A DNA stretch of 61,423 nt, filler included, from Jimgerdemannia flammicorona (taxonomy: Eukaryota): NCBI GenBank assembly GCA_003990765.1. It is 3 parts of 3 records of this genome, joined end to end, with 100 filler letters (N's around TTAATTAATTAA, not from the genome) between each part and the next. Parts side by side here need not be neighbours in the genome. Positions count along the whole stretch, not along the records: positions 1 to 20,411 come from RBNJ01001690.1; 2 more parts are not named here. The stretch is one strand, 5' to 3'. How positions within the stretch are numbered: the first letter of the stretch is position 1; each line of letters begins with the position of its first letter. The notes under the pieces are model-generated. The model saw only the letters and a program-made list of their open reading frames with translations. It did not search any database and was not told the DNA's origin. The position numbers were made by a program, and so were the translations under genes. This document shows, piece by piece, positions 1 through 61,423 of this stretch.

Positions 1-77
1 ATACTAAACAATAAAAGAAACTACTTAGGACTATCAGAATTAGTCACTTCCTCATTTAGAAACTAGAACTGTTATCT

Positions 78-115
78 TATTCATAGACTGGTAATAAAGA
101 TGGAGTCCAAGTGAC

Positions 116-192
<77 letters not shown>
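78..192 (+). mobile_element. Extreme 3' end + poly(A) tail of the L1/Tx1-like LINE (5'-truncated copy)
   Basis: tattcatagactggtaataaagatggagtccaagtgactat followed by a long poly(A) is nearly identical to the 3' terminus of the full-length LINE at ~40880-40921. No TSD seen. Confidence 0.85.
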
Positions 193-196
<4 letters not shown>

Positions 197-479
197 GCAG
201 ATCATGAACTATGTATAAGTACACAACCTCTAAGCCACTGAAATCACATATCACCCTCAGAATAAATTTGGAAATTACATATAAGATTATAAAGCTGAGT
301 TAACTCAAAATTACAGAACATTAGATTTATAAAAATAGAACCTTATTAATTAGGACTGAAAGCATATATACTGAATATACAGATATATCAAAATGGAGAA
401 CTATAATAAACCAAACAAACAACTATAACTCTCAGACATATACTAAACATGATTACTAAAATCTATAATTACATCTGTA

Positions 480-1550
480 CTAATATTTGGAATATATTGT
501 CAACTAAGCCATAGCTCTCTTACTTCTTATAAATATCTATAGTCTAGTACCTCTCTATTTTGTGGAAACCCAATGAAACATTCTAAATATATTTAGTAAA
601 GCTTATTGAATTGGACAAATCTCAAGCTACTATCAGATTGATCACCTCCTGGAAGATATAGTTAGCCACTACCATGATATAGATATTACTAAAATGTCTC
701 AACACCAGAAACTCATCACTCACAAACACTAAGAACTCTTTTATAAGTATAGTATCTTTATTTCCCATCTCTGAGTTACTACCACTAAAATGGTTATTAC
801 TCTATCCTATAGCCAAATTGACAATATGATACAAGAACTCAACTATAAGTATATTGAGTATACCCAAACTACAGATAACTCCTTTCTATACCCTGATGAC
901 TTTATACTGCAAATGTCTCAAGTTGGATATACTATGAAAGATATTATAATCTAGTTTGATAATAATGAAGCAGAAGATAATGATCCCTCTGATATTGATA
1001 TGACCTCTAGTCAAGGATTCCTGCCAACTCTGATTACTTCATCAATCTTGCCAATGAACTTATAATAATTTATAACTATCTATAAGATCTATTGGAATAA
1101 TAACTCCTGGTATAAGTACTAACCTATATTTATACCTGATTACTTCAACTATAATGAAGAGACTAGAGAATATAACTTATATCTCTAGATAGTCCTTAAG
1201 ATCAAACCAATAACCCCACCTTCCAAGTATAAATAAAATGAACCATAGCTACCAGCATAATTCAACTCTATAACTTATAGTGCTATAATCTACCAAAAGT
1301 ATGCTAATAGCAAATCTGATGAAAGTGAAGATAATATATTCCTTCTCCACTCACTAATACCCTATCTAGTATATGAGATAGATAATACCATTCTGTTGGA
1401 TAGTGACATAGTTCTAACCTACTACTATATAAATGAACAAAGAGATATAATTCAAGAACTACTCTTCCTAGATGATTATTTCATCAGAGATAATATCATC
1501 AATAGTAATCTTATTGAAGAATATTCAGATAATATCTAAATCTATAGATA
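480..1550 (+). pseudogene. Decayed accessory ORF of LTR-retrotransposon remnant E (homolog of the A/C/D accessory ORF)
   Basis: Frame-1 translation through stops reads INIYSLVPLYFVETQ*NILNIFSKAY*IGQISSYYQIDHLLE...ELFYKYSIFISHL*VTTTKMVITLSYSQID...YPDDFI. These blocks align without gaps to the accessory ORFs of A, C and D. Boundaries are uncertain. Confidence 0.55.
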
Positions 1551-1611
1551 GCTTAGCAGTTATTGATATAGTTAGATTAGTCTTGTACTATGTATATAAC
1601 TATATACTAAC

Positions 1612-3516
1612 TCAGCACTCTCTCTGTACTAGCCAGTCTCTCCAGCTCTCTACATCATGTATCTCCCCTTTACCTCTCCTCACTAAAATCCCAACCTTGT
1701 CCTTCTATACTATCTCACCTCTCTATTTCTTCATCCAATCCAGTTTATCTAAGTCATTCTCACATCTGACATTCTGCAATAGAAAGATATCAGCCTCTAA
1801 TCCTTTCAGCCAAGTAAAAATGTTTTGTCATTACACCAATCCCTATAGTCTATTTACATTCAAAGAAAAAATATTAGTTGTACTGTTTATATAAAGAAAT
1901 GTTAAAAGTCAAGTATACTCTCTACAGCTCTACATTCATCTCCTTCTGTGCCAAGTCCAACTTGCATTTAATAGCTATCTCCTCCTCTTTAACCCTCTTA
2001 GCCTCTAATTACACCAGTGGCTCTGCTAGCTTCTCATTCTCCTTTTTCTCAAAGTCCTCACAATACTCTAAGCAAGCTTCCTGCCAGAGCTATAATCTAT
2101 GTCTCTCCACCCACTAGAGGGTGGCCCTCTCCCCAGCAATAACTACCAGCTCTGTCTCTCTTACCTTGTTAACCTCATATCCTTCCTCTTCTAAGAAAAC
2201 TACAAGTACTTCTACCTTCAGGGCCTTTACTACTCTATCACCATATAAGATTTGCATCCATTGATCATTACTAAGCACCCTTAGGTCCATATCCCCTAAC
2301 TCCTCAGCTGCCAAGTTATTCATTATCTGATACATCCACTATAGGTTTCCCATCTCCTTTCTACCTAGAGTTGCTGGTCTCCTCTCTCTCAGTATTAAGA
2401 TATCTGTTCCTGCACTTGCAGTCTCCTCCCACTCCTCCTCAGAGATATCCACCAGTTCATCCTTACTTGCCACTATTACCAGACTCCCTTTCTCAACTGT
2501 AGAGACTCTAAAATATATATACTGAGCCCTCTGCATAGACACATCCTCTGCTGACCTACCTCTTGAGGCTGGACCTCTTCTGATAAGAAGAGGAGTATCC
2601 TCCCAGACTTCAAATATACCATCTACATATAGGTTGTTGCTAGATATCATCCTGGCCTCCTCTGGACCCTTCTCCACATTCCCTCCTCTCTTGCTAGTCC
2701 AGACACTTGCTTTGGCACCCTCAGAGTTCTCAATATTACCAGTATCCTTCTTTGCCTTCTCTTCCAGATTTGCTAGCAACTTCCTCTACCTCTTATATCC
2801 TTGAGACCACTCTCACAGCCTCTTATCAATATGGACATACTTCCTATCCACTATCTCCAGATATATCAACTCTATATATATCTTCCAAGCCTTTGCTCTC
2901 TGCTCCACTATACTGCTCAGCTCCTCCAACATCTCTAACAAATCCTCCTCCTCCTCCTCACTCCTCTTCATCCTTGTTACCTTATATACAAAGGCCCCCC
3001 ATACTATCACTGATGGCCAATCATAAGTCTTCCCAGTAGCCTCTCTCTTGATCAGCCAAAGCCAGATGTCTATATCTCCTATCCTAAATAAGATCTCTTC
3101 CCAGACCCAAAACCCAATATCAACTATCTCCCTATACTCAGTTATGACCTCCTTCACTCTCCTCCTCATCTCCATAGCAGTCACTGTGAGTACTCTTTTC
3201 ACCAGAAGTTGCACTACCCTAGGGTCCCACTTCAAGCATTGTGCTATCAGAATATATCTCTCTAATAGTTAGCCCCATCTTCAGCACAGCCTCCAATGAC
3301 CCAGCCTTCTCAAAGCCCACCTCTACCCCTTCCAAACCCCTCAGAAACTTTACAGATACCACACCATCTATCTGCTTGGCAATCAGCTCTAAGATCATTT
3401 TCACTGTCACTACCAAGCTCTGGAATTACAAACTCTGAGATCAACTTTTTGAGTAATAGGGCCACTGCCAGGCCTATTGCACTATCCACTAGATCCCCCA
3501 TCTAGTTGGGCCCCAT
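1612..3516 (-). mobile_element. L1/Tx1-like LINE fragment (ORF1 3' part + start of ORF2 APE), left half, interrupted by Gypsy element A
   Basis: Minus-strand ORFs (KWDPRVVQLLVKRV..., MNNLAAEELG..., NIFSLNVN...) are homologous to ORF1/ORF2 of the LINE at 35062-40921. Many TAG/TGA stops. Confidence 0.9.
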
Positions 3517-4338
3517 TGTAATAACTCTCACTTCTATCTCTCTCTTATCCTTAGGATAATTAGGGAAGTGGACTATTACTTAGGGACTTAGTACACAATG
3601 TGTACTAAGAAGCCTTCAGTTTGAGGAAGTGCTTGCTTATAAGTAGTTATAGTGGCAGTACCTTATCTTTCAAAGGTCTTTTTCTGGTTTGCCTTCTGTT
3701 TCAAAGGTCTTTCTCTTGTGCCCTATTTTGAGGGTCTTGTTCTTTGCTGTGCACAGAATGAATTCACCTTAGAATTCAGGTTCAATGGATTTACTTAAGT
3801 CTTTGGGAATTTATATACCGGTCTCAGTTCTGGCAGAAGTTAGCTAGGCTTCTGGAGTTTAGTCAGAAATACTAGAGTCACTTAGATGTCATTACTAAGA
3901 CTCAGGGAAATGTGTGTGTATGGGGGGGGACTTGATTCTTATATCAAGGACTGAACTAAAACTGCTTTATTTCAGATAGAAACTGGAGGGTATTTATACA
4001 AGTTGGTCCACGATTTCTGACTAAGTATGAGTGACTAATTTGGTAACTATAATGAGGTTTGTGATTGCGACCTTTGTCAGGTGGTTTTTGGTAAAGAATA
4101 TCTTTATGATCAGGACCTCAATTACTAGGCAATGATCAGCAGCTGTGGCAACTATTGCTGTAGCACAAGTTGTTAGGGATAAGCTGAATATTGTTTTCTG
4201 CATTGTTTGTTTGCATCGTTTGTTTGTTCATCACTCATTATTCATATGCCATGCTCAATCGTATGATGACATCATCACTGGATCATGTGATCATTTGTCT
4301 TGTCATGTCCCATCTGTTCGCTCATTCATTCTATTACA
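3517..4338 (-). repeat. 3' LTR of element A
   Basis: Direct repeat of 11882-12702 with TGTAATA...TATTACA termini. Minus-strand TATAAATACCC at 3988-3998 followed by AATAAA. Confidence 0.95.
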
Positions 4339-4352
4339 TCCTTCCCCCCTTA
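4339..4352 (-). other. Polypurine tract of element A
   Basis: Minus strand reads AAGGGGGAAGGA immediately before the 3' LTR TGTAATAG. Confidence 0.85.
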
Positions 4353-5177
4353 GAAATCAATGTCCTTGTTGATTGAGAAATTGAGAACCAGGGGAGAGAA
4401 AGGTGGGGAATCCTCCTCAGGGTTATTACCATCTTCTTCAGGGGCAGGGGGGGTGGTTACTGGTGGCTTGCTGTCCAGGATGGAGAAGTCAATTAGGTCT
4501 GCAAATGGTTCTTGCATTGGGATAGGTGCTGGTGTAGGGGTTCTCCATCTGATGTGGTTGGGGCCATCCAAGTAGGGTTCTTGGTCTTCATGCCTGGAAA
4601 TATCCATTCTGATAGATGGTCCTTCAAAGAGGTCAGAGAGGCCTTGGAGCCATTGGTCAGGGTTGTCATTCAGGAGGGGGCTCTAGTGAGGCTCGATGTT
4701 AGTAGACTTGAGGGCAATCCAGGAGTTAGCTTCTTGGGTGACCTTGACTTCCAGGGCATCAACCTCAGGGAAAGAGAGGTTCTGGAAGTCCTTCAGTTGT
4801 ATGTAGTTGAGGTTGGAGATCATGAAGAGTGCATGGTGCATGATTTGATGGATCTTCTTGGCAAGTCTTTGCTCATACCTGTCTAGGTGAGTCTAGTCAG
4901 AGACCTGGTCTGTGGGTAGGCCATTTGTATGTTGGAGAAGCTGGTGATCAATTTCAAATTCGTGCCAGATTTCTAGGTGGCTGGTAGCAAGGTAGGCCCT
5001 TTTGATAAGTTCATAGCAGTCAAGGACATACTGTCCTAGGTCTGGGCTGGTGAGGTTAAGGGCCTCTGAGTGGCGGTTCCTTCCTTGGATAACAACCTGG
5101 ATGTGTCCAAAGAGGCAGTCAACCTGGCTTAGGAGGGGCTGGCTATGGTGGACAGTTTGGCAGCAGGTGGCAGGCAT
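4350..5177 (-). pseudogene. Accessory ORF (env-position, unknown function, ~275 aa) of element A
   Basis: MPATCCQTV...LAKKIHQIM...LNDNPDQWLQGLSDLFEGPSI...FADLIDFS...LVLNFSINKDIDF in a single frame with only two TAG stops (4893-4895, 4683-4685). TATAAATA lies ~65 nt upstream (5242-5249). Confidence 0.8.
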
Positions 5178-5849
5178 TCTTGTTTTGTCTTTTCTTTGTG
5201 AGGAGAGGGGGATGAGAGTTGTGGGGTGTTCTTGCCTTGGGTATTTATACTTATTCATCTGTCTGATGTGACCTTCCCTTGGTCACACTTTCTGACAAAA
5301 TGCATGACCTGTTGCTATAAGCAGGGCATGTGCTGGTCACATGAGAAAATCCTGATTTCAAAGATATTGTCACTTATAATTGTGGTTACACAGGGTTAAC
5401 AGGTCTTGGTCCACTTTTTTTTTGTCTGGTAGGCACATTTGCAAGGACTGGCCATCCTTGTCTAGGGCAAGGGCTCTCATTGTTGTGGCTGGGTGTTTGA
5501 ACCTCTTGGAAATAGACTTTCTTATAATCTGAGGCAATTCCTAGTAACAATATCTGTCATGTAGATGGACTTAGACTGGTTTCGACATTGTTGGCTTTCC
5601 TAAGTTTCACATGAAGCATCCATCATCATCCAGCAGAGATGACACAGATGGCATGAAATGGAGTTGTTCAAATGTATTTTGCTGTACTGTACTAGATTGT
5701 TCTTTTACTTGGGTATCTTCTTATTGGTTATCCATAGTGTTCCTTTTTCTCACAATGTTTGGTATTATATATTTCCAGATAAAAATATGTGGTATCCTTC
5801 TGCTCGCTGTGTGCTCCTATACTTAGAGCTGTAGTTCCTTCCTTGGCTG

Positions 5850-8800
5850 GGGGGTGAGTGTTTCCATGTAGTCCTGGAGGGCTTTACATGCATTCTTCAG
5901 GACTTCTTCTTTTTTCCAGGTGGTATCATGGGTGGGATAACCCTTCTACTTGATCAGGAAAAAATACTTGACTGTTTTGGGATATTTGTGGACCTTGTGG
6001 GCAAGTACTTCCTTAATTTCGAATTCCTCATGATCATTGATCCTAATTGGGGGTGGTGGTGGAACTGTATGCTTAGGGAATGGGTTCTCATGGTAGTCCA
6101 CCAATTGACTGATATGGAATACTGGGTGTACTCGGATATTGTGAGGCAGTTGCAACTTATAGTTGACTTCACTGATTTTTTCCATGATCTTGTATGGTCT
6201 AATTCTTCTAGCACAGAGTTTCTTGGCTGGTTGTTGTGCCAGGGTATCTGAGTGGAGGTGGTCTGTTCTAAGCATGACCAAGTCACCAATATTGTAGGAG
6301 ACTTCTCTTTGCTTCAAGTTCATATACTTGGTCTGGTAGTCTTGTGCTTCTATGAGAGCATCTCTTGTCATTTGTGTAAGGTCAGAAATGGTCTCAGCCA
6401 GATCTTGGGCTGCTGGGACTGCTGATTTTGTAGTAGTACTTGGGGTCCTTGGGTGTTGACCATAGTTCAGAAAGAATAGAGTCTTCTTTGTGGAGGTTTG
6501 CTGACTGTTGTTGTAGGTAAACTCAGCATGAGCTAGGTACTTGTCCCAATCATTTTGCTTGTAACAGTAGAAGATGCTAAGCATCTGTTTGAGAGTCCTA
6601 TTGGTTTGCTCAGTTTGACCATCAGTCTGAGGGTGGTAGGCAGTAGAGAACTTCAGCTTGGTTCCATAGAAGGAGAAAAATGCCTTCCAGAAGTTGCTTG
6701 TAAACTTGGTATCTCAGTCAGATACAATAGTGCTAGGCATGCCATGTAGTCTGAATACTTGATTGAGGAAAATCTCAGCAATCTCTGGTGCTGTAGCGGT
6801 GGTCTTGGTGGATACAAAATGGGCTTATTTACTTAGGCAGTCCACAAATACCACGATGGCATCCCATCCTGCCTTGGTCTTGGGGAGTTGGACAATGAAG
6901 TCCATTGCAATCTGGTCCCAATTGTGACTCAGGATAGGCAAGGGTTGCAGGAGTTCTGCTGGTAGCTTGTTACCACTTTTGAACTTTTGGCATATCTTGC
7001 ATGAGGCCACAAAGTCTTTAATATCTTTGGTCATCTTTGGTCAGTAAAATTCTCTTGAGAGGAGGTTATAGGTCTTTTCAAAACCAAAGTATCCTGCTGT
7101 AGGAGTATCATGGAGTTCCTGCATGATTTTGAGTCACAGAGGGTATAACCACTCTGTCATGGTCCCGGTAGATAAGTCCATCATGATAGGTGAATCTCTT
7201 GGCCATTTGCCTCATAGGTTCTGGAACCTTAGCCTCTGGGTCTTGGCAGAATTGAAGGAAATTCATCAGAGAGCTATCTTACTGGTAGCCATCCTTGATC
7301 ATTTGGGTAAGGTCTCCAATTACTTTGACCATGAAGACAAGTTTGTCTTCCATATACTTGGAGAAACCATCAGCCACACAGTTGGTTTTGCCTGGGATAT
7401 ACTTGATTTCCATATCAAAGTTGGCAATGATTTCCATCCAGCAGGCTTGTCTGTGGGTCAGCATAGGCTGTGTGTAAATATACTACAGTGCATGGTGATC
7501 AGTATAGGCTACAAATGGCTATCCTAGGAGGAAGTGGCACTATTCCTGGAGTGCAGTGACAATAGTCAGGAGTTCCTTCTCATGGGTGGTATACTGGGTC
7601 TCAGCTGGCTTGAGCTTTTGGTAAAGATAGGCCACTGAGTAGTCTTCTTGACTGAGTACTGCTCCAATAGCAATGTCAGAGACATCTGTGGTCAGCATGA
7701 ATGGTCTGGTAGGGTCAGGTGCAATTAGCACTGGGGCCTTGGTAAGGAGTCTCTTGAGATGGTCCATAGTCAGAGTGCATTCAGGGGTCCATTCAGCTTT
7801 GATGTTCACTCCTTTGCAGGCCAGACTGGTTAATAGAGCTGCAATAGCAGAGTATCCTTGAATAAACCTTCAGTAATAACCAGCAATACCCAGAAAGCAC
7901 TGGAGTAGCTTGAGGGTAGTAGGGATAGGGATATCCTTAAGGGCTGATACCTTTCGGGGGTCTACATTGATACCTTCAGCAGAGATGATGTGTCCTAGAT
8001 ATTCAATCTGATCTTGGTAGAACTTGCATTTGCTCATCTTGGCATAGAGTTGGTGTTCTCACAGGAGGGTCAGTACTTGTCTGAGATGGGTGTAGTGTAG
8101 CTCTACTGTCTCGCTGTAGATTAGTATATCATCAATATATATAAGGACACAGATGTTGAGGAGGGGTCCAAAGATGTCATTCATCAGATACTGGAATGTT
8201 GCTGGTGTATTGATCAATCCAAAAGGCATGACTTGGAACTGGTAGTGTCCAAACCGTGTTCGGAAAGCTGTCTTCTCAATGTCCTTCTCATCAATGAGAA
8301 TCTGGTGATAGCCATTTCACAAATCCAGTAGAGAAAAGGTCTTGGCCTTGAAGATTTGGTGTAGCAACTCATCAATTCTGGGCAAGGCATACTGGTTCTT
8401 GATAGTGATCTTGTTAAGGGCTCTGTAGTCAACACACATTCACAGAGAGCTATTCCTTTTCTTGACAAATAGAATGGGGGCTCCAAATGGAGAGCAGCTG
8501 GGTTCAAGATATTCTTGGGCCAGTAGTTTGGTCAATTAATCCTTGAGGGTCTTGAGCTCAGGTTGAGCCAGTTGGTAGATACTCTTGTATAGGGGTTCAG
8601 ATCCTGGAATAAGATCAATTCCCTGTTGGATTTGGCACTTGGGTGGAAGTCCTTGAGGATCTTGGAATATGTCTTGGAATTCTTCAAACAGTTCTTGAGC
8701 TTCTGTTGGAATTGGGCTACTTGTAGCTTCAGTGACTTCTTGTACTGTACAGATGAAGTAGGTATTTCCCTTTTTCCAAGAGAGTCTCTTCATTTGAATA

Positions 8801-9210
8801 GCAGAGATGATTTCGATTTCTTGGTAGTTGGTATCTTCCTGGGGTATCAGGGTGATCTTTCTACCTTCATGGGTCAGGTTAACCTCATTGGTTCTCCAGT
8901 TGATGTCTGGGTTGTACTGGGTCAACCAGGCTTTTCCTAAGATGATATCTTGTCCTGGGAGATCTACAATGCTGAAGTCCAACTTCTCTTGATATTTGCC
9001 AATCTTGAGCAAAAGGTCTTCACAGATCTTGGTCAATGGTACAGTCTTTCCATCACCAAAGGTAACACTTCTTTTCTCAGTAGTTGGTCTGCTTCGGGCT
9101 CAAATCCTCTTGGCAGTCTTGGTGCTGATATAGTTTCCAGTAGCACCATTATCAAGCAAGATATTGACATTTTGTCTGTGGACTTGGCCTGTGAACTTAA
9201 TACAACTGTC
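5850..9210 (-). pseudogene. pol: pol of element A: aspartic protease, RT, RNase H, integrase, C-terminal chromodomain
   Basis: PR LLDNGATGNYIS (~9110-9170); RT with IYIDDILI (~8120-8145); RH LTTDVSDIAIGAVL...HEKELL; IN H..H..CKIC and IAMDFIVQLP, with PSD GQTE-type core; chromodomain EFEIKEVLAHK...FLIK*KGYPTHDTTW (~5850-6030). Interrupted by stops and frameshifts. Confidence 0.93.
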
Positions 9211-9529
9211 CTCCTTCTTGATGGTATTGAGCTCTTCATCCTCATTGTTGTCCCAATTGCTGTCAGTCTCCTCGAAGTCAGTTTCTCCCCATCCTTCACA
9301 AGGAGGGTTGTCTTGTTTGGGTTCCTCAGTCTGTTGAGCTTGGCACTTCTCAGATTGAATTTTGAAAACTTTGGAGAGATATGTATGGCATTCACCAATA
9401 TGTTCCATGCAGTACATTCAAATAGAATGAGAGCATCATCCACATAGTGCATAACCATCTGCAATTCTCTTATACCAGTTTTCATCATCTTCCTTCATAG
9501 TAGTGACCTTTTGACTGGGAGGTTTGTTG

Positions 9530-9940
9530 GTAGATCCAAACTCTTTCTTGCCACAATCTGTCTGGGAGAGTTCAGGGACTTCTTCAATGGTGAGATCTTG
9601 ATGGATTTCTTCAATGATTGCTTGAGCAATTCTTTGGCCTGTTTTGACTTCAAATGATGTATCTCCAAAATTTCGCAAGATGATATGGATTTCACCAGTA
9701 AATCCTTGGTCAACTACTCCTCCGCCTAGCCCAATGTTGAACTCTTTAGCTAGGCTGCTTCACTCAGCAAGGTGGATGTATGTACCTCTGAGAGCTTGCA
9801 TTGCAATTCCTGTTCACATTGTAGCATTGGTACTTGGTGGGATGGTGAGGTCTTGGCTACTGTAGAGATCATATCCAGCATCAGTTAGGTGGGCCTTAGT
9901 GGGGATGGTAGCCTTGTACCATATCTTCTGTACTTTGATG
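9530..9940 (-). pseudogene. dut: dUTPase domain of element A (between NC zinc knuckle and protease)
   Basis: All five trimeric dUTPase motifs are recognisable: DAGYDL, (R)SSLA, GGVVDQGFTGEI, GQRIAQ and TD(R)GKKEFGST. Confidence 0.92.
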
Positions 9941-10029
9941 ACATTCTTGGAGTTCTTCTTTTCTGGACCTTCTCCAATAATAGTAATGTTCTGGTTACTG
10001 GGTTCACCTGTTCTGTTTCTCTTCTCAGG

Positions 10030-10992
10030 GCATTTGACTGAGATGTGCCCTGCCTTCTTGCCAATAAAGCACAATCCCTTTTCATGGAGCTGCCTCTTTT
10101 CATCCTCAGTGGGGGGTCTGGGTCCTCTGGGGTTTTGCTGGTTTCTTTGATCATTCTGTTGATCATATCTTTGATCATTTCTCCTGGTAGGATTTCTTCT
10201 ATCTTGGTTATCCTTCTTGTATTCTTGATTTCATAGGGCTTGTGCAGCAAGGATCTCACAGGCTCTTCTTTGTACTTGGGCAAAACACCATGAGTAGTGG
10301 AGATATCCTTGGGGAAGACCTTGTTCCTTAATCTTCTGGGTAAGCCAGTCTGGTAGGGCTGTAAAGAGATGGTTGGCTCTGGTACCATTGATGGCCAAAT
10401 TGTTCTCCTGATAGGTAAGTCCAACAGTTTTGAGGTAGGCATCCATTCTGGTAGCAAAGGTCTCTAGATCCTCTTTGCTATTCTTGTGGAACTTCATCTG
10501 GGACAGTTTGTTCCAAGTTTCTTATATGTAGACTGCATTTTGGAATTTGATCAGTAGCAAGGCCTTGAGTCCTGGGCCTGCTTCATAGTTATCCCAACCT
10601 GGTCTATTGTTGCCAGGTACTTGTCTATTGACTTGAGGGCAGGCTTCCTAGGTTACTGGGTGTTGTTCCAAGGTTCGCCAGAATTCGGCTGCTGTTCCAG
10701 TGAAGAATGTGGCTACTGTTTCTACTTATGCTGCTGATGTGGCAAACAGCTGTTGAAGGGTGCTGTTCTGGTTATTGGTGAGTATTCCTATAGGTACTCA
10801 GTTGTTATCCATTGGTTTGCTCAGTAGCCTGTATCAACTACATTGATGAAGTTTTCAATATCACTGTTTTTTCCACTGAATATTGGGATTCACAAGGTTT
10901 TGGTTGGTTTGTTCTGTTCAGCAATCTGTCCTACTATCCCTGCTAGTGCTGCTAGCTGAGTAGTCAGTACTGCAATATTGACATCTACCATT
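10030..10992 (-). pseudogene. gag: gag of element A
   Basis: Capsid-like IPIFSGKNSDIENFI and EDLETFATRMDAYL segments, plus a degenerate knuckle CFI(G)KKAGHISVKC at ~10030-10072. Confidence 0.75.
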
Positions 10993-11048
10993 GTATTGAT
11001 TATTGGTGGTGGGCCTTTTGGGGTAGATTCTCCTGAAGATTGTTCTGC

Positions 11049-11780
11049 TTAGTGGGGTTGTGGTGCTGTATGACTTGGAGTTACTTGATTCCCGGATATT
11101 ATGTCAAAGAGTCCTGTGAGAGAGGGTAAACCAAACCTCTGTATAGGTAGCTGAGTTGGTTCTGGGGTCTGATCTTCTTGACCTGTGGTCCCTTGGTAAA
11201 TTCCTAGGCCTGCTGTTCCTCGTTGGCTATCATCAGACTGGTAACCTGTAGAGTCTTCATCTGACTCCCTTCTCTGATGAGATAGTGCATTCTCATACTG
11301 ACTAGGTCCTTCAAAGAGAATATCAGTCTCTGGCTGGATTGATGGGCCTGCTCCTTGTTCAGCAGTAGGGGATGGGTGGTCTGCTTGCTCATTCTCATAC
11401 CTAGTTATGGCAGAGGTGTAGTATATAACTAGCCTGTAGTAGAGGGAGGTCTTGGTTGGGGTATGATGATATCTGTCAGAGGCAATCCACTCGGCAGCTG
11501 CTTCTCTTGCAGCAGGGGGTGTGATATAATCTAGAAAATCCTGGGTAACTGTAGCAGTAGATTCTGGGGTCCTAGTAGTTCCAATGTGTCCTCGGAGAAG
11601 TTCATAGAACCTATGGTGGCTAACAATATTCCTAAGTCCTGGGTGGTATGTCCTAAAGGCCTGGTATAGATCCTTATAAGCCTGGTCAATTACAAGCTGG
11701 TGGGTTCTTGGGTCTGTGGTTTCCTGGTACCACCTGGTCCTAATGGCAAGGGCTTCTCTGGCTCTGGTTTGAGGATTCAC
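11049..11780 (-). CDS. Unknown ORF 5' of gag in element A (separate ORF or long gag N-terminal extension)
   Basis: 243 uninterrupted codons just downstream of the PBS, in frame with the following gag-like sequence across a single TAA. No recognisable domain; the start codon is uncertain. Confidence 0.5.
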   Translation of the reverse strand: MNPQTRAREALAIRTRWYQETTDPRTHQLVIDQAYKDLYQAFRTYHPGLRNIVSHHRFYELLRGHIGTTRTPESTATVTQDFLDYITPPAAREAAAEWIASDRYHHTPTKTSLYYRLVIYYTSAITRYENEQADHPSPTAEQGAGPSIQPETDILFEGPSQYENALSHQRRESDEDSTGYQSDDSQRGTAGLGIYQGTTGQEDQTPEPTQLPIQRFGLPSLTGLFDIISGNQVTPSHTAPQPH

Positions 11781-11867
11781 AGTTGTTTCTGAGGGTTACT
11801 CCTGTCCAAGGTTGGTCTTGTTCCAACTTCAGGAGTGTGTTCTTTGGTGCCTTCTTGGCAGGTAATT

Positions 11868-11878
11868 TGCTGCTACCA
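11868..11878 (-). other. Primer-binding site of element A (tRNA-iMet-like)
   Basis: TGGTAGCAGC begins 3 nt (ACT) after the 5' LTR. The tRNA assignment is tentative. Confidence 0.65.
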
Positions 11879-11881
11879 AGT

Positions 11882-12702
11882 TGTAATAACTCTCACTTCT
11901 ATCCCTCTCTTATCCTTAGGATAATTAGGGAAGTAGACTATTACTTAGAGACTTAGTACACAATGTGTACCAAGAAGCCTTCAGTTTGAGGAAGCACTCG
12001 CTTATAAGTAGTTATAGTGGCAGTACCTTATCTTTCAAAGATCTTTTTCTGGTTTGCCTTCTGTTTCAAAGGTCTTTCTCTTGTGCCCTATTTCGAGGGT
12101 CTTGTTCTTTGCTGTGTACAGACTGAATTCACCTTGGAATTCAGGTTCAATGGGTTTACTTAAGTCTTTGGGAATTTATATACTGGTCTCAGTTCTGGCA
12201 GAAGTTAGCTAGGCTTCTGGAGTTTAGTCAGAAACACTAGAGTCACTTAGATGTCATTACTAAAACTCAGGGGAATGTATGTGTATGAGGGGGGACTTGA
12301 TTCTTGTATCAAGAACTGAACTAAAACTGCTTTATTTTGGATAGAAACTGGGGGGTATTTATACAAGTTGGTCTGCAATTTCTGACTAAGTATGAGTGAC
12401 TAATTTGGTAACTATAATGAGGTTTGTGATCATGACCTTTGTCAGGTGGTTTTTGGTAAAGAATATCTTTGTGATCAGGACCTTAATTACTAGGCAATGA
12501 TCAGCAGCTGTGGCAACTGTTGCTGTGGCACCAGTTGTCAGGGATAAGCTAAATATCATTTTCCACATTGTTCGTTTGCATTGTTCATTTGTTCGTCACT
12601 CATTATTCATATGCTGTGCTCGATTGTATGATGACATCATCCCAGGTCACATGATCATTCATCTTGTTATATCTCATCTGTTCGCTTATTCATTCTATTA
12701 CA
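11882..12702 (-). repeat. 5' LTR of element A
   Basis: Direct repeat of 3517-4338, differing mostly by transitions. Confidence 0.95.
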
Positions 12703-13103
12703 CCCATCTTCCTAGCCCTGCTATCAGTAGTTATATCTGGATTTTTTCCAGATTGCTAGTTACCACTCTATCAGCAGTCATAATTACCTCCAGTCACTAT
12801 ACTACTGGCCCTTCTACCAGATACCTTCAAGAGAGCCCCTTCTGGCCCCCCAGCAGCAGCCTTCTCTTTACCACTCTGTAGCCATCCATCCAGTTCAGCT
12901 ACCAGATTCTCCTGCTTGACCTTCTCAGCAAAGCTCATCCAATTTTCCTCTAGCTATATCTTGCCCCCTCCTCTACTACTGCTGACCCCCCTTCTATCTC
13001 TCAAAGTGCTCAGTATCCCCAACCCTGCTCTCTGACCCCTCCCCACATACTGCCAGCTGAATGCACTGAGGCTACTCTGCTCAGTACACTCTATAGAGCT
13101 CTG
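12703..13103 (-). mobile_element. L1/Tx1-like LINE fragment (ORF1 5' part), right half of the copy split by element A
   Basis: The reverse complement matches ~35150-35560 and joins 3516 seamlessly across the CCCAT TSD. Confidence 0.85.
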
Positions 13104-13109
13104 ATTCAA

Positions 13110-15382
13110 GAATATATTCTTAAGATATTTCTTTAAAGAACAGTGTAAAAGTAGGTGATATATATTTATATAATGTGAGGTATATTAGAAAGAGGTCACA
13201 GCTGATGTAGGTCTATCAAGAGATATAAGCAAAGATATAAATATTAGATGAGACATCAGGTTTCAAAGGTAAAGAACCAACAGCAGACTCCTCTACTATA
13301 GTCAAGAAGACTCACTTCAAGTTACTGCTATCTAAACTCTATAATAAAAGAAGTGACAATGTTAAAACCTGGCTCTTCAATATGAATCAGTATTTAGTAA
13401 TAATAGATGTATCAAATGATAAGTCAGTTGCTTATACAAGAGTACTACTATAAGGAGATATAGCTATTTGGTAAAAAATGAAATTCTAAGTAATTAGAGA
13501 TAAGAAGGAAGACCTCCCAGATTGGGATGAGTTTCAAGAATAACTTATATAGCATTTTAAGTCCATTAATTTAAAAAAGATAGCTAGAGACAAATTGGCA
13601 TCTCTGCAATAAACAGAATTAGTTAAGATCTATACTGCTATCTTTATAAGTATAGTCTTGGAGATTGATGATATCAGCAAAGCTGAAAAGCTTGACAGAT
13701 ATATGCAAGAACTCAAAGATTGCACCAGGTGGAAAGTAGAACTATGAGATCTAAATATTATTAAAGAAGTAATATTAATTGCTAACTACTTTAATATAAT
13801 CTCTTTTAGAAAAAACCATTTCTTCAAATCAATCAAAAAGCCCCAACAAGGATCTCAAAAAGGTTATATGATCTGCTCTAATAGATTTAAATACTATTAC
13901 TAAATCAAGACTTATACTAGAAGAAAAGAAAAAATTATATAACAGCAAAGTCTACTTCTAGTATTAAGAAGGACACATTGTTACCAAATATCCAAAGAAG
14001 ACCAAGAATAAGACAAAAACAAAGAAGACTCTGGCTATTACTAAGAAGAAAATAATAATATCTGATAGTCCAAAAACTATATTCTGATATCATTATACTG
14101 GAAGTAAAAATCTCAAGAGCAATTGGATTCAATCTAGTAACTATTCAAGATAAAATAATCTCTACAAGATAGTGACAACTTATAGCCATTAGATTAATAC
14201 TATATTGATATAGATATAGGGGTAATTGACACAGATTATTATAGAGAGATCAAAGTACTTCTGATCAATAATGATATATAACTCTCTGAAATTAAGAATT
14301 AAGACCAAGTTATATACCTAATTCTAGAATAAGCCATATATTGATAATTAAGAAAGTTATATATCTAGAAGAAACTACTTAGGGTACTGAAGAATTTAGA
14401 AGTACTAGAAGTATAAGCTATAATGAGAATATTAGTATGTATTATCAACACTAGCCTACTACTATTCAAAAGAAAAGTCAAAAGATAGAAAATAGATATT
14501 CTTATTGATAGTGATATATCTGATAATTTCATTAGTAAAGAGTTAGTAAAGAAACTAAAGATCATCTCTATCAGTCTACTGTAATAAGTAGAGTTTAAGA
14601 TTTTTATAACTGATGAAAAAGAATATTAAGTTTACAGAATAGCAGCCAAGTTACTCTATATAATATAAGAGTATTTCAAAAAATTAAATCTCTATAAGGT
14701 ATCTCTAAGAATACTATATTATTCTGGAAAAACTCTAATTAGTACTCTATAACTCTGATATAGATTGGAGAGAAAACAAGCTCATACTAAATAAAAAAGA
14801 AAAGAAGTTATACTAGAAGTAAAGAAGTTTACAAAAGTATCAGTAGAAATCATTTGTATAATCCAATTCAAGAAACTTTTCAAAAAGCATAAGTAAGTAT
14901 TCCTGATAATTATATGACTCTCTAAGTTAGAAATAGGAAAAGATCTCTTAAAGACAGTTCAACCTCTGATTTAAGAATTCAAAGACATTTTTCTAAATAA
15001 TCTGCCTATAAGACTACTATTTAAAAGAAGTATATATGTATCATGAAATTGAAATTCTCCCAAGCTCTGAACCTCTACATAAGTTACTATATTATATATC
15101 ACAATCTGAACTAGAACTTCTTCAAAAGGAACTAAAATACAAGGATATATTCAATTAAGCAAATTACTCTATAGTATACTAATTATTTTTATTAAGTAAA
15201 AGAGTAGCACTATGTAAATATATATTGACTCTCAACAAGATTACTATCAAGAACTAGTATCTACTATTAAGAATAGATGAAATGTTTGACAGACTTCTAC
15301 ATACTAAAGTCTTTTCCAAATTGGCCCTTTATACTAGTTATTATCTAGTCTATATTAAGAAAGAAGATGATTCCAAAACTGT
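13110..15382 (+). mobile_element. Heavily decayed Ty3/Gypsy fragment B (gag-NC-dUTPase-PR-RT N-terminus)
   Basis: Retrotrans_gag-like KTWLFNMNQYL...DWDEFQE...ARDKLASL; knuckle remnant at ~13950-14000; PR ILIDSDISDNFIS (~14500); RT start LRIDEMFDRL...KKEDDSKT. Cut by the LTR of C' at 15383. Confidence 0.8.
14062..14413 (+). pseudogene. dut: dUTPase domain of element B
   Basis: AIGFNL (motif 1), GVIDTDYYREIKVLLIN (motif 3), DQVIYLI (motif 4), EETT*GTEEFRSTR (motif 5). Motif 2 is lost in a frameshifting deletion near 14200. Confidence 0.8.
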
Positions 15383-15623
15383 GGTAATGGTGACCCCAGA
15401 ATGATGACATCAGCATAGAAGACAGCCTTTCCTTACAAGCCACCAGATTGGAGTACAAGAAGATTATATGATATACAAAATGAGCAATGATGACCAACTG
15501 TGAGTCATTATGACCACAGTATAAGCATCTTGAGGAATTTAAAGAAGGATCAAGGAACTGTAGTAGCAGTAACCAATAAGACCCACCAATCCCAAAATAG
15601 CTTAAAGACTTACTACAAACAAA

Positions 15624-16817
15624 ATGTCTGCTGCCTGCCAAACCTTAAGGTCAAGAAACCACTAAGGCATCTCAGTCAAAGAAAGAATGTTCCAAGACAT
15701 CAGAAGAGCTATGAGGACCTGCTCAAGAAGGACTCCTAGTATCAACCTGGGTACTAGTAACCCTTATCATTATATCCTCTACCACTATGAAATAGAAACA
15801 AGAATCACCATTACTACTAAATGCCTCCAAATATAGCAGAAGTATGAAATAGGAAACCTTCTCTACCAGGAGTTCCTACAGGCCAACACTCAAGAGCTAC
15901 AAGATGCTACTCTCATAGATATATATGAAACAAGAACAGCTAAGAAGATCTTTTTTTTTTTTTTTTTTTTTTTTTTATTTTTTTATTTTTATAGTTACTT
16001 GGACTCTTTCTTTATTACACCCATCTATCTCATATAAGTACATTGCACCCACCCCCTATCCGATCCCCCTAGGGGCCCCCCCCCTCCCTACCCCTACTTG
16101 ATGAAAGACCACTCTGTCTAATACAATCTCCACCCTTCCACCACTCTGCTCACAGATCCTTGCTACCAAACCTTGATGTCATCTCCCTGAAGGACTTCAA
16201 CCTATCTACCATCCAGTCATCAGATCTCCCAATAACTCCTCCCACCTTAAAACCTTCTCCTGCAGTCTTATCTGCTATCTCTCCTCAAATATAAAAAGCC
16301 AATATTCCACCAACAGCTAAGAAGATCCATCAGATCTTCAGGCATACACTATGGTCAATCCCTAACTTGGAGTATGTTAGAGTCTCAGACTTCAGAGATC
16401 TGTCATCTTACTGTATCAATGTACTAGAAGCCAGGGTGGCTACAGAAGCCCAGTCCACTATCACTCTCAATAGTAATGAAGTAGAAGACTTCTAGTACTC
16501 CATCCTCCAAGACAACCCAGACCAATTCCTGCAAGGATTGATCTCAGTATTCCAAGGCCCAAGCATCCAGGTTAGACCTTCCCAAGACCCCACATTTGTC
16601 TCCTATTTTGTGGAAGAGAACCTCATAGACTGGGGAGCTCTAGATCTCTTTGTTCCTGCCATTACTGAATGTGATGATGTCATCAGCAATGACATCATCC
16701 CACATGACCTATGCAATCTTGATAAAACATTCACAGACCTCATCTCCTTTAAAGATATGTATCCTGATCTCTGATAACAAGGATGAAGTCTCCATGGTCT
16801 TGAACATTCTACTCTAA
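15624..16817 (+). pseudogene. LTR-embedded accessory ORF of C', disrupted by a LINE insertion
   Basis: Same ORF as 54829-55647, split at AKKI by the 15951-16311 insertion. Confidence 0.75.
15951..16311 (-). mobile_element. 5'-truncated L1/Tx1-like LINE insertion with poly(A) and 16-bp TSD
   Basis: A poly(T) run then tatagttacttggactc (reverse complement of the family 3' end). Flanked by AACAGCTAAGAAGATC at 15935-15950 and 16312-16327; the other C LTRs have this site only once. Confidence 0.93.
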
Positions 16818-16834
16818 GTCTCTTGTATACTAGA

Positions 16835-16985
16835 TAATACCAGCACTAATATTCTGAGGTGACGCAGAATTGTTCTAGCACTGGTATTTTGATGTAATAC
16901 TAAATAATACCAGTACCAGTATTCTGATGTGATACTGAATTATACTAGCATTCTGAACATATACAACCATCAGTACTGACTCTGG
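16835..16985 (+). repeat. Degenerate ~35-bp tandem repeats in U3 of family-C LTR (also 55665-55815, 60730-60880)
   Basis: About four units like taataccagcacYRgtattYtgaKgtRaYac lie upstream of the LTR TATA/AATAAA. Confidence 0.7.
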
Positions 16986-19236
16986 AACTTAGTAGTTTTA
17001 GTTATTGGAATTTATATTTAGCTTTATATCTTAGCAACTATGAATTATATTTTGTAAAAATACCTCTCTTATTTCCTCTGAAATAAAGTCAGTTCTATCC
17101 AGTTTACTTATATACTTCCTTGCAAGCAATCTAAGAGATAATAAGACAGTTTAAAGATAAGAAGTTTGAGGACTATAAGACCTTGAGAAGGCACTCCAAT
17201 AAGAACTTGCTTATAACAAACTTGAGTTAGTCTAAGAGATATACCTTAAAGAGAATCTGATATATTTGAAGGACTCAGCAACTACTACATGACAACTTGG
17301 TGCCCATTGGCTGATGATTCAAGACAAATCCCTCACTTTTAAGCTGAAAAACGAACAACCCCCATAATAACTACTCTGACTACAAGAGTCACTCCTGCAA
17401 GAATTCAAGATAAGATAGAAATGCATCTCCCCACATTCTATGGATATACTACTGAAGAGTCAATCCTGACCTTCATTGAAGACTTTGAACAATTCACTGC
17501 CATATGAGCCCTTGGTGTGGATGCACAATTGGCCCTTCTACCAGTTAGTCTCAGAGGATCTGCTAGAGACAAGTTCAATGCAGCCACCATTGCTGATACT
17601 GGTGTAGCCAAATTTGCCAACATAAAGGTCTTCTTCAGAACAATATACTATACTGAAGAGATCAAGCAAGCTCTCAAGGATTAACTCAATACTATCTACC
17701 AGGGACTTAGTGAAGATCTCAACTCATTCTATACCCAAATCTGCTACCAGATTGTCTTGGCTGGCTATAATGACCATCTCAAGGAACAAATAGCAGATTC
17801 AACCTTCCTCAAAGAAGTTCACTCTGAAATTGCCCTAGCAATCCAGTCTACCCTAGCTGCACTGACCCTTGATCAGAAAGTAGTCTTTGCACAGAGATAT
17901 TGGACTGCCAAACACTCTACTGAATACTCAATGGAGAAAATAACTGGCATCAAGATGGAGCCATCAAAGCCAACTAGTATTATATCCACCACAGTTGTAA
18001 ACAGACAACTAACCCCACCTACCCCCAAGACAGCCAAAGCTGACCCAGTGGAAGAACTTGCCAAGCAGTTCACTGAGATAACTGCACACCTTGGTGATAT
18101 TGTTAGAGAAGTCTGAAGTGCCAACAGAAGACCAGTGCAGAGATTTGCAGCTGCTATAGAAGAACACAATATCATATACTTCAGATGTGGAGAAGAAGGC
18201 CACTATGCAAAGAGTTGTATGACTGAAATAAGATACAAAGCCCAACCAAGCAATGCTAGCAAAACCAGAGAACAAACCAATACAGTAGTCATCAAGGAGA
18301 TTGGTGACACTGATGATGAAGAATACTACAAGGAGCTTGAATTCTACCCTGCTACTGAAGGTACCAGAACCTGGTCCAAGCCCTATGACAAGAAGAGTAA
18401 CAGCAAGCCAGTTGGAAGACCAAAGAAGACCCCAGCTATCACTATTCAAAGCAAGATCCAATCTGAGAAGATTGATCAAGACATGGAGTTAGATGAAGCT
18501 GCTCACCAAATCATTGAAAACACTACTCTAGTCTCAGGAGAAAGTGAAAGCAAGAAGAAACAGAAGCTGTACAAGACCAAGATCCACCAGTATGATATCT
18601 ACAAGGATCTCAAGGAACAGAAGGTCAATGCTACTTTTGGACAACTAGCTGAGGTCCCTGCCTTTAGACAGCTGTTGAGAGTAGGACTTGCAACTACTGC
18701 TAAGAATCAAGAGTATAAGATTGTAGAAGCTCACAATATATAGGAAGAATCTGAGAACTCAGGTGAAGAATCTGAAGACCAGTACAAGATATCAGCCTAT
18801 ATCTCATATTAGATCGAAGACTGTATCTTTGATGCCATCATTGATACTAGTGCTAGAGGATATCTCATGAGCAAGAAGGCAATTGACTGCCTAGGTTGGG
18901 ACATTGAAGAGTCCACCAAGATGGTCTATATTACAGCAGATAGTACATGAGCTACCCCCCTTGGCAAAATCCGAGAAGTCCCCATTAACATAGGAGGAGT
19001 AGATATGATTGTTACAAGTACCACCAACTATGACATCCTCATTGGCAACCAATGGCTTCACAAGGCCAAGGCTATCATTGATCTCAATGCCCAGAAGATG
19101 CAGATCAACTATAGAGGAAGAAAGATATGAGTCTCTATCAATGTCCACAAAGGAGTTCTACCAGACATAGAGGAAGGAGATGAGGAGGACACAGAAGTCC
19201 TCATACAATTGGTGAACAAGAACAAGAATAAGACAC

Positions 19237-20410
19237 TCCATGCTGGCTCCTTTCTCCACTATCTTACTGGTCACAAGGTTTGGTAGGCAATCTTCTGAGT
19301 TCCCTTTCCCCTATTTTTACCCTCTCTACCTTGGGTTGGTTTGCTGTGCCTGCATGGGCATAGTGGGAGAAGGGCAATGGTGATGAGTTGCCCCTTTATT
19401 GGTGTTGGATTGGTGTCTTCTCCACTTTTTTGCAGTTTCTGGTATCTTCAGCTACATCTGGAGTGCATCCATTTTAGTGTGGCATCTTCTTCCTTTTGCT
19501 GTCATCAATAAGGTACTGTCTAGGTGTGTCTTAGGCTACATAGGGAGTTGGCTGACCTTGGGCATCAAGTGCTCAGTATAGGTTACCTGCAGGTCCTTAG
19601 TGCCTATGGTGGGACCCTCTGGCTTTGGCAAGCTTCCCGGTGAGCATGGTTCTGGTGTAGGTGACTGTTTTTTCAAGTGATGTCAGGATGGGAGGAGAGA
19701 TGGCCATTACAGATAGGAGGAAGGGCGATTACAGTGAACCAGTGGAGTGCCAGGCTGGGGGCAGTCATTAGGGCTGGGGCAGATAATATTTCAGTGGGGC
19801 CTTTTGATTGGCTGGTGGGGGGTGGGGTGGTGCAGGGACTGGTGTTCTGGCTGTACCCAACTGGAACTGGGAGCTGACATGGCAATACAATTGAGGCCTG
19901 CAGACTTGGGGAGTGGGGCCTTCCTCATTTGGCAGTACCTGACTGGAACTGGGAGCTGACATGGCAATGTGATCAAGGCCCATAGGCTCGGGGAGTGGGA
20001 GTGGGGTCTCTTTAGGCCCTAGCCTATGTGTAAGTTCTTTGAGGAAGATGCTGTATGTAAGTTCTTTACTCACCCACCTTGAATCTACTTTGCTCTCTGT
20101 TGGTTGGTTGGGGGGTTTTTTCTTTACCTTGGGCTTTCTTTTGGGATTCGGGGGGCTATTCTTTATTTAGTCCCAGCACTGCTAGATCCAATGTATAGGT
20201 GTGCTCTTACATGTAAACAATGATCCAGCCCTGGTGAGGGTCAATGTAGCCAGTGTTCAACAGGCATAGCTGGAGCAGTGGGACTGCTGGACAATTTAGT
20301 AGCCTAGGTTAATGAGGGGATATTGTTCAGTGGGTGGTGGGGGAGAGTTTTGGCCTATATAGTCTAGGTTCCCTTCCAATAAAAATCCGCAGGACATTGA
20401 GTCCATTAAA
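19237..20410. repeat. Unclassified interspersed repeat (further copies at 30042-30995 and 30996-31800)
   Basis: Colinear homology among three copies; internal ~80-bp duplication (ctggaactgggagctgacatggcaat at 19861 and 19943). No recognisable protein. Confidence 0.75.
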
Positions 20411-20511
20411 ANNNNNNNNNNNNNNNNNNNNNNNNNNNNNNNNNNNNNNNNNNNNTTAATTAATTAANNNNNNNNNNNNNNNNNNNNNNNNNNNNNNNNN
20501 NNNNNNNNNNN
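20411..20511. other. Assembly gap with TTAATTAATTAA spacer
   Basis: N-runs around the same linker as at 40922-41021. Confidence 0.95.
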
Positions 20512-20561
<50 letters not shown>

Positions 20562-20563
<2 letters not shown>

Positions 20564-23500
20564 CCACCACATTGCAGTCTGGTGCACCACCAAAGGAGGT
20601 AACTCCCTTGGCTGTGCCTCCAGCCACTAAAGCTGCACCCCCTAAAAAGGGCAAGGCCAAGGCTCCTGGGCCAGCACCCTAGGTTACATCTGTGGGTCCC
20701 AGCACTGCTAGCCCATCTTCATCCCCAACTTTGACCCCTGCACCTCTCAAATCGTACACTGCCACTGCCAAGAAGGTCTCTATCAAAGATAGGACCCAGA
20801 CCTACCCTAAGATGGAAAGGGCAGCTGCTGCTGCTGCCCTTTCATATATGACCCACAAGCTGACCTCTCATTTGTCACCAACTGAGAAGGGTGCTAGGCT
20901 GCAGTATGTTTACATTGACAGGTTTGCCCATCTTAAGATTGGGCAGATCTGGAAGAACCTGTACGATATCTATGTGATGTTGTCAAAAGTTCTCAACATA
21001 TTGTAAGTCTCAGCATTGACCATCAAATTCCTTCTCTACTCTAATTATGTCATGGCATTCCAAAAGAAGATGAAGGTGCTTGAGTTCTTGGTGCTGTCAG
21101 CCTGGGACCCTGTGCTCTCCCACAACAAGAATGCCATGAAGGCTGTGAAGACATGGGTCCTCCAATCATTCCATGCTCAGGTCCGACAGTTGGCTGGCAA
21201 TGTCACTGCAAAGTGGCCTGAGGTGCAGACCTTCTACAGAGCTTGGGCTGCAGAACTTGGCCTCACTCTCCCCTCCTCCACCTCAACATCAGCTGGCCCT
21301 GCTTTGAAGGCAGGTGGTACTGTAGCTGTGATGGGTGAAATAGCAATGGATTTGGAAGCTGAAGCTTTCTCTTTGAGTGCTTCCCACATTGTTGGTGCTA
21401 ACATGCCTGGTCCCCAATAAGAGTTGGGTTCCTCAATGCATATGGACTACCCCAGGACAAGTTTGATGTGCTCAGTTGGTTGATTGGTCCTGCCCTCAAT
21501 GTTCTTTTCATATGTGAAACGTGGCACATCCCACTGCATCTCTCTCCACTCATTCACATGTCCTCCCCTCTGACATCGCACAGGATCGTGGGTTACCAGA
21601 ATGGTGGCCTTGTGGTTCTTGTGTCAAACTGTTTCACCCTCCTTATTTCCAGGTCCTCCACTGACTCCTTCCATATCTGACTCATGTTCCAGGGCCTGGC
21701 AGTGGTTGGGGTTTATGCTCCCCCCTCTCTTCCTATTGGTGGCTTCCATGATCTTGTATCTGGACCCTTCCCAGGTAAGGCTCTTTTGATCAGTGACATT
21801 AATACCTGCTTCAGTGCCTGCCTTGGTGACATCAACTCTGGCCCCAATGACCAGATGTATGTCATTGACACCTCCTTAATGATGTGGTCATTGAACCACC
21901 TGACCCCAGTGGCTGGATCCACATGTGTTGATCATGCATTTGCCACCACATCCCTCCATGCATCCCTCACTTGCTCTACCCCTCTTGTCACTACCGACCA
22001 CCCCTCCCTCCTCACCATCTCCTTCCCCTTCTCCCCCTCACTAATTGCTGCCTTGGCAGGTATCCGTCATTACTCTGTGAGATATCTGACTGATCTGGTC
22101 ATTCAAGCCCACCTTCGGGAATCAGCAGATATCATTTGCGATATCATTGTCAGGTCCATCTACTCTATCAGAGACCATATTGCTGGCTTTCGCTCTGTGG
22201 AAGATCGCCAGCAGTTTGTGGATTCTCTTGATGCCCTTTTGACCTCTGGTCTACAGTCAGTCTGTGAGAACATTCTGGGCTTGTATGATGCAAAAGAGAT
22301 CAGAGTGGTGCTGCTCCCTCAGTGGGACCTTCTTTGCAGTACATCTTCAGTCTTAGATGCCATTCATGGCTTTAAGTGAGCATACCGCTCTACTCCCCTC
22401 GCACTCCTCCAATCTCACTCCCCCAATGTCCTAGTGTTCGACGATATAGTTGCTCACTTCACCACTATCTTTGGCCAACTGGATGCATATCTCCACCTCA
22501 ATGACTCCGAGGATGTCTTCTCCCTTGGCATGGGTGCTCTTGGACTGCAGTCTTAGTTTGACCAGCCTGCAGTTTGGAGGGCTATCTGCAGCTACCCCCT
22601 CTCAAAGGCATATAGAGCTGACTCCTTACATGTCTGGATCCTTCAGGTGATGGCAGGTGAGAAGTATACCCCCTGTAGCCTGTCAAAAGCCCTGTCCTTT
22701 TTCTTCCAGATGTGCATGGTTTGGGGACTCACTCCCAACTGCTGAAACTCCACCATTATCACCCCAGTCTCTAAGAAGGAGGAATCATATATGATTGATA
22801 GATTTCACTCCATTGCTCTAACTGAAATATTTCATAGACTCTGCGAGCAGTGTTTGGAAGGTTATGTCAAGACCCACAGTGGTCTGACAGAAATGTCACA
22901 CTGCCAGGGTGGCTTCCGAACCTGCTTCTCATCCCTCTCCCATATCTTGTTATTGCATAAGATGTAGGCCAAGGGATGGGGCTGCTGTGTCTTTCTTGAC
23001 CCCAGCAGACATATGATCGAGTCCCCCTCAAGCTTATTCTTCCTCATCTTGAGGCGTGAGGTGCTGATGCAGCCCTCCTTAGCATTATCCGAAGCCTGTT
23101 CAATTACTGTTCTTATCAGAGGGTTGTCAATGGCCTCATCACCCCTTCAGTCCCCACTGAGTGTGGCCTTTTTCAGGGCTCCCTCCTCTCTCCTTGGCTC
23201 TTTGATATCTTTATCGACCCCCTTGCCACCTCCTTTGATAAGTAGTTCAAGGAGTATGACTTTCCCCTCAGGCTCTTCTTTGCTGATGATATCACCCTCA
23301 CCTCCTGCACTGCTGCAGAAGGGCAGAGGATGGTTGACTTTTGTAAAGATTGGCTTCAGGCAAATGGTATGGAGCTCAACCCCAAGAAGTGCTGTTATGT
23401 TGGCCCTGCTGACTGTACCATACAGATTGGGGGTGAACCCTGCCCACAGCCCCCCTCCTAAGTGTACCTGGGTGTGCTGTACACTAATAAAGGGTTTGAC

Positions 23501-24854
23501 TTTGTCAGCCTTGCATTGCAGAATGTGGTAAAGGCGGAACAAACTCTTGGGTTCTGCCATGCCCATGGTCCCCTCTGGTCACCAATGGTCAAGCTGGCCA
23601 TTATACAGACATTTATCAGACCTCAGCTGGAGTATGGCCTCCCCCTTCTATGAGCCTCCTGCCCAGCAACCACCATGGGGCTTCAGGTGTTGAAGCATCC
23701 CAAGCAGATCTTTGATGATGCTGTCACTTGGGTGGTCGGATTTTCTGGCTGACCCTTGCTTTGCAGCTCGATTCTCAGCCTCCATTCCTTCCTTTGTCAT
23801 ACATCCGACCTCTGCTGCATGTTCCAAGCCCATCTGGATTAGTGTAGCAAGTCTGGCAACAACCCTATTGGCCCCCTTAGTGAGTGCTTTGTCATGCATC
23901 CCTGGGATCTATCATTGACAAGTTCTGGCATTGGACCTCTTGGCTTGACTTCCTCGACTGGTACTGAGACCTCCATCCCCAGGTCCGCAAGACTCGCTCG
24001 CTCTGCTCCTTCCTCCAGTCCTTCCTTCAGGATCAGCTGCTGCAGGAATGGGCTTCCTCTTCTCAGGCTCTTGTTTGGTATATCACCTCCAAAGGCCACT
24101 TGCAGTCACAGGGCACTGACCGTGTCCTCTCCTTTCCCCCCCGGCTTGTGCACTCTGCCCTCACCTAGCATTATGGTTACTTTGGCCAACCCTGCTCCTG
24201 TCTCTGTGGAGATAAGTTTCATTGTGGCCATCTCCTCAGGTGCGGTCTTCTCGATGGTATATATTCTGCGCTCAGAGGTACTTCGGATCGAGATGAACAA
24301 CTTGATTGGTTTACTGGTAATGAATGGCAGGAGGAACTTCATGCCTACCCTCTTCATGCTCTTTACGAGACAGCCTACCACACTATAGATGCTATGTATA
24401 ATTCAGGTGGCCACCTCGGGGTCAGGTTCTGCCTGACCGAGATCATGAAGATGCTTGGGTGATTGAGTGATTGCACATTTTCTTCCCTTCTTTCTTTCCC
24501 CTCATTTGCCTTAGTTGGTTCCCTTATTGTTGAGAGCACATTGAGTTATTCATCTCATATCAGTTATTTGGTATTTGGTTGTCGATCAGTTCATATAGTT
24601 GGTGCTAGATAAATGTGTATTATATTTTAGCTCTTCTCTTCTTTGCTTTCCACATCTATTATTCTTATGGCTGTGACAAAATGGTTTTATCCAGCCCATC
24701 CATAGGGTGGTCACCTCTCTGGTCTTAGTTTTGTTCTTCTTAGCTAGTTGTTTATTTTGCTGGCCTTATCATCCTAGGAGTCTTTGTCTTTTGTTACTCC
24801 GATGTATCTTGTCTTCTCTATAATGAATAAATTCTTACTTGAAGCCTAACCTAA
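20562..24854 (+). mobile_element. APE-RT non-LTR retrotransposon, copy 1 (5' part lost at poly(A)/gap), decayed
   Basis: ORF1 remnant; APE motifs LFICETW, VGVYAPP, ISDIN, VDHAF, TDH; RT motifs CQGGFR, FQGSLLSP, FFADDI, YLG. The 3' end aataaattcttacttgaag is followed by CCTAACCTAA rather than poly(A). Confidence 0.9.
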
Positions 24855-27800
24855 GCCACTCATATGATTTCCCCATTTAGCTAGACTTGGCTTTATAGCC
24901 TGAAGCTATTCCAAATTAAGAAAGCAGTCACTTTGATTAGCTAAGCCTCCCATCAGGTATAAATACCCCTTTCCATTATTTTTTCATTGTACAAACAAAG
25001 GTCACATGACCTGTGTTTCACAATTTCACATACATAAACAAACACACCTCTGCCTAATTCGGCAATATCGGCCATCTCCTCCATCATCAGTGATGATGGC
25101 AATACCACCCATCTCTTCACGTACTTTGGTGCCTCCCTCTGCTGTACTGAGTATCGCAGCACCAGTCTTCTCTCCCTTGGCTTCAGCAAGGGTAGCCTTA
25201 TGGTGATGTACAGGTCGTATAGGGAAGCATGACCAATATTAGCATATTTATCTTCCCTGCATGACGTGGAAGATGACAAAGAGATTGCAATCTCTTCCAA
25301 TTCGGACCATGATGCCCAGTGCCCCCCCTTCTCTCCCACGCCTCCGCCCCTCAATCAGAATAAGTGCAGTCACCCGAATACTAGTTTGGGCATGACCCTG
25401 ACTACTGGTCATGCAGGCCCCTCAGCTGACCCTGATCTGGTCACAGAGATGGCTGCAATGAGAAAGCAGATCTTGGATCTGCTGACTCAAGTGGCCAATC
25501 TGGCCAAGATCAATGCCCAGCTAATGGCGCAGCTTACTGCATGATCTGCGCCCACTGCCCCCTCATCATCTGGTGCTCCTTCAGGAAGTACCCCCACTGC
25601 CCCTTCCACATCTGCCCCCCCCAAGTCCTCAGCCCCCCCTCCTACTGGCCCTGCTGCAAATATGTGGTTGAAGGCCCAGAAAAGAGCAGACAAGTAGGCT
25701 GCTAAAGCCACCACATTGCAGTCTTGTGCGCTACTAAAGGAGGTAACTCTCTTGGCTGTGCCTCTGGCCGCTAAAGTCATACCCCCTAAAAAGGGCAAGA
25801 CCAAGACTCTCAGGCCAGTACCCCAGGTTATACCTGTGGTCTCAGCGCCACCGGCCCATCTTCATCCCACGCTTCAACTCCTGCACCCTACAAATTATAT
25901 GCTGCCACTACTAAGAAGGTCTCTATCAAAGATAGGACCCAGGCCTACCCTAAGATGGAATGGGCAGCTGCTGCCACTGCTCTTTCATGCATGACCTGCA
26001 AGCCAATCTCTCATTTGTCACCAACTGAGAAGGGTACTAGGCTGTAGTACATTTATATTGACAGATTTGCCCATCTTAAGATTGGGCAGATCCGGAAGAA
26101 CCTGTACAACATCCATGTGATGTTGTCAAAAGTTCTCAACATGTTGTATGTCTTGGTGTCAACCATTGAATTCCTTCTCCACCCTGATAATGTCATGGCA
26201 TTCCAAAAGAAGATGAAGACACTTGGGTTCTCAGTACTGTCGGTCTGAGACCCTGTGCTCTCTCGCAACAAGAACACCACAGAGGCCATGAAGACACGGG
26301 TCCTCCAATCATTCTATGCTCAGGTCTGGTAGTTGGCTGGTGATACCACTGCAAAGTGGCCTGAGGTGCAGACCTTCTATAGAGCTTGGGCTGTGGAACT
26401 CAGCCTCACTCTCCCCTCCCCTGCCTCCCCATCGGCCGGCCCTACTTCAAAGGCAGGTGGTACTGTGGCTATGACTGGTAAGATGGCAATGGATTTAGAA
26501 GCTGAAGCTTTCTCTTCGAGTGCTTCCCATGCTTTTGGCACTAACACACCTGGCCTACAATGAGAGTCGGGTTCCTCAATGCACACGGACTACCCCAGAA
26601 CAAGTTTGATATGTTCAGTCGGTTGATTGGTCCTGCTCTTGACATTCTTTTCATATGTGAAACATGGCACATCCCACTGCATCTCTCTCTACACATTTAG
26701 ATGTCCTCCCCTCCAGCGTCGCACAGGATTGTGGGTCACCAGAATGGTGGTCTTGTGGTCCTTGTGTCAAACCATTTCACCCCCCTTATTTCTGGATCCT
26801 CTGCTGACCCCTTCCATATCCAGCTCATGTTCCAGGGCCTGGCTGTGGTTGGGGTTTATGCCCCCCCCTCTCTTCCTATTGGTGGCTTCTGTGATCTTGT
26901 GTCTGGACCCTCTCCAGGTAAGGCCCTTTTGATTGGTGACATCAATACCCACTTCAGTGCCAGCCTTGGTGATGTCAACTCTGGCCCTCATGACCAGATG
27001 GATATCGTTGACACCTCCTTAATGACATGGTCATTGAATCACCTGACCCCGGTGGCTGAATCCACATATATTGATCACGTGTTCACCACCGCATCCCTCC
27101 ATGTATCCCTCACTTGCTCCACCCCTCCTGTCGCTACTGAATACCCCTCCCTCCTTACTGTCTTCTTCCCCTTCTCTCTCTTGTTAATTGCAGCTTTGGC
27201 TGGCATCCATTGTTACTCTGCGAGATATCTGACTGATCTGATCATTCAAGCTCACCTCCAGGAATCAGCAGATATCGTTTGTGATACCATTGTCAGGTCC
27301 ATCTACTCTATCAGAGACCATGTTGCTGGCTTTCACTCTGTGGAAGATCATCAGCAGTTCATGGATTCTCTTGATGCCCTTTTGACCTCTGGTCTACAGT
27401 CAGTCTGTGAGGACATTCTTAGTTTGTATGACACAAGAGAAATCAGGGCAGCACCACTCCCTCGGCTGGACCTTCTTCACAGTGTGTCTTCAGTCTCAGA
27501 TGCCATTTGTGGTTTTAAGCAAGCATACTGCTCCACCCCCCTCACACCCCTCCAATCCCACTCCCCCAATGTCCCAGTGTTCGATGATGTGGTTGCTCAC
27601 TTCACCACTATCTTCGGCCAACCAAATGCCTCTCTCCACCTCAATGACTCTGAGGATATCTTCGCTCTTGGCATGGGTGCTCTTGGACTGCAGTCCTCGT
27701 TTGACCAGCCTGCAGTTTGGAGGGCTATCCACAGCTACTCCCTCTCAAAGGCATGTGGAGCTGACTCCTTACATGTCCGGATCCTTCAAGTAATAGCAGA

Positions 27801-30001
27801 CAAGAAGGACACCCCCTGTAGCCTATCAAAAGCCCTGTCCTTTTTCTTCCAGATGTGCATGGTTTGGGGGCTCACTCCCTGCCGATGGAACTCTGCCATC
27901 ATCACCCCGGTCCCTAAGAAGGAGGAATTGCATACAATTGATGGATTTCGCCCCATCGCTCTAACTGAAATATTTCATAGACTCTTCGAGCAGTGTTTGG
28001 AAGGTTATGTCAAGACCCGAAGTTGCCTGACAGAAATGTCGCACTGCCAGAGTAGCTTCTGAACCCACTTCTCGTCCCTCTCTCATATCTTGTTATCACA
28101 TGAGACATAGGCCAAGGGATGGGGCTGCTGTGTCTTTCTTGACCTCCAGTAGGCATACAATTGAGTCTCCCTCAAGCTTATTCAATCCTGTCTTGAGGCA
28201 TGAGGTGCTGATGCAGCCCTCCTTAGCATTATCCATAGCCTGTTCAATCACTGTTCTTATCAGATGGTTGTTAATGGCCTTGTCACTCCTTCGATCCCCA
28301 CTAAGCATAGCCTTTTTCAGGGCTCCCTCCTCTCTCCTTGGCTTTTTGATGTCTTTATCGACCCTCTCACTGCCTCCTTTGATGAGCAGTTCAAGGAGTA
28401 CAACTTCTCCCTCGGGCTCTTCTTTGCTGACAATATTGCCCTCACCCCCCACACTACCACAGAAGGGCAGAGGATGGTTGACTTTTGTGAAGAGTGGCTT
28501 CAGGCAAATGGTATGGAGCTCAACTCCAAGAAGTGCAGTTATGTTGGCCCTACTGACTATACTGTGCAGATTGGAGGTGAACCCTGCCCACGGTCCCCCT
28601 CCTATATATACCTGGGCATGCCATATACCAACAAAGAGTTTGACTTTGTCAGTCTCATGTTGCAGAATTTAGCGAAGGCAGAATGAACTCTTGGGTTCTG
28701 TCATGCCCATGGTCTCCTCTGGTTACCAATGGTCAAGCTGGCCATCATATGGACATTCATCAGGCCTTAGCTAGAGTATGGCCTCCCCCTTCTACAAGCC
28801 TCTTGCCTAGCAACCACCATGGGGCTTCAGGTGTTGAAGTATCCTGAGCAGATCTTTGATGATGCTGTCACTTGGGTGGGCAGATTTTCTGGCCATCCCT
28901 TGCTTGGCAGTTCGATTTTCAGCCTCCCTTCCTTCCTTCATCATACATCTGACCTCTGCTGTATATTCCAAGCCCATCGGGATTGATGTAGCAAGTCTGG
29001 CAACAATCCCATCAGCCCCCTTAGCAAGTGCTTTGTCACACATCCCCCAGGTTCTATCATTGACAAGTTCTGGCATTGGACCTCTTGGCTTGACTTCCTC
29101 AACTGATACTGGGACCTTCATCCCCAGGTCCGCAAGACTTGCTCACTCTGCTCCTTCCTCCAGTCCTTCCTTTGGGATCAGCTGCTGCAGGAATGAGCTT
29201 CCTCTTCCCAGGCTCTCATTTGGTATATCACCCCCAAAGGCTGCTTACAGTCACAGGGCACCAACCATGTCCTCTCCTTCCCCCCATGGCTTGTGTGCTT
29301 CACCCTCGCCTGGCATTATGGCTACTTTGGCCAACCCTGCCCCTGCCCCTGTGGAGATAGGTTTCATCATGGACATCTCCTCAGGTGCGGTCTTCTTGAT
29401 GGTTCGTATTCTGTGTTCAGAGGTACTTCCAATTGAGATGAACAACTTGATTGGTTTACCAGTAATGAATGGCAGGAGGAACTTCGTGCCTACCTCCTTT
29501 ACGCTCTTCATGAGACAGCCTACCATGCTATAGATGCTATGTGTAATTCTGGTGGCCACCTCGGGGTTGGGTTCTGCCTGACCAAGGTCATGAAGATGCT
29601 TGAGTGATTGAGCAATCATATATTTTCTTTCCTCTCTTCTTTCCCCTCATTTGCCTCAGCTGGTTTCCTTGTTGTTGAGAGTATATTGAGTTATTCATCT
29701 CATGTCAGTTGTTTGGTGTTTAGTTGTCAATACAGTTCATAAAGTTGGTGCCGAGTGAATGTGAATTATATTTTAGCCCTTCTCTTCTTTGCTTTTCACA
29801 TTTATTATCCTTATAGCCATGATAAAATGGTTTTATCCAGCCCATTGATAGGGTGGTCACCTCTCTGACCTTTGTTTTGTTCTTCTTAGCTAGTTGTTTA
29901 CTTCACTGGCCTTACTTTGCTTCTCTCATCCTAGGAGTCTTTGCTTTTGGTTGCTCTGATGTATCTTGTCTTCTCTACAATGAATAAATTCTTACTTGAA
30001 G
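24852..30001 (+). mobile_element. APE-RT non-LTR retrotransposon, copy 2 (apparently full length, ~5.15 kb), head-to-tail with copy 1
   Basis: Colinear with copy 1. 5' region has TATAAATACCC (24958). ORF1 ~25266-26563; ORF2 26560-~29560 with APE, RT and C-terminal CPCGDRFHHGHLLRC. Ends at the same ...cttacttgaag. Confidence 0.92.
26560..29560 (+). pseudogene. ORF2 (APE endonuclease-RT-Zn finger) of LINE copy 2
   Basis: MRVGFLNAHGL...LFICETW; RWNSAIITPVPKK...FRPIALTEIFHRLFE; LFQGSLLSPWLFDVFID; FFADNI. The ATG overlaps the ORF1 TGA (ATGA at 26560-26563). Confidence 0.88.
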
Positions 30002-30041
30002 CCTAACCCTACCCCTACCCCTACTCCTACCCCTACCCCTA
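30002..30041 (+). repeat. Telomere-like hexamer tract CCTAA(CCCTAC)n
   Basis: cctaa ccctac ccctac ccctac tcctac ccctac cccta directly abuts the LINE 3' end. Confidence 0.8.
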
Positions 30042-31800
30042 TAAATATATGATAAAAGAGAAATAATGGTGTTTAGTTGCCTCTTTATCAGTATCAGTTC
30101 AATATCTTCTCTACTTTTTCACAATTTCTGATACCTTTGATTATATAAGAAATATACTTGTTTTTATTTAGTACTTTCTTTCTTTTGTTATCTTCAATAA
30201 GATATTATTTAATATATTATGGACCATATATGGAGTTGGCTAACTTTGGGTATTAAATGCCAGTATAAGTTACCTACAGATCATCAGTATCTATAGTAGA
30301 GCTCTCTGAGCTTTGGGGAGCTTTCTAGTAAGTATAGTTGTAGTATAGATAACTGTTTTTTAGGTAGAGTTGGAATGAGATAGGAGATGACTATTACAGA
30401 TAAGTAGAAAGATGATAATAGTAGACCAGTAGGATATTAGACTGAGGGCAATCATCATAGTTAGAATCGATATTATCTCAGTAAGACCTTTGGATTAACT
30501 GATAGAAGGTGAGATAGTGTAGAAGTCAGTATCTTGACTATACTCACTAAAACCAAGAGTTGACATAGTAATACAATTAAGGTCTATAGACTTATAGAGT
30601 GGGACCTTCTTTATTTAGTAGTATCTAACTAGAACTGGAAGCTGACATAGTAACATAATTGAGGTCTAGAGGTTCAAAGAGTGAGAGTAGGGCTTTTTCC
30701 AACCTTAGTCTATATATTAGTCCTTTTGAGAGAGTCCTATATATAAGTCCTTTACTTACTAACTCTAAATCTACTCTATTTTCTATTGACTAGTTGGTAG
30801 GTTTTTTGTTATCTTGAGTCTTAGTTTGGAGTTTGGGGAACTATTTCTTATTGAGTCTCAGTATTATTAAATCAGATAAATAGGTGTGCTCTTAAATATA
30901 GTCATGATAATCTAATCCTGATGAATAAACAAGTGTAGTTTATATAGTGAGAGTCCTATATCTAACATATATAGTGAGAATAGTAGAACTATAGATATCG
31001 CCCCTTTCTTTACTATCTTACTGATCATAAGATTTGGTAGATGACTTTCCAAGTTCCCTTTCCTCTATTATTATCCCTTCTACCTCAGGTTAGTTTACTG
31101 TACCTATATAGGCATTATGAGAGGAGGGCAATAGTGATGAGTTATCTCTTTATTGGTGTCTGATCAGTGTCTTCTCAACTTTTTCATAGTTTCTGGTACC
31201 TTCACCTACATCTGGAGTACATCTGTTTTGGTGTAGTACCTTCTTTCTTTTGCCATTGCCAACAAGGTACTATCTCAGTATGTCTTGGGCTATATAGAGA
31301 GTCAGCTGATCTTGGGCATCAAGTGCTTAGTATAGGTTACCTGTAGGTTCTCGGTATCTGTGGTGGGGCCCTCTGGCTTTGGCGAGCTTCTTGGCAAGTG
31401 TGGTTCTGGTATAGGTGACTGCTTTTCAGATGTTGTTGGGATGGGAGGGAGATGGCCATCACAGGTAGGAGGAAGGGCAATAATGGTGGACCAGTAAGAT
31501 GCCAGACTGGTGGTGGCTGTCAGAGCTGGAGCAGATGCTGCTTCAGTGAGGTCTTTTGATTAGTGCAGTGCAGTTAGGTGGTAGGTGTCACTCTTAGCTT
31601 CTTTTGGTAGTTAGATGGGTTAGGCCCCAGTCATCAGGAGGGATCAGGGGGCCCAAGGCTACCCATTTCAGGCATCTTGGCTATACTCAACTGGAACTGA
31701 GAGCTGATATAGCAATGTGATCAAGGCCTACAGACTTGAGTAGTGGAGTATTGGGGATTTTCTCCCACTTCATGTTTAAGTCCTTTACTTACCTCGACTG
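30042..31800. repeat. Two tandem decayed copies of the unclassified repeat at 19237-20410
   Basis: 30042-30995 matches ~19350-20300 and is strongly AT-shifted; 30996-31800 matches ~19240-20075. Confidence 0.75.
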
Positions 31801-31860
31801 GAAGAACCAGGCCCTACCCACTGTATTGTACTTTGATGAGGGTTTTTTTTCTGTCCACAT

Positions 31861-34800
31861 CTTTCACTGGTAACATTCAGGTGACACAAGACTCAGGCAA
31901 TACTTTTGACAACATTGGGTGAAAGGCGACTAGCAATATGGAAAGCAATGAACATACAGGTATGCATACTAGGTTGGATGGACCTAGGGCCTTTGACTAG
32001 CAGTAGGTGAGAAGGGGTTATGACCTGGAGATAGGGGCCTTCGGAGGGCCAAAGAGTGGAGAAGGCTCTGGAGGGGGACTGGTGTTCATTGGCAATAGAG
32101 GAAGATCTGATCTCCCAAGCTTCACAGACAAGGTTAAGGAGAGTGGGTGGCTGGCTGGTACTAGGGCTAGTGCTGCTGAGGGTAAGGGTAAGGTGAGCCT
32201 TGGGAGGGGGGGTGGTGCTCTGGCTGGGAGTACAGGCATAGGGGCTGGAGGTGCTGTGGCTGGGGGTGTGGCTGTTGATGAGAGTGTGACGGGGAATCAG
32301 GAAAAAAAAAAAAATGTGACAGCTGATGGCCAGGTGGGGTAGGGGTTCCCGATGTGGAAGGGGGACCTGGGAGATAGTATAATGGGGCTGGCAGTGACCC
32401 CATTGGTCAAGAAGTCAATCTCGGAGTTTGTAGTGACCTTGTACTTCTGGAGCTTGGCAGTGATGGCAAGGATGGTTCTGGGGCTTGTTTCAAAGCAGGT
32501 GGCTGGGGCAGCCTCAGTGAAGTTCTTAAAGGGTCTGGAGGGGATCGAGGTGGGCTTTGAGGAGGCAGGCCTACTGGATGAGACACTGAGGACTGGTGTT
32601 GTGGTTGGGGAGGTAGTGGTCCCCATGGTGCAGTGCTTGTGATAGGACTCCAGGGTGGTGCAGCTTCTGGTGAAGAGGGTGCCCATGGTGACTAAGGAGG
32701 AGACTAGGAACAGGGTGGAGGAGGTGATGATTGAGTATGGTGATGTGGTTGACATTGGCTTTCAGGTGTAGGAGGGGACAATGATCAGGATGGGTGACAT
32801 TGATGTCAGGATTCAGCTGGTGGGCAAGGAGGCCATGGGGAAGACAAGTGACTGGCCTTCTGTGCTGATGTGGGGGGCATTCATCTGTAAGGTGTTGAGG
32901 GTGAAGGGGAGTGAGGAGGAGGAGGAAGACTTGTTAGAGGTACTGGAGGAGATGTGTGGAGCTGTGGAGAGGAGGGCAAGGGTCTGGAAGATGTATGAGG
33001 AGTCGACACATCTGAAGGTTGTGGATAAGAAATACATCTGTACTGACAGAAAGCAGTAGGAGCAGGCACAGGGGCGCAGGAGGCAGAGAGAGCTACTTGT
33101 AAATATGAAAGTAGAGGCAAAGCAGAAGGCAGTGGAAGCTGAAGGGTCTGGGGGTATCAAAGCCAGTGTTTGGGCAAGTAAAGAGATTGGGAAGGTGGAG
33201 GTAGGCAAGGAAGGGGCTGAAAATATACCAAGCAAGGAACTCTATACCAATGGCACTTTTAAGGTCTGAGAGCAGGAGCTGGATGCAACCCCCCCCCCTC
33301 TTATCAGGAGGAGCCCAGCTGGAAAGAGATGGACAACAGAGGATATACTGATGAAGGGGACCCAGCGAGTGCACTTTGGGGTCCCTGATGTGGAAAAAGG
33401 GGGTCAGGTGATGGCGGTTGGTGAGGATGAGCTGGTGGATGTCCCTGAGGAGGAGTGGGATGAGGCTGCCAGTGTAGGGGCTGACACCACGATGTTGGAG
33501 GTAGGATGGCTGGGGACTCCAGGAGGGAAGGAGGTGGAGAACTTGCTGTGGATGAGCAAGGTGATGGATAACCTCATGGCTAAGACTTTAGGGGAAGTGG
33601 ACCTGCAGATAATGCCTGAGGAGCATTGGACACAGATTTTGCATAGTGAGAGAGTGGTGGAGGGAGATTTTTTCGATTTTTCTGAAGGAGGAGGGATATG
33701 AGATTGATGAGGTAAGGAGGGCTGATCTGGTAGTAGTTGCTGGTGAGCAGGTGGCATACTGTTGGATAGAGCAGTATGGTTTGCAGTTCTAGCAGGAGGC
33801 CTGTCTAGAATATCATGAGAACTTTGAGGAGCAAGAAGATGGGGCAATGGTAGAACTTCTAGGAGGGTTGGAGGCACAGAAAGCAGGTGAAAGAGAACTA
33901 GCTACTGATCATAACTTGGATTTGTTACAGGAGGAGTAGGATGTGGAATTGTAGAGGGTGGGTTCACAATATAACTTTTTTTCTCTTATGAATAGTACAA
34001 CAAACATTTTCTCTTTGAATGTGAATGGGCTAAGGGGATCTGGGTGGTATAAGAACATTTTTAATTGGCTCAAGAGATTGGAGGCTGATCTCTTTTTACT
34101 GCAGGATATTTGGTGTAAGGATGAGGATGATTGGGTTGAGTGGACTAGGGAATGGGGTGGGGCTACTGCTTGGTTTCAAAAAGTAGTGATTCTGGTGAGG
34201 AAGGGTAGAGGAGACTTAGAGGGTATTGGGAGCTGGAGTGATCACTTGGTCTGGGGAGATTGACATCGGCCAGGGTAGGAGTCGGTGAGGGTTGGCTCTT
34301 GCTACTGCTCTGTGGTTAGGGGTGAGAGGATTGCATAGATTAAGGAGCTGCTGGAGGAGGGTATTCTCTTGGCGGAAGGGGTTGATGTGCTTGGGGGGGA
34401 TTTTAATATGGTTCGGGATCAGCATCTGAACTGAACTGATAGTGGGAGGAGTACAGAAGGGAGAAGTGGAGGCCTGGATACATAGGAGGAGGTGGAGCAG
34501 TTGAGCTCCTTAGGGGATATGGGCAGAATATGATGGGGCAACTCCAGGGTCTATATACATTGGGTGAATGGTTTAGGTATAAGGATTGACTGGATTCTGA
34601 TGGCAGAATGCTGGGGGTCTGATGTCTGGAAGGTATTAGAGGTGGAATAGTGCCCATGGTCTGATCACTGAGGACTGTTGGGATAGGGGTAGTTTGGGGA
34701 GAGTGGAGATGGACCCAGACATTGGTGCCTTAACTCCTCCCTGCTGGCTGAGAAGGAGTTGTGGGATACATGGGTAGAGGAGATTCTGACAAAAGTTTCT

Positions 34801-35061
34801 TGCTAGAGGTGTGAGAGTTTATCAGTGGGTGTCTGTTGGATGACATTGAAAGAGACTGTGAGGGTCTATTGGGGAGGGGCTGGGAGAGAAGCTGGGAGAT
34901 AGAGGAGGAAGTGCATGAGGTGTACTTCCAATAGGCTGAGGAGACTACAAATGGATTGGGCTGGTTTGCTTACTTCTGATGGAGTGGAGGATTGGAGGTT
35001 AGCATAGATTAAATTGGAGATAATGGAGCTGCAACAGATATTGAGAGAAGAGAAGGAGGTG
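31861..35061 (+). mobile_element. L1/Tx1-like LINE, older copy (5' end, ORF1, APE part of ORF2), cut by the next copy
   Basis: Starts with the same gtaacattcagg 5' end as 35062. ORF1 and MNSTTNIFSLNVNGLRG APE are homologous, with many stops. Confidence 0.9.
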
Positions 35062-35141
35062 CTTTTCTCCAGTAACATTCAGGTTACACAACCCTTTGGC
35101 AACACTTTCGACACAGTTTCTGGAGAAAAGCTACTAGTATC

Positions 35142-37172
35142 ATGGCGACCAACGAGCATCTGGAGGTGCATACTGGGCAGGGTGGCCCTGGAGCATTTGA
35201 ATGGCAGCAAGTTGGGAGAGGCCCCGGCTTGGGGGGAAGTATGAGGGGCCTGCTGGCGGGGGGCCGTGGTGGAAGAGGGGGTGGAGCTGGAGTTCAAGGG
35301 TCCGGCAGGGTGAGCTTTGCGGAGAAGGTGAAGGGGGGTCAATAGGGAGCTGGACTGGAGAGCTGGCTGAGAGGGGGGAAGGTACCGGTGGCGGCTTCCA
35401 GGCAGCAACCACTTGGAGGTGCCTCTCTGGAGGGCCATAGGAGTGGAGCTGGGGGGGTAGTGGCTGGGGCGGGGACTGCTGATGGGGGTGTGATGGGTGA
35501 TCTGGAAAAAAATCTAGATGGGACTGCTGATAGTGAGCCGAGCAGTGGGAAGGGCACGAGGCCCGGGGACCTGGTGGATGGTGTAACGGGGCTGGCGGTG
35601 ACTCTGTTACTCAAGAAGTCGATCTCAGCATTCGCAGTCACGCTGTGCTTCCAGGGCTTAGCAGTAACAGCAAAAATGGTGTTGGGGCTTATTGCTAAGC
35701 AGGTGGCAGGAGCGGCTTCGGTGAAGTTTCTGAAGGGACTGGAGGGGGTAGAGGTAGGATTTGAGGAGGTGGAACCGCTGGAGGAGGCGCTGAAGGTTGG
35801 GTTAGTGGTTGGGGAAGTGTATGTTCCAATGGCGAGGTGTTTGAAATGGGATCCGAGGGTGGTCCAACTGCTGGTGAAAGGAGTACCCATGGTGACAGTG
35901 ATGGAGACGAGGAAAAGAGTGGAGGATGTCATGGCGGAGTATGATAAGGTGGTAGATATCAGATTCAGGGTCTGGGAAGGGACTGCGCTCAGGACTGGGG
36001 ATGTGGATGTGAGGATTCGGCTAGCTGGGAAAGAGGCTACCGGGAAGACGAGGGACTGGCCTTTGGGATTGGTCTGGGGGGCTTTCCTGTGCAAGATGAT
36101 GTGGGTGAAAGGGAGTGAAGAAGAGGAGGAAGATTTATTGGAAGCGCTGGAGGAGCTGGATGGGGCTGTGGAATGGCGAGCTAAGGCCTGGAAGACTTTC
36201 GAGGAGTCGACACTCCTGGAGGTGGTGGATGGAAAGAGGATTCAAGTGGACAAGGTGCAGTGGGAAAGGGCTCAAGGGCGGAAGAGGCAGAAGGATTTGC
36301 TGGCCAAGCTGGGGGGTGGTCATCAGAAGGATGCAAGCATGAAGATGGGTACAGAAGGGGCCAGAGCGAGTGTCTGGGCTGGTGAGAGGAGTGGGAACAA
36401 AGGGGCAGGGTCCGGAAAGGCTAAGGAGGTAGAGATTAGAGACCTATATGCTGACGGCACCTTGGAGATTTGGGATGACGGCTGGGAGAACTCCCCCACC
36501 CCTTCCCCTCTAATCAGGCGTGGCTCAGCTTCCAGGAACAAGCCTGGGGAGGACGTGACGATGCTGGGAACCCAGCAGGTGAAATTCAGCATTCCGGAGG
36601 CATTGGATGGGGACCAAGTGGGGGCAGCAGGAGAGGAGGAACTGGTAGATGTCCCAGAGGTGTGGGATGAGGACGCGAGTGCGGGGGCAGACACCACGAT
36701 GCTGGATGGAGGGAGGCCGGCAACCCCTGGTGGTAAGGAGGTGGGGAACCTACTTTGGATGTGCCGGATGATGAATAACCTGGCGGCAGACGAGCTGGGG
36801 GAGGTGGACTTGTGTGGGATGGGTGATGAGCACTGGATGAGAATTTTGCAGGGGGAAGGAGTGGCAATGGCACTGAAGGCAGAAATTCTTGCGGTGTACC
36901 TGGCGGAGGAAGGGTATGAGGTGGATAAGGAGAGGGAGGCGGAGTTGGCAGTGGTTGCTGGGGAGAAGGCTGAGTACTGTTGGAACAGGCGTCATGGGTT
37001 GCAACTTTGGCAGGAGGCTTACATCGAGTACCATGAGGAGTTTGAGGAGAAGGCTGATGAGGAGATGAATGAGCTGTTGGCTGGACTGGAGGCTCAGAGG
37101 GCCGAAGAGGAGGAGGTGATGGCTGAACATAATCTGGACACAGCACAGGAGGAGAGGGGCATGGAGCAATAG
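35142..37172 (+). pseudogene. LINE ORF1 (Tx1-type RRM-like domain, acidic C-terminus), one premature TAG at 35343-35345
   Basis: ORFs 35142-35345 and 35388-37172 are in one frame. VQLLVKGVP...YDKVVDIRF...LRTGDVDVRIRL resembles L1/Tx1 ORF1 RRM. Confidence 0.85.
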
Positions 37173-37202
37173 GGATTGATTGGGAACAAACCATATTTTA
37201 TT

Positions 37203-40200
37203 ATGAACAGTACAACCAACATTTTTTCTTTGAATGTGAATGGGCTTAGGGGTGCAGCTAGATGCAGGAACATTTTTCTTTGGTTGAAGGGATTGGAGGC
37301 CAATCTCTTCCTCTTGCAGGATGTCAGGTGCGAGGATGATGCTGATAGGTTGGAATGTACTAAGGAATGGGGTGGCATGGCGATTTGGAACAGCAAGGTT
37401 GGGATTCTGGTTCGGAAAGGCAGAGGGGAGATAAAGGATGTGAGGAGCTGGGGGGAGAGACTGGTCTGGGGTGAGTGGATTCAAGCAGGTTGGGAGCCGG
37501 TCACAGTTGGCTCCTGTTACTGCCCTGTGGTGCGGGGGGAGTGTGTGGATTGGGTGAAAGGGCTACTGGAGAGTGGGATCCTTGCTGAAGCTGGGTTGGA
37601 TATGCTTGGAGGAGATTTCAATATGGTTTGGGATGTATGACTGGATAGAACTGATGGAGGATGGGGTGCGGAGAGTAGGAGTGGGGGGTTAGCGACATGG
37701 GAGGAGGTTGAAAGGCTAGGGGCACTGGTGGATGCTGGTAGGGAGCACTGGGGGGACAGGAGAGTATATACGCATTGGGCTGGTGGTCTGGGGACAAGGA
37801 TTGACTGGATTCTGACAGCCGACTGTTGGGGCCACGATGTCTGGAAGGTGTTAGAGGTTGAATGGTGCCCGTGGTCAGATCACTAGGGTCTCTTGGGACA
37901 GGGGTTTTTGGGGGTAGTAGAGATGGGCCTGGACATTGGTGCCTGAATTCCTCCTTGTTGGATGATGAGGTCCGGTGGGAGGAGTGGGCGAAAGACATTC
38001 AGCTGAAGGTGGTGAATTGGCGGCAGGAAGGGGCAGTGATTGGGGTTTGGTGGATGAGGATGAAAGAGATGGCCAGGATGTATTGGAGCGAGGCTGGCAG
38101 AGTGGCTGGGAAGCAGCAGAGGCAGAAAGTACATTGGGCTTCTACTAGATTGGCTAGGCTCCTGGAGGAGTGGGCGAGACTGGCTGCAGTGGAGGAAGAA
38201 GAGGATTGGAGAATTACGAGGGTGAGGATGGAGGTTGGGGAACTGCAACAGGTGCTGCGGGAAGAGGAAGAGTCAAGGGTGCAAGGTCTGGTGGCTTGAC
38301 TTCGTTGGCAGGGGGTGGAGGAAGGGGAGAGGCCTTCCAAGTTTCTCACAAGGACACTTTGGGTGAGAAGGGTACAGCAGCGGTGGGAAGGGGTACTTGA
38401 CTCAGATGATGTACTAGTGCATGGTGTACAGGACATCCTTGGAATGCTGAAGGCATGATGGAGTGGATTGTGGAGTGAGGAGGAGGGTGGGGCAGATGCT
38501 ACCGCCATTGACCAAACATTAGAAGATTGGTACCCACTGCAAGCTGAGGGACTAGGTGATCTGGTGATGCCAGTAAAGGAGGACGAGATCCACCAGGTTC
38601 TTGCTGCAACAGCCTTGGGTACGGCGTCTGGGAAGGATGGCCTCCCCTGGGATTTCTGGAAGCGAATGGTTGGAGTCCCAGGCATATTGGGGGAGTTGAC
38701 AGCACTGTGTGACTCTATATTGCAGTCAGGGAGATGGGTGGGGGAGCAGGACCTTGGGCTGGTGACACTGCTCTATAAGAACAAGGGAAGGCGAGAGGAT
38801 TGGAGGAACTGGCGGCCGATAATGCTGTTAGATATAGACAGGAAGTTGGTGACTAAGGTGGTGGTCGCAAGGCTACAGAAGGTGGCCCAGCAGATTGTGG
38901 GTGTTGAACAGAGGGGCTTCATTGGGGGTCAGCTTATTAGAGATGGCACAGCCTGGGTACATGGAGTTATTGAAGATGCTCGAGCCTGTGGACTAGATGG
39001 GTGTCTTGTCTTCTTGGATGAGGAGAAGGCTTATGATGGGGTACGGCGGGTCTGGCTGGTGAAAGTATTGGATAGAATTGGAGTTCCGGCCTCATTTCGG
39101 TTGGCAATGGTCAGCCCTACTGGAAAGGAGTAGGGCTGCGCTGGTGTGCAATGGACATCGAGGGGTGGCTTTCCCGTTGGGCAGGGGAGTGCCCCAGGGG
39201 GACCCACTGTCCCCCATTTTGTATGCTCTTTCTTTGGAACCTCTCATGGATAGGATTTGGTGGAGGATCGTGGGACTATCTATCTATGGAGTTGGCTGGA
39301 AGGTTGGAGCCTTTGCAGATGACATGGTGGTTGGTTTGGGGGTGACTGCAGATGTCAAGGAGCTCCAGAAGACAGTGGAGTAGTATGAGGCGAACTCTGG
39401 GGCAAAGCTGAATTGGCACAAGTGTGAGACAATGGTGCTGGGCAATGGCTTGGTGGGTGGGGAAGTTATTGGAACAATTGTCCCCACCGGAGAGGCAGTG
39501 CGGTACTTGGGCATCTATTTGTTGGTCTACAGGTCTGTTTTGCCCAGGCTGTAGTGGGAGCAGAGGATTGGAATTTGGGAGGAAGACCTGTGGGGTTGGG
39601 GAGGTAGACACTTCTCTCTGGCAGGAAGGATCTCGATTTTGAATGTTTACTGGCTGCCGAAGCTGTGGTATTTGGCCTATCATCTGGACTTCCCAGCCTG
39701 GGTGGTGAAGAGATTAGTAAAGGTGGCCAAGGGATGGATTTGGGCTGGCAGACGGAGTCAGATTGGTTGGGAGACTCTGTCCCTACTGGTGACAAGAGGT
39801 GGTCTTGGGCTAGTGGACTTCCCCAAAAGACTACACTGCTTGCGGGCTTGGTGGCTGAGGAGGGCAGTGGAGTTGCATAGAGGGGGCTGGGTCCCCTTGC
39901 TGCAGAAGATATGGGAGGGGAGGACATCACCTAGAGGCTTGACTGGCGATCTTCTTTCATTGGTAGGCTTCAGAACACTGCACAACTGAGATATAAAGGC
40001 TTCTGGTGGGGTATAGCCGAGGGGGCACACCACATTGGTATTCGCTGGCAAGGGGATGAGGGGGAGAGAGCTTGGGGCCCAGCGATGTGGAGATGGGATT
40101 GCATTCTTCTAGGAGGCATGCCTTTACTGGAGTTCAACATTAGTGATGGCATCGAATGCCAAAGGGGACCAGGCCTGGATCTGTGGCCTAGCAGTTGGCA

Positions 40201-40858
40201 AGGAGTTGGAATTGGTGAGGAGTGGGACTGGCATGGGGTTTGGACCTGGAGTGCCGCAGTGAAAAATTGGATGCCGCCGAAGTACTGGATAGTCTGGTGG
40301 CGTGTGCTGAGGAGGAATGTGATGCTTAACTTCCACTCAGGACACCTTGTTGTTGGGGGCTGCTTTGACTGTGAGGAGTGCCATAATGTAGGGCAGGAAG
40401 GGGGATTGGTACAGACACCAGAACATTGGCTAGGGGAGTGTGAGGTGTTGGGAGACTTTTGGCAGGCCATTGGGGACCACTTGGGGGTAAGGCGTAGGGG
40501 TGATGATGTACGGGGGAGGTGGGAGGACCTGAGGGATCGATTGATAGGAGGGGTAGGGGAAGAGTGGATTACGCTAGGCTGGGCATTGGCTATTTGGGTT
40601 GGGCTGGCTGGACACTGGCTATTTGTATTTGTGGAGGAGAAGCGACAGAGCTTGGGGAGCCAGTTAGCAAGGTGGCAGTTCCTTATGGAGGATACCTTGA
40701 TGGGATGGTGGCTTGGCTGGGGGCTGCAGGGGGGTCAGAGGTGCCGCTTAGTGGTGAAAATCTGTGGTCAGAGTGGTGGGAGAGTTGGAGTTGTTGGCGA
40801 GAGGGTGGTCTTTATACATGAGGAGGTGGGGTGGGGCCCCCCGATGGGGATTGGTTAG
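37203..40858 (+). pseudogene. LINE ORF2 (APE-RT-Zn finger) with stops/frameshifts
   Basis: SLNVNGL, LLQD, GGDFN, IDW, SDH; WRPIMLLDIDRKL, LDEEKAYD, GVPQGDPLSP, AFADD, YLG; CEEC...EHWLGEC. Confidence 0.93.
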
Positions 40859-40921
40859 TGGGTGGTTATATTGTATACGTATTCATAGACTGGTAATAAA
40901 GACGGAGTCCAAGAGACTATA

Positions 40922-41021
40922 NNNNNNNNNNNNNNNNNNNNNNNNNNNNNNNNNNNNNNNNNNNNTTAATTAATTAANNNNNNNNNNNNNNNNNNNNNNN
41001 NNNNNNNNNNNNNNNNNNNNN
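40922..41021. other. Assembly gap with TTAATTAATTAA spacer
   Basis: N-runs with linker. Confidence 0.95.
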
Positions 41022-41038
41022 AAAAAAGTTCAATTCAC

Positions 41039-41356
41039 CTCTGGAGACATGGAAATGTCTATCTCCTTCAGAGCGTAAAGTTCGTCCTCGTCAGCTCCCG
41101 GCCAGTGCACGGTGGCCTTCCAGACTCTAGCAAAGCCACCCTCGCCCAAAATTTCGAGGTTCTGAAACCTGTTGAAGGGGATCCAGAGGAGATATTCGGT
41201 GAGTTCGGACACGTTCAGTGTCTCGAGGTGGGCAGCGAGTTCGGCGTCGTCTTCGGGGAATGTTTCCTTGTGGGATTGTATTTTCTGCTTGTCCTCCGGG
41301 CTGAGGGTGCCTTTTGCAAACAGGTCCTTTGCATCCTTGAGGCGGTCCACGTCCAT
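41039..41356 (-). CDS. Protein kinase (TKL-like), first exon; remainder lost in gap
   Basis: WIPFNRFQNLEILGEGGFARVWKA...YALKEI (Gly loop and VAIK-type Lys). Probable GT donor (GAG|gtgaat) at 41038. Confidence 0.8.
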
Positions 41357-41490
41357 TTCAGTTTGAAGGGAACTGCTGCGCTAGGAAGGGTTCCGTGGGT
41401 ATATATATATATACGCGCGGGGGGGTTGAGTCACGTGAGGCGGGCGTCCACCAAGCCACCGCTTCCTTCTCGCCCTTGTGTCGCATCCCC
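41357..41490. promoter_or_regulatory. Compact bidirectional promoter
   Basis: 134 bp between divergent ATGs, with a (TA)n TATA-like tract at 41400-41413 and palindromic TCACGTGA at 41431-41438. Confidence 0.55.
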
Positions 41491-43260
41491 ATGGCTCTCT
41501 TCGACGACATCCCAAACGAAATCCTCGTTCGCATCCTTATGAATGTAAACGATATCCGCAACATCCTCCACTGCGAACGTGTCTGCCATCGCTTCGCAGA
41601 CATCGTCCAGGATGACCACTTCAAGGCCTGCTGGCTGGTCACAAAGTTTGGCACTCGCAAAGCTCTCGGCTCCGCTGTTCTCCACAGCCTCAATGCTGGC
41701 CTCAAGACCGGCTACGAGAAAATGCTGAATGACAACGTTGCCATGCTACTCGTCTCCAAAGGCACAGACCTTCACGCCATCAAGGACCTCCCCCTCGTCT
41801 GGGCCGCCTCCAGAGGTCATTGCACCCTCTTCGCCCGCCTCCTCGACGCCCAAGCCCCCGAAACTGACAGAATGATTCCCGAGAACGCGCACCAGTCCCA
41901 CCTGAATTTTCCCTGGGCCGCCTCCATTTTGGGTTGGTACACCTCCCTCTACTCCATGTCCCCCTACCCGCGAGAGATCATCGGCCTGAGTGAGGCCTCC
42001 CCGCCTGCCAAACCCCTAGACTTTGCCCTACACGCCGCCTGCGCCGCGGGCATGGACCACATCGTCCGCCAGATTGTTGATCAGTCACGCATCCCCGTTA
42101 ATATCAACTCGTCGAACAGCTTTGCCCTCCGCGTCAGCACGGCAGGCGCCCACGTCAAGGTAATTGAGCTTCTGCTCGCGCGCGGCGCCCATCCGCACCA
42201 CGATACCTTTACTGTGTGCCTAGACAAGTACGATGACCACATCAAGAAGTCCGATCCAGCCCGCGCCTCCGTCTACCGCGACATTTTTGCCCTCCTCTTC
42301 GCTGCCGGTGGCTGCTTCGCCTCTCGGCAGCAGGCCATCCACCTCCTCGAACGCCTCTACCACAACTTCGATGCTACATGGGTCGACAACATGTGCCTCG
42401 TGTCCGCCAGCGACCAATGCGAACAGGATGACCTCGCCCACCTAGCCCTCGAGATGCTCCGCGACGACAATCCGGGCATTGCGGTGTCCCTCCTCTCCTG
42501 CGTCCACGTTCCAAACCGTCTCGTCCGCCTCATCACAGACGTCTCCAGAAACGTCATTGCGCACAACCTCCTCTCCCCAACCCCGGATCTCCTCCTCGTT
42601 CTCGCCATCCAGGAGCGTAACCCGGAGTTTCTCCACCACCTCCTCCTCCACGACCACACCCGCGCCCGCCTCTTCGCCCACCCCTGGTGCATCTCCCTCG
42701 CCCACTCCGCCCGCCCGAGCCCGGAGATCCTCCACATCTTCACGCTCTTCAACTTCAAGCCATTTCTAGTCCACCAGGTGGTTTTCCGCGACACCGATTC
42801 ATGCGTACATCACCTTGACAATTTCCTCGCCCACTGCCCGACGGCTTCCCGCCAGCGCAGCCTCGACACCGCCCTCAGGCACCACGTCCGTCTCGACGAC
42901 GTTAAGGTCATCAATGCGCTTACCGCGCTGGGGGCGTCGGCCGAGTCCGATGGCGTGCAGCGCCTGCTCAATGATGCGGCCGAGCTGCAGAGACTGCAGC
43001 CGGAGACGCTGGCGGCACTGGTGCCAAAGGTGAAGAGGCTGAGACCGAAGTTGATGGCATTGCTGGCCAGGTCAAGCGGCGTGAGATTGAGGGAGATTTT
43101 TGAGTCGGGCAGGATGGATTGGGAGAGATGGGGAAATCAGATGGTTGAGGCCGTGATCAGGGCCGAGAATCGGGGGGCCGTGGAGGTCATATTGAGCGGG
43201 AGCTATGCTAAGTTGGATATGTCAATTGGTGGAGGAGAGTGGCACTCAGAGGAGGAATGA
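41491..43260 (+). CDS. F-box and ankyrin-repeat protein (589 aa, intronless)
   Basis: N-terminal F-box DIPNEILVRIL...VCHRFADI; ankyrin-like LPLVWAASRGH, FALHAACAAG, FALRVSTAGAHVKVIELLLARGA, TALRHHVRLDDVKVINALTALGA. C-rich third codon positions. Confidence 0.88.
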   Translation: MALFDDIPNEILVRILMNVNDIRNILHCERVCHRFADIVQDDHFKACWLVTKFGTRKALGSAVLHSLNAGLKTGYEKMLNDNVAMLLVSKGTDLHAIKDLPLVWAASRGHCTLFARLLDAQAPETDRMIPENAHQSHLNFPWAASILGWYTSLYSMSPYPREIIGLSEASPPAKPLDFALHAACAAGMDHIVRQIVDQSRIPVNINSSNSFALRVSTAGAHVKVIELLLARGAHPHHDTFTVCLDKYDDHIKKSDPARASVYRDIFALLFAAGGCFASRQQAIHLLERLYHNFDATWVDNMCLVSASDQCEQDDLAHLALEMLRDDNPGIAVSLLSCVHVPNRLVRLITDVSRNVIAHNLLSPTPDLLLVLAIQERNPEFLHHLLLHDHTRARLFAHPWCISLAHSARPSPEILHIFTLFNFKPFLVHQVVFRDTDSCVHHLDNFLAHCPTASRQRSLDTALRHHVRLDDVKVINALTALGASAESDGVQRLLNDAAELQRLQPETLAALVPKVKRLRPKLMALLARSSGVRLREIFESGRMDWERWGNQMVEAVIRAENRGAVEVILSGSYAKLDMSIGGGEWHSEEE

Positions 43261-44403
43261 ATTGGAATGCCTCCGGTTATTTGGGATGGGCGAGGTGAGT
43301 TGTAAGGATAAAGATGCCAAAAAAAAAAAAAAAAAAAAAAAAAAAATTATTTCGGGGTTTTTTTATTTTGTCAGTCCATAACCGAAATAATGCTGTACAC
43401 TCATAGTGGTTTCTCACTCTTGTTTTCTACCGTTGTAGTTTTTATTTTTTATTTTTAACGAATACTACATAAAGACAGCGGCACCAACAAGGAGCGCAAC
43501 CGACCCTTCACTCGCATCTGTTCAAAAGCACCGCTTTATCCATCTCAACAGGACCCCCTGTGGGTCGCCGCCGCCGGGGGAGCACGAGAGACAGGGCGAG
43601 ACGCGAGCTGTTTGTTCTCTTCAGTGGGGCTGGGTGGGTGCTCTTTCCCGAGAATCGAATCCGCGCACTATGTTGCGATTCAACGAGGACAGGACTAACA
43701 TCCAGGCGACAATATCGAAATCCCGGACAATGTCATTGCAGCGAAGCACAGCTTTGGTATCATCTATATATATCGGTGAGAATGCGGATAAGGATCTCGT
43801 TGGGAACGTTCACGAAGAAATGCCAAATTAGAACAGTGGCGAATATTTATAATAAATGGCGATCACATGACGACGACTGTTTATCGCATAGAAGCTTGGG
43901 CCATGCTGCGCCAAGGACAAGGTGCGTGCCACAGCAGAGAACAAAGATCGCCACGAGCGTGAAAAAGGTCGATGCATTTGACCCTGTTGAACCTTCTAGG
44001 AGAATCTATGCCCACCGCTGATTTGGGGTTCCGATCTTGAGTCATGTGATATTTAACGCCTCGTTGTCTCAAATCCCTCCCATCACTCACCAAGAAAAAA
44101 AAAAAAAAGACAAAGTCTGATGGATGTCGATCACCCACGCACGCCATAGGCCCAACACCCACAACCAAGTGGTCTACGTCATGTCTCGCACCTGGCGCAG
44201 TCTTGTCATAAATCCGTCACACCCATGTCCGCATAAAGGGGCCCACAAAGCCGCTCCCGAGACACATCTCACCCCTCGCCCCTCCCTCTGACCGACGCCG
44301 CCTCGACACCCGCCTCCAACTCACACGTAACTTGCTCAAAGCGACAAATCCAGCACACACACGACACGTCCACACACCGACACACAGTCACACAATATCT
44401 ACC

Positions 44404-44802
44404 ATGTCCACCCAGCGCAAGATCAAGAAAACTTCCGCCACCTCTGCCACCTCCACCGCCTCCGAAACGACCACCGCCTCGACGGCGCTGACGGAGCTGA
44501 CTTCGGCCTCGACCCCGGGCTCACCCATGTCAGGCGACGAGTCCGAGGAGATGCTGTTCCCACCACAGGAGCTCAAACAGCCTCCCAAGATGTCGCTACC
44601 ATCCGTCGCTTGGTCGTCCAATGAAGACGCGTTGCTTTGGCGCCTCGTACTCGCTAGCGTCAAACCCAACTGGACACAGGTTACCAAGGACCTGAACACC
44701 GCCACGGACGGAAGCAGGTCCAAGGGCTCTGTTGAGAAGCATTGGATGAGGATGTCCAACAAAGTCAAGGGGGAGGTACGGGTTAGGGGAAGCAAGGGGT
44801 AG
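44404..44802 (+). CDS. Small Myb/SANT-like domain protein (132 aa)
   Basis: WSSNEDALL...PNWTQV...RSKGSVEKHW (three spaced Trp) after an S/T-rich N-terminus; good ACCATG context. A possible donor at ~44776 could alter the C-terminus. Confidence 0.75.
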   Translation: MSTQRKIKKTSATSATSTASETTTASTALTELTSASTPGSPMSGDESEEMLFPPQELKQPPKMSLPSVAWSSNEDALLWRLVLASVKPNWTQVTKDLNTATDGSRSKGSVEKHWMRMSNKVKGEVRVRGSKG

Positions 44803-45829
44803 GAGAGTTAGGACCGTTGGCTGGAAGGGGAGGGAGAGCTGGGGAAAAATGCCCAATAAAACAATTGCGGATGGATTCCAAAGCCGCGGTGCATGAATAT
44901 ATACCAATAATCTGAGGAACTGCGTGAAAAATCACCATGCAATCGTCGCCTCGTAGATAGCCCGTAGCAAGCTTCCATTTCGTATCTCACCTACCATAGC
45001 TTTGTAAATGCAAAAAGAAAACGAACCCAATCCCATTAGAGTAGCTCGAGTTGAAACGGCTTTGCTTTGTGCAGAATTTTTGACAAAAATAATAATAATA
45101 TTCAGCGTTGTTCGCTTGCAATGCACGATGCCGGTTTCCATTTACATGCGGTCTTTTGTCGGAATTTCACACCCAAAGTTGGAAATTGCGGCAGGTGATA
45201 TGGTGAATGCGGTTCGCAGCTGCGGATTGGCGCTCCTCTGGTTGTAACCGACGCGCTCAAAATAAATACGTATATTATATAATATAAATGGTGGTTATCT
45301 CAAATTAAAGGAAGAGGATGGCGTGACGGAGGCGTACCCTTGCAAATAGTTTATTTATATTATATTAAGTGTAGAGACCTTTCGAAATTGGCCATTGTCA
45401 AAACTGTATTATATTCATCCCTACAGATCTCTCTGAACCTCACACCGTACGACCAATACGCTTTGTAGACTGCAAAATTCATCAAGACCATTTTTATTCA
45501 CAATCATGTCCCTATATTTATGGTAAAATGACCAAAGTTGCACATGCAGTAATTGCCGTCGTTTTTTCTTGTAGAAGGATCAGACACAGAAGGAACACCT
45601 GCCTAAATCTGAACACATGCAATGCACACAACAAAACTTCACATCCATCATGTTGTTCGTAACGATCGCCACGAAAACCACCACGAAAGCCAGCAACATC
45701 ATCCCAACCGCATCTCTTCAGACCTCAAGGACATCGACCGCCAGTTTCGTCGCGCTCCTCAGCAGCGCCTTACCACGTTTCACTTGCGCCTCCATCTCAT
45801 CTTCCTCATACCCAGAGCCGTATCCAGAA

Positions 45830-46715
45830 TCACTTGTTACGGGCATTGGTTCCTCCGGTACTAGAACCACCTCCCCCCGTCGTTGGACCCCCGGTTGGAC
45901 CCCCGGTGGAACCCCCGGTTGAACCCCCGGTTGAACCCCCGGTTGAACCCCCGGTTGTAACCCCGGTTGGAACCCCCGTTGAACTCGCTGAGTGACTCCC
46001 GGTGGTAGGGGCAGCACTTTTGTCGCGTTCGCGAGCCCCGTCCTTGGCGACTTCGGCGTAGGTGGCACTTTTCTCTCCGGCACCCCCAGTGAGTCCGCGG
46101 CTCCTCTCGGCACCATGCTGAATGGAAGCGGCTGGGGGCCTCTTCATGCCGTGGCTGGTGGGAGGGCCGGTGCCAAAGAAGTAAGAGACGACGGTACGGG
46201 TTGCGTTGTAGATCCCGCGGGTGATGAGGTAGCCACCCAGGACAATAGCTGAGACACAGAAGGTGAAAAAGAGGACGGGAACGAGGGCCACAAGACCGAG
46301 ACCCAGGGCGCCGGCGACGACGAGGAGCCAGGCAACGATGGTAAAACCCGTGATACCGGTTGTGGCGAGGAAGGCGAAAGACGAGAAGACAAGAAGTGGG
46401 ATGCCGGAAAGAATGCCGAAAATCGACGAGAATGTGCGAACCGCGTGGCTGGGGGTGGACAATTGGCCAATGCAGGTATCGGTAAGGTTGCGAAAATATT
46501 CCGATAGTTCTCCATGTGATAGGACTCTACTCTATTGATGATACTCACTATTGCCAAGCCGAAGAGGCCATGTTCTTTGTCTTGCCCCAGATGAACCCAA
46601 TCCTACCCGAATGGACGCCGAGAGACTCAGCCGCCTTGTGCGCCTTCTCCTGTGTTATCAAGGAAAGGTCTTTCGCACCGTAGGGATCCATGGTTTTTGG
46701 ATTTGGGGTAGACAT
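45830..46715 (-). CDS. LDAF1: Promethin/LDAF1-like lipid-droplet membrane protein (2 exons: 46715-46549, 46448-45830; ~261 aa)
   Basis: A GTGAGT...CAG 100-bp intron keeps the frame. Long hydrophobic hairpin region LSGIPLLVFSSFAFLATT...LGLGLVALVPVLF; G/T/S-rich tail; TCACGTGA at 46801-46808 upstream. Family assignment is by motif recall. Confidence 0.7.
45884..45984. repeat. 12-bp coding minisatellite (GAACCCCCGGTT)~8 encoding TGGS repeats
   Basis: Directly visible tandem units. Confidence 0.9.
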
Positions 46716-49489
46716 TTTTTGTGGTAAGTGTTTGAGTGGACTTGTACCAATGTATTCGAATGAGGGTAAAAAAAGAGGTCTGCTTTTAAACGCGGGGCAC
46801 TCACGTGAGGCAAGACGCCGTTTGCCTCAGATTTTTTTTTTTTGCCATGATTGGCGTATTTCAACATCAGCCCAGTCTAGCTAGTGTCTTTTCCGGTGAT
46901 GATGGCCTAATGGCATCATTGAGACAAGAGACCAAGACATATCAAATATATCTGTTGACGCTGCGCCGACATGCAAAAAAGACGGATCATCACAATGACC
47001 TCATTTTCACAGGCCTTCCATCCATCACTCCCTTTACCACCCAAACATATAGTGGATGCCTCCTTACTGCTTTCTCCTCTACCCTCCGTCGAAATATATC
47101 ACGAGGGTGATGCACGTGACCTTATATCACCCGCTCGCAACCGGTGAACTGGCTTGAAGGATATCATACATTTTTTTCTTTTTTTCCCTACATAATTAGG
47201 CTGCTTGTAACCTTTCGGGTGAATGGAATATTGTTATCTCAAGCGAATGCCAGTAGATGCGGGAGGAAAACACGAACGATTCCATTTTTTATAGATGCAG
47301 ACTGCTCAGAGGTGACTTCTGTTTAAGTAATTCTGCCTCCAATAGATTCGCCACTATATTTATGCCACATCAGAGCCATCTCATTATCCGTCAATGTCTT
47401 CAAAAAATTTAATGATTTATTTGATTTATGATCACTCTGAAATATCTCTTTGAATGTTTGAACATTATATATATAACAGTTGATACTCTGATAAATATAT
47501 TAATTAATTCATAATATATTATCAATTTTTTGAGATTTACTCTCTTTAGTGTTCTTTATTAAAATAAATACAATTATATATATAGTTAACAGATATATTA
47601 GAGACCATTTATTTTTGGTCTGAACTATAGTTTAATTTAATAATGTTTAAATAATACAATAAAGCTTATAATATAAATAAATATATTTATCTGTATATTT
47701 ATAATATAATAATATTAAATAGTCACAGTGATTTTAGGAATATTTACTTTAATATTATATCCAGAGCAAGTTTGAATAACCTTCTCTGTTTCTTCTTGAA
47801 ATACTCTATTGTAGGCATTCAAAAAGACAAAACACGGGGTTCTGCTTGTTATAACATGAACTGCAGAAATCAAAATCCGCGCAGGTTGTGCACTTGTATC
47901 GTTTTCCAGTTATAGGGTTCATCTAACCATCGCAAAAAAATCTACAGTGGATCGGTTATTTAACTACCAGCTGCAGTGGTGTACGGCCATTATTGTCCTA
48001 GTAGCAACCACTTTGATGTTCCCGTTCCGCGGGGGCATACAACCCTCTCCATTTATACTGCTTGCATCTGCATCAAACTCTCTTTCGCAAGCACCTTTAC
48101 CGGTTTGACGCATCCGTATTTGTGTATCCAGTATCCAACCTAAACCCTGCATGTTCACACGAATCCACAATCGGAAGGAACCTCAACAAGGGCGTCGGGA
48201 TCGGCGGACGCTAACGCTAAGGACAACGGATGAACGCCGCCACACCAGGCTATGAAGTCCAAGTCATGAGGTTGCTCCTGGCCGAGTTCTGGAATCAGAA
48301 CGGCGAGAAAACTGCTGAGCTACACTGCATATAATTAGTTAATTGGAGGTAGCCAAGGTGCTCGCTAAGTTGTCCCACGCGTACTCCCATTGAGGTCACA
48401 ACTCGCTTTGTTTCCAATTGCAATCTGAATTCCTCGCATATCCTGCTGATCCTTAACCCAGATCGGCTAGCCAGTTATCGAACGCGCATCGGTTACTCGA
48501 ATAATCTTCTGCTATTCGCGAGGTGGCTTTATTTTTTCTATAAAAATATACCATATCCGAAAACGTATGGTTGATATCAAACAGTGGGTTTCCTATGGTC
48601 CCGGAAAATGTGATATCACTGGGGAGTATGTCTGACAGATGGGCATATATAGCTCAATAGCTTAATAGCTTATGGTTGTTGAATAATGTAGTTCTCCTAC
48701 ATCGAAGTCCAAGAAGCCTCACTCGGTCAATGCCTAGACATGACCAATTTCGAGCTAAGTATAGGCCCGCGAAAGGTCAATCCTTGCATAGGAGACCCGT
48801 CTATCTAGGTTAACAAGGGAGGGAGAAAAGAAACTCAAGAGTGGAGCGTAGCGCGAAGAGAATAACGCGATAATTTGACACGTGATCTTACTCGAGACGA
48901 TTTTAGGGCGACCAAACCCTGGTAGAATACGAAACCTTTTTCCTTCCTGTCGCATTCACTTCCGGAACGACCAGGATGCCAAACACAAGGAAAAAACCCA
49001 AAGACGAGAAATCCAAACTCCAGGCGAACGTCGCGGCCACTTGCAGAACGACAAAGAGCAACACCCAAGGCAATAAACACAAACTAATTCTCGCGTCGAC
49101 TTCCAAATCGACCAAGCTTCCAAAAACCGTATACAAACGCAAAGGGAAAGCGCGCGAGGTGAGAATCCTATGCTTGTTGTCGGTACCTATCCTGCCGAGG
49201 GTTCTGTACTTGCTGTTCTCACTCTCCATAACAAATGCATTGCTCTGTCATGGCTGCATAGGCGTCCGTAACAATAGGCCTTACACCGCAAGGTACGGTA
49301 CGGTTGCGACGTTGTAGCTGGGGTATTTATACATTTGTTGATTAACTAATACTTGTTGTATTTGACAGGTTATATCTGTTTGGTCTGGATGTGTCCTGTC
49401 CAAAAGGTCAGTCATGTTATCTATGTAATGGTTTGGATGTATCCTATCTATAGTCTAGATATATCTCATCCAAACACCAATCACAATGG

Positions 49490-49587
49490 ATTAAGGGTTG
49501 GGGCTACCGGTGTGGTATGAGGACCGAGTGTTTGTTATAGATTAGTTAATAAAGGGGCCTCGTGCCCGTAAAAGGAAAAAAAAAAAA
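49490..49587 (+). mobile_element. Probable short 3' end of a related LINE
   Basis: G-rich tail, tagattagttAATAAA, 4-bp stem-loop and A-run, arranged like the L1 family 3' end. No clear TSD. Confidence 0.4.
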
Positions 49588-50219
49588 GTAATACTTACAT
49601 TCACTGATGTGGTTTGTTGTTCAGGGTATTTGATATTGTTATTTTCTCATTATGTTTATCTTTCTGTTATTTATATATTACTTGTTTATAATATTATTTA
49701 TTAATTATATAATTATTATTTATCTAAAGTTATTTATAATATATATAATTTTTATTATATCTTACAATAGTTTTTATAGATTAATCTATATAACTAGATT
49801 CTAAATATATTATAATATATAATATATATCTTGTTTGCAGAATGCACTGCTTAATATACCACTTGGTTATCTTATATACTATTTATCTTTTTATCTGATA
49901 ATGTTCTGGCTCAATGTTCAGTTCAATTGCTGTTCAATTTGTTCATATTTCTTATTTATGTTAAGTTAAAGTTTGCATATCATTGAAGTTTACATATTAT
50001 GAGTCATTGGTCATGTGACTAGATATTTGGAATAGCAGAAGATAAAAGTACATATGTTGCAGATCTATGCTGATGGTTATCCTGGTGTTCTTGGTGAATT
50101 TTATGTAGTCTGAGGTCTTATATCCAATTTCCATAGTAGTAGTTCTTAACTAATTAACTTGTATCTTTTTGTGATAATTTTTTGAGTTTTATAATGATTT
50201 TTATATCAATTTCTAAGAT

Positions 50220-53200
50220 GGTAAGAGTAATTTCTTAACTCTCAGAGGTAGTATATTTCTCTATAAATTCTTTTTAATTCAAACTATCTGATTAAGATTT
50301 ATTCACTCTTATCTTTAGGGGTATTTATATATATTTCTGCTATACTCTAGTGATAAGATCTAGATATACTATTGGTTTGCCAGTAGCAGTATATCAGTAG
50401 AAAAGACTATACTAATAGAGTAAGGTTAGAATACTCTTGTTCTATACTACTGATAAAGAATATTGATCTCTATCTTAAAAGGTATGATATCCTTTACTAG
50501 TGGCAAGTAAATTACCTTGTTGGATTATGACTTCATCATATTACTCTTTAAAGAGAAGAAATACTGGCCAAGAGATAAGAGGATAGAATAGTGGCCAATC
50601 ATCTTCAATGATATTTTCTAACCTTTATATAGCTTGAAGGTAGACTGAAAACTAGTAGATTCTTTGTTATTCTTTTTCTTGGAATTTATCAGTTTGAGCA
50701 TCTTGAGGTACTATAGTAGTTTTGATAGCAGAGTCTTAGTGTTTTTCTTCTTCTTAAACAAGAGCTTCTGGGACTTCTTAGTTTGGTTCTCATACAATGT
50801 GATGTGATATATAACTGATGGAGTAGTGGATAGTTATAGTAGCTCTTGTAGATATTTCAACAGTAATGAGTGGTCCTTCAAAGATTTTTATAAGACTTAT
50901 TAGATAGTTTTAATAGTTGTCTTAGAGAGAGATAGTATAGAAGCCTGATAGAGTGAGTTTAGTTTGTTGACTTCCTATAGTAACATGTTTACTTCTGATA
51001 TAATTGGTAACTTTAGCTTCTACTCAATTGACTTCTTTAGTGGTGAGATAAACTATATTCCTAGTAGTAACTCTTTGTAAGTGAACTATAGCTCAGAGTA
51101 TATAGTGGAATATTTAGTAGATACATATAAAGAGCTCTCTTAATTAGCTAATTAGTGGTTAATAGTTTGGTAATAAGGTCTTTTCAGTTGTCTTCTTGGG
51201 CTTCATTGTAGAGGTAGTGTCTAATTTCATAGTTATACTAGAGAGTCATTCAGTTAGTAGTACTCTTGAGCTACTAAGTCATTATATAGCAGTAGTTGAT
51301 AAAATATCCAAGGTCTTTAGTATAGAAGTTCAGATACTCAGTAATATCAGGGTACTAGATAGTCATTTGGATGACTTCAAGAATAAGACTCTTTAGACTT
51401 GGCAAAGAAGTACTGTAGTAGAAAGTCTGATTAGAGTAGTAAGAAAGAGGCATTATATTCTTATTTGTTCTGATTCTTCTTGACATACTGGGTCTAGGTT
51501 CTTTAAATAATATAGTCTTTATTTTAACTCAGATTATCATTACTCCTTTTGGTCAGATACATATATAATCTGATAGATTGAGTGGGTCATTAGATAGTAT
51601 TATCTGATTATTATATCATAAGATTAGGATTATTATCTAATTAAGATAATCACAAGATCTGTCATTATTGCTTCTTTATTCTAGTATTATTAGTTATATA
51701 TATATATCACATCTACTTCTTGCAAAATTAGAGTCATTTTTAATGATGATAATTATATAGGATTGAGTGGTCTTAACTCTAGAGATAAGTAGAATATTAG
51801 TATATTTGTGAGGACTGGTCATTTTTATCTAGGGTGAGAGCTCTCATTATTATAGCTAGGGGTTTGAACCTCTCAGAAATGATACTTTCTATAATTTGAG
51901 ACAATTTTTAATAGTAATATCTATTATATAAATAAGCTTGAGAATAGTTTCAATAGTGTTGACTTCTTGAGTTCTAGATGAAGTATCTGTCATTCTCCAA
52001 TAGAGGTAATATAGATAAAGTAAACAGAGTTGTTCAAATGTGTTTTGCTTTTCTTAGATAGTAGAGTCTTATATAGTTGTGGTATATCTTAGTCTTGAGT
52101 AAAAGTCTATCCATAGTCTTGAGCTGGTAGGTGTGATCTGTAAATACTTAGTATATGAGATAAGGTTCTTCCCATTTTGGTTTAAGTTTAGCACTCCAGT
52201 TTCCTTTTATAATAGTATGATATACTAAGACTTATTATTTAATAATCAAGAGTTCAAGATTGACTTTGTAGTCATAGTGCTTCTTTTGTCATTCTTGTAC
52301 TTTGACAATAAATTCTCATGTCTGCTAGCATACTTTATATAACTGAGTGATCTCTTCAGTAACTCATTTTGTCAAATTTAGCTGAATTGGTTCAGTGGAG
52401 TTCTATACTTCTTAGCTATACATATATCAGATAGAAAGAGGTTTATTGAGTAGTAGTTGCCTTTGAAGTTCAAATACTAAATAAGATTGCTAGATAATAG
52501 ATATCTCAGTTAAGTTGATCTTAGATTCTACTGAGATCTTGCTTAATGGTCTGGTTTATTTGCTTAGTAAGTCTATTTACTTGAGGGTGGTAAGCTGTTA
52601 TTAGCTATAGCTTGATCTTGAAGTTACTTATAAAGGTTTTCATAGCTTTGTTGATAAATTCCTGATCTTGATCTGTAATAATTTCCTTGAGAACACTATG
52701 ATGGCTAAAAATTTTATCATACAGGATTCCAATAATTGTCTGTGCATCAGTAGTCTCAATAGTAAAGACTTTAGGCTATTTTGTCAGATGATTTTCAATG
52801 GTGAGAATATAGTATCTTTCTTGGCTAGTTACTGGAAGAGACTCAATAATATCTATTCTTAATCTTTAAAAGGCTTCAGCTGATACTGTGATCAGTATTA
52901 GAGGTGCTTTGTTACTTAGCTTTTATCAGTATCTTTAATAAATATCATATTGTTAAATGTGTATTGAAATTTTTTTTCTCATTTTGGGCCACCAGTATTG
53001 TTTTTTAATTCTTACAATAGTGGTACCAATTCCTTAATGTATATTCTGATTATAGTTTGTTATCAGGATCTTAGGTATTTCTTCTTCTCTTGAGATATAG
53101 ATATACTAATCTCCTTTTATTCTTCAAAGTTTGCCATCACTTTTCTGAAATTTTTTTAAGTTTCTTTAGATAAATAGCTTGTAGGCTAGCTGAATTCCTT

Positions 53201-54586
53201 TCTTGAAGCTCTTATGGTACAGACTCCAGGTGAGGGTGAGGCATAATTCTTGATTTATTTGAGAGAGTAGGAAGTAGTCTTTTCTTGTAAGGACTCTTTT
53301 CCTTCTTATTGATTCTGTGGAATTCTTGACAGGGTATTGATATTGGAATTCTTAGTATCTTTCTTATAGATAATAGTGAACTGATATTCTTATAAGGATA
53401 TGATCTATCTAGTAAAGATTTCTGAAGATTCTGGCTTATTGAATAATTATTATAGAGCTTGATGGTCTGTGATGAGAGTAAATCTCTTTCTCAGAAAATA
53501 GTATTGAAAATTGTCTACTATCTATACTACTGCTAGACATTCCAACTTGATAGCTCCATAGTTTGCTTGCAATTCATTTGTAGCTTTGCTAGTATATTTG
53601 ATAATATACTCGTTATTTTAGTCATCTTGCTGGGACAGAATTGATCTAAGTCCTAGAGCTGAGGCATTAATTGCCAGAATAAATAGCTTGTTGAAGTTTG
53701 ATCAAGCCAAAACAGGTACTTTAGTAAGAGCCTTCTTAAGTAGATCAAATGACTTCTGTTAGTCTTCCTTCTAGTAGAATAGTTGGTCTTTCTTGGTAAT
53801 ATCTTATAGTAGTACAGCTTTGTCAGAAAATTTTAGAATAAATTATCAATAGTAAGATACTAATATGAAGAAGGATAGAGTCTCCTTTGCTGAGATTAGT
53901 GTTGGATAGTTCTTGACTTTCTCTATCTTATAAGAATAGTATGAGTTCTTTGGGCTAAGATAACATATCTTAGATATTTGACTTAGTGTTTTCTGAAGAA
54001 GTATTTCTTGGTATTGAGTCTAAGTTCTGATTTTTAAATAGTATCAAATACTTCATAGAGATCTTGCAGGTATTATTTGAATATTTCAGAGTAGATAATT
54101 ATGTCATCTATATATACTAGTATATTTCTTCCAATAAGATCTCAGTAGACATAGTTCATCATTTGTTAGAATAAGGTTGATATATTGCAAAGTTTAAATA
54201 GTATACAAAGATATTCATACTGTCTTTATCTAGTAATAAAAGCTGTCTTGCAGATGTCATTTTTAGCAATAGATATTACTTGAAATTCTTGAAATTGATC
54301 TGTAGTAGTTATATACTTGGCTTTTTCAAGAGTATTGAGGAGGTCATTAATTCTTAGTAATAGATAGACATTCTCTATAGTGATCTTATTAAGTTTCCTG
54401 AAGTCTATAACTAGTCTCTATCCTCCTTTCTTTGGTACTATGATTGCTAGTAAAGCCCAAGAGCTTAATGAGGGTCTGATAACTCTATTTTATAATATTT
54501 CTTTTATATATTGTTATTCAAACTCAATCAGGTGGTATAGTGTTCAGTATAGATATTGTTGGATTGGTTTTGTATCTTCTATATAT
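50220..54586 (-). mobile_element. Heavily decayed Ty3/Gypsy element D (RT-RH-IN-accessory ORF-3' LTR remnant)
   Basis: RT (KPIQQ..Y, LVYIDDIIIYS at ~54090-54125); RH (FILAINASALGL, KLECLAV, ITDHQAL); IN core (TAYHPQVN). TATAAATACCC/AATAAA LTR-like block at ~50295-50330. 3' boundary approximate. Confidence 0.85.
50400..51453 (-). pseudogene. Accessory ORF of element D
   Basis: MPLSYY...YLNFYTKDLGYFINYCY...YEIRHYLY...IY*IFH...IVHLQRVTT...EVN*VEAKV...L*DNY*NYLISLIKIFEGPLI. Many TAA/TAG stops and one frameshift; the end is approximate. Confidence 0.75.
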
Positions 54587-56122
54587 TGTAACAGTGACCC
54601 CAGAATGATGACATCAGCACAGGAGATAGTCTTTCCTTGCAAGCCACCAGATCAGAGCACAAGAAGATCATATGGCATATGAGATGAGCAATGATGACTA
54701 ACTGTGAGTCATTGTGACCACAGTACAAGCATCCTGAAGAATATAAAAGAAAGATCAAGGAACTATGGTAGCAGTAACCAACAAGACCCACCAATCCCAA
54801 AATAGCTCAAAGACTTACTACAAATGAAATGCCTGCTGCCCACCAAACCTCAAGGTCAAAGAACCACCAAGGCACTTTGGTTGAAGAAAGGATATTCCAA
54901 GACATCAGAAAAGCCATGAGAACTCACTCAAGAAGGACTCCTAGTATCAACCTGGGTACTGCAGACTCTTATCACTTTATTCTCTACTGTTGTAAAATGG
55001 AAACAAGGATCACTATTGCTACTGAATGCCTCTAAATGTGGCAGGAGTATGAAATAGGAAACCTCCTCTGCCAGGAGTTCCCACAGGCCAGCCCTCAAGA
55101 GCTACAAGATACTACTCCCATAGATATATGCGAGACAAGAACAGCTAAGAAGATCTATCAGATCTTCAGGCATGTATCATAGTCGATTCCCAACTTAGAG
55201 TATATTAGAGTCTCAGACTTCAGAGACCTATCATCTCACCATATCAATACACTAGAAGCCAGAGTGGCTACAGAAGCCCAGTCCACTATCACCCTCAATA
55301 GTGATGAAGTAGAAGACTTCTGGTACCCCATTCTTCAGAACAACCCAGACCAATTCCTGTAAGGATTGATCTCAGTATTCCAAGGCCCAAGCATCCAGGT
55401 TAGACCTCTCCAAGACCTCACATTTGTCTCTTATTTTGTAGAAGAGAACCTCATAGACTAGAGAGCTCCAGATCTTGTTCCCAATTTCTCTACCGAACAT
55501 AATGACATCATTGGTGATGATATCATCCTGCATGACATTGACATATATAAAGCACACAAATCATACAATGATAAATTTGTGAATCTCATCTCCTTCAGTG
55601 ATAATGATAATGATGAAGCCCCCATGATCCTAAACTTTCTGCTCTAAGTTCTTTATTACACTAAATAATGCCAGCACCAGTATTTTGATATAACACTGGA
55701 TAATATCAATACTGGCATTCTGAGGTGACATGAAATCATTCCAGCACCAGTATTCTGATGTGATACTAAATTATACCAGCATCCTGAACCTGTACAACCA
55801 TCAGTGCTGACCCTGAAACTTAGTAGTTTTAGTTATTAGAATTTATATTTAGCTTTATATCTTAGCAACTATTGAAATATATTTTATATAAATACCCCTC
55901 TTATTTCCTCTGAAATAAAGTTAGTCAAGTTCACTTACACACACTTCCTTGCAAGCCATCTAAGAGATAACAAGATAGTTAAAGATAAGAAGTTTGAGGA
56001 CTATAAGACCTTGGGAAGGCACTTCAATAAGAACTTGCTTATAACAAACTTGAGTTAGTCTAAGAGATATATCTTGAAGAGAATCTGGTATATTTGAAGG
56101 ACTCAGCGACTACTATGTGACA
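54587..56122 (+). repeat. 5' LTR of element C
   Basis: Direct repeat of 59647-61189 and 15383-17294. Confidence 0.95.
54829..55647 (+). pseudogene. LTR-embedded accessory ORF (272 aa) in 5' LTR of C
   Basis: Single 819-nt frame with stops only at positions that are Q or W in sister copies. TATAAAAG lies ~85 nt upstream. Confidence 0.8.
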
Positions 56123-56244
56123 ACTTGGTACTCATTGGCTGATGATTCAAGATGAATCCCTCACTTTCAAGCTAAAAAATGAACAACTTCTACAATAACT
56201 ACCCTAACTACAAGAGTCACCCCTGTAAGAATTCAAGATAAAAT

Positions 56245-58140
56245 GGAAATGTGCCCCCCACATTTTATGGATATACTACTGAAGAGTCAATCCTGACCTT
56301 CATTGAAGACTTTGAACAATTCACCACCATACAAGTCCTTGGTGTAGATGCTCAATTGGCCCTTCTATCAGTCAGCCTCAGAGGACCTGTCAGAGACAAG
56401 TTCAATATAGCCACCATTGCTGATGCTAGTGCAGTCAAACTTGCCAACATGAAGGTCTTTCTCAGAACAACATATTATACTGAAGAGATCAAGCAAGCTC
56501 TCAAGGATCAACTCAATACTATCTGCTAGGGAATTAGTGAAGATCCCAACTCATTCTATACCTGAATCTACCACCAGATTGTCTTGGCTAGCTATGATGA
56601 CCACCTCAAGGAACAAATAGCGGATTCAGCTTTCCTCAAAGGAGTTCACTCTGAAATTGCCCTAGCAATCTGGTCTACCCCAGCTGCACTGACCCTTGAT
56701 CAGAAAGTGGTCTTTGTACAGAGATATTAGACTGCTAGATACCCTACCAAACACTCAATAGAGAAAATAACTGGCATCAAGATGGAGCCATCAAAGCCAA
56801 CTAGTATCATACCCACCATAGTTGTAAACAGACAACCAACCCCACCTACCCCCAAGACAGCCAAAGCTGACCCAGTGGAAGAACTTGCCAAGTAGTTCAC
56901 TGAGATAACTGCACACCTTGGTGATGTTGTTAGAGAAGTCTGAAGTACCAACAGGAGACCAGTGCAGAGATTTGCAGCTACTATAGAAGAATACAATATC
57001 ACATACTTCAGATGTGGAGAAGAAGGCCACTATGCAAAGAGTTGTATAACTGAAATAAGACACAAAGCCCAACCAAGTAATGCTAGCAAAACCAGAGAAC
57101 AAACCAATGCAGTAGTCATCGAGGAGATTGGTGATATTGATGATGAAGAATACTATGAGGAGCTTGAATTCTACCCTGCTACTGAAGGTACCAGAACCTG
57201 GTCTAAGCTCTATGACAAGAAGAGCAACAGTAAGCCAGTTGGAAGACCAAAGAAGATCCCAGCTGTCACTATTTAAAGCAAGACCCAACCTAAGAAGATT
57301 GATCAAGATATAGAGTTAGATGAAGCTGCCTACTAAATCATTGAAGATACTACTCCAGTCTCAGAAGAAAGTGAAAGCAAGAAGGAACAGAAGCTGTACA
57401 AGACTAAGATCCACCAGTATGATATCTACAAGAACCTCAAGGAATAGAAGGTCAATGCTACTTTTGGACAACTAGCCAAAGTCTCTGCCTTTAGACAGCA
57501 GTTGAGAGTAGAACTTGCAACTACTGCCAAGAATCAAGAGTACAAGATTGTAGAAGCTCACAATGCATAAGAAGAATCTGAGAACTCAGGTGAAGAATCC
57601 GAAGACCAGTGCAAGACATCAGCCTATACCCCATGTCAGATCGAAGACTGTATCTTTGATGCTATCATTGATACTAGTGCTGGAGGATACCTCATGAGCA
57701 AGAAGGCAATTTACTGCCTAGATTAGAACATTGAAGAGTCTACTAAGATGGTCTATATTATAGCAGATAGTATATGAGCTACCTCCCTTGGCAAAATCTG
57801 AGAAGTTCCCATCAAGATAGGAGGAGCTACTATCCCAGTAGACATAATTGTTATAAGCGCCACCAACTATGATATCCTCATTGGCAACCAATGGCTTCAC
57901 AAGACCAAGGCCATCATTGATCTCAATGCCCAGAAGATACAGATCAACTATAGAGGAAGAAAGGTATGAGTCTCTATCAATGTCCACAAAGGAGTTCTAC
58001 CAGACATGGAGAAAGGAGATGAAGAAGACACAGAGGTCTTCATGCACTTGATGAACAAAAACAAAAGCAAGATACCTAAGCTCACAGATGAGCAGTGGTA
58101 CAATAAGATCATCGATGGCTATGCCCCTCAAGGAAGATGC
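56245..58140 (+). pseudogene. gag: gag-protease of element C
   Basis: PPTFYGYTTEESILTFIEDFE capsid-like start; YFRCGEEGHYAKSC knuckle; AIIDTSAGGYLMS and DILIGNQWL protease motifs. Confidence 0.85.
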
Positions 58141-58144
58141 CCAA

Positions 58145-59330
58145 CCACCTCAAACCCTGAACAATCACTATCATCAACTGGACTTAGAAACAGTTTGAAC
58201 TAGACAACACTATACTCAGAAAAGGAGAAAAGCTAGTAATACCTGAATATAAGAAGTATCAAGTAATGAAGGAAGTATATGAGCAAGGACACTTAGGAGG
58301 AACCAACACATATGACAAGATAAGAAGAACCATATGGTGGCCCAAGATGGAAGAAGACCTGCACCAATTTGTCAAAGGGTGTGACAAGTGCCAAAAACAG
58401 AAACAAGATCAGCAAGACCAGGTACCCAGGTCATCAAGAATTGAGCCTATCCCCTTCTACCACATCACAATGGATATTATTGGACTGCTATCAGTAACAC
58501 TATCAGGAAACTGCTATATTATAGTTATTGTAGACCTCTTTACCAAATAGATAGAGGCAGAAGCATTACAAGAAGCCAATGCCCTCTCTATAGCCGACTT
58601 CCTGTACCAAGAAATCATCTGCCGCTACAAGACACTAAAGCAAATTACAACAGATCACAGTATGGAATTTGTCAATGAATTCTATAAGATAATGTATCAG
58701 AAATACAAGATCCAGCACATCAAGACCACCACGTACCACTCTTAAGGAAATGGACAGATAGAGAGAACCAATACGACTCTCAAGAACATCCTAGTAAAGA
58801 TCTCAGAGACATATGAGAATTGGGATAACTATCTCCCAACTGCCCTCTCTGTCCTATGAGATATATGGTCACAGAGCACACACTTTACCCCAAGGGAGCT
58901 GCTCTTCAGAGAAGAAGATTCTGATGAAACCTCAGCTACAAATCTAGACCTAACTTGGAGATAGGTTGATGCAGAAATCTGGGGACTATACCAAATCAGA
59001 AAGAAGGCTGAAGATTATATCACCAAGTCATAAGCACTAACAAGGAAGAATGTAGAAAAGAATCACAAGGCCCTAGAACTCATCTGAATTGAAGAAAAGA
59101 TTCTACTGTATCAAAATATGGTAGAAGCCTTATAGTCACAAAAACTGGAGCCCAAATAGGAAGGACTCTTCTATGTGTAAGATATCAAGAGAACTACCTT
59201 CTGGCTTAGAAAAATCTCAGAGACCATACTGTCTACCACAGTACATAGGAACAGACTCAAGAAGTACCACAAACCTATACAAGAGAAGCAAAATATGATG
59301 ACCACCCATGAGGTTTTAGTCTGTGAATCA
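58145..59330 (+). pseudogene. Integrase of element C
   Basis: GHLGG...WWPKM...CDKCQ; MDIIG; VDLFTK; TTDH; GNGQIER; KLEPK*EGLFY (GPY/F module). No chromodomain seen. Confidence 0.9.
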
Positions 59331-59646
59331 TAACAGTATGTTCTGTGACCAGTAGGCTATCTGTCTGGACCATTCTCTAAGGAATATAGTACTGGCAACT
59401 ACTCATCTATGAGACTTTTGAAGTCAGAGGAGTTCAAACCATCAACTGATTAGTCAAGATCAGAATCAGGCCCTTGCTCTATATAAAGGGAGTGACCCTT
59501 CACCATCATACCAAAATACAAAGGGAAGATACCAGCCCATAAACACTACTTTTTGATCCCTTGCCAGAGGTTATAGGATCAGCAAATTTTTCAGAACTGG
59601 ACCAATGAATAAGGATGCTCAGAAAGATCCTTATTTAGGAGGAAGA

Positions 59647-61189
59647 TGTAACAGTGACCCCAGAATGATGACATCAGTACAGGAGACAGCCTTTCCTTAT
59701 AAGCTACCAGATCAGAGTATAAGAAGATCATACAGCATACGAGATGAGCAATGATGACCAACTATGAGTCATTGTGACCACAGTACAAGCATCCTGAAGA
59801 ATATAAAAGAAGGATTAAGGAACTGCAATAGCAGTAACCAATAAGACTCACCAATCCCAAAATAGCTCAAAGACTTACCATAAATGAAATGCCTGCTACC
59901 TGCCAAACCTCAAGGTCAAGGAACCACCAAGGCATCTTAGTTGAAGAAAGAATATTCCAAGACATCAGAAGAGCCATGAGGACTCACTTAAGAAGGACTC
60001 CTAGTGTCAACCTGGGTACTGCAGACCCTTATCACTTTATCCTCTACTGCTGTGAAATGGAAACAAGGATCACCATTGCTACTAAATGCCTCCAAATATG
60101 GCAGGAGTACAAAATAGGAAACCTCCTCTACCAGGAGTTCCCACAGGCCAGCCCTCAAGAGCTACAAGATGCCACTTCTATAGATATATATGAGGCAAGA
60201 ATGGCTAAGAAGATCCATCAGATCTTTAGGCATATACATACCATGGTCAATCCCCAACTTAGAGTATGTTAGAGTCTCAGACTTCAGAGACCTGTCATCC
60301 TGTCATATCAATGCACTAGAAGTCAGGGTGGCTATAGAAGCCCAGTCCACTATCACTCTCAATAGTGATGAAGTAGAAGACTTCTGGCACTCCATTCTTC
60401 AGGACAACCCAGACCAATTCCTATAAGGATTGATCTCAGTATTCCAAGGCTCAAGCATCCAGATTAGACATCCCCAAGACCCCACATTTGTCCCTTATTT
60501 TATAGAAGAGAACCTCATAGACTAGAGAGCTCCAGATCTTGTTCCCGATTTCCCCACCAAATGTGATGACATTATTGGCAATAACATCATCCTGTATGAC
60601 ATTGATATACACGAAGCACATGAATCACATGATGATGAATTTGCAGATCTCATCTCCTTCAGTGATGATGATGATGATGATGAAGCCTCCATGATCCTGA
60701 ACTTTCTGCTCTAAGTTCTTTGTTACACTGAATAATGCCAGCACCAGTATTTTGATGTAACACTGAATAATGCCAGCACTGGCATTCTGAGGTAATGTGA
60801 AATCATTCCAGCACTGGTATTCTGATGTGACACTGAATTATATCAGCATCCTGAACCTGTACAACCATCAGTGCCAACTCTGAAACTTAGTAGTTTTAGT
60901 TATTGGAATTTATATTTAGCTTTATATCTTAGCAACCATTGAATTATATTTTGTATAAATATTCCTCTTATTTCCTCTAAAATAAAGTCAGTCAAGTTCA
61001 CTTATACACACTTCCTTGCAAGCCATCTAAGAGATAACAAGACAGTTAAAGATAAGAAGTTTGAGGACTATAAGACCTTAGGAAGGCACTCTAATAAGAA
61101 CTTGCTTATAATAAACTTGAGTTAGTCTAAGAGATACACCTTGAAGAGAATCTGGTGTATTTGAAGGACTAAGTGACCACTACATGACA
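59647..61189 (+). repeat. 3' LTR of element C (contains accessory ORF copy 59889-60714 with a small frameshifting duplication near 60235)
   Basis: Direct repeat of the 5' LTR. ORF-track fragments 59889-60272 and 60190-60426 are two frames of the same ORF. Confidence 0.95.
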
Positions 61190-61423
61190 CTATATATATG
61201 TGATCAAGAATATCAAATATATTGTGATGATATCTTTGAAACCAATAACATTAGAATTTAGAAGACTGCCTTGACCTCATAAGCCACCAACTTCAAATTA
61301 TAACTTAACTGTAACTTATCTTGATTATAAGATGATCTGCAACTAAACTCATAATGACTCATGATGAGCCTAGTGGTATTCCACTATTAGTCAGATGACT
61401 CTACTCTCTGAACTAAAGAAGAA

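Follow-up and report, generated by a model that had tools for sequence, protein, structure and literature searches.

The stretch of DNA analysed here, 61,423 nucleotides (filler included) of the Jimgerdemannia flammicorona assembly GCA_003990765.1 and called the window below, carries an accessory gene whose assignment, by homology, to three Ty3/gypsy lineages, designated A, C and D, is solid. Element A was delimited by its LTR pair, TSD, PBS and PPT, and its accessory ORF lies between the chromodomain and the PPT. The features of element A, in positions of the window, are the following.

3517-12702, minus strand: element A, a complete Ty3/gypsy element, LTRs 92% alike, 5-bp TSD ATGGG
3517..4338, minus strand: 3′ LTR of element A, 822 nt, TG..CA
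3965..4001, minus strand: core promoter and poly(A)-signal block of the A LTR, TATAAATA .. CTGAAATAAAG, homologous to 55883-55920 in the C LTR
4339..4349, minus strand: PPT of element A, directly 3′ of the accessory ORF stop codon
4350..5177, minus strand: accessory ORF of element A, 275 codons plus TAA stop, E 2.1e-78 with the HMM built from outside proteins only
5242..5249, minus strand: TATAAATA TATA box of element A, 72 nt 5′ of the ORF ATG, candidate internal promoter
5850..11795, minus strand: gag-pol of element A, with gag region, dUTPase, protease, RT, RNase H, integrase and chromodomain
11882-12702: 5′ LTR of element A

A sequence-only reading had placed an ORF of about 275 codons between pol and the PPT of element A, and such a frame was found at 5177-4350 (276 codons including the stop). 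It is a coding frame, as had been claimed, but not an open one, being interrupted by two in-frame TAG codons at 4893-4895 and 4683-4685. Its own TATA box, which had been put ~65 nt upstream, is present at 5249-5242, although the distance is 72 nt. The stop codon of the ORF (4350-4352) is followed immediately by GGGGGGAAGGA and then by TGTAAT, and a spacer of ~650 nt with stops in all frames separates the ORF from pol. The gag-pol region of A contains several stops and frameshifts; a Pfam scan of 83 stop-free ORFs, hand-picked from 121 frames of at least 95 aa, gave matches there to dUTPase (1.8e-15), RVP_2, RT_RNaseH_2 (2.1e-26) and SH3_Tf2-1 (1.4e-19), and the chromodomain-like end of pol, at about 5850, was read from the translated sequence. 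A 248-codon frame at 11052-11795, with an ILFEGPS-like string, was considered as a homologue of the accessory ORF and rejected as a chance likeness (tblastn E 1.6; no HMM match at E<=10).

The ORFs of A and D lie outside the LTR, and placement inside U3 was seen in family C only, with the following features.

54587..56122, plus strand: 5′ LTR of element C, 1.53 kb, holding the accessory ORF, with a TGG-type PBS next to it
54742..54749, plus strand: TATAAAAG TATA box of copy C1, 87 nt 5′ of the C1 ATG and ~155 nt into the LTR
54829..55647, plus strand: accessory ORF copy C1, in U3 of the 5′ LTR, 272 codons plus stop, HMM E 1.2e-94
55883..55920, plus strand: second TATA box and AATAAA block of the C LTR, 3′ of the ORF, presumed to act as promoter and terminator for the genomic RNA
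59647..61189, plus strand: 3′ LTR of element C, holding copy C2, with the purine run AGGAGGAAGA just before it
59889-60711, plus strand: accessory ORF copy C2, HMM E 2.5e-41 and 4.5e-52
15385..17294, plus strand: LTR of a second, truncated family C element, containing copy C3
15624-15950 and 16316-16801, plus strand: accessory ORF copy C3, in two pieces, HMM E 3.1e-33 and 3.6e-55

The LTRs that hold C1 and C2 are the two LTRs of one element, and the copies at 15.4, 54.6 and 59.6 kb are 83-91% alike in DNA and form one family, with a common first base (TGTAAC) in the three copies and a terminal CA. Four internal stops interrupt C1, C2 has a frameshift near 60216-60228 plus two stops, and the two pieces of C3 are split by an insert of ~360 nt. 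In the truncated element, gag and protease follow 3′ of the LTR up to 19236 (zf-CCHC Pfam match). Since the whole C ORF lies in U3, it is present in both LTRs.

A further copy accompanies a decayed pol in lineage D, and a possible remnant, E, was found near the start of the window.

50652..51471, minus strand: accessory ORF copy D, 3′ of decayed pol, HMM E 1.2e-9 and 2.2e-19
54285-54049, 53752-53525 and 52667-52422, minus strand: RT, RNase H and IN, respectively, of the decayed pol beside D
571..828, plus strand: remnant E, possible very decayed fourth copy, HMM score 3.5 bits

The D ORF is heavily mutated, with 11 stops over the last 161 codons, and its nearest intact outside protein, as read by eye, is P0008. 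Remnant E aligns to the expected region of the profile, with a score that was matched by 5 of 500 base shuffles, and as a fourth lineage it is marginal. The homology blocks that had been quoted for A, C and D are present in the sequence; of the "four different families" claimed with them, A, C and D are solid, whereas E is marginal and C had been counted from several copies.

A tblastn search of the window with the A frame returned 14 rows at E<=10, namely the self match, six rows from homologous copies and seven noise rows (E>=0.6). The homologous rows were C1 at 54796-55401 (7e-32), C3 (9e-22 and 2e-7), C2 (1e-15 and 2e-15) and D at 51471-51211 (0.025). An HMM built from outside proteins alone was then compared with the six-frame translation of the window, and all eight domain matches at E<=10 fell in A, C1, C2, C3 or D (E 1.2e-94 to 1.2e-9), with no match elsewhere in the window. 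Between A and C, identity was 35% for the ORF (204 aa), 32% (104 aa) and 37% (62 aa) for integrase and 24% for protease, and gag gave no match at E<=1. On these alignments, the ORF is at least as conserved between A and C as integrase and more so than protease, and homology between the ORFs persists in elements that cannot otherwise be aligned in their LTRs or gag.

An exhaustive HMMER search of 1.84 billion representative proteins yielded seven matches at E<=0.001, of which six are real relatives (P0006, 342 aa; P0005, 247 aa; P0008, 200 aa; P0004; P0007; P0010) and the seventh, a mosquito ankyrin-repeat protein, is a false positive. All six come from metagenome contigs, three annotated as "hypothetical protein" and three without a name. 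The suggested likeness to proteins of arbuscular-mycorrhizal fungi was not borne out by this search, in which the only named match was the mosquito protein. A scan of metagenome contigs gave a single locus, L001, with an open ORF of 291 codons and the same layout as A (TATA, ORF stop, purine-run PPT, TGTAAT); an in-frame stop lies 17 codons 5′ of its conserved Met-Pro start. Pfam, searched at E<=10 with nine family members, returned no meaningful family (best Thioredoxin_3, 0.12, and ATG5_HBR, 0.13, in one protein each), a sequence-profile search of PDB gave a lone ankyrin protein at E 0.2, and the best ESM Atlas values for P0006 and P0005 were 0.88 and 0.86, under the lead level of 0.9. Neither Pfam, PDB nor the ESM Atlas thus yielded a relative.

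The repeats had been described as heavily C-to-T mutated, and this is what was found: transitions outnumbered transversions by 57:5 and 150:5 in two LTR pairs, and CpG had an observed/expected ratio of 0.00-0.09 in A, C, D and E and of 0.27 in the repeat block at 32-40 kb, against 0.96 for a host gene. A mutation process confined to transitions has killed the copies in the window, and intact versions exist elsewhere. At places 4894 and 4684 most related soil-metagenome contigs carry C, not T, on the plus strand, which gives TGG (Trp) on the coding strand; the depth shares for the TGG reading were 79/82.3, 11.9/11.9, 0/2 and 19.5/23.5 at place 4894 and 50.3/50.3, 6.85/8.85, 4.73/4.73 and 16.1/18.1 at place 4684. 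Read against these contigs, both TAG stops of the A ORF are private to the A copy.

A selected function had been one of two proposals, and the comparison of A with L001 supported selection, with dN 0.283, dS 1.244 and dN/dS 0.228 over 260 codons against 1.22 and 1.24 in the shifted-frame controls; identities at codon positions 1, 2 and 3 were 0.72, 0.76 and 0.565. So strong an excess of transitions distorts NG86 ratios. Neutral decay, as measured between the two LTR ORF copies of one C element, gave a ratio of 0.47, equal to a transition-only neutral simulation (median 0.50, 2.5-97.5% range 0.33-0.93), and the 0.23 of A and L001 falls below that range, the simulation being at 10% divergence and the pair at 32%. 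The estimate was made on a single pair because one outside locus came with DNA. By these codon comparisons, the accessory ORF evolved under purifying selection between lineages, and its retention by selection marks it as a genuine additional gene of the elements.

The homologous unit, judged by sequence only, is a cassette of TATA box, ~50-nt leader and ORF. The distance from TATA to ATG is 72 nt in A (TATAAATA), 80 nt in L001 (TATAAAAG) and 87 nt in C (TATAAAAG), and the score of the leader alignment between C and L001 was reached by 1 of 300 shuffles. The cassette of A, L001 and D reaches as far as the PPT, immediately outside the 3′ LTR. In C it sits in U3, between the LTR start and a promoter/poly(A) block homologous to that of A (local alignment score 37 for the LTR core block, reached by 0 of 300 shuffles), so that each C LTR combines a TATA box with the ORF and, downstream, a poly(A) signal. 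A simple shift of the PPT was considered as the source of the C arrangement and rejected, the C LTR start having no significant similarity to A (score reached by 95 of 300 shuffles against the A spacer and by 26 of 300 against the A LTR). The layout is that of a stand-alone cistron, and from the order of the motifs the accessory gene is likely to have a transcript to itself, a short mRNA that would be driven by the internal TATA box and end at the LTR poly(A) signal. In A the TATA motif is overlapped by an upstream in-frame ATG and could therefore belong to coding sequence in that copy.

The protein was helical in both AlphaFold models, with mean pLDDT of 45.1 from an 8-row and 48.8 from a 14-row alignment (AlphaFold2); since these values are low, the term "helical domain", for ~215 residues, is a statement on secondary structure only. 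Foldseek against PDB with the pLDDT 48.8 model gave no match at E<=0.001, the model being too weak for this to have meaning. At pI 5.2-6.4 the N-terminal domain is not basic, and it contains no recognisable DNA-binding motif or Cys/His cluster. The tails are acidic (pI 4.05-4.14), and those of the three intact outside proteins have a net charge of -15 to -22. The tails of lineages A and C carry the Phe/Leu/Ile-containing motifs x-D-L-I-x-F and P-x-V-L-N-F, and in the lineage of D and P0008 the acidic tail is kept while D-L-I-x-F and V-L-N-F are missing. No transmembrane or signal-like segment was found in any of five proteins (maximum Kyte-Doolittle 19-residue mean 0.59-0.94), in agreement with the sequence-only reading. 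An env identity was rejected, with no hydrophobic segment and no Pfam env family in the nine proteins scanned, and the protein is predicted to be soluble and not an env.

The best explanation of these data as a whole, and the one towards which we lean, is a selected accessory cassette that encodes a separately transcribed, soluble trans-acting factor. In such a product the ~215-residue helical domain would do the specific binding and the disordered acidic tail would recruit a host machine. The mechanism that we prefer, tentatively and by analogy with foamy-virus Tas, is that the product may activate the LTR of its own element, with the tail as an acidic activation domain; a direct DNA-binding activator is not favoured, because the N-terminal domain is non-basic and without a DNA-binding motif. 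An adaptor to a host degradation or trafficking pathway seems unlikely, and a silencing suppressor rather more so. A protein that counters host genome defence (RNAi, DNA methylation, C-to-T mutation) instead of activating transcription would be advantageous in view of the severe mutation of host repeats described above, and retroviral-accessory-like regulatory roles have been suggested for plant additional ORFs in the available text of PMC7264820; yet the family has no similarity to known suppressors in Pfam or PDB, each of the five to six window copies is itself heavily mutated, so that protection is not evident here, and we regard this reading as quite improbable.

Two further explanations were weighed. 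The ORF might be a module exchanged between co-resident elements, by template switching of co-packaged RNAs, and not inherited with pol. The cassette is placed on opposite sides of the PPT/LTR boundary in A and D versus C and has therefore moved at least once, the ORF (35%, E 7e-32) exceeds protease (24%) in A-C identity while gag is undetectable, and the portion of PMC5408684 available describes bdelloid rotifer LTR elements with captured ORFs common to diverse retroelement types. The A-C identity of integrase (32-37%), however, is close to that of the ORF and fits co-descent with a strongly constrained ORF, and A and C also have in common the core promoter of the LTR, the start of the PBS (CA|ACTTGGTA) and the TGTAA terminus of the LTR; exchange as the general explanation appears doubtful. 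The notion that the frame is a decaying relic, or a part of pol, without a present function of its own would agree with the stops or frameshifts in every window copy and with the LTR-pair ratio of 0.47, which is the neutral expectation. It is largely refuted, and in our view very improbable, given open frames in the six outside proteins and L001, the between-lineage dN/dS of 0.23 with excess divergence at third positions, stops in A that are private to that copy, an in-frame stop that splits the ORF of L001 from upstream sequence, and the ~650 nt with stops in all frames before the ORF in A.

Carried further, the reading as a soluble trans-acting factor would make these elements "complex" retrotransposons in the retroviral sense, with a trans-acting regulator, made from a promoter inside the element, that would turn the element on or shield it and that in C has moved, as gene, promoter and terminator, into the LTR. 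We offer this as speculation with little probability. If true, every C-type LTR, solo LTRs included, would be a dispersed and self-contained copy of a regulator gene, dead copies could feed live ones, and a ready route to host domestication would exist.

To our knowledge, most of the extra genes described in LTR retrotransposons come from plants and animals, and hardly any of them has been given a function. The foamy-virus Tas (Bel1) is encoded by a regulatory gene that lies 3′ of the structural genes, has an internal promoter and ends in an acidic C-terminal region. The accessory gene resembles it in its place 3′ of the structural genes, its TATA-type candidate promoter inside the element and the acidic C-terminus, but differs in having no sequence or fold match to solved proteins (PDB profile search; Foldseek on a low-confidence model) and in its fungus-like, not vertebrate, host. 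ORFs in or overlapping U3 of the LTR are those of MMTV sag and primate lentivirus nef, and MMTV Sag is a type II membrane glycoprotein. As in sag, the family C ORF lies wholly in U3 and hence in both LTRs; unlike Sag, the accessory protein is without a hydrophobic segment, and the A and D ORFs are outside the LTR. Literature searches found no description of the accessory ORF, and the phrase "ORF within the LTR" returned nothing.

The accessory ORF lies in bona fide LTR elements apart from gag/pol and is conserved like the elements' own proteins; on these sequence features it is an "additional ORF" (aORF) of LTR retrotransposons and genuinely protein-coding. What sets it apart is a sense-strand gene kept by selection across lineages without any remaining gag similarity, with an apparent promoter of its own and two placements, before the PPT or inside U3. 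If it is a regulator or counter-defence factor, retrovirus-style accessory functions would have arisen in fungal-type chromodomain elements, and the U3 version would make solo LTRs potential genes. For annotation, the six relatives among 1.84 billion representative proteins, all metagenomic and either "hypothetical protein" or nameless, are a warning. Among fungal extra genes, our literature search gave only the antisense brtn of the Boty-like elements of Botrytis cinerea (Zhao et al., 2011, as cited in the available parts of PMC8365987 and PMC7264820), which likewise sits as an extra gene in a Ty3/gypsy element of a fungus and has no known function; compared by description and not by sequence, brtn is antisense whereas the accessory ORF is sense. 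In the maize element Grande, gene23 is a 3′ aORF with its own promoter and a nuclear product, as far as the available text of PMC7264820 describes it. Like such plant 3′ aORFs, the accessory ORF is a conserved gene that comes in addition to pol, lies between it and the 3′ LTR and is without database relatives; by the same partial description the plant aORFs are antisense, whereas it shares the strand of gag-pol in A, C and D, and unlike them it belongs to fungal-type, dUTPase-bearing chromodomain elements and lies inside the LTR in one lineage. With the captured ORFs of bdelloid rotifers, as presented in the accessible part of PMC5408684, it has in common that the same extra ORF occurs in different LTR-element families of one genome, although in another host kingdom and with other proteins.

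The window is eukaryotic DNA rich in repeats, in which one Ty3/gypsy retrotransposon, element A, is complete. The features of element A are as follows:

3517–12702, minus strand: element A, with LTRs, target duplication, primer site and purine tract
5177–5175 (ATG) to 4352–4350 (stop), minus strand: accessory ORF of A, 275 codons, with TAG twice in frame
9439–10230, minus strand: dUTPase domain (Pfam E 1.8e-15), preceded by gag and followed by protease
11052–11795, minus strand: open frame of 248 codons, immediately following the 5′ LTR and preceding the stretch recognisable as gag, without Pfam match

The LTRs of element A are 822 nt each and 92% alike, and the target duplication is of 5 bp (ATGGG); a TGG-type primer site directly follows the 5′ LTR and the purine tract precedes the 3′ LTR. 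The gag-pol region, interrupted by several stops and frameshifts, comprises dUTPase, protease, RT, RNase H, integrase and a chromodomain-like end, and the accessory frame follows pol, which ends at ~5850, and precedes the purine tract. PF00692 is also present in several of the closest metagenome relatives of the integrase. Named integrase relatives, at 34–41%, come from fungi, plants and one alga; the host may be a soil fungus that has been little sampled. The 248-codon frame was considered as a homologue of the accessory ORF owing to the strings ILFEGPS and DLFEGPS, and was rejected as not significant (tblastn E 1.6).

Further accessory ORFs lie in element D and in family C, in the latter within the LTR (54829–55647):

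51471–50652, minus strand: accessory ORF of D, 3′ of decayed RT, RNase H and IN
54587–56122 and 59647–61189: LTR pair of element C, one internally deleted element
15385–17294: LTR of a second, truncated family C element
55658–55778, plus strand: U3 segment of the C LTR with a 35-nt unit three times in tandem, 3′ of the accessory ORF and 5′ of the LTR TATA box

The copies at 15.4, 54.6 and 59.6 kb have the same starting base and DNA 83–91% alike, and were therefore assigned to one family, C. The internally deleted element retains gag, protease and part of the integrase, while D has with A a single common DNA stretch, 247 nt at 74% identity. The ORF copy C3, in the truncated element, is split by an insert of ~360 nt that includes a long run of T (15951–16315, plus strand).

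The sequence-only reading had claimed one accessory gene common to four LTR-retrotransposon families. With A's frame as tblastn query, 14 rows were obtained at E ≤ 10, namely one self match, six rows from homologous copies, with E from 7e-32 to 0.025, and seven noise rows (E at least 0.6). To avoid circularity, an HMM was made solely from proteins outside the window; on the six-frame translation of the window it gave eight matches at E ≤ 10, all in A, C1, C2, C3 or D (A, 2.1e-78; C1, 1.2e-94; D, 1.2e-9 and 2.2e-19). On these two lines of evidence the homology among A, C and D is real. For the fourth family, remnant E (571–828), the correct part of the profile is aligned, but the score is 3.5 bits and 5/500 shuffles reach it. 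Judged by sequence similarity, the accessory ORF is thus in three solid lineages plus one marginal trace. Just upstream of the remnant, at about 118–190 (plus strand), a run of ~72 A residues reads as 24 consecutive Lys.

Outside the window, a word-index search gave one relative protein, and an exhaustive HMMER search across 1.84 billion representative proteins gave seven at E ≤ 0.001, six of them real (P0005, P0004, P0006, P0007, P0008, P0010); the seventh, a repeat-driven ankyrin protein, was discounted. Metagenome contigs from JGI or ENA are the source of all six, each of which either has no name or is labelled 'hypothetical protein'. Open counterparts are of A type (P0006, P0004, P0012), of C type (P0005, P0011, P0007) and, judged by eye, of D type (P0008). 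The single locus with DNA, L001, carries an open ORF of 291 codons with an in-frame stop 17 codons 5′ of the ATG, and it has the same order as A of stop, purine tract and TGTAAT.

Over 260 codons, A and L001 differ with dN 0.283 and dS 1.244 (ratio 0.228), the same columns shifted by one or two bases giving 1.22 and 1.24, and identity by codon position is 0.72, 0.76 and 0.565. As a caution we used the LTR pair of element C, between whose copies only neutral divergence is possible: their ratio is 0.47, with 0.50 and 1.00 in the shifted frames. A transition-only neutral simulation gave a median of 0.50 (range 0.33–0.93), so that under the mutation spectrum of this host 'neutral' is ~0.5 and not 1. 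Divergence of the C LTRs appears neutral, and the ratio between lineages falls below the simulated range; the ORF is very probably a real, selected accessory gene.

This spectrum was read from two LTR pairs, with transitions against transversions of 57:5 (3516–4344/11881–12708) and 150:5 (54588–56121/59648–61190), the bulk of the transitions being C-to-T where A or G follows. Among A, C, D and E the observed/expected CpG ratio is 0.00–0.09, as against 0.27 in the 32–40 kb repeat block and 0.96 in the F-box host gene. These patterns point to a putative strong repeat-directed C-to-T process, under which LTR divergence is unreadable as age. The stop codons of A were compared with contigs covering the stretch at no less than 80% likeness, taken from two studies with four soil-metagenome runs in all; at both stops the majority carry the base giving Trp, so the stops are private G-to-A changes on the coding strand, and they fit the window-wide transition pattern. 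Other genes and repeats are listed here:

41341–43257, plus strand: apparent host gene, intron-free, F-box and ankyrin protein, 639 codons, GC 0.60 (best named relative in Jimgerdemannia flammicorona, 32% identity)
45833–46531, minus strand: apparent host gene, frame with Promethin match
20560–24851 and 25704–30008: 4.3-kb unit in tandem, 86% identity, RVT_1 match at 28204–28683
1633–3502 against 32357–34124 and 35565–37464 (reverse): strongly GC-skewed repeat family, three places, 65–68% alike

The tandem unit, bounded by two 560-nt repeats 79% alike (19246–19809 and 31000–31561), is another retroelement, inserted where element C3 breaks off (19236). Long frames of the GC-skewed family (e.g., 35346–37169, 608 codons) had no Pfam match; an RVT_1 match of this family lies at 38459–39130. 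N runs of 44 bases stand in two pairs, 12 bases apart within each, at 20412–20511 and 40922–41021, and were taken as masked or unresolved sequence.

TATAAATA lies 72 nt 5′ of the ATG in A and TATAAAAG 80 nt upstream of the ORF in L001, the distance from TATA box to ATG being 72 nt in A, 80 nt in L001 and 87 nt in C, and the leader directly 5′ of the ATG is similar in C and L001 (score reached by 1/300 shuffles). From this conserved spacing, a separate transcript started at the internal TATA box seems somewhat favoured. In the C LTR the 35-nt tandem repeats, enhancer-like in position, are followed by a TATAAATA..CTGAAATAAAG block resembling the one at +337 in the LTR of A (0/300 shuffles reach the score). 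Given this common core block, the TGTAA terminus and the CA|ACTTGGTA junction of both, the C LTR resembles an LTR of A type that has a gene cassette apparently placed in U3; similarity tests for a relic LTR start in the C LTR gave none that was significant. Between A and C, identity is 35% in the accessory ORF, 32–37% in integrase and 24% in protease, with no match in gag, a pattern which would fit co-descent under strong constraint or module exchange, either one.

Two AlphaFold models of the protein, of low confidence (pLDDT 45 and 49), are both helical over the first ~190 residues. Conserved strings are W-H/Q-E-Y-E-I, A-K-K-x-H-Q and L-Q-D-N-P-D-Q-x-L-Q-G-L..F-E/Q-G-P. The tail is acidic (pI 4.05–4.14), with a net charge of -15 to -22 in three intact outside proteins and of -9 and -10 in two window copies with broken frames. 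Tails of lineages A and C contain the motifs D-L-I-x-F and P-x-V/I-L-N-F. No hydrophobic segment was found in the protein, and no relative in Pfam, PDB, ESM Atlas or Foldseek. Composition and position allow guesses at function: an activator of the LTR, whose acidic tail would serve for activation, is a tentative first candidate, an adaptor to a host factor is doubtful, and a counter-measure to silencing or mutation is more doubtful still. Our literature search found no description of this accessory ORF; the nearest known cases described in PMC7264820 and PMC8365987 are the antisense aORFs gene23 of Grande and brtn of Boty.

Follow-up and report, generated by a model that had tools for sequence, protein, structure and literature searches.

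Our analyses have identified, in the 61,423-nucleotide stretch of Jimgerdemannia flammicorona DNA that was analysed as a whole (hereafter the window), an accessory open reading frame (ORF) of about 272 codons which lies wholly within the long terminal repeats (LTRs) of one group of retrotransposon copies, referred to here as family C. A homologue of this ORF is present in a second element of the window, referred to as family A, where it is located between the integrase and the purine tract (PPT), outside the LTR. The arrangement in which the gene is housed in the LTR is seen in this window only, in two insertions of one family. The coordinates of the main features are summarized in Table 1.

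Table 1. Features of the family-C and family-A elements, with positions counted along the whole window
Feature	Position	Strand	Remarks
5' LTR, family-C element	54587..56122	+	1536 bp; starts TGTAACAG, ends TGTGACA
3' LTR, family-C element	59647..61189	+	ends CATGACA; from three-copy alignment, boundary and flank reading
Third family-C LTR	15384..17294	+	5' LTR of another insertion, which is truncated; followed by internal sequence 17295-19236
Accessory ORF copy, 5' LTR	54829..55647	+	272 codons + stop; pseudogene, 4 internal stops
Internal stops of the 5' LTR copy	55033 TAA, 55180 TAG, 55360 TAA, 55459 TAG	+	
Accessory ORF copy, 3' LTR	59889..60714	+	stops 60424 TAA, 60523 TAG; frameshift by 4-bp insertion near 60234
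Accessory ORF copy, third LTR	15624..16817	+	stops 15663 TAA, 15834 TAG, 16493 TAG
TATAAAAG, candidate promoter of accessory gene	54742..54749	+	87 nt upstream of ATG
35-bp tandem repeat	55658..55781	+	3.5 copies; between ORF and second TATA; candidate enhancer
TATAAA (55887) and AATAAA (55914)	55887..55919	+	candidate genomic promoter and poly(A) signal; kept in all three LTRs
Family-C internal region	56123..59646	+	PBS, gag with zinc knuckle, protease 57811-57966, integrase from 58251, PPT; RT/RNase H missing
Family-A homologue of accessory ORF	4350..5177	-	2 internal stops; between integrase and PPT, outside LTR
Family-A TATAAA	5244..5249	-	72 nt upstream of ORF ATG
Family-A PPT, GGGGGGAAGGA	4339..4349	-	directly 3' of ORF stop codon
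Family-A 3' LTR (TGTAATAG...TTATTACA)	3517..4338	-	partner LTR 11882-12702

The family-C repeats were found by self-comparison of the whole window. Two of them (54587-56122 and 59647-61189) form a direct repeat, 5060 nt apart, with 89.5% identity over 1543 columns, and the sequence on the 3' side of the third (17295-19236) matches 56123-58075, which is internal sequence of family C. All three repeats begin at an identical base (TGTAACAG, which reads GTAATGG in the third copy) and terminate in TGACA, and their termini are TG...CA; the sequence upstream of the common start is unrelated in two of the copies and is the element's own internal region for the 3' copy. A PBS-like site is present 3 nt after the 5' LTR (ACT followed by TGGTACTCATTGG, 56126-56138; TGGTGCCCATTGG in the third copy), with the same ACT+TGG spacing in families A and C, and the purine tract AGGAGGAAGA (59637-59646) is located directly 5' of the 3' LTR. 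The element 54587-61189 is flanked on both sides by CTATATAT (8/8 positions identical), which differs from the 5-bp duplication of family A and, given its setting within a TA repeat, is only compatible with a target-site duplication. These repeats are genuine LTRs. The first-pass annotation had allowed that the real LTR ends might leave the ORF outside; the ORF stays inside, as it begins 242 nt within an LTR whose start base is common to the three copies, occupies LTR positions 243-1061 of 1536, and stops 475 nt before the LTR end. No solo LTR of family C was found within the window.

The locations of the ORF in the three family-C LTRs agree with those given in the first-pass annotation, which had also described the gene as complete; this latter description does not hold, as every copy in the window is broken. 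In addition to the lesions listed in Table 1, the copy in the third LTR is split by a 362-bp retroposon insertion (15951-16312), for which no match was found in Rfam, and it carries indels near its 3' end. The internal stops of the three copies number 9, at 7 distinct positions, and when these are judged against the intact relatives P0003, P0004, P0005, and P0007 (described below) 9/9 fall at Q or W codons. All of them are TAA or TAG, as C-to-T and G-to-A changes would give. No stop position is common to two independent family-C insertions; however, two of the 7 distinct positions (55360/60424 TAA and 55459/60523 TAG) occur in both LTRs of one element but not in the third copy, and a simple majority of the three copies is therefore not open there. 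The earlier statement that the stops occur at different Q/W codons in different copies, so that the consensus is open, is thus borne out in respect of the codons affected and needs correction for the two positions that one LTR pair has in common. The ORF of the family as a whole is open in the intact relatives P0004 and L001.

The prevalence of transitions among these differences is high: at sites where one LTR copy departs from the other two, 79/80, 65/67, and 124/159 of the changes are transitions, and residues which are Arg in the intact relatives are often His (CAC/CAT) or Cys (TGT) in the window copy, a pattern that points to CpG decay. The three window copies are pseudogenes which have decayed by C-to-T/G-to-A transitions and by insertions. 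The dN/dS values of 0.38-0.59 obtained among the family-C copies were dropped as a signal of selection because the differences are nearly pure transitions and are compatible with neutral decay. The stops common to both LTRs of the element 54587-61189 indicate that this element was probably inserted with its gene already broken, and such transposition with a broken gene suggests that the gene is not needed in cis.

The internal region of this element is also incomplete. Its similarity to family A jumps from the protease (57811-57966) straight to the integrase (58251 onwards), and metagenome contigs of the family leave the window sequence at 58133/58142; gag, PR, and IN are present, RT and RNase H are missing, and the full Ty3/Gypsy domain order is not readable in family C itself. 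With RT/RNase H missing and the ORF already broken, the element 54587-61189 is a non-autonomous, doubly defective derivative. A neighbouring F-box/ankyrin ORF (41341-43260) has its nearest Atlas clusters mostly in Ascomycota and Basidiomycota.

The family-A element is bounded by an LTR pair (3517-4338 and 11882-12702) with 92.4% identity and a 5-bp target duplication, ATGGG. Its frames, as read, comprise gag, dUTPase, PR, RT, RNase H, and IN with SH3 and a chromodomain-like end, of which Pfam confirms only the dUTPase and the integrase SH3, and on the reading of these frames family A appears to be a Ty3/Gypsy element. The combination of a dUTPase with a Tf2-type integrase SH3 presumably fits fungal chromovirus-like elements. 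The LTRs of families A and C both open with TGTAAYAG. A translated search of the window (tblastn) with the accessory ORF gave a match at 5114-4524 on the minus strand (E 5e-32), and comparison of the family-A and family-C proteins by BLASTP showed 69/197 identical residues (35%) in a gap-free alignment (E 1e-36), both proteins beginning with MPA and ending with LNF. The two accessory genes are not alignable at the DNA level. By tblastx, identity between the two families is 30-35% in integrase segments, and the accessory protein is therefore about as conserved as the integrase. The family-A homologue had been described earlier as ending at the PPT just outside the LTR, and this is what is observed: the purine tract GGGGGGAAGGA comes immediately after its stop codon TAA (4352-4350, minus strand), and the LTR start TGTAATAG comes next.

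Relatives of the accessory protein are few in public data. A search of 5.8 billion proteins yielded 2301 candidates, 6 of which pass the cut-off of E<=1e-3; all 6 are unnamed or annotated as 'hypothetical' and are encoded on contigs of 600-1625 nt. The C-type relatives are 68-76% identical to the window copy, and they include P0004, a full-length intact protein of 271 aa in which 186/267 aligned residues are identical to the copy at 54829-55647, as well as P0003, P0005, and P0007, which are open to their ends. A metagenome scan identified 1 locus, contig L001 (1535 nt), which contains an intact family-A-type ORF of 291 aa. This ORF is followed by its stop, the tract GGAGGGAGGA, and then TGTAATAAG, which is the stop-PPT-LTR layout of the window's family A. 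Between the window's family-A copy and the L001 ORF, both of which lie outside the LTR, dN/dS is 0.23 over 260 codons, and the differences at codon positions 1/2/3 number 74/62/115. A profile search of 1.84 billion cluster representatives gave 8 matches at E<=1e-3, of which 7 are credible; the other, an ankyrin-repeat protein, was regarded as spurious. Longer or fused forms of the accessory protein were not found in these searches, and 19 pattern matches among viral contigs included no relatives. The family was present in 9 sequencing runs (7 soil metagenomes and 2 of one organism), with shares of 0.05-0.22, and 4 of these runs were assembled against the window. The soil metagenomes contain thousands of short contigs of the family, which mostly have C or G where the window has T or A (T>C, A>G). 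The homologue in a second element family, the intact relatives, and the dN/dS of 0.23 argue that the accessory gene is real despite its broken copies in the window, and, on the evidence of these sequences, the accessory ORF family is a protein-coding gene under selection. The element group that carries it is probably fungal.

Promoter-like signals are present on both sides of the ORF. The first-pass annotation had noted TATAAAAG ahead of the ORF, near 54742, and repeats of about 35 bp with a second TATA/AATAAA behind it, and both observations were reproduced. The octamer TATAAAAG also occurs at 59802 in the 3' LTR and is mutated in the third copy; in L001 the same octamer precedes the ATG by 80 nt, and the leader before the ATG, AAAGACTTACCACAAA..ATGCCTGC, is common to L001 and family C. 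In the 3' LTR the 35-bp repeat is present in 3.4 copies at 60721-60838. The core of the earlier reading, viz. a gene with its own promoter-like TATA wholly within the family-C LTR, is supported by the LTR boundaries and by the conserved position of this TATA. In family A and L001 this TATA lies in the internal region, which rules it out as the genomic promoter there, and we infer from this that it drives a separate mRNA for the accessory gene. With the second TATA/AATAAA pair taken as the one indicator of its position, the family-C ORF lies most likely in U3, with a short R. In L001, a 28-nt motif is found both 100 nt upstream of the ORF TATA and in the LTR, with a score that is reached by 0/500 shuffles; the same signal is absent from the window's decayed family-A copy (69/200 shuffles reach the score) and at best marginal in the family-C LTRs, and the motif is a lead and no more. 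A possible duplication between the first 242 nt and the last 475 nt of the family-C LTR, for which the shuffle counts were 1/200 (marginal), 24/200, and 137/200 (absent), was dropped as evidence.

These observations are best accounted for if the ORF represents a genuine accessory gene, lineage-specific to a Ty3/Gypsy group and located in the LTR (most likely in U3) in family C and outside it in family A and L001, and we consider this account probable. In family A and L001, the gene is placed in sense orientation between the integrase and the PPT, and its own TATA precedes the ATG by 72-80 nt. In family C, the site of plus-strand priming is located upstream of the whole cassette, as a consequence of which the TATA, the leader, and the ORF belong to the LTR and are copied to both ends of each insertion. 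The second TATA/AATAAA pair, which the 35-bp repeats precede, would start and terminate the genomic RNA, and a short mRNA of the gene would run from the gene's own TATA to the LTR poly(A) signal. A doubled gene dosage and continued expression from solo LTRs, which the first-pass annotation had proposed, may follow from such an arrangement. The upstream shift of the PPT by which the gene was earlier suggested to have been captured may have occurred; a downstream shift in family A, or a move of the cassette into U3, may equally have done so, as the comparison of two families fits all three.

Other explanations of the position of the ORF may be weighed against this account. It is possible, if somewhat doubtful, that the gene-in-LTR layout is ancestral, or that the cassette entered an existing U3 by template switching or recombination, and that family A gained a downstream PPT and LTR start. 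Two layouts are known and no outgroup is at hand; any new boundary needs the integrase end signal, TGTAAYAG, with which the LTRs of both families start, and no PPT remnant remains 3' of the ORF in family C. Against this order of events, the ORF lies outside the LTR in 2/3 of the lineages with visible context (family A and L001), and the common place of an extra ORF in sense orientation in other LTR retrotransposons is between pol and the 3' LTR, according to the available portion of one source (PMC7264820). The placement of the ORF within the LTR could also be read differently: if the first TATA (54742) were the genomic promoter, the ORF would lie in an R of about 1.1 kb extending to a poly(A) site near 55930. 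Both ends of the genomic RNA would then include the ORF, which would be translated as the first cistron, ahead of gag. Of the two TATA boxes, the first is the closer match (TATAAAAG) and its position is conserved with the relatives, whereas an R defined by the second TATA and the AATAAA, which are separated by only 27 nt, would be very short. We regard an ORF in R as unlikely, however, because the homologous TATA of family A and L001 is internal, the 35-bp repeats that closely precede the second TATA resemble a separate promoter-proximal module, and a kilobase-long R is unusual.

The same body of evidence bears on whether the ORF is a gene of family C at all. The ORF could have been functional in an A-like ancestor and have become a decaying passenger, i.e., neutral LTR sequence, after the boundary had shifted, and the broken state of all three window copies, the two stops that are older than the insertion of one element, the loss of RT/RNase H from that element, and a dN/dS among the family-C copies that does not reveal constraint are in keeping with this. 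Such a history is nevertheless improbable, since the C-type relatives at 68-76% identity are intact (P0004, 271 aa) or open (P0003, P0005, and P0007), and the stops in the window are all transition products at Q/W codons, which is typical of decay after insertion. A chance ORF, or a transduced fragment of a host gene that is no gene of the element, might be suspected from the missing Pfam family and known fold and from the small number of relatives. The conservation of the ORF in two element families, where its 3' position and its termini (MPA..., ...LNF) agree, the dN/dS of 0.23, and the failure of the searches to find either longer or fused forms or host-gene-like relatives make this origin very hard to credit.

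The accessory protein gave matches to 0 Pfam families and to 0 PDB sequences at E<=1. In the ESM Atlas the best feature score was 0.83 (no lead of at least 0.9) and the structure TM was at most 0.33, and, with a weak model (pLDDT 55) as query, no Foldseek match to pdb was found at E<=1e-3 and the best Z of a wide VIA search was 4.0. The AlphaFold model, which was built from 12 sequences and has a mean pLDDT of 55, contains a helical core at residues 14-160 (block pLDDT 43-87, mostly >60) and a disordered C-terminal third. In three intact members the Kyte-Doolittle mean over 19 residues reaches at most 0.64-0.74, indicating no membrane segment, and since a hydrophobic segment is missing the protein is not env-like. 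The pI is 4.5-4.9, the C-terminal tail is strongly acidic (net charge -14 to -21), and the N-terminus of the C-type proteins is basic and Arg-rich; in the alignments, the tail motif F.DLI.F and the LNF at the very end are conserved. On the basis of the model and composition, the protein is predicted to be soluble, acidic, and mostly helical, with ~270-290 residues, and it constitutes an orphan family. The basic N-terminus, the helical core, and the strongly acidic disordered tail with conserved short motifs suggest, as a working guess which we hold tentatively and which is more apt to be wrong than right, that it regulates the expression of its own element in trans. A role in counter-silencing or in particle assembly, among others, may account for the rest of the probability.

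Whole or partial genes inside LTRs are familiar from retroviruses, where nef and foamy bel are examples. The closest in layout is sag of MMTV, a mouse retrovirus, which is an ORF within the U3 of the LTR and encodes a membrane superantigen. Family C resembles it in that a whole ORF is housed in the LTR and hence is present at both ends of the inserted element; it differs in that the accessory protein belongs to a probable fungal element and is known from sequence alone. No relationship to Sag, Nef, or Tas was detected (0 Pfam families, 0 PDB matches at E<=1, no Foldseek match at E<=1e-3, VIA Z 4.0, the structural queries being made with the model of pLDDT 55). In foamy viruses, tas/bel have an internal promoter and reach into U3, and in HTLV the U3 contains 21-bp repeats that are associated with Tax. 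The present system is similar to these in its 3'-terminal gene with its own promoter-like signal, the tandem repeats upstream of the candidate genomic TATA, and the acidic C-terminal tail, and, in L001, in the motif that recurs in the LTR and in the region of the internal promoter. The resemblance is confined to layout, with no homology, and DNA binding or transactivation by the present protein is purely conjectural. An extension of the analogy would make the protein a Tas/Tax-like activator or a Rev-like RNA factor, expressed from its own promoter, with the whole cassette in the family-C U3 and each LTR a unit that supplies the protein in trans; we think this specific proposal is unlikely to be correct as it stands.

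Accessory genes of other LTR retrotransposons provide a second point of comparison. The maize Grande gene is said to be transcribed from its own promoter (Gomez-Orte 2013, reportedly), and the gene brtn of Botrytis Boty was reportedly treated by Zhao 2011. In the portions of the published accounts that were available, extra ORFs between pol and the 3' LTR, in sense or antisense orientation, are known mainly in plants (PMC7264820, PMC8365987), and those in sense orientation are designated aORF-3S (PMC7264820). The plant and insect sense ORFs described there are env-like, with membrane segments and spliced mRNAs (PMC7264820). The ORFs of family A and L001 resemble the aORF-3S, so far as these excerpts describe them, in being conserved, in sense orientation, and downstream of the integrase, and in ending at the PPT; the present protein differs in having no hydrophobic segment and an own TATA, and the family-C ORF differs in not being located in the internal region. 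The maize Grande accessory gene is antisense and internal, with its own promoter, and brtn, the fungal case, is antisense and internal (PMC7264820, PMC8365987, both as far as the available passages go). The present gene resembles both in being an orphan and in lying towards the 3' end of a Ty3/Gypsy element as an accessory gene; it has a promoter-like signal of its own where Grande has a promoter, and a probably fungal setting where brtn has a fungal one. It is unlike them in its sense orientation and, in family C, its position in the LTR; the likeness is one of description alone, within the limits of those passages. No account of a fungal LTR retrotransposon whose LTR contains a complete ORF was found in open-access text.

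Fungal LTR retrotransposons are usually described as consisting of gag-pol only. The results presented here indicate that a conserved orphan gene with a promoter-like signal travels with one group of probably fungal elements and that one family has absorbed it into the LTR; outside this case, a gene-in-LTR layout is known from a few retroviruses. If the LTRs do express the gene, the protein could still be supplied by solo LTRs and by defective elements, the boundary between a 'regulatory repeat' and a 'gene' would blur, and annotation in which LTRs are masked would systematically miss the gene. If, in addition, the reading of the protein as a regulator were true, the system would be the first outside retroviruses in which a regulatory gene is described within an LTR, and every LTR, including solo LTRs and those of defective elements, would be a self-contained expression unit for the family.

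The accessory ORF carried by the third family-C LTR, which is the 5' LTR of a truncated insertion, is interrupted by a 362-bp insertion that has a 15-bp duplication (ACAGCTAAGAAGATC) on both sides and begins with a T run, which on the minus strand reads as a poly(A) tail. This 362-bp segment resembles either a SINE or a non-LTR retroposon truncated at its 5' end; two other places in the window hold related pieces, and an Rfam search with the segment returned no matches.

Family A encodes a dUTPase (PF00692, E 1.8e-15) in the order gag, dUTPase, protease. RT/RNase H is missing from the family-C element, where protease similarity stops at 57966 and the integrase begins at 58251, and the metagenome contigs part from the family-C sequence of the window at 58133/58142. 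Two other ORFs, one of 639 codons with F-box and ankyrin domains and the other with a Promethin domain (PF16015, E 2.7e-6), are likely host genes.

Coordinates of the features in the window.
Feature	Position	Strand or orientation
Insertion in ORF of third family-C LTR	15951-16312	
Related piece, 92.6%	91-158	
Related piece, 71%	40760-40921	
Family-A dUTPase	9439-9759	minus
Family-C stretch between protease and integrase	57970-58250	
F-box/ankyrin ORF	41341-43260	
Promethin-domain ORF	45830-46531	minus
~5.1-kb repeats	20560-24851; 25704-30008	tandem
Flanking repeats	19246-19809; 31000-31561	
GC-rich sequence	32241-37965	
GC-rich sequence, third unit copy	1633-3498	inverted
608-codon frame	35346-37172	
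N-run pairs	20412-20511; 40922-41021	

Another repeat of ~5.1 kb forms a tandem pair (85.8% identity) nested next to the truncated family-C copy and flanked by repeats that are 78.7% identical; a search of the window for accessory-ORF homologues found none in this pair. The GC-rich sequence (52–55%), with a very strong GC skew (+0.47), is made up of ~2.5-kb units which are 65–68% alike, and its 608-codon frame matched no Pfam family. Each N-run pair consists of two 44-nt runs with 12 nt between them; the segment 40880-40921, which adjoins the second pair, is a 95% match to 78-119.

In L001, a 1535-nt metagenome contig with an intact family-A-type accessory ORF, a 28-nt motif (GTCAGGCGGAAC..TCAGAACA.AAG) occurs twice, upstream of the TATA of the accessory gene and within the LTR (170-197 and 1481-1508), with a score matched by none of 500 shuffles. 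This motif may represent a regulatory site common to the upstream region of the accessory gene and the LTR.
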